A stretch of 45,392 nucleotides of DNA from contig JAUCBJ010000185.1 of assembly GCA_032718475.1 (NCBI GenBank), forward strand, positions 1 through 45,392, given 5' to 3'. Positions within the stretch are counted from its first letter, which is position 1, and each line of letters starts with the position of its first letter. This document shows, piece by piece, positions 1 to 45,392 of this stretch. The notes beneath the pieces are model-generated. The model was not told the origin of the DNA and ran no database searches. It saw only the letters and a list, made by a program, of their open reading frames with translations. The translations under genes were made by a program, and so were the position numbers. Source of the DNA: Nemertoderma westbladi. Its lineage: Eukaryota > Animalia > Xenacoelomorpha.

Positions 1-1177
1 TGTAAAAGCTTTTGCTGAATTGTCCGGTTATTTTTCCTTATTTTTCCCGTAAAATACTCTGTAGTTGGTTTACCAGGCATAAAAAGGCCGTGTCCTTGCT
101 GTACTGGTGTTTTAGCGGACATAAAAGCTATTTCTTCTGTATTTGTACTTTAGAGGACATAATCCGTAATTCCGTGACGTAAAAGCTCGATACTCTTGAA
201 AACAGTGTCGCTACCATGACGACGGCTAGCAGCTGATATTGCCACGTCGACGTTTCTTTGTTTCTTTGTTCTCTCGTTGTTCAGGTTGACCAATCAGAGC
301 GTTTGTTGTCTCTGTGTTGGAGGTGTATACAGAAACTCAGTAGTTCAGTGTTATGTTTTGCCCAGAGCCTAAGAACCGGCTTTTGGCACCTCCGTGTTTT
401 CAGTTTTTAGTCCTACACTAGTAGGCTTAATTATAAGGACATATATCCGTTATCTGCATACCATACATTCAACCATACCTAATCAAACAACCTGTGCATA
501 CTTTATATTGTTATACTGCTATTTACTGTCAGTTCTTCATAATATGGTTGATGAATTATTATATTTGGAATAACGATAAATAACCCCGAAACCCAATATT
601 CTTGATATACCGAAGGTAAGAGAGAAGGGTTACATATAACAATTGTGACTTATGTTAAAGTGGTTTGAAGTGAATCTAATGTTATTTGATAGACCCTACA
701 TGATTCGGTCCGTGTTCCTTTTATATGTGACTAAAATCAGTGAAGATCGGCAGATTAGTGTGCAGTATTGTGCAGCATTGTGTATGAGTGAGACTGATAA
801 CGAAGCATTTCCTAAAGAATGCGCCATATATGTGAATTGTAACTAAGCCATATCGTTGTGAGTAGTTTAAGTCATAACTCTGTTTGTATAGATAGAGCGC
901 CACGTCCTACAGGAACTGTTAATATTCCCCGAAGGTGAATAATATTGTCAGAGATTATATAATACTGTCAGTCGAATAATACATTAGGCTTACATAGCAA
1001 TAAAATTAAGCCGTCGAAATCAATCTCCCGGGTATATCCAACGGGTGAATGATCGCGCACAGATTGGTTTCAACTAGTGTAGTGAATCAAATACTTGTTA
1101 GAGGCTAAAGCGATTTATTATCTAGAAGACATCCTAATTTGGCGGGTTAAACTGCCAAAGGTCTGAAAGCGCGAACA
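1..1177 (+). repeat. 5' LTR
   Basis: Starts TGTAAAAGCTTTTGC, ends GCGCGAACA; same termini as the TSD-bounded solo LTRs at 30459-31644 and 32759-33872. Confidence 0.95.
231..300 (+). promoter_or_regulatory. Putative LTR U3 promoter elements (CAGCTG E-box; CCAATCAGAGC CCAAT box)
   Basis: CAGCTG at 231-236 and CCAAT at 290-294; both motifs recur in the same order in the diverged LTR copies near 31400-31460 and 32190-32250 (minus strand). Confidence 0.5.
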
Positions 1178-1188
1178 ATAACGGATAT
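1178..1188 (+). other. Primer-binding site position: ATAACGGATAT, non-tRNA, complementary to LTR 443-453
   Basis: Immediately follows the 5' LTR, lacks the TGG expected for tRNA CCA pairing, exact reverse complement of ATATCCGTTAT at 443-453. Confidence 0.65.
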
Positions 1189-1547
1189 CGTTTCTTTATT
1201 GCAGTAAGCAATAAAGTTGAAAGTACCGGTCAACCGGTAAACCTGAACGGTACATCTGTAGGTCAGTAGGCCCAACTGCCAGAACCGGTACTGCCGTAGG
1301 TCCGTAGGTCCAACTGCCAGAACCGGTACTTCTGTAGGTCCGTAGGCCTAACTGTCCTAACCGGTACTTCCGTATAAGTACATTAGTATTATTCGATTTG
1401 ATTGTTGCATACCGGTAGGCTGTTTAAGGGATTAGGGATTGATCACCCCTTATTCCTTTATATGGTTTACTTATTTCTGTCAAGTTTTATTTGTTTGTAG
1501 GCCAGTATTGAACAGAAGGCGTGTAAGCCTGATCAGATTGTACAGAC

Positions 1548-2120
1548 AATTTGTAGGCTGAGCTGTTGTCTGATTGCTGTTAGGTCTGAACGGATTACAG
1601 TGTGTGTAGAGCACCTGTCCGATTAAGTACGGTTAGGAAGTAGGGGCAGCAGATGCTGTAAGGTAAACCCCCAATTAAAGAATAAGTCGTACTACTGGGT
1701 TAGAACGCATACTGCCTAATCATTTCGGAGTCTGCATGTCCTGTAGTTTATTTAGGCTTGAGAGTAGTCTGCCATCGTTTAGTCTGTACTTTGTTTGTGT
1801 AAGTCTGTACGGGTAGCGTATAATTTTATTTAGATAATTTGTAGGCTGGATAGTTGTCTGGCTGTTATTGGGTCTGAACGGATTGCAGCGTGTGTAGATC
1901 ACTTGTCCGATAAAGAACGGTTAGGAAGTAGGGGCAGCGAATGCTGTAAGGTAAACCCCCAACTAAAGAATAAGTCGTACTACTGGGTTAGAACGCATAC
2001 TACCTAATTATTTCGGAGTCTGCATATACCGTAGTTTGTTTAGGCTTGATGGTAGTCTGTCGGTATTTGGTCTGCATTTTGTTTGAGTGGTTTGTACGTG
2101 TAGCGTAATATTTATTATTC
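1548..2120 (+). repeat. Two diverged tandem copies of a ~288-bp unit in the retroelement leader
   Basis: TAGAACGCATAC at 1701 and 1989; AATTTGTAGGCTG at ~1548 and ~1836. Confidence 0.85.
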
Positions 2121-3435
2121 AGAGTTTATGCGACTATCCGCAACATTCATTCCCCAAGTTTGTTCCTACAGTAATTGTGTTTGTTATACATACTGCTATA
2201 GTTAAATTAACCCCGGTACTACACGGGCTGCTTGGCGTAGGTAAAGACTGGTGATTTTGTGCACCGGTCACTCCAGCAGATGCCGTGGTTTTTTTAGCTG
2301 TTCAAGTATATTTAACTACAGATTATATGTTATACAAGTACTCGTACCTAATTTAGGGTTTAGTGTACAGTGCTTTCCGAAAGTAATTAGTGTAGGCATT
2401 ATATTTGTGTTGTAAAGTGGTTAATAGGCACGTTCGATTAGCTCTATTAACTTCTAGGTAGGAACACTCCGTGATACATAACGTAGTACCTATAGCGATA
2501 CGGCTATAGGTCGTCAGGCGGTGGTATTTTCCTATCTGGACGACGCAGTGTATTTGCTACTACGTATTATTTTCAAATACCGCAGTACCCTGTCAGTTGT
2601 AATAACCAGTTTCTAACCCTTTGTTAAGCTGGTTTGTAGACTTCTTGTAAAATTACCCTGAAAATTCGTATTTTGTGTTTTGTAAATTTTTGTGTTTATT
2701 TAGAGATTGTAATCTCACCCGAATTGTACGTAATTTGTAGTATTAAGTAACTTAGGTAAATTAGTATTATTTGTTTTAGTGTCCTATAAGTAACACTTCA
2801 CTGAAAGCGCACCGCTTTGTGTAGTGATTACTCCCTAGAAATAATAACATTTATTTCAAACATTGACTAAACCCATTAAAACGGGTATATATATATTATA
2901 AATCAAATCTAACGATTTATAAATCGTAGGCCTACCATACAACCATTAGGTCTCAATATCAGTTGGACTACTGCTCAAATAACGGTAATAAAGTAAGTAA
3001 AGTAACAAAGTAACCCTAAAATTCAGAAATTCAATTATTTAAAATAATTGATATACCGATATTTACGATAGGCCTATTATCTTTATTTCTATAAATTTAG
3101 GCTGAAATTATACCGGTACTTGTAATTAATTCTAGTCCAGAATTATATATACTACAAACTGTAAGCTGTATATCGGTATTCCCGATAGGCCTATTATATA
3201 TTTATATATATTTGTGCTAAAATTATACCGGTATTCTGTGATAAACCTAGTCTGTAATAATACTTATATAGTTATATATACTATAAGCATACCGGTATTC
3301 TAATATATTATATATATATCACGCTACACTGAGTAGCAGTATCGGTAATTAATTACTAGGCTAACAGTTAATACTGAATTACTAGACTTGCTTAGACTGT
3401 AATATAGCCGTAGGCATCCAACTGTACAAACAAAC

Positions 3436-6400
3436 ATGACTGACACAAGGCAAACTCTGTCAGATAGTCTTCTAGAAACAACAGTCTGTTTCTCAGATAG
3501 GAGTATAGAGAATCCCAGACCGAGGTCTGAAACCCCTCCTACTGTAAGAAAGACAACCCCTACAGTAGCTGTGTCAGAACCTAGGTTAGTAGAAGCGATT
3601 TCGCAATTTGCGAAGTTAGTGAAGCGCCGTTGGTCTGCCATAGGCACTCGGGCCCAAGTTAAGCGGGATCAAGAAGCAGCTGCCAAACAGCAGCAACCTC
3701 CTAGCCAAGAACCTAGTTCTCAGCGGCCCGAGAGCTCCAGTAGTTCGGATACTGTTGAGCGGACGCCCGAACGCGGAGCGAAGATGGCGGATACGGTTTA
3801 TGATGAACGGCCAACCTATGAAGAATCAACCGACGCCACTTCTTCTCAAGAAGAAAGCGAAGCGACAGCAGAGAAACCGCATAAGAGAGATGCCATTGAC
3901 ATCTATCTGTCAGACTATCAACGTTTTTTAGGTAATGACGAGTTGAGGAGAAGGTTAGAGGGACTTAGCCCTAATAGTGAAGGAACCAAGCTTGTGTTGG
4001 ATGCCATCGATGTGGAAATGAGGGCTGCGAATCAGGCTAAATTTGATGAACAACTCCGCCTGACACGAGTCCAAGAAGAACAAGTAAAGAAAAAACGGAT
4101 AGAAGATAGAAAGACAGCAGCATCGGCAGTGGCAGCGGCAGAAGCGGATAGAAAAGCGGCAGAGGCAGCGGCAGAGGCAAAAGCGGCAGCGGCAGAGGCA
4201 GAAGCGGCAGCGGCAGAGGCAAAAGCGGCAGCTGCGGCCGAAGCGGAAAGAAAAATAGCAGTAGCAGAAGCAGAACGGAGGGCGGCTGAAGAAACCATCC
4301 AATTAGAATTGGAAAACATTCAGGAGAATCAAGACTGCATAAATAAACAGTTAACAGCTAGTAATATGCAGATGATGAATCGATCTACTCCCAAAAGACA
4401 GGGATATACATCATCTGAGGAAGGCGATACCACCGATACTGAAGGCAAAGGAAATAGATCTCGTCTAAGCAGACGTAAAAGAACATTCCACCGTCAGAAA
4501 TTGCCTGATTTGCCTCCAGCTGTTAGAAGGCAACTAAATAGCACCAACTTAGGCAGTACAGAACCCACAGACCAAATAATTAAAATAGAAAGACTCCCTA
4601 CTATAGTAGATGAGCCTGAAATAATTAGGCCTGTTCTCGAAATCACCCCTTCGGTGATAGACACACCTGTGCTCCCTGAAGTTACCTCTAAATTCCCTCT
4701 GCATAGCACTAAGCTACCTGTGCCCCGTAGAACTGCCCCAGAGACAGTTCAGGTCCTGGACCCCGAGCGAAATATTCATAATTTGTCGCCCGTTGTCCAT
4801 CGTCCACCCGCTACAACGTTGGCGACTCCCGCTTCGGCGGTCGAATGGGTGGACGAGGGACGGCGGGGGATGGATATCCTGCTCGGGCAGATGCAGGAGA
4901 CTGTCCAGCAATTCAAGGGCACAGTAAGGGAAAGTAGGCTAGAGTTGCAAGAAGTGCAGCAAAGTATCGCGCTGGAACGCGATAAATTAGTAAATACTCA
5001 AAGAGGTATACCACCACCCTCTGTAACAATGTGTCAACCTGTTAGGTCTGAAGTATCTCATGCGCAAGGTGTGGAGCCTACACGCATATATACTGCTAGC
5101 GAAGTAGAAACTCCTATAGTGAACCCTATTAAGGGTAATTATAGACCTGTTGATAATGATATTCCCTATAGAACTGATCATAATCCGAGAAATTTATATA
5201 CCGATAATTCGATATTAAATAACACGATGGCCCAAGAAAGTTTTACGCGTCAAATGGCTAGAACCGAAGCCCGGCAAGCGGTAAAGGTGGGAGAGATCGT
5301 CAAGTTCAATGGAGATGAGATGAAATGGTTACCTTTTAATGAATATTACAAAGATAACATACAGAACTCTGTGCTATCTAATGGAGAGAAACTTAGATTC
5401 CTCATCGAGTGCTTGGAAGGATCTCCCAAGTCAATGGCGTTAAAATTTATTGGACATCCAGATGGATTAAGACAAGTTTGGGATACACTAAACATCAGGT
5501 ATGGTAATTGGACTAACATAGCTAGGTATTTATATGCGAAATTAATGGCGCCCCGAAAGTTTCTTAGCAGCGGGATTATAGAGTTTTCCGATGAGATTCA
5601 GGAGATCTGTAGACAACTAGATTGGTTAGGTAAGTCTCATGAATACCAGAATTCTATGGTTGTAGGAGCCTTAGCATCTACTTTGCCCAAGGGTGGAGTA
5701 GGTACACGCTGGGACAAGAAGGTGTTATATATGATGGAACAACAACGACGAGACCCTACCATGACTGATCTCATGTCATTCTTAGATAGAGAAGTGAAAT
5801 TACAGCTCCTAAGGCAGTCCAGAGAGAAGACATTGGAAAACAAGGTAAGTGAGAAACCCGTTTCTAGGAGAAGGGTAACACCAGTATGTTATACCGACGA
5901 CGGTGAAAGCCAAACTTCTCAAGGAGAGGACAGCGGGAAAGACACTGACAGATCTTATTATGTCAATAAAATGCCTAAAGATCAGGTAAGTAAATCCGAG
6001 TCTCGACCCAATGACAGAAGGGAACCGGTACAAAAAACCCTTCCTACGTCTCCTAAAAGAATTCAGGTGAGAAAGCCCGAGGAAAGAACAAGTGTGCACC
6101 ACATAGCACAGGTTAAAGTAAGTAACATCAAGCCAAAATGTGTGCTGTGCGACGGGCCCCACCGTTTAAATGCGTGTGATAAATTCCTGAGGAAATCACT
6201 AAAGGATAGACGTGAAGTGATGTGGGATAAGCGGTTGTGTTATAATTGCCTCAGACGAGGACACCAACGGCGAACCTGTTACTCCGACGCAAGGTGTGCA
6301 AAGTGCGGCGCAAAACATCATATCTTGTTGCACACGGAATTCGAACGAAACAGCCCGAGTCAGGTAAGTGAGTCCGAACTACATGTCCAATTCAGTGATG

Positions 6401-7743
6401 TGAACGACACTGATCAATCTGAGATGGAAGGATTCTATACGGACGAGTTCTCCGACGAAAACGAATCCTGTTACTTAATAAACACCACCGCAGTGTATCG
6501 AGCACTCATGTATGAGAAAGACACAGACAGCGACCTCACCCTAACTACTTCAGATCAACAACCATCTTGGAAAGCGCCAACTTCCAATATAGGAATCCGA
6601 GAATTTCCTGTAGTCCAGTTACGGGTCCACGGACCTCAGAAGAGCTATATAGTGAACGCCCTCCTGGACTCCGGTAGCACAGGAACATTCATCGATAAAG
6701 AACTAGCCGAAGTCATCTTTGCTGGACAACCCAAGTTCCGAACCAAGCTAAACATGTCAGGGATCATGCAGGTTTGGAATTCTACTGTAGCTGCCGACTA
6801 TTATATAGGTGAGTTGTCCACTCCACAGGATAAACTAGGAGAATACAGTATAAGGTCAGTAAAAATGGTGGCAATAAAGAACTTCGCTACCACCCAAGTG
6901 GAACCTTATAATTGGGACGAGGATGAGAGCATCCAACATCTTAAGATACCTCGATTCCAGACTGATTATCCTGGAGTGCAAATACTCATCGGCCAAAACG
7001 CGCATGAGGCGCTGGAGACATTAGAGAAACGACCTACTCAACCGCAACCACTTCAGACCTATGCGGTAAGAACTAGAGTAGGTTGGTACCTTACTGGACC
7101 TTCCCGTAGAACGCTCAGGGAAAGACTGCTTCAAGATCGCGTCTGCCAGGTGAGTGAATGGGAAGACGATACTAGTGAGGGAGACGACCCAACTGAGGGA
7201 ACACCACACTCCTCAGATAATGACAATCTTAACTCCAATGTAGATCAATGGAGATATTGCTCCAAGACGATGAATACAGCCGACATCGCTTCCAGAGGAG
7301 CAACTCCTCAAGAACTGACAGATACTACAGACCGGTTAGGTGAACCCGACTTCCTGAGTAAGGAGGATGAATGGCCTCCCCATCTTACTCCGACTGAGAT
7401 TAGACCAGCCAAGGGAGCGGAGAAAGTCAAACCAAAAACCCGGACGGGTGGAGCGGAGTTATTTGAACCCGGGATAGATCTGTCGGTATTACATATTGCC
7501 AGGGACGACGCCGTGGATCTGGACCTCCCCACCGCGAGTGGATCCTTCATGAAGATCAGAGAGAGCGATTGGAGCTCTGGAATATCAGACGTCTCGCAGG
7601 GACTCTCACCTCTCCTGCAGGGAGCGACGGACCACTATAGCTCCTGGAATCGGCTTTGTAAGGCCGTCGTGTACCTAGAGCGATGTTTCTATCGTCACTA
7701 TTCCAGGACGAAGAGGAAACCTGGAATTGTATTCGGGATGTAG
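3436..7743 (+). CDS. gag-pro: BEL/Pao Gag-aspartic protease polyprotein (1435 aa) with C-terminal RNase H/linker remnants
   Basis: Coiled-coil/Ala-rich N-terminus; DUF1759-like core (KFNGDEMKWLPF...EKLRFLIECLEG); CVLCDGPHRLNAC-CYNCLRRGHQRRTC-CAKCGAKHHILLH zinc knuckles; ALLDSGSTGTFI and ILIG protease motifs; RTRVGW; WRY...NTADIASRG; PDFL...EWP; YSSWNRL. No YxDD RT or DDE integrase motif seen. Confidence 0.92.
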   Translation: MTDTRQTLSDSLLETTVCFSDRSIENPRPRSETPPTVRKTTPTVAVSEPRLVEAISQFAKLVKRRWSAIGTRAQVKRDQEAAAKQQQPPSQEPSSQRPESSSSSDTVERTPERGAKMADTVYDERPTYEESTDATSSQEESEATAEKPHKRDAIDIYLSDYQRFLGNDELRRRLEGLSPNSEGTKLVLDAIDVEMRAANQAKFDEQLRLTRVQEEQVKKKRIEDRKTAASAVAAAEADRKAAEAAAEAKAAAAEAEAAAAEAKAAAAAEAERKIAVAEAERRAAEETIQLELENIQENQDCINKQLTASNMQMMNRSTPKRQGYTSSEEGDTTDTEGKGNRSRLSRRKRTFHRQKLPDLPPAVRRQLNSTNLGSTEPTDQIIKIERLPTIVDEPEIIRPVLEITPSVIDTPVLPEVTSKFPLHSTKLPVPRRTAPETVQVLDPERNIHNLSPVVHRPPATTLATPASAVEWVDEGRRGMDILLGQMQETVQQFKGTVRESRLELQEVQQSIALERDKLVNTQRGIPPPSVTMCQPVRSEVSHAQGVEPTRIYTASEVETPIVNPIKGNYRPVDNDIPYRTDHNPRNLYTDNSILNNTMAQESFTRQMARTEARQAVKVGEIVKFNGDEMKWLPFNEYYKDNIQNSVLSNGEKLRFLIECLEGSPKSMALKFIGHPDGLRQVWDTLNIRYGNWTNIARYLYAKLMAPRKFLSSGIIEFSDEIQEICRQLDWLGKSHEYQNSMVVGALASTLPKGGVGTRWDKKVLYMMEQQRRDPTMTDLMSFLDREVKLQLLRQSREKTLENKVSEKPVSRRRVTPVCYTDDGESQTSQGEDSGKDTDRSYYVNKMPKDQVSKSESRPNDRREPVQKTLPTSPKRIQVRKPEERTSVHHIAQVKVSNIKPKCVLCDGPHRLNACDKFLRKSLKDRREVMWDKRLCYNCLRRGHQRRTCYSDARCAKCGAKHHILLHTEFERNSPSQVSESELHVQFSDVNDTDQSEMEGFYTDEFSDENESCYLINTTAVYRALMYEKDTDSDLTLTTSDQQPSWKAPTSNIGIREFPVVQLRVHGPQKSYIVNALLDSGSTGTFIDKELAEVIFAGQPKFRTKLNMSGIMQVWNSTVAADYYIGELSTPQDKLGEYSIRSVKMVAIKNFATTQVEPYNWDEDESIQHLKIPRFQTDYPGVQILIGQNAHEALETLEKRPTQPQPLQTYAVRTRVGWYLTGPSRRTLRERLLQDRVCQVSEWEDDTSEGDDPTEGTPHSSDNDNLNSNVDQWRYCSKTMNTADIASRGATPQELTDTTDRLGEPDFLSKEDEWPPHLTPTEIRPAKGAEKVKPKTRTGGAELFEPGIDLSVLHIARDDAVDLDLPTASGSFMKIRESDWSSGISDVSQGLSPLLQGATDHYSSWNRLCKAVVYLERCFYRHYSRTKRKPGIVFGM

Positions 7744-8399
7744 CGACTCAATCACCCAGTCGGTCGTTTGTGTTTACCGGAAGGGAATAGAGGACTCTCC
7801 GGAAACTGTGGAAAGCAAGATTCTCTTCCCACGACCACCTCCCTAATCCTTCAAACATCTAGGGACTCCATAACGTAACAACATATGGAGTGGGTGTGTG
7901 ACTCTATTATTTTATATTATTTTATTATTTTTATATTTCTGTATGTATTACTATGTAATTTTATTATAATCGTTTTCTTTAATTTTATTCAGTAGAATGT
8001 TATTTTAGCGATTATTTAGTAGATTAGTGCAATATATATTCGCGTTTATTACTTAATTACGTATATATTATATTTAATGCGACGGCAAGAAATAATTCTT
8101 TTCCTCTTTCCTTACTGTCCGTATCATATTATAAATACGTGACTACAGTAAGATGAAATGTCCGTACTTATTAAAGTACAATAAAGCCACTACTATATTC
8201 AAGTATTATTGGTAGGCAGAGTATTAGGAATGCAAAGTTCAGATCCTCGTGTCTCGGCTAAACCAAGCTCTGGGTAGACCTTGGAAACGACTTGCCTCTT
8301 CACACTGACATTGCTTCGTGCGATATTGCTCTCATACCGTATATTAAATAATACATATAGTAGCGTGATGTCCCTTTAACAGTAGCGTATAACGCAAAA

Positions 8400-8710
8400 T
8401 AAATCTGTTAAACCCTTTGACCATCTGCAATTCTAGTCGATTAAGATATCGCGGCACCCACCGATATACTTGAAAGACAAATTTTAGAATCAGTGGTTAA
8501 CGTCCCCAGACAAGTTCTGGAATAAATTGGTGCCCATCTCAAATATTAATTATTTAATATTTGCAAATCTAATAAATCAAAATCTGTAAAATTCAGATCC
8601 TTCAACAATTCTAGTCAATTAAGATATCGTAGCATTTACCGATATTCTTAAAAAGACAATTGTCATAGAATTAAGGATCTTGTGTCCCCAGACATGTTCT
8701 AGAATCAAAA
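8400..8710 (+). repeat. Diverged ~180-bp tandem duplication in the retroelement 3' region
   Basis: CAATTCTAGTC(G/A)ATTAAGATATCG...TCCCCAGACA occurs at ~8428-8512 and ~8607-8694. Confidence 0.75.
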
Positions 8711-10936
8711 TATGTCAATTTAATTATCAAATAATAAAATTTCAGGGAATAAATTTAAATTCATGCCTTTTAATGAATTTAATAAATTGCCATTTTTACG
8801 CAATTTATAACATTCCCAAAATTCCATTAATTAATAGATCAAGGGAGCGGAGATTTATCTTATTATGAGTATGAGTGTGCGAAGTCTCCCAAACATAGTC
8901 AATAGCCGATAAAATTCATAAAGTCATGTATAAAACAGAACATTGATCATTAAAGAATTACTATTAAATAACATCCCAGATCTGTATCATTGGAATTACC
9001 CTAATTCTACCGCTAGCTTTGCATAATGTCACCATAGCAACAACCACGCTAGAATTAGAATTGAGTTAAAAGAACAATAGAAAGCTTGTCCCATTGAATA
9101 GCATAGGGAATAAATAGCGCACTGCTAGTATCCAAGGATACATAATAATACAGTGACATTCTGGAAGGCATTGACTAACGGACAAATGACCCGAGTGTGT
9201 GTAATTTGTGACAAGTTGTGTGTGTGGTATTTGTGAGTTTATAGGCGAATGTTACTACTAAGGTGTGTTTACAGTAGCGAGTCGCAATTGTGAAAGTAAC
9301 CCTAACTCTCCAGTAAGAACCTGAGGTGTATCTAAGCCTTTGGGACGGACAGTCGAGTGACTTGTACCGGTTGTCGTTGTCGTTGTGCGGCTATGTCGTT
9401 GGCGAAAGTACAGCGGCGACGACACATCGGTGCTGAGGATCTCGTACTGTCCGGGGGCGGATTGGGGTAGGCAGCGACGCCCGCTCGCCTAAATATAAAC
9501 TCATTATAATATGGATAAACTCATATATAGCAGATATGACGGAGTTGATAGAAGATGGTCTTAGTATCGGGGAGCGATATACTCTACTTTTACAAGCGTT
9601 TGTGGATAGCTTAATACGCGGCGACGTTAGTCCAACTGCTGCGGAGGACGATGGTCGTTATATCGAACCGCCAATGTCCCAAGAGCAGCTCGCGCGAGTT
9701 GGACTATAGAAAATTCGCTGCTCGATATACGCAGCGTAATGGTACGTATATGGTCTTCTTAACTACTGGTCATCCTATCGATTTACATAATACGGACTAT
9801 GTCGACTATATATCCTGCCCAGCGGAGTCGGAACCATAAACTGAAATTCGAATGCGAAAATTCTATTCGAAATCGACTCGAAAGAAAAGACACTAAAGAA
9901 ACAAATAAACGCGGTAACTCCAACGTATATTTGGAATTCTTGATAGAAGCATTGTAACAACAAATAAATATCACCCGCATTTCCCCTACCAGACGTGCGT
10001 CTTTGGTATTATTATGATAAATGCCCTAGACCCAACTAATAAACGGAAAGACATAAACATCCACGGAAACGTTGTGTTAAACACAGTTGTGCTCGTTATA
10101 TTTACTGGAGTTTCGAGCGAAACTTGTTTGACGTATCACCTATGCCACTCGGCTCGAACGATCCTGGAGTAAACCTACGATCAGAGTCCCGGAATACTCG
10201 GTCAAACCTCCTCATTCCTTAGTTGGACCTCAGACCTGCGATCCTGGTGGTGTCGCGGATCCTCGCGGACTGTATTCACTGTTCAAAGATCTAGTGCTAC
10301 CCTAACAATTAATCGGTAACACTCCGACAGTGATTTCTAGCTAGCCGCCCATCTTACCTAGCCGGATTGTGACGCGGACATTTAATATCGCCGTTTAACC
10401 CTTACCATCGTCCCGGCTTGACACGATATAACCTGTCACCAGAGTGGCGGAGAACGTTGTACCAAACGAGTTAAACGCTATTCTACAAAGATCAGAAAGG
10501 AAACCTACGTTTGTTCAGATAAACGTAAGTTATAACAGCAAGTCCAAGCGATAAACGAATTGTCTTTATCTCAGTTCGATTGTGAAATCCAGAATCTCTA
10601 AGAAGATATCGCACTTAGACAACCCCATTCTCTGCGAGAGTTTTTGGATGAACGTATCCAGCTACGAGCGGAGGAAAATCAGCTCGAGGAGAAGCATATC
10701 GAAACGGCGGATACCCCGACCATAATCCTACACCTTCTGATGCAATCATATTGCACCCTTCACCCAGGATTTATAGCCCTCCTAGTAAAGTGGCTCCCCC
10801 CAAAGAGAAAAGGACTCTTGCTAGCCTCAAGAAACTGCGTAAACGCCGTCCGCGCAAAGAAACTAACTGTTTAGAGTATCTTTATGTTTTAGAAACTGTG
10901 ATTTTTATATTTTATAGACTGAAAATCCCATTTTCT

Positions 10937-10944
10937 GGGAGCGG
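10937..10944 (+). other. Short polypurine tract (GGGAGCGG)
   Basis: G-rich tract directly abutting the TGT start of the 3' LTR. Confidence 0.65.
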
Positions 10945-12121
10945 TGTAAAAGCTTTTGCTGAATTGTCCGGTTATTTTTCCTTATTTTTCCCGTAAAATA
11001 CTCTGTAGTTGGTTTACCAGGCATAAAAAGGCCGTGTCCTTGCTGTACTGGTGTTTTAGCGGACATAAAAGCTATTTCTTCTGTATTTGTACTTTAGAGG
11101 ACATAATCCGTAATTCCGTGACGTAAAAGCTCGATACTCTTGAAAACAGTGTCGCTACCATGACGACGGCTAGCAGCTGATATTGCCACGTCGACGTTTC
11201 TTTGTTTCTTTGTTCTCTCGTTGTTCAGGTTGACCAATCAGAGCGTTTGTTGTCTCTGTGTTGGAGGTGTATACAGAAACTCAGTAGTTCAGTGTTATGT
11301 TTTGCCCAGAGCCTAAGAACCGGCTTTTGGCACCTCCGTGTTTTCAGTTTTTAGTCCTACACTAGTAGGCTTAATTATAAGGACATATATCCGTTATCTG
11401 CATACCATACATTCAACCATACCTAATCAAACAACCTGTGCATACTTTATATTGTTATACTGCTATTTACTGTCAGTTCTTCATAATATGGTTGATGAAT
11501 TATTATATTTGGAATAACGATAAATAACCCCGAAACCCAATATTCTTGATATACCGAAGGTAAGAGAGAAGGGTTACATATAACAATTGTGACTTATGTT
11601 AAAGTGGTTTGAAGTGAATCTAATGTTATTTGATAGACCCTACATGATTCGGTCCGTGTTCCTTTTATATGTGACTAAAATCAGTGAAGATCGGCAGATT
11701 AGTGTGCAGTATTGTGCAGCATTGTGTATGAGTGAGACTGATAACGAAGCATTTCCTAAAGAATGCGCCATATATGTGAATTGTAACTAAGCCATATCGT
11801 TGTGAGTAGTTTAAGTCATAACTCTGTTTGTATAGATAGAGCGCCACGTCCTACAGGAACTGTTAATATTCCCCGAAGGTGAATGATATTGTCAGAGATT
11901 ATATAATACTGTCAGTCGAATAATACATTAGGCTTACATAGCAATAAAATTAAGCCGTCGAAATCAATCTCCCGGGTATATCCAACGGGTGAATGATCGC
12001 GCACAGATTGGTTTCAACTAGTGTAGTGAATCAAATACTTGTTAGAGGCTAAAGCGATTTATTATCTAGAAGACATCCTAATTTGGCGGGTTAAACTGCC
12101 AAAGGTCTGAAAGCGCGAACA
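10945..12121 (+). repeat. 3' LTR
   Basis: Near-identical to 1-1177; one difference noticed (A941 vs G11885). Confidence 0.95.
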
Positions 12122-12500
12122 ACACGTTTGATCCATGGGAATTGAAATGTTTTGTTAATCTGTTTGCTAGGATGTATGGCAACTCTGTGCTTTGTCCACT
12201 TCTGTAGCACATTTGAAGATCACAAAGTCTGATCTTTTTTATTTCATTCACTATTAGGATCTCCCATATTTTAGTTAATATTGGCATCACCGAGATAGCA
12301 CGGTAATTCTCGTTGGTATGTATATCTCTATTTCCTGGTTTGATGTGGGGAAGAATGAGAGTTAAACATAAATTTGTAGGCATGTGGTGTGACTGGTTTA
12401 TGGAGTTATATAGGACTGCGGAAAATTATATAATTCTTCTGAGTCACCATATATCAGGTGTTCTGAGGTAAGACTATGCGCGTTTACAATTTGGATTGAA
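12122..12500 (-). pseudogene. Non-LTR retrotransposon (RTE/RTE-X-like) reverse transcriptase fragment interrupted by the LTR element
   Basis: LTSEHLIYG...ILPHIKPG...NENYRAISVMPILTKIWE...LQMCYRSGQST are LINE RT N-terminal motifs; homology stops at the LTR end. Confidence 0.8.
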
Positions 12501-15253
12501 AGTCTTTTCAATTTTACTCGAAACGCTTATTTTCGATATGCAGTGTTTTACCATACAACGGCAGAGTGGGCCAGTAATGTCAGTTTCTACTGTCACGACT
12601 GCGTAGTATTTGACCTTACAATATATTGCTAATTTATTGAGAGCATCTTATTGAACCGAACCATACATTACTACATCGTCTGCGGACAATAATATAGCTA
12701 CACCAGCCGCAGCCAGCATGACGGGTAGGTTGGGAATAATAAGCTAAATAATAAAGGTGAAAGCTTACACCTTGTATTAATCCAACTACTGTAGCTATCT
12801 AATAGGGTCCAGCCAAGCCAGTGCATAAACACCAATACATACACATATAAAATTACATGCCAGGAAAGCCCATTCAATCAGAGTTATAGAAGTAATGCAA
12901 AATTATTAAAGGAGGGGGGGGGGGGGGGGGGGGGGGGGGGCACCGCGACTGTGAGGTTTGCCCGGTTTGGTGTCACTGTGCAATCAAATCTCGCTGTGAA
13001 TACCGTACCTAACTGTATTTAATTAAATTAATTATTTTTGCCTAATTGAGTTAATTAACTTAATTAATTTCGGAATCAGGATTTCAATTATCATATTTTT
13101 ACATTACTCTTACTTATGGTTAGCCAAACAGTCAAAAATGAACTGAGCAGTGGCCCAGTGCAAGTCAGCAATTCATGACCAAATCAGCAAATTGAAGGAA
13201 TTGTGAACTGGAGTCCTAGTAACTAGTCCTCTGCTCTAGCCTGTGTGAAGGAGAACTTAACTTCATAAAGCATAAAGAAATTATTTGTAACTTACACTTA
13301 CCGCCAGTATATTAACTTAATGTCTTCATAAAGGGATATAATTAGGATACTACCAGTAGTGTAGTTTCCAGCCCAGCAGCCACCCCACCAGCCATCAGCC
13401 GGGCGCTTTGGTGTAGTTTTGCCTAAGGTAAAGCAGATGCCATGTTAGGTAACTCAGCTAATGTCCGACCATAGCTGCAGAGTAATATCGTCACCTTCAA
13501 GGCAGAACCCCCTAAGTCGATTTTTTTCGATTTTCATGTTTTTGACTTTTTGGGTAATTCGATATCGGCTTTTTCGTCTGGCAGAACCCCGAAGCTTTTC
13601 TACCAGCCATTTTTGAGTTATAAGCCAAAGACAGTTCCCCGTAACTTATGCCCACTTCGAGGCAGAACCCCCCAAGTCAATAATTGGCTTGCAAAACACC
13701 GTAAATTCAAGTATATGAAATTCAGTCCACCTGGCAAAACCCCTTAAATCAGAAATAACAACCTGTAAAACCCCTTAAATCAGAAACAATAGCCTGGCAA
13801 AACCCCGTAATTTATCATTTATATACTGGTTTGTATTGCTGCCAGGACACAAATATTAATTAGGAGGGACACAAACATTATTGAGGGACGCAAACATTGA
13901 TGAGGGACACAAAACATTAATAGGGCAGGGGCCCATGGTTGCCAATGGATATTAATATGAGCGATGGTGATGCTTGCCATCAGACGATTAGATATTAAGT
14001 GATTAACTGGAAAAAAATACTACCATGGGAACGTGAGCTTCGTTCAAAGTACCGCCGTTTTGTATACATTCCATCTTCCTAATTAGATGGAAATTAATTG
14101 AAAGCGACGTTCGGTTACGTTGTTCAGCTGCCTGTTTTCTGCTACCCCCCCCCCCCCCCCCCCCCCCGGCTGGTATACCCCCCATATTTTAAATTTACCT
14201 CCTACCACCACCATTCATGTTACACCCCCCCCCCCCCCCCATTCCTGTCTCCCCCTCATGTTCATCATTTTTTTACTCCTACTCCTTCCCTTTTTAGTAA
14301 CAACATCGTTTATTGTTTTGGTTAGAAAAACCATCTCTGTAACCTGATCCTTTCCTTCAATTGGCAATAACATAGTTTATTGGTTTGGTCAGATTAATAT
14401 GTTATTATTTATTGTTGTTAGTTTATTGCTTGACAGTAATGAGAATTGTAATACTGTGGGGCGAGCCACGAAGTGAGTGAGCCTTAGCGTAGTGGTACCA
14501 TTAATCAACCTGTCGTTCTGTCGCGTTTTTTTTCAGTATTTTATTTTAAACGTTAATAACTCGGCCAATCCTTGATGAAATCTATCCAAACTTGGTACAC
14601 ATGTTGTTTGGCAAAAGTTTGAAAATTTTCCAAGTAGAATTTGCGTGGGGCCTTCGTGCAGCATCAGTGTAACTGTTATTGTAGTTATAATATATTTATT
14701 TATCCAAAATTAACATGCGTTAAATTATTATTACTGTAGGATAAATCAGCTGGTTTTCTGACAAATTTTGCAAAACATAGGGGCTGTCTGCCAATCTGCA
14801 TGTACCATTTGTACCGGTACTGTCAGGCTGTACTCAATTCCTGAATCGAGAATTCTGCAATCAGTCAATACTGCAATACAGGTCAGCCGGTACCATACAC
14901 TGCAGACATGCCATATCATGTAATCTAAACATGGCCCCGGAAACCCTTGCGGTGATTATAGTTTAGGCCTAATTAGCCTAGTACCGGTAATAATAATATA
15001 ATAGTTTAGATAGTTCAGTAGTTACCGCTAATCATTCAGTCATTGGCACGGTACACCGTATTGCTGTACTGCCGTTGTAGTGCGCACCGTAGGTACCACC
15101 CATGCGTAGGCTGACTGTGCTGATTATGGTACTGTCAGACTGTGGTACCTAAGCTATATACTGTTACGTATATTGCTGTATTGGGGTGGGGTTAGGAATA
15201 ATCCATTTGTTTTAGCATTGAACTGTTGAATCCCCTTATTTATTATAAAACCA

Positions 15254-15883
15254 TTGGAAATATTCGCAAATGCCGCTCCATTACTGTCTGAAACGCTCCC
15301 GACAGTCCGATGTATCTGGACCCGAGCAGCCGAGTTGCTTCAAGAGGTGATTAACGGGGGAATACTACGGAATTGCTTGTTTGTCAGTACGATTCTATTT
15401 GGGTATTTACTACACTCAGACACTGGGAATACGGCGGTCGGTCAGATCGTAATGCGGGCCACTGCCAAGTTCATCATGCCTCACTCCGGTCACCCACCTT
15501 GGAGTGCGGTGGGAAGAGTCCCACTTACTGACTTACGTCGACGACTGGACGAATCGACGAGGATTGCGATCTGGGTTTAGCGGCGGCCCGGATCCTGGGA
15601 TCGCCTGGGGGAAATGGTTGAACGTTGGGCAGACGTGATCGCACTGGATTACGTTCTCTGTGACGCGAAAGTGTGAAGCGAATTCGTTGTCGAATTGGGT
15701 CGGAAGCTGCGGGAATTCTACTGTTCTACGGGAGTAAACCGCAGCGGTCCGGTGACTACGGACGGATACTACTGGGATAAGCAGGTATTTCGATCGAGTT
15801 TCTCGTATTCTCGATGCTCGAGGCGGATAGAGAGTTGGTTGTGTTGGGCGGTGTTGTTCAATTCTATCAAACATATTAAATAA
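15254..15883 (+). pseudogene. Degenerate ~210-codon reading frame of unknown function with two in-frame stops
   Basis: ORFs 15254-15580 and 15695-15883 share a frame and are bridged by RRPGSWDRLGEMVERWADVIALDYVLCDAKV; GC content is higher than the flanks. Confidence 0.35.
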
Positions 15884-17096
15884 TTGGTAAAATAATAAAA
15901 ACACACCAGATAAAGATACTGAGCTTATGGTAAAGAGATAGGCCGAACTTACAATTTCCAAATAGATTGTTCATATAATAAATATATTTTTGGTATTTGA
16001 TTTCAAGATAGGGGGGGGGGAGGGGGGGGGGGACTGGACGCAATAAAAATTCATCCCTCTCCAGGGGAAATTGGACGCAAATAACAACAGCTGATTACTC
16101 TCAAAAATAAAACTGTAACCTGTTCTATTGTGTTTACTTTATTGTTTTGGTTAAAATAACGTGCCACTGTAACCTGCTCCTTTCCCAAAATTTAGAAATT
16201 AATATTGAGGCGGGATATTAATTCGCCAAGATGGGATTTGCGTCCAGTCCCACCCCCCTCCTATCTCTTGATTTCACTAAAAAATAGAATACATTGCATT
16301 TTACTGTTATAATTACTGTATTGAATAAAATAATTAATTGATTGTTTATTAAACCGTGCTAAGCACGTTGAACTGGAGCTCTAACAATTCCCCACTAGCG
16401 GCAGACAGGAACTGTAAAAGTCTCTGTAGAATTTCTAATTAAGCAATGCTCTTAGGTAACTACTACTAAATTTCAGATGAATCTGATCGTTGGTTCTATA
16501 ATTACAGCTATTTTTACGTTTCTGTTAATTCGCCCCCTAGCGGCAGACTGGGGAACTGTAGAAGTCTGTCTGTGTGTAGAATTTCTAAATTTTTTTAAAG
16601 ACTACAAGTGTACCAAGTTTGGTTCCATTTCATCCATGATTGACCGACTTATTAGCGTTCAAACATTCCTGCCACGAATAAAAGCTGCAGGAACTCGAGC
16701 GATAATTAATTTATTTATTATTAAATACTGTTTCAATTAAATTCGTTACGAAAATCTAGTCATCTTCTTTTAAATATGGACCCTGCATTCATGGAAAATA
16801 TAATATTTGATAATTCATCAGTCAGCCTACGCTAATTTCACAGCAAAGTCCTTGTCATGGCCTGTGTGTAGTAGGCCATGGTACCACCCTACTACCGGTA
16901 CCGGCTGACCGGTGGCAACTAGCACTTGCACAGCAACAGCCCTACCGGCGATACACAGGTTGGAATTTATGTAGAGTTTGCTCAACAGTACAGATATAAA
17001 ATAGTTATCTAAATTATCTATATTACTATTGACAAGTATTGAAATATATACCGTTATTCGTATTTGCAACATCTGACATTGAAGAGGTGAGAGAAG

Positions 17097-17555
17097 ATGA
17101 ATACCGGCACTCAACAAAACCAACACTTATCACAGGTCGGTATGGTTACCTCGAAACCGGCGCGACTGTCCACTCGAATACAACTTCAAAACACAAACGC
17201 CAACAATAAACTGAAAGCGAATCGAACGTCTTCAGAAGAATCTGTCATTGGGACGAAGAAAAGGAAGCCGAAACCACGGGAATGGACCACAGCTAAGATT
17301 GAATGCTCCCATTGTCAGAGTTCCTGGACCGAAATTGAAACACCAATTGCCGATGGGCTTGATCTCTCAAACCAAAACTTCCTCTGCGGGGTTTGCGCGG
17401 CAGTAAAGATTGAAAGTCTGGAAGCTGGCATCCCTAGGTATTATTATTATAAAGAGCGTCAGCCTGCGTTTAATAAATATATTTTAATACAAAACAGGTC
17501 GAACGCAAAGAGGCTTATAATGAAGACGAGTACTGCATTGATTATATTCCTATAA
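17097..17555 (+). pseudogene. Truncated LINE ORF1 N-terminus (C4 zinc finger)
   Basis: Basic disordered leader then CSHC-x22-FLCGVC, paralleling CSGANC...FYCGGC in ORF1 at 20088; similarity ends near 17440. Confidence 0.5.
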
Positions 17556-17924
17556 ACCACCTGGCTTTGCATATTGAACGTGCGTTTGGAAATAAGTTCG
17601 TGCTACCCTTCCGTGGGTGGTAGATGTCGCGGTTATGTATTGGTGGGTGGGGGAGGGGGGGGGGGGGGGTGCAGATTAAAAGGGGTGAACACGTACTGTC
17701 CCCCTTTCTTTGATTAATTGGTGATGTGGGTTAATCTCTCATAACCTGATTTTGTGATACAGTCGCACAATTTTAATTTGTATCTCATAACTGGGCCTCG
17801 TGCTGCGCGAAGGCCCCACGAACGTGTAATATATTGTATGTGTATGGGTGGTAACATGAATCATACTAAGTGCGAAGGGCGATAGTGCCCATGGTTAATG
17901 TTTGTACCCTTGATTGATATCTGT

Positions 17925-18590
17925 CCCTCGTTTATTGTTTGTGTCCCTCATTAATGTTTGTGTCCCTTATTAATGTTTGTGTACCTCATTAATGTTTGTG
18001 TCCCTCATTAATGTGTGTGTCCCTCATTAATGTTTGTGTCCCTCATTAATGTTTGTGTACCTCATTAATGTTTGTGTCCCTCATTAATGTTTGTGAACCT
18101 CATTAATGTTTGCGTCCGTCATTAATGTTTGTGTCCCTCATTAATGTTTGTGTCCCTCATTAACTCGTTTATTGTTTGTGTCCCTCATTAATGTTTGTGT
18201 CCCTCATTAATGTTTGTGTCCCTCATTAATGTTTGTGTACCTCATTAATGTTTGCGTCCCTCATTAATATTTGTGTCCCTCATTAATGTTGTGTCCCTCA
18301 TTAATGTTTGTGTCCCTCATTAATGTGTCCCTCATTAATGTTTGTGTCCCTCATTAATCTTGTGTCCCTCATTAATGTTTGTGTCCCTCATTAATATTTG
18401 TGTCCCTCATTAATGTTTGTGTCCCTCATTAATGTTTGTGTCCTATATCAATGTTTATGTCCCACATTATTGTTTGTGTCCTACATCAATGTTTATGTCC
18501 CACATTAATGTTTGTCACCCTGATTAATGTTTGTCCCACTAATGTTTGTGGCGCTGATAAATATCTATCCCTCATTTAATGTTTGTGTCA
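17925..18590. repeat. 19-bp minisatellite (CCCTCATTAATGTTTGTGT)n, ~35 units
   Basis: Period 19 (units at 18021 and 18040); a few inverted units also at ~13845-13925. Confidence 0.95.
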
Positions 18591-20087
18591 AAGTTGCTAT
18601 AAGTTACTCTAGGTTGCCGGACGTTTTGGACAATTTGGTCAGCAACTAGCAACTTAATTTGAGCAACATTAACTTTTAGTCTCCGTTATATGAGGCATCT
18701 TTAACAGCAACAAAGTTCGCGTTTACATAGAGCAATTTGATCGCAACCTGAAATGCTTACTAAGTTGCTGATAGAGTTGCTCAAAATGTTGCCACGTACT
18801 GTAGAAAAAACAGCCTTTAATTAATCTTCATGGCGTAGCTAGACTTTGTTCTTACTGTAGAGTACCACCCATGGCTATATTTTGTACTTAGAGTTCCGCT
18901 TTCGTGAATCTAAATTTTGTTCTTATAGTTCTGCATTTGGCTACATTTTGTTCAATTTGTATTGATACATGATTCTAACTACAGTCCCGTACTTATTTTA
19001 GAAGCAATTTATACCAAAATATCAAAAACTTATGGAGCACTTTAGAATTTTGAATTCAAAAATTTCCAACATGTGCGCAAGTGTGTTAGCTGTATTGTAT
19101 GTGCTTATTTGTTATTATTGCGTTCACAGGTAATACTAACACCTGCTCATGTGCTAGTTAACATGTTAGATAGCACGTATTAGCTAATAACAAATGCGCA
19201 CATGTATCACGTGCGCACTACGCACTAAATAATTAAGGACGCACGATACGCCTTGGCTATAATTTGATATATTTTGCGTGTTTTTTGTAAAAATTCGGAC
19301 TTATGGTGTTTTGCCTAATTGAGGATGCCTTGTTTTCTAGGCAATACCCCGCAACTATCGTATAGTTACGGGATAATACCAGAAAATGGTGTTCCCCTTT
19401 GTTTTGGCAAAACACCATAAGTCAGAATTTTTACAAAAAAACCGCAATATATTTCAAAGGTGATTCTAAATTAAATAAAAAGTTTAGTTATATGAATTCT
19501 ATATATATTTATTTGTCAAAAAACACAATCAAGTAAACTGAGGCATCTCTCCAAAAAATAAACAGTTTTTATCGATTATTATCTCAGAACTACAAAAATC
19601 GACTTAGGGGGTTCTGCCTTGAGGGTGACGATATGTAATACAGTAAGTATAATAAGAAAGCCAATGCTATGCTGGCTGCCTCAATTAGTACAAGGTGTGT
19701 GTGTGTAATGTATACTACTGTAGGAAGGATGGTAGTGGTAGACAGTGGTGGTCTGCTCTCTGGTGTGTTGATTGGCAGCCTGGCTCCATAGATGGGAAGG
19801 AATCTGCTTGCCTCAGGGGGCTGACGAGTAGCAGATACAATTTTACAAATCCACCCGTTTGATGGGTGGAATTCAATTAATTCACTTCCAAGTCGACAAC
19901 CTGTCCGTTTTATAGAACGCCCATTATTTTACCTCATCTGAGTTTAACTACCACTTGTGATACTAACTAATACTAACTAACTAATACTATACACACACAT
20001 TACTTTTTAATTACTTTAATAAATTAATTTTAATCTGCTTAATAATCATACATAAATAAAGTATCAATTTATTGCTGATAATACCTG

Positions 20088-21278
20088 ATGTCGTTCTTGA
20101 AATCAACTGCGGATGGCCGGCGGAATAGTACTGCGTCGGCTCCTCGTCGACAAAGCGCTGCTGCTGCAAACGTCCAACCGACAACAAGGAAACGGGATAA
20201 TAAGACACCGAACGCTAACCAGCCTCTGCCGACATCACGAACCGACGGCCACGAAGAGATTGAAGTATGCTGCTCCGGAGCGAACTGCAATATTTCTATG
20301 ATCTGTATCGCCCCGAATGGGACCGACTTCGGATGCGTAGATTTTTATTGCGGCGGATGCGTTGGGAACCGCCTGTCTCGCACAACGAAAGACTTGGAGC
20401 AGATTGAATCGCGTACCGATGACAAATTTCTAGAACTTCAACAACAATTTGATAGCGTTCTGCTTAAATCGAACAAGCTAGAACAAACGGTAAATGACAC
20501 CAGGCAACTTGTGAACTCCAGAATGAAGGAACTACGAGTAGAGTTCATGACCAGCGTGGAAGATATCCAAAAGAAAGTTGGTGTAATCCAAGACGAGTCG
20601 CTCTCAGTTATAGTTGACGAGGGTGAATGGACTGATGCCCCTTCCAAACGCTCTAAACGTAATGCTAAACATAGAAATGATTCAGATAACCTCGCTCTTC
20701 TAGCACATAAAGTTAAGGAAGAGGAAGATGAACAAAACCGGCGCATATGTAATATCGTTGTTAGTGGAGCCAAAGTAGAAGAAGATGATAAAAAACTTGT
20801 AATAGACATAGCTAACTCGATAAACATCGACTTGTTTCCTTCTGAAATTTCAACCAGACGTGTGGGGAAGGTAAAGGACAACGGCACTCGGCCTCTTGTA
20901 GTCACATTGCCTCAAGATAAGAGGGCTGTCCTACTTCGGAAGGCTCGTGACCTACGCCAAACTCAGTGCTACAACAATATGTACCTCTCGCCTGACTACA
21001 CCCCCGCCGAATCTAAACTACAATACCAGCTAAGGGAAGAGCGCCGGAGACTACAGACTTCCCAACCAAACAAACACTGGATTATATCACGGGGCAAAGT
21101 AATCGAAGCATCACGGCTGAACCCACATTCGGTGGAACCTACTGATAGCAACGCGCTCCCATTCGACCAGTCTACGGGCTCTGCCGCTCACGGACCTCGG
21201 ACCATCTATAGATCAGACCGCGCCGCTCAGCCAACCTTAAACCATTTATCCCTGACTCGGTGTGTTGCTATTGATTGA
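20088..21278 (+). CDS. LINE ORF1 protein (zinc finger, coiled coil, RRM, C-terminal domain)
   Basis: Cys cluster, heptad-rich region, RRICNIVVSG...RRVGK...RPLVV RRM motifs, YLSPDYTP...RRR...IISRGKVI. Confidence 0.85.
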   Translation: MSFLKSTADGRRNSTASAPRRQSAAAANVQPTTRKRDNKTPNANQPLPTSRTDGHEEIEVCCSGANCNISMICIAPNGTDFGCVDFYCGGCVGNRLSRTTKDLEQIESRTDDKFLELQQQFDSVLLKSNKLEQTVNDTRQLVNSRMKELRVEFMTSVEDIQKKVGVIQDESLSVIVDEGEWTDAPSKRSKRNAKHRNDSDNLALLAHKVKEEEDEQNRRICNIVVSGAKVEEDDKKLVIDIANSINIDLFPSEISTRRVGKVKDNGTRPLVVTLPQDKRAVLLRKARDLRQTQCYNNMYLSPDYTPAESKLQYQLREERRRLQTSQPNKHWIISRGKVIEASRLNPHSVEPTDSNALPFDQSTGSAAHGPRTIYRSDRAAQPTLNHLSLTRCVAID

Positions 21279-21284
21279 CTTGGG

Positions 21285-22372
21285 GCCACGCCGACGCCGC
21301 CCCCGCTTGCGTTGACCGCGCCCACTCCGCCACCGGCTGCATTGACTGCGCCCATGCCGCCCCCGGTTGCATTGACCATGCCCACGCTGCCCCTGGCTGC
21401 GTTGACCGCGCCCACGCCGCCCCTGGCTGCGTTGACCGCGCCCACACCGCCCCCGGCTGCGTTGACCGCGCCCACACCGCCCCCGGCTGCGTTGACCGCG
21501 CACACGCCGCCCCCGGCTGCGTTGACCACGCCCACGCCGACCCCGGCTGCGTTGACCGCGCCCATGCTGCCCCCGGCTGCGTCGACCACGCCCTCGCCAC
21601 TCCCGGCTGCGCTGACCGCGCCCACGCTGCCCCCGGCTGCGTTGACCATGCCCACGCCGCCCCTGGCTGCGTTGACCGCACCCACGCCGCCCCCGGCTGC
21701 GTTGACCGCGCCCACGCCGCCCCCGGCTGCGTTGACTGTGCCCACGCCGACCCCAGCTGCGTTGACCGCGCCCATGCTGCCCCTGGCTGCGTTGACCGCG
21801 CCCATGCCGCCCCCGGTTGCATTGACCATGCCCACGCTGCCCCTGGCTGCGTTGACCGCGCCCACGCCGCCCCTGGCTGCGTTGACCGCGCCCACACCGC
21901 CCCCGGCTGCGTTGACCGCGCCCACACCGCCCCCGGCTGCGTTGACCGCGCACACGCCGCCCCCGGCTGCGTTGACCATGCCCACGCCGCCCCTGGCTGC
22001 GTTGACCGCACCCACGCCGCCCCCGGCTGCGTTGACCGCGCCCACGCCGCCCCCGGCTGCGTTGACTGTGCCCACGCCGACCCCAGCTGCGTTGACCGCG
22101 CCCATGCTGCCCCTGGCTGCGTCGACCACGCCCTCGCCACTCCCGGCTGCGCTGACCGCGCCCACGCCGCCCCCGGCTGCGTTGACCGCGCCCACGCCGA
22201 CCCCGGCTGCGTTGACCGCGCCCATGCTGCCCCCGGCTGCGTCAACCACGCCCTCGCCACTCCCGGCTGCGCTGACCGCGCCCACGCCGCCCCCGGCTGC
22301 GTTGACCGCGCCCACGCCGCCCCCGGCTGCGTCGACCGCGCCCACTCCGCCCCCGGCTGCTTGACCGCGCGC
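21285..22372 (+). repeat. GC-rich 30-bp tandem repeat (GTTGACCGCGCCCACGCCGCCCCCGGCTGC), ~36 units, between ORF1 and ORF2
   Basis: Exact period of 30 with substitutions but essentially no internal indels; higher-order block duplications visible. Confidence 0.95.
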
Positions 22373-22385
22373 ACCCCCCCCAGAT

Positions 22386-25364
22386 GTGACTACCGCGGCC
22401 CGGGGCTGCATCGGCCGCGTCAACAGCAACATTCCTAATAAAGGACTGTCTACTAGGCTATGCTTAATGAATCCAAGATCAGTCCGAAATAAAAGCGCCG
22501 AAATCGTCGAATATCTAACCACAAATAGCGTTGATGTTTGTGTTCTTACTGAAACTTGGCTGAGAACGGATGACGATGCAGTAAAGAGGCTATGTTCCCC
22601 TGATGGATACCAAATGATCGATTTTCCACGTGTAAGAAACCATGCCGGTGGAACAGGCATTATCTTACGAGGTACCTATAAAATTGAACAACTTAATGGT
22701 GGAGAGAAACGTTCATTCGAATACTCAGTTTGGCAACTTCAACAATCACAAATTCATATCTTGTTAATAATCATTTATCGCCCCCCTTACAGCACAAACC
22801 ACCCGACTACTTGTTCTATGTTCTTTGAGGATTTTCCATTGTTTATCGAATGCTACATAGCTCGACAAGAGCGTCTATTGATCCTAGGTGACTTCAACAT
22901 TCATGTGAACAATCAAACGGATACAAATTCCCTTAAGTTCATTGACCTTATAGAGTGTATGGGATTAGAACAGCATGTTCATTGGCCAACCCACGAGTCA
23001 GGTAACACATTGGATCTCATTCTCACACGGAACTGCCACGAGTTAAACATCACGGTTGACGAACCCTCCTATTTTATATCCGACCATGCAGTTGTTAGTT
23101 GCTGTATTGATATCCCAAAACCATCTGCAAACTTAACCAATGTTCAATATCGAAATATCGGAAAAATTAACTTGAACAATTTCAAACACGATATAACAAC
23201 ATCGGTACTATGTCAGCCTAGTTTCGACGATCTATCAATTGTAAATAAATCCGAACTTTATAATTTTACAATTTCGAAACTGATTGATAAACACGCCCCT
23301 TTAAAATCGAAAGCAACTAGACTACGAGATGGGAACAAGTGGTTCAGCCATGAGGCGCGCCGCCTAAAACAACAGCGTCGTAAAGCAGAAAAAAGGTGGT
23401 GTAAAACTGGTAAAATAGAAGATAAAGTTAAGTTTAAAGAAATTCGAAACATATACGCAAAAAAACTAACAACTGATCGCCAGGAATACTATCGTGGATT
23501 AATCGGCGCATGCTCAGGTGACCAAAAGAAGCTATTTAATGTAATAAAATCATTATCTAAGCAAAATCAAGTGATTAAATACCCACAACATAATAATGCT
23601 CTAGAACTTGCCAACAATTTCGCAGATTACTTCGCTTCCAAGATTAAACTCATACGTGCTGAACTGGATAACGCAGCAGCTGCAAATGACGACGGAGACG
23701 TCATTGGAAACGACCATGTAGTAATCCCAGATGACACGTCAGCATCCTTATGTAATTTTAACACTCTGTCTGCAGAAGAAGTTACGAAACTGGTCAATAC
23801 TGCACCGAATAAACAATGTCCACAGGATCCCCTACCGACGCAGTTACTGAAGTCTTGTCTACCGGCTCTCATTCGGCCTATTACTACCATGGTCAATCAA
23901 TCACTGGAGACTGGAGTGGTCCCGCCACTGTGGAAAATTGGGACAATTGCACCAATACCGAAAAAACCTTCCTCAGATCGGTCAACAAATGCAATTAAAA
24001 CTGTTAAAAACAAGAACTTTCGCCCAGTTAGTGGCATAGCTTTTATCTCAAAGATAACTGAGAGGGCAGTAATAGCTCAAGTTCAGCCACACATTGACAC
24101 CTATTACCAATTGCCAATATTTCAATCGGCGTATAGGAAACATCATAGTACCGAAACGGCCCTCATCAAAGTCCAATCCGATATTCTCCGAAACATGGAT
24201 AACAAACAAATAACTTTACTTGTGTTACTTGACCTCAGCGCCGCTTTCGATACTGTAGATCACACTCGACTGATGAACGTCCTTCGAAATCGCCTTCATA
24301 TCTGCGGCACCTGTCTCAAATGGTTCCGGTCCTTCCTATCTGGCCGAGTCCAACGAGTAGCCACGTTAGGGGCCACATCCGACGATCAGCTACTGGAATA
24401 TGGTTTCCCTCAAGGATCATGCTTATCATGCACACTTTTCCCCAACTACAGTGCTGGCCTCTTGGAGGTAATACAGCACCATTTACCATTGGCTGGCCAC
24501 GGTTTTGCTGATGACCATCAGGTCTACTGCTCCTTCCAACCATTAACATCGTCTAACGAAAGAGCAGCCATAGAGTCCATGGAAGCCTGCATCGCGGAGA
24601 TGCGCAGCTGGTTATTAAAACATCGGCTCAAGCTAAACGACGACAAGACTGAATTTATCTTGCTCGGATCGAAATCTCAATTGAGTAAGCTGTCCTCAAT
24701 CTCAATTCGCGTTGGAAACTTTGATATCGAACCGGTTAAATCGGTCAGAAACCTTGGAGCCTGGTTCGACTCCGAGATGAGAATGAATAAATTTATATCT
24801 AAAACATGCAGCGCCGCATACTACTACCTGCACAACATTCGCTCAATTCGGAAATATCTCGACACTAAGGCCGCAGAAACAATTATACATGCTCTCGTGA
24901 CTAGCCGCATAGACTACTGTAACGCCCTTCTCTATGGAGTCCCAAGCTACCAATTACAGAAACTCCAACGTGTACAAAACACAGCTGCTAGGTTGCTTAC
25001 AGGTGTACACAAATACGACCATATATCGCCGACGTTGAAATCCCTCCACTGGCTGCCTGTGCGCAAACGTGTAGAATTTAAAATACTGCTGATGACGCAC
25101 AAGGCCTTGGTCGGCCACGCTCCCAAATATATAATCGAAATGCTCCATAAAGTTAGTCGCGATCGCCTCCAAACTAGAAGTTGTAGCACAGTAAGTCTCG
25201 TCGAACCACGGTTCCAGTGCTACACTCTCGGGTGGCGGGCGTTCGAGGTATGCGCGCCCCGGCTGTGGAACAAACTACCGGCTTCGCTACGTGATATCCA
25301 GTCTACGGCATCATTCAAAGGAAAACTAAAGACTCACCTGTTCACCCACCCACCTATAAAATAG
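22386..25364 (+). CDS. LINE ORF2: apurinic endonuclease + reverse transcriptase (L2 clade-like)
   Basis: NPRSV, LTETWL, IYRPP, GDFNIH, TLDLI, SDH (APE); NFRPVS, QSAYRKHHSTET, LDLSAAFDTVDH, PQGS, FADD, LKLNDDKTE (RT); RIDYCN, LHWLP, APRLWN C-terminal motifs. Start codon is uncertain (GTG). Confidence 0.95.
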   Translation: MTTAARGCIGRVNSNIPNKGLSTRLCLMNPRSVRNKSAEIVEYLTTNSVDVCVLTETWLRTDDDAVKRLCSPDGYQMIDFPRVRNHAGGTGIILRGTYKIEQLNGGEKRSFEYSVWQLQQSQIHILLIIIYRPPYSTNHPTTCSMFFEDFPLFIECYIARQERLLILGDFNIHVNNQTDTNSLKFIDLIECMGLEQHVHWPTHESGNTLDLILTRNCHELNITVDEPSYFISDHAVVSCCIDIPKPSANLTNVQYRNIGKINLNNFKHDITTSVLCQPSFDDLSIVNKSELYNFTISKLIDKHAPLKSKATRLRDGNKWFSHEARRLKQQRRKAEKRWCKTGKIEDKVKFKEIRNIYAKKLTTDRQEYYRGLIGACSGDQKKLFNVIKSLSKQNQVIKYPQHNNALELANNFADYFASKIKLIRAELDNAAAANDDGDVIGNDHVVIPDDTSASLCNFNTLSAEEVTKLVNTAPNKQCPQDPLPTQLLKSCLPALIRPITTMVNQSLETGVVPPLWKIGTIAPIPKKPSSDRSTNAIKTVKNKNFRPVSGIAFISKITERAVIAQVQPHIDTYYQLPIFQSAYRKHHSTETALIKVQSDILRNMDNKQITLLVLLDLSAAFDTVDHTRLMNVLRNRLHICGTCLKWFRSFLSGRVQRVATLGATSDDQLLEYGFPQGSCLSCTLFPNYSAGLLEVIQHHLPLAGHGFADDHQVYCSFQPLTSSNERAAIESMEACIAEMRSWLLKHRLKLNDDKTEFILLGSKSQLSKLSSISIRVGNFDIEPVKSVRNLGAWFDSEMRMNKFISKTCSAAYYYLHNIRSIRKYLDTKAAETIIHALVTSRIDYCNALLYGVPSYQLQKLQRVQNTAARLLTGVHKYDHISPTLKSLHWLPVRKRVEFKILLMTHKALVGHAPKYIIEMLHKVSRDRLQTRSCSTVSLVEPRFQCYTLGWRAFEVCAPRLWNKLPASLRDIQSTASFKGKLKTHLFTHPPIK

Positions 25365-26369
25365 ACTCATTTTTAGCCGATCGTTTTTAAAAAACTTTGT
25401 TTTTACTTTTCTTAATTATGTACTCTACGCGGTTTTCTTTTTATTTAAATTGACTAACCTAACTCTGATTAGCGCCATAGAATACTACCGGTAATGTTGG
25501 CGCTATACAAATGATTAAATATTATTATTAAATATTATTAAATTCTTAATTAAAAGTTAACTATGCTGTAATTTTAATCTTTACAGCACCAATATATATA
25601 GTTTTGCGGTAGTATTGGAGAAATACAAACTTATCCACCCGTTTGAGGGGTGTCTGTCCAGCCCTTTGACGGGTGAAAGTTCCTAGCTGCAGTACCTGGT
25701 ACTTGTTAGATTCCTCGGATAGTTCCCTTTGCAGCCATAAACACAACAATGTTTTCCCATATTATTATTATTAATATTATTGGTATTAAATTATTAAAAA
25801 TAATTAATAATCCGAAAAAGCTGAAATGTAATCATTCAGTTGTCAATCCAGTCTGCCAGTATGTCAGTGTTTAAGAGTACCTGTCTGCCAGTACAGCGGT
25901 AGGCTAAAATGTAAAAGAATGAAAAACATTGACCCAGCTAGCGCAGTGGGGTGCGGATTTACAGGATTACTGCTGTGCCAGTCCTTCAGTATAGTACAGT
26001 AGTAGTCCTTGACAATATCCAATACCGGTACTGTAGTAAGCTATGCTGCAATATTCCTACTACAGTACTATCACTGTATCAGACTGTCCACTTCCACTGT
26101 TAGGTAACTTCAAACTTGGTAAAATACCGTACTCCACTACACAGCACACAGCACTACCTGGCTGCCTGACTACTCCATACTCCTATACTCCAGTACAGCA
26201 GTAGGTACTCCTGTACTCACTAGGCCTATTTGCCTATTTACAAATTGATTAGGCTCCCTACTGCACTAGGTAAATTACTTCATGATTTATTTGTGGCATT
26301 TGATTGTACGGCAGTAGTGAGTGATCATCCTAAGTTTCATTATTTCGCGTTTGTTCAGGCGATGCTAAG

Positions 26370-27110
26370 ATGTGTAATAACGTATTTGTCGGATTGATCG
26401 CCTACGTTACCGGGTTTTGGACCTACTTAGTAAATATGTTTCGCACTGGAGTACGTCAAGCGATCCAACATCAGACGGTCCGTTACGATTACTGTCCTTT
26501 GGGTGCGATATCACGCCAACGACTATCGATGGTGCGTCGTAAAACTCTGGTGCTGGATCTCGACGAAACCTTGATACACTCGCACCACGATGGCGCGATG
26601 CCTCCTATCGTTACGAACGTCCAGGAACGGCCCACCACACCGCCAGACTTTATTCTTAGGGTCACCATCGACCAACACCCCGTAAAGTTCTTCGTTCACA
26701 AACGCCCCCATGTTGATTTCTTCCTGGACATTGTAAGTCGGTGGTACGACTTGGCTATATTCACCGCTTCTATGGAGATTTACGGGACGGCAGTGGCGGA
26801 TCAATTAGACAATCAGCGTAGGATATTGTGCCGGCGTTATTACAGACAACACTGCGTCGTAGACTTCAAAAACTTCGCTGGTTACAACAAGAACTTACGA
26901 GTAATTACTAACGATTTAGCTAATATTTGTATAATAGATAATTCCCCGGTCGCATATAGGGGTTTCCCGGATAACGGAATCCCAATAAAATCTTGGTTTG
27001 CCGACCCGACTGACACTTGTCTGCTCAATCTGTTGCCATTTCTTGATGCGTTGCGGTTTTGTAATGATGTTAGGACTGTTTTGCATCGGAATATATGTGC
27101 CATTCGTTAA
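26370..27110 (+). CDS. CTDNEP1: CTD nuclear envelope phosphatase 1 (Dullard/Nem1 family HAD phosphatase)
   Basis: N-terminal hydrophobic helix, [85 protein letters not shown]; 246 aa matches the family length. Confidence 0.96.
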
Positions 27111-27606
27111 TAAAATATCCAACCTTTAAGTTTAATATTGATATATAATTTTATTCGACTAAATTTTATATTCAATAGTACCGTAGCCATTTACTTCATG
27201 TTCATGGGTTATAAAGTAAATTCTAGCAGCGTAACCTTGACTACAAGGTAGACTGCTAGCTTGCGCCATGAAGTGAGTAATTTTATTCGTAACTTAAAAC
27301 CTTTTACGACGAACGGAACATTTACAAACATGCGTGTTCAGGTGTTCCTGATGCAGACTTGTTGCGGTAGTAATCGGTTTGCGTACCGGTACCAGTGGTC
27401 CAAATTTTTTTACGCCCAAAACTGTAACCATGCATGTTACAGTTATTAGCGACACTTTGTGCCCGGATGGTTACAATGTCCGAAATTCCGCTACGTTTCT
27501 TATATTATGATATATGGTTATGGTTACATGGCACTTTTATTAATTATGGTTTGTGTCTGTCCAACAAAGCGTACTGTAACACAAAAAAACACAATCAAAT
27601 TGAGAG

Positions 27607-28154
27607 TGATAGAAAGTTACAGCTGTATTGGAACTGACTGATAGAAAGTTACAGCAGTATTGGAACTGACTGATAGAAAGTTACAGCAGTATTGGAACTG
27701 ACTGATAGAAAGTTACAGCAGTATTGGAACTGACTGATAGAAAGTTACAGCAGTATTGGAACTGACTGATAGAAAGTTACAGCAGTATTGGAACTGACTG
27801 ATAGAAAGTTACAGCAGTATTGGAACTGACTGATAGAAAGTTACAGCAGTATTGGAACTGACTGATAGAAGGTTACAGCAGTATTGGAACTGACTGATAG
27901 AAAGTTACAGCAGTATTGGAACTGACTGATAGAAAGTTACAGCAGTATTGGAACTGACTGATAGAAAGTTACAGCAGTATTGGAACTGACTGATAGAAAG
28001 TTACAGCAGTATTGGAACTGACTGATAGAAAGTTACAGCAGTATTGGAACTGACTGATAGAAAGTTACAGCAGTATTGGAACTGACTGATAGAAAGTTAC
28101 AGCAGTATTGGAACTGACTGATAGAAAGTTACAGCAGTATTGGAACTGACTGAT
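27607..28154. repeat. 32-bp minisatellite (TGATAGAAAGTTACAGCAGTATTGGAACTGAC), ~17 near-perfect units
   Basis: Units at 27671 and 27831 are 160 bp apart (5x32); no spacers. Confidence 0.97.
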
Positions 28155-29929
28155 GAAGACTGTATGGCATATAACTCACTCACATCTTCACAAACCCACT
28201 AGACTTCGTTATCAACGGCTACTGAGTGCCCCACTGTGCCCATTTCAGTGCAGGGCGCCTTGACTTGTGAACTCTGCTAATGGCTAGTTAGCAAGCTCAC
28301 CGAAAGCAAGGTGTGACTCTAAGATAGAATTGAAAGTAATACATATGGGTAGTTACCAATACAATACCACCCTACCGACACTGCTGTAGTGCCATATACA
28401 TGGCCATAGACATAAATACTGATACTACCGACATGTTAAATGTCATGTCATGCATAAATCAATACAACAACCGACAAAGTATAGTTTAAAGTTTCGAATA
28501 AAAGTATTTAGTACTTTAGTAGCATAAATACATCGGTTGTAGGACAACTTCCCGGCAGGGCCCTTATTATAAGGGCTTTTGATAGTTGCCATTCATAATT
28601 GATTAATATTTTACCCTTTTTTAGTTAATTTACATTTTTGGGCGCTATTGTATATTTGGTAGACAAACTCTGTAGAATAATTATGAATAGATTAATACAA
28701 TGATAGCGGCATGGTATTCAATGGTACTCGCAGTATTCTCATGCGTTACGATTCTGAACCATAATTCTTGTTCATATTCATGTTCGATTCCTTTTTCGCA
28801 ATTATTTACTGCGTCTGAGGTAAACCCAATAGAAATATTCCTCAACCCAGTGCAAAAATATTCTTCTGTGCTTCCGATGCTGTTTTTATTATTTGCTTAA
28901 TATCCTTCTTCCAATGTTATATGGGTTAACCCCTCCATTGTATATCAGAGTTGTAAATAACTTGATTCGGATGCTGATATTTGTCAATAGTTCGGCGTTT
29001 AGTGTAATATCGGGCTGTATATAATTCACAAATTACCAACGAAAGTATTATTAGATTCAGGTGTTGTTAACATCCAACGTATTGATATCATTATATATGA
29101 ATTAATTATATGTACCAATTTTTGACAAACCTGTTATTTTTCTTATCGATTTACCCCATGTTTCACTGCTGGTCGCTGCTGACAGATCGTCCATATATCC
29201 TAGGCGCTTGGCTGTGATTGAATTAACTTAGTGTTAATAACGTAACGGTAATATGTATACGTAATTAACATAATTAATTATTTGATTTTTCTGTAGAACA
29301 TATTATTTCTATGTTTTTCACAATATTATCGGTATTGCCAAAGTTTACTATTTGGTTTCCTCTTTTCGCTTAAATTTTCTTATGACTGCCCGACCATTAC
29401 CCTACGCATGTACCGGTATGTATATATTATACAAAATGTATAATTTACCTTGTGAATTATGCGCCACCACAACATCATGTACATGATTTGTTACTTGAGT
29501 GTATTGTCACATCAATTATGTGATGCACTTTTCCTTTCTAGTTGTATTTAAAAATACGAATTTTATATAACAATAAATAATTATTCAACAACACAGATAA
29601 TATTTTTATACACTTTTGTTGTAAATGTGTTTTATTAGAAAATTGAAGTATTATGTAACTACGAATAAGATGATGTACATAATGTAACTCTTTATACCAC
29701 ATGTAGATTGTTTTAACGGCGGGTGTGTTCCAGTACAGCAGTAGCATTGTTATGACACAGCATATGAGTTAGACCCATTCACCGGTACACCATGATGTAC
29801 TTTCATTTCACTGACAATCTGTATAAGTGTACCGGTTCAACGACGACAGGCCTACCCCACATACAGTCGGTAATGGTAGGTCTCGACTGAGTACAGGTAT
29901 CGCGGTATGTCGATTCGAAACATTATGTC

Positions 29930-30200
29930 AACATGAATTAACATGTACCGAGTTTGGTTAGATTTTGTCGAGCATTCGCTGAGTTATTAACGTTTAAAAA
30001 CACGGATTAGGAGTATAGTCAACACAGACTCGTCTTCATTACAATGAACATTTGGTTAGATTTCATCGAGGATTAGCCGAAACAAGGATCATTAGTTAAA
30101 AACAGGGATCAGCAGAACGACAGATCTAAAGATACACGATTGAGTTAGTGTTACCCGTATGCTAAGTTCGCCTACTTTCGTGGCTCGCCTCACAGTATAG
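29930..30200 (+). mobile_element. Dispersed repeat, Helitron/Helentron-like non-autonomous remnant; inverted homologue at ~14450-14610
   Basis: GTACC(G/A)AGTTTGG...GAGTTATTAACGTTTAAAA and GCTAAG...TTCGTGGCTCGCC.CACAGTAT match the reverse complement of 14450-14610. Class assignment is tentative. Confidence 0.45.
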
Positions 30201-30458
30201 ATCTATTCAGTTACAATATTTTCACGGTACTGTATTTACCTTATCTTATATGCTACTGTATAAGCAATTGGTAATGTAAGAAATAAATATTATGTAAATA
30301 ACTGTAAATTAAATTACTTTAATAAGGTTATAGCCATATTTTTTTTCATTAACACTCCCAAACAGAGTAAAATTTATTAAAACAAGCAATATTTATTCAA
30401 TAACATGAAATACATACATGGATACACTGAGGCATTCTTTACATCCACTGAGTAACTT

Positions 30459-31644
30459 TGTTCGCGCTTTTAGACCTTTAGCAGTTTAACCTGCCAATTT
30501 TAGTTGTCTTTTTGTTTATAAATCGACTTTAGCCTAGATCAATTATTTAAGGTACTCAAGTTACATCCGCCGAAGCCAGTCTGTGCGCGACCATTCACCC
30601 ACAGTTAAGGGAGACTGGATTCGGATGCTTTGATAGTGATTGCGGTGTAGACCTACTGTATTATTCGATTGATCGTTACTATATAATCTCTGACAATATA
30701 TTTACTTTCGGGGAAATATTAACAGTTCCTTTAGGACGTGGCGCTTTAAGTATATAAAACAGAGTTATGACTTATACTAAACACAACGAGATGGCTACTG
30801 AGTTTCGTAAAAAGCGCATTCTTTAGGAGATGCTTTATTAACCTTCACACTACTTCACACGGCTTCACACTACTTCACACTGATCTGCCGACTGTCACTG
30901 AATTTGATCATATATAAGGAGGATCGCAACTGACACATGTAGGGATTATGAAAAAGCATTTAATTCACACAAAAAAACCACTATAATGTAAGTCGCAGTT
31001 GCTACCGGTAAACCTGTTCCTCTAACCTTCAGTAATCAAGGAGATTGGGGGTTTTATGATTATTCATCGGTATTCTCCAAATATATCAGCAATATACATT
31101 AACATAACACCAATTAATAACAGAAGCAAAATAATGCGGTGAACAGTCAGTATGTGTTACTTATGCAGTGTTCCATGTGCAGCAATGCATGAATTGCGGT
31201 GTGATGCGGTAGTTGAATCGTTAATAGTTTTACGTTCTTGTAATCAAAGCCATCAGATGAGATGTTTAGGCCAAAAGTCTGAAACTTCTACAGAAGTACA
31301 GAAGAATTTCCAAGCCGGTGTTCTGAGGCTCAGAAAAGGTAAACAAAGACCGTAATGCATTGCGCGGTTTTCCGTAGACCTCTGTCAGAAATAAAGTGAA
31401 AATCGCTCTGATTGGCTGAACAGAACAAGAGGTTCCACGTTTACAGTAAATCAGCTGACAGATTTCGTCATCTGAGCTCCAGTCTTTTAGAGTATTAGGC
31501 GCATTACGGCAAAAATGACTTGTTATGTCCGCTAAAGCACCTACACGGTACATTGCGGATAAAATGACTTGTTATGTCCGCTAAAGCACCTACACGGTAC
31601 ATTGCGGAGAAAAATGACTTGTTATGTCCGCAAAAGCTTTTACA
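30459..31644 (-). mobile_element. Solo LTR, diverged relative of the 1-1177 LTR
   Basis: Minus strand reads TGTAAAAGCTTTTGC...AAAAGCGCGAACA; 5-bp TSD AACTT at 30454-30458 and 31645-31649; internal ~50-bp tandem repeat at 31510-31630. Confidence 0.93.
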
Positions 31645-31904
31645 AACTTTTTGACGAATGCTCTTGATTTATCCAGTTCTATTAAGTTGATAATGTGAGA
31701 AATTGTCCATCTCTGTTAACCCATATAAAACGAGGGTATAACTTTTCGCCGTATCCGTATGCATTTGCCGTATCCGTATGTACTGCACATACGCGTATGT
31801 AATGGATTCCTATGGAGAATAATCCGTATGTGATTTTAAAGATTAGGCATTGCGGACCAGTAAGAAGTGTACAGCACACATGCAGACTGAAGACTCAAGA
31901 CTTA

Positions 31905-32371
31905 ATACAATATAAAACAGAAGTAAAACAGTGCGGTGAACAGTCAGTATGTGTTCAGTCATATGAGTTGATGTTACGATGTGAAATGTTCGGATAGTGT
32001 TACAGTGAGTTACTATGTTAATAGATTTACGTTCTTATAACTAAAGCCATCAGATGTTCCTTGGGCTAAAGTTTGAAACTTCCGTACAGAAGCACAGAAT
32101 TCTGAGCTGAATCTAATTCTCAGAAAAATAATAACCATAATGCATTGCGCTAGTTCTCAGGTAGGTCTCCGTTGGTGTAACAGAGAAGATTGCTCTGATT
32201 GGCCGAACAAGCCAGGACATAGAGTTCCACATAAACAAAGAATCAGCTGACAGATTTCGTCATCTTGGTTCTAATTTCTTTCCGACGCGTAGTTGAACAA
32301 TTTTGGGGCTATTTTAGAGTATTCTGCGCATTGCGTGAAAAAAACTAGTTATGTCCGCAAAAGCTTTGACA
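31905..32371 (-). mobile_element. Truncated LTR (5' ~470 bp) of the same family
   Basis: Minus strand starts TGTCAAAGCTTTTGCGGACATAAC; collinear with 31115-31644; left boundary approximate. Confidence 0.85.
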
Positions 32372-32635
32372 CTAAAACTCCTCTTCCTAATAAGATTGGG
32401 GAGTCCAATGGTTCAGCAGATATCTGCGATATGTGGAAAACTCATTTTAGTAACTTATTTAACTGTGTGGCTGATGACAGTGACAGTGGTAAAGTAAATA
32501 GGCGTTTAAATAACTTTACTGACTTTGGGTTTCAATCTGTTACATACAAAGAGGTGATAGATTCACTTCTCAGTTTGTCAACAGGTAAAGCCATCGGACC
32601 AGATAATCTTACAGCTGAGCACTATATATACAGTA
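32372..32635 (+). pseudogene. RTE/RTE-X-like LINE ORF2 fragment (pre-RT region)
   Basis: ICDMWKTHFSNLFN...VTYKEV...LSTGKAIGPDNLTAEHYIY matches the LINE K(A/S)xGxDxxxxE motif. Confidence 0.75.
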
Positions 32636-32758
32636 TGTGTTTACTTGTATATGTTTACTATGTGTGTATGTTTTGTTTTTTACTATTTGTGTTATTGTTG
32701 TAATTTTTCTTTCGTTTTTACTGTAGCTATGTACCTCCTGGTGCGGCTTAAAGGATAA

Positions 32759-33872
32759 TGTTAAAGCTTTTGCGGCTGAAATGTCCCCTTTTTTACACAA
32801 TGTGCTGGTTATTCTAAACCTTAAAAACTCTAATTGCCAGCCATTGGACAGGATTATCTTTCTCTTCATGCCTCTGTGATATTCACCGTCCAATCAGTAG
32901 TATACTTTCCCCCCTACGTCACACCATAGCCTGAATTACCGGGTTGGTTGGTTGGTGCATGGTTACTGATCCCTGATTGGAAGTTCTGACGGATTCCTCC
33001 ATAGGTTCTACAGCGTTCGATGTGATTCATACTTGTTGACTACTTCCGGCAAGAACATTATTGCAACCCCTCAGTGTGAGTGTTTATACACTTCCTGACT
33101 TTGCGCCCAGAAACACCAGCGGCCAGAGAGACATAGAACGCAAATCTATTAAACGTCCATACTTACGTTTCTGTTCATACGTTAACACGATCTCCTACGT
33201 TGCATACTCTCACTGCAACACATCCTGACTGTCTGATATTGCCGCAACACCGCTGCATTTTATACTGTTTTATGCTGTTATAATCTGTTGTAATTTGTAA
33301 CATATGGATTAATGCTGATAGTTGGAGAATACTTACGAATAACCGGTAGATCTCTTGGTTTTCATGATTCATTGAGGTAAGCGGAGGGGTTTACTATTCA
33401 CAATTGCCTAGCTCAAATAACAGTGGTTTGTATGAGTTTATGCTGTTTCATAGTCCCCAACGTACGTGGCAAATTAGCGTGTTTCAGTACTGTACTATTT
33501 TCGTGGTGTGAGTGTGAACGATCAATAAATACATCCCTAAAGGATGTAAACATTTGCGTTGTCTCATGTCCGCCGTTGTAATTGGTATAAGTCATATCTC
33601 TGCGTAGTATTTAGAGCGCAGCACATAAAAGGAACTGTTAGTATTTAACTGAAAATAAGCATAGTTTTAGGAGATTATATAGTAAAGATCAATCGAATAA
33701 ATACAAAGTGTCCTACGGCTCTCTCTGCCATCAAATCCAGTCTCCCACCTCCGATGGGTCATACGCCGCGCTAGACTGGCTTCGGCTGTGTTAATTTGTA
33801 CCACGGGCTGTCAGGTATTAATAGACATATAAATTAGCAGGTTAAACTGTTGAAGGTCTAAAAGCGCGAACA
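32759..33872 (+). mobile_element. Solo LTR, more distant relative
   Basis: TGTTAAAGCTTTTGC...GGTCTAAAAGCGCGAACA; 5-bp TSD GATAA at 32754-32758 and 33873-33877. Confidence 0.92.
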
Positions 33873-34899
33873 GATAAATATAAAAAAAAATAAAATAAAT
33901 AGATGTTCAAATTTTTAAAATGGGTATTTGAAGCATAACGTTAAGTTATTACGACTTGGGACCAACCCCTACCCCACTATATCACTAATTCCGCATTCAA
34001 TTTACATAGTTCAATTTTTCAGTTTCCATGACAACCACTACAAACATACGTTTTAACAATTAAATCCTTAGTTTTGCTCATTAACTACTCAACGAAACTT
34101 AATTGAAGTATGGGTCACCTGGAACCACAAACCGGATCTTAATGTAAACCTCAGCAGTTAAATAAAACTCCAATTGCATTGGTAATGGGAGTTTTTAAGG
34201 CATATGCCTCTTTAAGTTTGACTGATGAGTCAGAGTATTTAATTTTTCTTAGCTTCGTGGTTGCATTTCCTTTAGGAAATGCTTTTCTAGTAAAACTGAG
34301 AAATTTATTATAATTTTCACAAATTATTTTTATTAAATATATTTTACATTGCAATCCATAATAAACCCACCCAGTAGTTATTTAACATAGATAGAGAGAA
34401 ACCCATCACCAATTGCAATTACAGTTGAAATAATACAAAGTGATACAAATATTGGAGGGAAATTCAAAACGTATTTACATGTATTAATGTAAATTTTACA
34501 TTGTCTTTACTAGGCTATGTAATTTATACTTACAAGTTAGCTAGTAAATTCCGGTTGCATGCCACAACTTTGGAGTAGCAATTGTGTGACCATTTTCGAA
34601 CATTTTTTATAAACTCGAATTAATGAATTTGTGGTTGCTACAGTAGCAAAATTACTAGCAACTACTGTACAATTCATTAATTCGAGATATCAAAAATAAG
34701 TGTACTGTACATGCCGATTTTTTATATCTTATATTTCCTTTTATTCGAAACTATAGATATACTCAATTGTTTGAATTCTAGAATAATATACCTCCTCTAT
34801 TATTTTAGTTACAGAAGTTACATATTACAAATTACTTTGTTTTTCATATAGCTTGCTTATAAACAAAATTAATGCTATAGTGGGGGGGGGGGGGGGGGG

Positions 34900-35428
34900 G
34901 GTTACATCGCGTTTCGGCAAAAAAGTTGCGTTTTGGCAAAAAGTTGCGTTGATAAAAAGATCAAGATAAATAATACCGCCATTTATCGGCAAAAGTTAAA
35001 GATAATTATTAGATGTGTTAGATCAGGGTTGAATTCAATAATTATAATTGTAGTTGTGGTCTTATGTCAATTAAGCATGATACGTATTGGTACAGTACCG
35101 TACTATTATTATAAATTAATTATAGGTTTAGTAATAACTGGGACTTGGATGCTACAAAAGCACTGTGTACTGTAATTGCTTCTCTTTACTTATTATATCT
35201 ATTATTCACTTAACGATGTTACAAGGTTTATTCTATAAAACTAACCTGTCCTTTACCTTCCTGCGATGGGTAGGCGCGGTATTCTACTGTAATCTACCGT
35301 GTATTTTCTTAAGCCGAAAATTAACTTTTTGCCGAAACGCGACTTGCTTTGCCAAAACGCATTTTATTTGCCGAAACGCAACTTTTTTCCCGAAACGCAA
35401 CTTTTTCCCCGAAACGGGACTGTTACCG
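34900..35428. mobile_element. MITE-like element with arrays of inverted subterminal repeats
   Basis: GTTTCGGCAAAAAAGTTGC units at 34911-34950 and CCGAAACGCAACTTTTT units at 35325-35417. Confidence 0.55.
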
Positions 35429-36193
35429 GACCTGCGGGGATGGGCGTTAAGAAATAAATAATGTTCTGAATTTAGATAGCGCCAGCTTCACCGACCGAGA
35501 TACTGTACTTCCTTTAACAACTTCTAAGTCCATTCAATGTAGCAAAACAAAAAGGGAGGTGGGTTTAAACCAAAACCAATGCGAAAATAAAATTATGCGG
35601 ATCATTTTCATTTTATGATTTTTTCCTTAGCAACATGGATTATAGCCTACAAATAATCAAGTTAATCAGGTTTGTTTGGCCTGTATGCAAATTCACGTCG
35701 AATTTAAATATGTGATCCCCAAAACACATTTGTTATATAAACTAGATTTTTGGCAATAACTATGTAGGCTGAAATACTGTAGACATATCCAAAAAAAATA
35801 TGCAAGATTGACTTCGACTATAACTCGACTGATCAAAAAGTATTACAGTACCAATAGAATATAATTAATATTATTTAAAATAATTTAATAAATTCAAATA
35901 TATTATAATTGAGAGTTGATCGCTGGTAAAACCCGTGTAAGCAGTCCTCGGGCCTCGTTCTCAGGGCTATTATTTGCTCAGAGGGTAAAATTACAGGGAA
36001 TTTAATATTAATTATTTAATTTACAATAATTGAAGAAACTTAGATACCTTACTTAGGTAATAAGTTTTATTCCAAAATTGTAACATTACTCAACGCCGTT
36101 AGTATTAACAGCCAGTTGTTATTTAGCACTTTACAACTTTAGAGGACATTACAGCATTGTATTGGCCTGTACATTTAGTATTTCATTTGGTGT

Positions 36194-36284
36194 TATTGTT
36201 TACGTGGTAACCCATGACGGCGTTAAGTAATGTCCACTAAGGGGACATTACTTAACGCCGTCATTGGATACCACGTAAACAATA
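36194..36284. repeat. ~90-bp near-perfect palindrome
   Basis: TATTGTTTACGTGGTA...ATGACGGCGTTAAGTAATGTCC followed by its reverse complement across a short loop. Confidence 0.9.
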
Positions 36285-36718
36285 GGTGGAAATTTTCCCG
36301 ACAGCCAGATAAGCCTACTGCATTAACAACCGGTAGGCGGGGTATAGCTATTAATAACCAGTAGGGCCTAGCTATATTATTATAACATGGCTCCAAGCGC
36401 CACCATAAATATAAGCTAACTTATTTATAATATAATTTATGTCATTTTTAGATTTATTTATACAGCAACTAATTTAATGCAGTTTCTATCACTTATATTA
36501 TATGTACAATCATTTCGTAATGTTAAAATTTTGGAATAAAACTACATACATACTTGTTGCAAAGTACCTCGTGGCTTTATTTTCATTCACTCACTAACGT
36601 TCGTTCGTGTAACAAAGCCACTCGGATCATCACACTGTAATGCGCTACTTTACACACAAGTATGTAGGCCTAAATAGTTAATACTTGATTGTTTTTTTTA
36701 ATAACCTATTTTATTGTT

Positions 36719-36921
36719 TTAAATATACAATGTGAATAAGACAATATGATAATGCTCTCCAAAGCGAAAAATATCAAACGGCCCTATTGGGGCTCGAACC
36801 CGGTACCTAGGTTTCAAACTTCTGGTTATCATCAGCCGGGTGAGTGTACTGAGCTACCAGACCGGATATTTTTCGCTATGGAGAGCATTATCATATTGTC
36901 TTATTTACATTGTATATTTAA
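36719..36921 (-). mobile_element. MITE-like element: 57-bp inverted arms around a tRNA-like core
   Basis: Arms at 36719-36775 and 36865-36921; minus-strand core has GGTAGCTCAGT (A box) and GGGTTCGAGCCC (B box). Confidence 0.65.
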
Positions 36922-37089
36922 TACACCGCGTCACTCACCCACACAATTCACTTATTATTATTTTATTGTTTACATAATTAACAAAGAAAATCGCACAAAA
37001 CCGGAATAGGCATTGGGCACAATGGGCAGGCACTTCTAATTTGTAATATGTAACTTTTCGCACCAGGCCTATTCAACTAATTCAAGTCC

Positions 37090-37590
37090 ATGTTAAACGT
37101 AAATATGATACATTTCCTTATTTTATTCATACTGCTTTGCGCTCAATTCCACACAATCTATAATACCGGTGAGGTTAATTATACCTGTTCTGTCGGAAAG
37201 ATGTTGAAAGTGAAAAGTGAAGATTCAAATGTTAAACGCGCCTCGTGGGATGTGATAAATAATCACTCTTACGGGAATAGTACTGGTTGTAAATTTTGTA
37301 ACATAGTTACCCACAAACTTAATGGACACGTAAAGGGTAAGCATTCCGAAGCGGAGGTTTCTTTTTACTTCGAGTACAAGAATTGTCTTGATGTTAATAA
37401 TTGCAAGAATCAAAGCGAAAGTGATTGCAAATCATCATATGCATCCAATCATTCATGCAGCGGATATTTTGGAACGATGGAAACAAAATTGAAAAAGAAA
37501 ATAAACAACATGTCGCACAGGTGTATGAGTAAATGTTGCCAAGGAGACTTAAACTGTGCCTCACCTTCATGGAAAAATGAATATACATAG
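37090..37590 (+). CDS. Putative secreted Cys-rich protein, possibly Ly6/uPAR three-finger-like
   Basis: 166-aa ORF in AT-rich DNA; signal-peptide-like MIHFLILFILLCA; 11 Cys downstream ending CCQGDLNC; six N-x-S/T sequons. Confidence 0.55.
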   Translation: MLNVNMIHFLILFILLCAQFHTIYNTGEVNYTCSVGKMLKVKSEDSNVKRASWDVINNHSYGNSTGCKFCNIVTHKLNGHVKGKHSEAEVSFYFEYKNCLDVNNCKNQSESDCKSSYASNHSCSGYFGTMETKLKKKINNMSHRCMSKCCQGDLNCASPSWKNEYT

Positions 37591-38602
37591 CAGCGAGCTG
37601 CCGATAGGCCTACTTACTACTGTATGTTGTCAAGGTAACTAACTCATGATGGAATTAATGTAAGAATATTATACTATGTTGTCATGGTAACTGATAGAAT
37701 GTTGAAATATTTATACTATATTGTTATGGTAACACCCCTTCCCATCTCACACACACCCCCAATCACATATCCCACCGCACATCCCCCTTTACTAATTAAT
37801 CATTGTGGGATATAACCGAAAAGCGCAACAAACTCCATTTACATGTATCAAATTATTAAATGCGTTATTTTAAAAATCGGATCACCATACCCCGGAATAT
37901 AGAGTCGTAATTAAATGACACGAACCCAAAAAAAAAATATTTGTTATGCAAAGGGAAGAAATAAAATACTTCTGTATATAATATATGCATCTGTTAACAA
38001 TGTCGTAAATATATTGAAACTAAACAGATTATTGCATAACAAAATTAGAAACATATATAAAATGTAACAATTTTTATTTACAACAAGGGGAAACGGAACT
38101 TAATTTTATAGTCGGCACAAGAAGGTACGTAGGTTAATTGTTAATTACTTCACTCCTAATAACCATCAGTAACATCGAGAGATACATGAAGATGGACGTC
38201 ATCCTCTAAGCCGTGCAAATATTCGCATTATTAGTTCCAGGCGTTAAGTATTTCGTAACCTGCAAAAATAAAAACAAAAATAACTAAATAACTTATTTTA
38301 GCCAGATAATGTTAATTTATTACATTAAGGTAAATTATCAGCGTTCTGGTATGGTAAGATCATCGAAAAGCAACAAAGTAATCACTAACTTATTAACAAT
38401 AAACTTCTAGAACACATCTTGAATATTCTCCATTAATAATAACCATTGTATGCTAAGTGTACGAGAATTTAAAGTACAGCTCCATGGCCAAAAATAAAAA
38501 TGGCAAATTATAGATAGATGTTTATTCCTCATCTTGCAATCACTATTATTTAAGATATCCTATTTTGAAATGAAACAATATGGGGTTATCCAAATTTATT
38601 AT

Positions 38603-41600
38603 GGGATGGGGTGGGAGGTCGGGAGGGGTGGTCGGTTGGGTGGTCGGGAGGGGTGGTCGGGAGGGGTGGTCGGGAGGGGGTGGTCGGATGGGGTGGTCGA
38701 GAAAGTGTGGTCGGGATGGGGTGGACGGGAGGGGGAGGTCGGGAGGGGTGGTCGAGAGGGGGTGGTCGGGAGGAGGTGGTCGGGAGGGGTGGTCGGTTGA
38801 GTGGTCGGGAGGGGTGGTCGGGAGGGGGTGGTCGGTTGGGTGGTCGGGAGGGGTGGTCGGGAGGGGGTGGTCGGGTGGGGTGGTCGGGAGGGGTGGTCGG
38901 TTGGGTGGTCGGGAGGGGTGGTCGGGAGGGGTGGTCGGTTGAGTGGTCGGGAGGGGTGGTCGGGAGGGGGTGGTCGGTTGGGTGGTCGGGAGGGGTGGTC
39001 GGGAGGGGGTGGACGGGAGGGGGTGGTCGGGTGGGGTGGTCGAGAAAGTGTGGTCGGGATGGGGTGGACGGGAGGGGGTGGTCGGGAGGGGTGGTCGAGA
39101 GGGGGTGGTCGGGAGGGGGTTGTCGGGAGGGGTTGGTCGGTGGGGTGGTCGGGAGGAGGTTGTCGGGTGGGTTGGTCGGGTGGGGTGATCGAGAAAGTGT
39201 GGTCTGGATGGGGTGGTCGGGAGGGGGTGGTCGGGAGGGGGTGGTCGGGAGGGGGTGGTCGGGAGGGAGTGGTCGGTAGGGGGTGGTTGCGGTCGGGAGA
39301 GGGTGGTCGGGGGGGGGGGGGTGGTCGAGAAACTGGTCTGGATAGGGTGGTCGGGAGGGGTGGTCGGGAGGGGTGGTCGGGAGGGGGTGGTCGGGTGGGG
39401 TGGTCGAGAGGGGGTGGTCGGGAGGGGGTGGTCGGGAGGAGGTTGTCGGGTGGGTTGGTCGCGAGGGGGTGGTCGGGAGGGGGTGGTCGAGAAAGGGTGG
39501 TCGCGGTCGGGAGGGGGTGGTCGCGGTCGGGAGGGGGTGGTCGGGCGGGGTGGTCGGGAGAGTGTGGTCTGGATCGGGCGGTCGGGAGGGGGGTGGTCGC
39601 GGTCGGGAGGGGGTGGTCGCGGTCGGGAGGGGGTGGTCGCGGTCGGGAGGGGGTGGTCGCGGGGGGGTGGTCGGGAGAGGGGTGGTCGCGGTCGGGAGGG
39701 GGTGGTCGGTCGGAGGGGGTGGTCGCGGTCGGGAGGGGTGGTCGCGGTCGGGAGGGGGTGGTCGGGGGGAGGAGGGTGGTCGCGGTCGGGAGGGGGTGGT
39801 CGCGGTCGGGAGGGGGTGGTCGCGTCGGGAGGGGGTGGTCGCGGTCGGGAGGGGGTGGTCGCGGTAGGGGGGTTGGATCGGGAGAGGGTGGTCGCGGTCG
39901 GGAGGGGGTGGTCGGGAGGGTGGTGGTCGCGGTCGGGAGGGGGTGGTCGCGGTCGGGAGGGGGTGGTCGCGGTCGGGAGGGGGTGGTCGCGGTCGGGAGG
40001 GGGTGGTCGCGGTCGGGAGGGGGTGGTGCGTCGGTCGGGAGGGGGTGGTCGCGGTCGGGAGGGGGTGGTCGCGGTCGGGAGAGGTGGTCGCGGTCGGGAG
40101 GGGGTGGTCGCGGTCGGAGGGGGTGGTCGCGGTCGGGAGAGGGTGGTCGCGGTCGGAGAGGGGGTGGTCGGGTCGAGGGTGGTCGGGAGGAGGGTGGTCG
40201 GGTGGAGGTGGTCGCGGTCGGGGTGGTCGGGAGGGGGTGGTCGGGAGGGGGTGGTCGCGAGTCGGGAGGGGGGTGGTCGCGGTCGGGAGGGGGTGGTCGC
40301 GGTCGGGAGAGGGTGGTCGCGGTCGGGAGGGGGTGGTCGCGGTCGGGAGGGGGTGGTCGCGGTCGGGAGAGGGGTGGTCGGGTAGGGGGTGGTCGCGGTC
40401 GGGAGAGGGTGGTCGCGGTCGGGAGGGGGTGGTCGCGGTCGGGAGGGGGTGGTCGCGGTCGGGAGGGGGTGGTCGCGGTCGGGAGGGGGTGGTCGCGGTC
40501 GGGAGGGGGTGGTCGCGGTCGGGAGGGGGTGGTCGCGGTCGGGAGGGGGTGGTCGCGGTCGGGAGGGGGTGGTCGCGGTCGGGAGGGGGTGGTCGCGGTC
40601 GGGAGGGGGTGGTCGCGGTCGGGAGGGGGTGGTCGCGGTCGGGAGAGGGTGGTCGCGGTCGGGAGGGGGTGGTCGCGGTCGGGAGGGGGTGGTCGCGGTC
40701 GGGAGGGGGTGGTCGCGGTCGGGAGAGGGTGGTCGGGTCGCGGGTCGGGAGGGGGTGGTCGCGGTCGGGAGGGGGTGGTCGCGGTCGGGAGGGGGTGGTC
40801 GGGAGGGGGGTCGGTCGGGAGAGGGTGGTCGCGGTCGGGAGGGGGTGGTCGCGGTCGGGAGGGGGTGGTCGCGGTCGGGAGGGGGTGGTCGCGGTCGGGA
40901 GAGGGTGGTCGCGGTCGGGAGGGGGTGGTCGCGGTCGGGAGGGGGTGGTCGCGGTCGGGAGGGGGTGGTCGCGGTCGGGAGGGGGTGGTCGCGGTCGGGA
41001 GGGGGTGGTCGCGGTCGGGAGGGGGTGGTCGGGAGGAGGGTGGTCGCGGTCGGGAGGGGGTGGTCGCGGTCGGGAGAGGGTGGTCGCGGTCGGGAGGGGG
41101 TGGTCGCGGTCGGGAGGGGGTGGTCGCGGTCGGGAGGGGGTGGTCGCGGTCGGGAGGGGGTGGTCGCGGTCGGGAGGGGGTGGTCGCGGTCGGGAGGGGG
41201 TGGTCGCGGTCGGGAGGGGGTGGTCGCGGTCGGGAGGGGGTGGTCGCGGTCGGGAGGGGGTGGTCGCGGTCGGGAGGGGGTGGTCGCGGTCGGGAGGGGG
41301 TGGTCGCGGTCGGGAGGGGGTGGTCGCGGTCGGGAGGGGGTGGTCGCGGTCGGGAGGGGGTGGTCGCGGTCGGGAGGGGGTGGTCGCGGTCGGGAGGGGG
41401 TGGTCGCGGTCGGGAGGGGGTGGTCGCGGTCGGGAGGGGGTGGTCGCGGTCGGGAGGGGGTGGTCGCGGTCGGGAGGGGGTGGTCGCGGTCGGGAGGGGG
41501 TGGTCGCGGTCGGGAGGGGGTGGTCGCGGTCGGGAGGGTGGTCGCGTCGGGAGGGGGTGGTCGCGGTCGGGAGGGGGTGGTCGGGAGGGGGTGGTCGCGG

Positions 41601-44600
41601 TCGGGAGGGGGTGGTCGCGGTCGGGAGGGGGTGGTCGCGGTCGGGAGGGGGTGGTCGCGGTCGGGAGGGGGTGGTCGCGGTCGGGAGGGGGTGGTCGCGG
41701 TCGGGAGGGGGTGGTCGCGGTCGGGAGGGGGTGGTCGCGGTCGGGAGGGGGTGGTCGCGGTCGGGAGGGGGTGGTCGCGGTCGGGAGGGGGTGGTCGCGG
41801 TCGGGAGGGGGTGGTCGCGGTCGGGAGGGGGTGGTCGCGGTCGGGAGGGGGTGGTCGCGGTCGGGAGGGGGTGGTCGCGGTCGGGAGGGGGTGGTCGCGG
41901 TCGGGAGGGGGTGGTCGCGGTCGGGAGGGGGTGGTCGCGGTCGGGAGGGGGTGGTCGCGGTCGGGAGGGGGTGGTCGCGATCGGGAGGGGGTGGTCGCGG
42001 TCGGGAGGGGGTGGTCGCGGTCGGGAGGGGGTGGTCGCGGTCGGGAGGGGGTGGTCGCGGTCGGGAGGGGGTGGTCGCGGTCGGGAGGGGGTGGTCGCGG
42101 TCGGGAGGGGGTGGTCGCGGTCGGGAGGGGGTGGTCGCGGTCGGGAGGGGGTGGTCGCGGTCGGGAGGGGGTGGTCGCGGTCGGGAGGGGGTGGTCGCGG
42201 TCGGGAGGGGGTGGTCGCGGTCGGGAGGGGGTGGTCGCGGTCGGGAGGGGGTGGTCGCGGTCGGGAGGGGGTGGTCGCGGTCGGGAGGGGGTGGTCGCGG
42301 TCGGGAGGGGGTGGTCGCGGTCGGGAGGGGGTGGTCGCGGTCGGGAGGGGGTGGTCGCGGTCGGGAGGGGGTGGTCGCGGTCGGGAGGGGGTGGTCGCGG
42401 TCGGGAGGGGGTGGTCGCGGTCGGGAGGGGGTGGTCGCGGTCGGGTGGGTGGTCGCGTCGGGAGGGGGTGGTCGCGGTCGGGAGGGGGTGGTCGCGGTCG
42501 GGAGGGGGTGGTCGCGGTCGGGAGGGGGTGGTCGCGGTCGGGAGGGGGTGGTCGCGGTCGGGAGGGGGTGGTCGCGGTCGGGAGGGGGTGGTCGCGGTCG
42601 GGAGGGGGTGGTCGCGGTCGGGAGGGGGTGGTCGCGGTCGGGAGGGGGTGGTCGCGGTCGGGAGGGTGGTCGCGTCGGGAGGGGGTGGTCGCGGTCGGGA
42701 GGGGTGGTCGCGGTCGGGAGGGGGTGGTCGCGGTCGGGAGGGGGTGGTCGCGGTCGGGAGGGGGTGGTCGCGGTCGGGAGGGGGTGGTCGCGGTCGGGAG
42801 GGGGTGGTCGCGGTCGGGAGGGGGTGGTCGCGGTCGGGAGGGGGTGGTCGCGGTCGGGAGGGGGTGGTCGCGGTCGGGAGGGGGTGGTCGCGGTCGGGAG
42901 GGGGTGGTCGCGGTCGGGAGGGGGTGGTCGCGGTCGGGAGGGGGTGGTCGCGGTCGGGAGGGGGTGGTCGCGGTCGGGAGGGGGTGGTCGCGGTCGGGAG
43001 GGGGTGGTCGCGGTCGGGAGGGGGTGGTCGCGGTCGGGAGGGGGTGGTCGCGGTCGGGAGGGGGTGGTCGCGGTCGGGAGGGGGTGGTCGCGGTCGGGAG
43101 GGGGTGGTCGCGGTCGGGAGGGGGTGGTCGCGGTCGGGAGGGGGTGGTCGCGGTCGGGAGGGGGTGGTCGCGGTCGGGAGGGGGTGGTCGCGGTCGGGAG
43201 GGGGTGGTCGCGGTCGGGAGGGGGTGGTCGCGGTCGGGAGGGGGTGGTCGCGGTCGGGAGGGGGTGGTCGCGGTCGGGAGGGGGTGGTCGCGGTCGGGAG
43301 GGGGTGGTCGCGGTCGGGAGGGGGTGGTCGCGGTCGGGAGGGGGTGGTCGCGGTCGGGAGGGGGTGGTCGCGGTCGGGAGGGGGTGGTCGCGGTCGGGAG
43401 GGGGTGGTCGCGGTCGGGAGGGGGTGGTCGCGGTCGGGAGGGGGTGGTCGCGGTCGGGAGGGGGTGGTCGCGGTCGGGAGGGGGTGGTCGCGGTCGGGAG
43501 GGGGTGGTCGCGGTCGGGAGGGGGTGGTCGCGGTCGGGAGGGGGTGGTCGCGGTCGGGAGGGGGTGGTCGCGGTCGGGAGGGGGTGGTCGCGGTCGGGAG
43601 GGGGTGGTCGCGGTCGGGAGGGGGTGGTCGCGGTCGGGAGGGGGTGGTCGCGGTCGGGAGGGGGTGGTCGCGGTCGGGAGGGGGTGGTCGCGGTCGGGAG
43701 GGGGTGGTCGCGGTCGGGAGGGGGTGGTCGCGGTCGGGAGGGGGTGGTCGCGGTCGGGAGGGGGTGGTCGCGGTCGGGAGGGGGTGGTCGCGGTCGGGAG
43801 GGGGTGGTCGCGGTCGGGAGGGGGTGGTCGCGGTCGGGAGGGGGTGGTCGCGGTCGGGAGGGGGTGGTCGCGGTCGGGAGGGGGTGGTCGCGGTCGGGAG
43901 GGGGTGGTCGCGGTCGGGAGGGGGTGGTCGCGGTCGGGAGGGGGTGGTCGCGGTCGGGAGGGGGTGGTCGCGGTCGGGAGGGGGTGGTCGCGGTCGGGAG
44001 GGGGTGGTCGCGGTCGGGAGGGGGTGGTCGCGGTCGGGAGGGGGTGGTCGCGGTCGGGAGGGGGTGGTCGCGGTCGGGAGGGGGTGGTCGCGGTCGGGAG
44101 GGGGTGGTCGCGGTCGGGAGGGGGTGGTCGCGGTCGGGAGGGGGTGGTCGCGATCGGGAGGGGGTGGTCGCGGTCGGGAGGGGGTGGTCGCGGTCGGGAG
44201 GGGGTGGTCGCGGTCGGGAGGGGGTGGTCGCGGTCGGGAGGGGGTGGTCGCGGTCGGGAGGGGGTGGTCGGTCGGGGGGTGGTCGGGAGGGGGTGGTCGC
44301 GGTCGGGAGGGGGTGGTCGCGGTCGGGAGGGGGTGGTCGCGGTCGGGAGGGGGTGGTCGCGGTCGGGAGGGGGTGGTCGCGGTCGGGAGGGGGTGGTCGC
44401 GGTCGGGAGGGGGTGGTCGCGGTCGGGAGGGGGTGGTCGCGGTCGGGAGGGGGTGGTCGCGGTCGGGAGGGTTGGTCGGGAGAGGGTGGTCGCGGTCGGG
44501 AGGGGGTGGTCGCGGTCGGGAGGGGGTGGTCGCGGTCGGGAGGGGGTGGTCGCGGTCGGGAGGGGGTGGTCGGGAGGGGGTGGTCGCGGTCGGGAGGGGG

Positions 44601-45392
44601 TGGTCGCGGTCGGGAGGGGGTGGTCGCGGTCGGGAGGGGGTGGTCGCGGTCGGGAGGGGGTGGTCGCGGTCGGGAGGGGGTGGTCGCGGTCGGGAGGGGG
44701 TGGTCGCGGTCGGGAGGGGGTGGTCGCGGTCGGGAGGGGGTGGTCGCGGTCGGGAGGGGGTGGTCGCGGTCGGGAGGGGGTGGTCGCGGTCGGGAGGGGG
44801 TGGTCGCGGTCGGGAGGGGGTGGTCGCGGTCGGGAGGGGGTGGTCGCGGTCGGGAGAGGGTGGTCGCGGTCGGGAGGGGGTGGTCGCGGTCGGGAGGGGG
44901 TGGTCGCGGTCGGGAGGGGGTGGTCGCGGTCGGGAGGGGGTGGTCGCGGTCGGGAGGGGGTGGTCGCGGTCGGGAGGGGGTGGTCGCGGTCGGGAGGGGG
45001 TGGTCGCGGTCGGGAGGGGGTGGTCGCGGTCGGGAGGGGGTGGTCGCGGTCGTGGAGGGGGTGGTCGCGGTCGGGAGGGGGTGGTCGCGGTCGGGAGGGG
45101 GTGGTCGCGGTCGGGAGGGGGTGGTCGCGGTCGGGAGGGGGTGGTCGCGGTCGGGAGGGGGTGGTCGCGGTCGGGAGGGGGTGGTCGCGGTCGGGAGGGG
45201 GTGGTCGCGGTCGGGAGGGGGTGGTCGCGGTCGGGAGGGGGTGGTCGCGGTCGGGAGGGGGTGGTCGCGGTCGGGAGGGGGTGGTCGCGGTCGGGAGGGG
45301 GTGGTCGCGGTCGGGAGGGGGTGGTCGCGGTCGGGAGGGGGTGGTCGCGGTCGGGAGGGGGTGGTCGCGGTCGGGAGGGGGTGGTCGCGGTC
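38603..45392 (+). repeat. G-rich tandem array, (GGGAGGGGGTGGTCGCGGTC)n, degenerate at the proximal end
   Basis: 13-15-bp variable units at 38603-39500, mixed zone to ~40400, then ~250 highly homogeneous 20-mers to the window end. Confidence 0.98.

Follow-up and report, generated by a model that had tools for sequence, protein, structure and literature searches.

The 45,392-nt window (the whole stretch of DNA analyzed here) opens with a BEL/Pao-type LTR retrotransposon that, judged from its sequence, probably uses its own RNA, and not a tRNA, to prime minus-strand DNA synthesis. The observations that speak for self-priming are an exact 11-nt match between the LTR and the bases that directly follow it, a constrained position for the matching motif in sister LTRs, pairing of post-LTR bases with the element's own LTR in distant relatives, compensatory changes within those pairings, and conservation of a hairpin in U5.

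A BEL/Pao-type element with near-identical LTRs

The element is bounded by a 5′ LTR of TG...CA form (1-1177, forward strand) and a 3′ LTR (10945-12121, forward strand) that carries a second copy of the 11-mer at 11387-11397. The two LTRs are 99.9% identical, and since they differ by just one mismatch, at 941, the insertion is young. Identity of the pair runs one base past the LTR end, to 1178, but two solo LTRs in the window fix the end at 1177: both stop at this CA, and both lie between 5-bp target duplications. The window itself starts at LTR base 1. A short purine-rich tract adjoining the 3′ LTR (10937-10944, forward strand) is the putative polypurine tract (PPT), with G-rich counterparts before the 3′ LTRs of relatives.

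Several candidate signals lie within the LTR, all on the forward strand. The CCAAT box that the earlier note placed at 290 is present at 290-294, where it may act in transcription, and is aligned in two of the three sister LTRs found in the window. A TATA-like word, TATAA, of doubtful role, occurs at 432-436, 11 nt before the candidate primer, and is kept in one of the three. A possible splice donor (616-621) retains its GT in both full sister LTRs, and no canonical acceptor follows it inside the LTR; this conserved, donor-like site might serve splicing over the primer-binding site (PBS) into a gag mRNA. The sole AATAAA of the LTR (999-1004), likely the polyadenylation signal, is missing from one of the sisters (solo1). 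A hairpin of seven pairs is predicted in U5 (1139-1158), and all seven pairs are kept in all three LTRs compared, with a two-sided change at one pair and one-sided changes at four. Folding also predicts a 9-bp hairpin in the leader (1194-1216, forward strand). This leader (1189-3402) is unusually long for a non-coding one, at 2.2 kb, and contains 38-nt and 288-nt repeats; the non-coding 3′ region (7744-10944) is likewise unusually long, at 3.2 kb, and its three forward frames gave no Pfam match.

The element has a single open reading frame (3403-7743, forward strand; 1446 codons, first ATG at 3436), which encodes a Gag with a DUF1759 match (Pfam, E 2.9e-12), zinc knuckles, an aspartic protease and, directly after the protease, a remnant comprising the RNase H end and the linker before integrase. 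Searches by tblastn with six full-length BEL/Pao proteins bearing Peptidase_A17 matched only the Gag, the protease and the RNase H end, in that order, and together with DUF1759 they bear out the BEL/Pao identity given in the earlier note. Neither Pfam nor tblastn matched a reverse transcriptase (RT) or integrase anywhere in the element, and this copy therefore needs a partner element; we read it as a non-autonomous deletion derivative of BEL/Pao, not an autonomous member. Membership in BEL/Pao (Belpaoviridae) is thus indicated by Gag, protease and RNase H region sequence and by paired TG...CA LTRs with a polypurine tract, while the PR-RT-RH-IN order with placement in an RT tree is lacking, RT and integrase being absent, as is a PBS that would pair with the 3′ end of tRNA-Arg or tRNA-Gly of the host. 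The Ty3/gypsy chromovirus polyprotein that defines the Tf1/sushi group is not what this element encodes, its protein being of BEL/Pao type. The Gag-protease shares no more than 27% identity with any row of the comparison. In a quick tree, from which two relatives (L005 and L010) were left out, it sits on a branch of 2.94 and falls in no well-supported clade and outside the group holding the relatives described below.

In the sequencing data, 27,987 contigs from run X1 fall on 1-2600, which suggests a large family, X1 being possibly the source sample and its depth not a copy number. The LTR-end pattern gave no matches in viral contigs or metagenome contigs, and protein-led searches of viral contigs found no relatives.

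Elsewhere in the window, an uninterrupted CTDNEP1/Dullard phosphatase ORF (26334-27110, forward strand; Pfam NIF) is 59-68% identical to the listed homologues, which come from many animal phyla, and we take it to be an intronless gene or a retrocopy in a fast-evolving invertebrate. A LINE-type endonuclease-RT ORF of 999 codons (22365-25364, forward strand) has a GC-rich 30-nt array ahead of it (21289-22381). Further arrays occur at 17922-18589 (19 nt) and 27607-28154 (32 nt), a G-rich satellite with a 20-nt unit in about 298 copies (38613-45392) runs past the window end, and short MITE-like elements with long terminal inverted repeats are present at 19263-19458 and 36715-36925.

Eleven post-LTR bases complement the element's own LTR

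The PBS position adjoining the LTR (1178-1188, forward strand; ATAACGGATAT) is the exact reverse complement of 443-453 (forward strand), the candidate self-primer. This agrees with the earlier note, both in the 11-nt extent of the match and in its start at the first base after the LTR's CA (offset 0). The match ends on both sides at 11 nt, and its only occurrences are the one at 443 and the copy at 11387 in the 3′ LTR. No TGG is found in the first six post-LTR bases, as had also been remarked from the first reading. Among sites in the LTR, 443-453 is the best duplex partner of 1178-1188, at -12 kcal/mol vs -8.8 for the next site.

The claim that such a match is unlikely by chance holds up: the uniform expectation of 2.8e-4 per LTR was reproduced, and it rises to 8.7e-4 with the dinucleotide frequencies of the LTR and to 0.0025 when summed over offsets 0-5. 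Matches of at least 11 nt occur at 7 of 9,723 internal positions (the element's own site counted) and in 3 of 1,078 six-offset blocks. The 11-nt match is improbable for one element, yet where many windows are scanned it does not settle the matter by itself.

When candidate transcripts were folded, the pairing probability was 0.6-1.0 only for the transcript 443-1235 and at most 0.02 for seven other choices of start and end, a result too fragile to weigh for or against the pairing. For contigs from four sequencing runs on 1-2600, none of the 40 letter-difference rows listed out of 363 falls at 443-453 or 1178-1188, which speaks neither for nor against variation of the two sites; within the PBS site, at 1181, two low-depth contigs depart from the reference. 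In contigs of other copies the departure comes at 454-461, directly after the candidate primer, and the sister LTRs also diverge there (454-522), so that the motif at 443-453 ends a conserved block.

Two further sources for a primer were considered and rejected. An element-encoded tRNA-like primer, for which Cer7 is reportedly a precedent, found no candidate, as ARAGORN predicted no tRNA genes in the window and Rfam gave no convincing RNA family in 1-12200 (two sub-threshold matches). A primer formed across a splice junction in the window element's own LTR reached 7-8 nt at best, no improvement on the contiguous 11-nt match.

The motif position is constrained in sister LTRs

Our search of the window identified three sister LTRs: solo1 (30459-31644, reverse strand; 67% identical to the element LTR, with a 5-bp target duplication), a partial LTR comprising the 5′ part only (31850-32371, reverse strand; 50% identical), and solo2 (32759-33872, forward strand; 49% identical, with a 5-bp target duplication). 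Their homologous motifs are at 31221-31231, 32018-32028 and 33142-33152, respectively. The partial LTR and solo2 are 45% alike overall and identical at all 11 bases of the column of 443-453. Just 4 of their 290 gapless 11-column windows are identical, three of them at the LTR 5′ terminus and the remaining one at 443, and the solo1 motif agrees with each of these two LTRs at 10 of 11 bases. The sister motifs differ from 443-453 of the window element at 4-5 bases (4 of 11 for the partial LTR and solo2), and the sister LTRs contain no complement to 1178-1188 beyond 6 nt. Since the sister motif differs at 4 of 11 bases and the full sister LTRs match the site for at most 6 nt, the 11-nt match is family-specific. 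The motif position is thus constrained with subfamily-specific letters, as expected of a primer; a promoter element could also be under such constraint.

Distant relatives pair post-LTR bases with their own LTRs

The earlier note had proposed that post-LTR and LTR 11-mers be compared for covariation among family members. The sister LTRs, being solo or partial, carry no PBS, and the comparison is hence limited to distant BEL/Pao relatives. The query was an alignment of eight full-length proteins of the non-insect-BEL group, which gave the best matches to the RNase H remnant; it yielded 90 loci, 11 plus a further 79 from the best 80 of at least 482 confirmed stretches. Both LTR copies defined the 5′ LTR end in 17 usable loci (the ends of L009 and L031 being set by hand), the other 73 being dropped for want of such a pair, and collapsing near-identical copies left 15 families. 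This sample was chosen by the query, contains no tRNA-primed BEL/Pao control, and is kin to the window element at the level of the superfamily only.

In a first pass, which allowed any GT-AG pair and offsets 0-3 in 14 loci, 9 of the 14 had a spliced match of at least 11 nt, and 0-2 of 60-120 null positions reached 11. After this first look a canonical-site filter was added, offsets were widened to 0-5 and the pyrimidine threshold was lowered from 10 to 9; these changes are post hoc, but they were the same for the controls. With these settings, post-LTR bases pair with their own LTR for 10-15 nt in 13 of the 15 families vs 4 of 240 cross-comparisons, two of these four being between sister families. 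The paired stretch always starts 0-5 nt past the LTR end, and the two misses are near misses: a canonical junction in L005 gives 10 of 11 paired positions, and the pairing in L063 is contiguous but set 9 nt beyond the LTR. A TGG is present in the first six post-LTR bases of 1 of the 17 loci.

Of the 13 positive families, three (L006, L055 and L067) pair contiguously and ten pair only across a splice junction. Intron-like LTR segments of 76-451 nt with a strong donor and acceptor are present in ten loci (L001, L002, L010, L017, L020, L024, L031, L038, L042 and L045), and in each, 10-15 nt across the joint between the exons are complementary to the post-LTR bases, with only 3-9 of the paired bases in exon 1. 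A looser scan of 53 other loci gave eight matches vs three in the reversed control; all eight are no more than 5 nt from an LTR-like end, and two duplicate families already counted.

Compensatory changes were observed in two sister pairs. In L001 and L002, whose LTRs are 86% identical, 2 of 11 paired positions have changed on both sides, and in L055 and L063 (71%) this is so for 1 of 10, with no pair broken in either comparison. The proposed covariation thus holds in the distant relatives, where these analyses supported self-complementarity as an apparently recurring and sequence-specific trait.

TATA-like words precede the primers in 2 of the 15 relative loci, at differing distances, and a TATA word at a fixed distance before the primer was accordingly rejected. 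Several of the loci L001-L011, animal-type BEL/Pao elements, have both LTRs; their contigs are filed as bacterial genomes and are likely host DNA binned into MAGs. L090 consists of tandem elements with common LTRs and a period of about 6.1 kb.

A model for priming by the element's own RNA

In the model that we favor, transcription would start at or upstream of 443, RNA bases 443-453 would anneal to 1178-1188, and a cut just after 453 would be made, by analogy with Tf1, probably by the RNase H domain of the RT of an intact partner element. The RT would extend the new 3′ end from base 1177 back toward 454, and the product would then transfer to the 3′ repeat, which would run to about 1020 if the AATAAA at 999 is used. 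[quoted passage not shown]

It is here that our reading departs from the earlier note, whose case for self-priming stands insofar as there is no mature-tRNA site and self-complementarity recurs in distant relatives, but which had also placed the transcription start near 443 and made the first 11 nt of the RNA the primer. We find no support for that start: if TATAA at 432-436, a word absent from two of the three sister LTRs, were a working TATA box, the start would be downstream of 443. First exons as short as 3-9 nt are improbable, and because exon 1 of the spliced relatives supplies only this many paired bases, a longer 5′ piece that primes from its 3′ end is a likelier primer than the first 11 bases. 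On this view, transcription could begin somewhat upstream of 443 and still be compatible with the model.

Weighing against self-priming are the long branch of the protein, a primer-to-LTR-end distance of 724 nt (vs 44-203 nt in 15 relative loci), the contiguous form of the match where 10 of 13 families are spliced, the TATAA at 432, and the contigs departing at 1181.

Among the alternatives, the one that survives best, though we consider it unlikely, is that the pairing is selected but structural, the site and either the 3′ LTR copy (11387-11397) or the 5′ copy serving to circularize, dimerize or package the RNA while another primer is used. The presence of the 11-mer in both LTRs would suit such a role, covariation demonstrates pairing and not priming, and the duplex may extend upstream of 443 (-23.2 vs -12.0 kcal/mol), albeit at a borderline p of about 0.05-0.06 (112/2000, 103/2000 and 63/1081) and with no extension beyond chance on the other side (1306/2000 shuffles). 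The location of the paired stretch argues the other way, as it always begins 0-5 nt past the LTR end, the place required of a primer. No other primer site stands out, ARAGORN predicted no tRNA genes in the window, and Rfam gave no convincing RNA family in 1-12200.

It is very improbable that the match in the window element arose by chance and that its family primes otherwise, whatever the distant relatives do. The per-element p of about 0.001-0.003 has to be set against the very many windows in the scan, and the element is phylogenetically far from the relatives tested and unlike them in geometry; against this, the motif position holds the one internal 11-mer that two diverged sister LTRs have unchanged in common, and the length and offset of the match agree with the pattern in 13 of 15 other families. 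Also very improbable is a host tRNA fragment or other small RNA as primer, with the LTR match incidental or secondary, as in the half-tRNA priming of some Ty1/copia elements (Osser, Bryco, Gymco-II and Bianca in the available text of PMC6317226), since the absence of TGG excludes a mature tRNA 3′ end and the post-LTR sequences of the 16 compared families differ mutually and track their own LTRs, with no common sequence.

Extending self-priming by the element's own RNA to its superfamily, we lean toward the broader proposal that a large and widespread animal branch of BEL/Pao has swapped tRNA priming for self-priming. In most of its members, splicing of two LTR exons would create the primer and so act as a replication switch, the window element would be an intron-free form in a very divergent lineage, and self-priming may go far back in BEL/Pao or have originated on more than one occasion. 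The splice-junction form in the relatives would tie host splicing to the start of reverse transcription, and self-priming in the window element would take the mechanism to a third LTR superfamily, beyond fission-yeast gypsy, where it is shown, and plant copia, where it is predicted. It would also account for elements in which no PBS can be found and offer a simple test for annotation tools.

Comparison with known systems

The replication of BEL/Pao is poorly understood according to the ICTV (PMC8742986), which describes these elements as tRNA-primed, with a site of 18 nt that complements host tRNA-Arg or tRNA-Gly. The main text of a BEL/Pao survey (PMC3118150) contains neither PBS, primer nor tRNA, and the Sinbad paper (PMC554778) never mentions PBS or tRNA. 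Self-priming in BEL/Pao is not reported in the available portions of PMC3601003, PMC8220671, PMC3286476, PMC5443660, PMC6934838 and PMC5445492, and we found no report of it in the titles and abstract openings of the literature searched; an earlier remark in print is possible. In common with Belpaoviridae/Semotivirus, the window element has a Gag with DUF1759, zinc knuckles, a protease, the RNase H end motif, an LTR of about 1.2 kb and a short PPT; it differs in having no 18-nt tRNA-Arg or tRNA-Gly site, no RT and no integrase (PMC8742986).

The closest parallel in priming is with the Tf1/sushi group. In Tf1, as described in the available text of PMC7175516, the transcript's first 11 bases pair with the PBS, and the cut by RNase H falls between bases 11 and 12; Tf2 and Tj1 (S. 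japonicus) prime like Tf1 (available text of PMC4600332 and PMC5341516), and self-priming is predicted for Tcn1 (available text of PMC6317226). In what these sources present, Tf1 and Tf2 of Schizosaccharomyces pombe, Tj1, Tf1/sushi elements and Tcn1 are like the window element in having no tRNA site and 11 post-LTR nt that complement a stretch of the LTR, and the length (10-15 nt) and place of the pairing in the relatives agree with the 11 nt of Tf1. The Tf1 group, however, consists of Ty3/gypsy chromoviruses, whereas the window element belongs to another superfamily, BEL/Pao. For Tf1 the available account has the primer as the first 11 bases and cleavage by RNase H shown, whereas the window element is known from its sequence. 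Also unlike Tf1, the motif in the window element is 724 nt from the LTR end, and many of the relatives build the complement across an intron.

Outside Ty3/gypsy, self-priming has likewise been predicted from sequence for the plant Ty1/copia TAR lineage, Houba and Osr-1 (available text of PMC6317226). These are plant copia elements with another pol order, whereas the window element is an animal BEL/Pao element.
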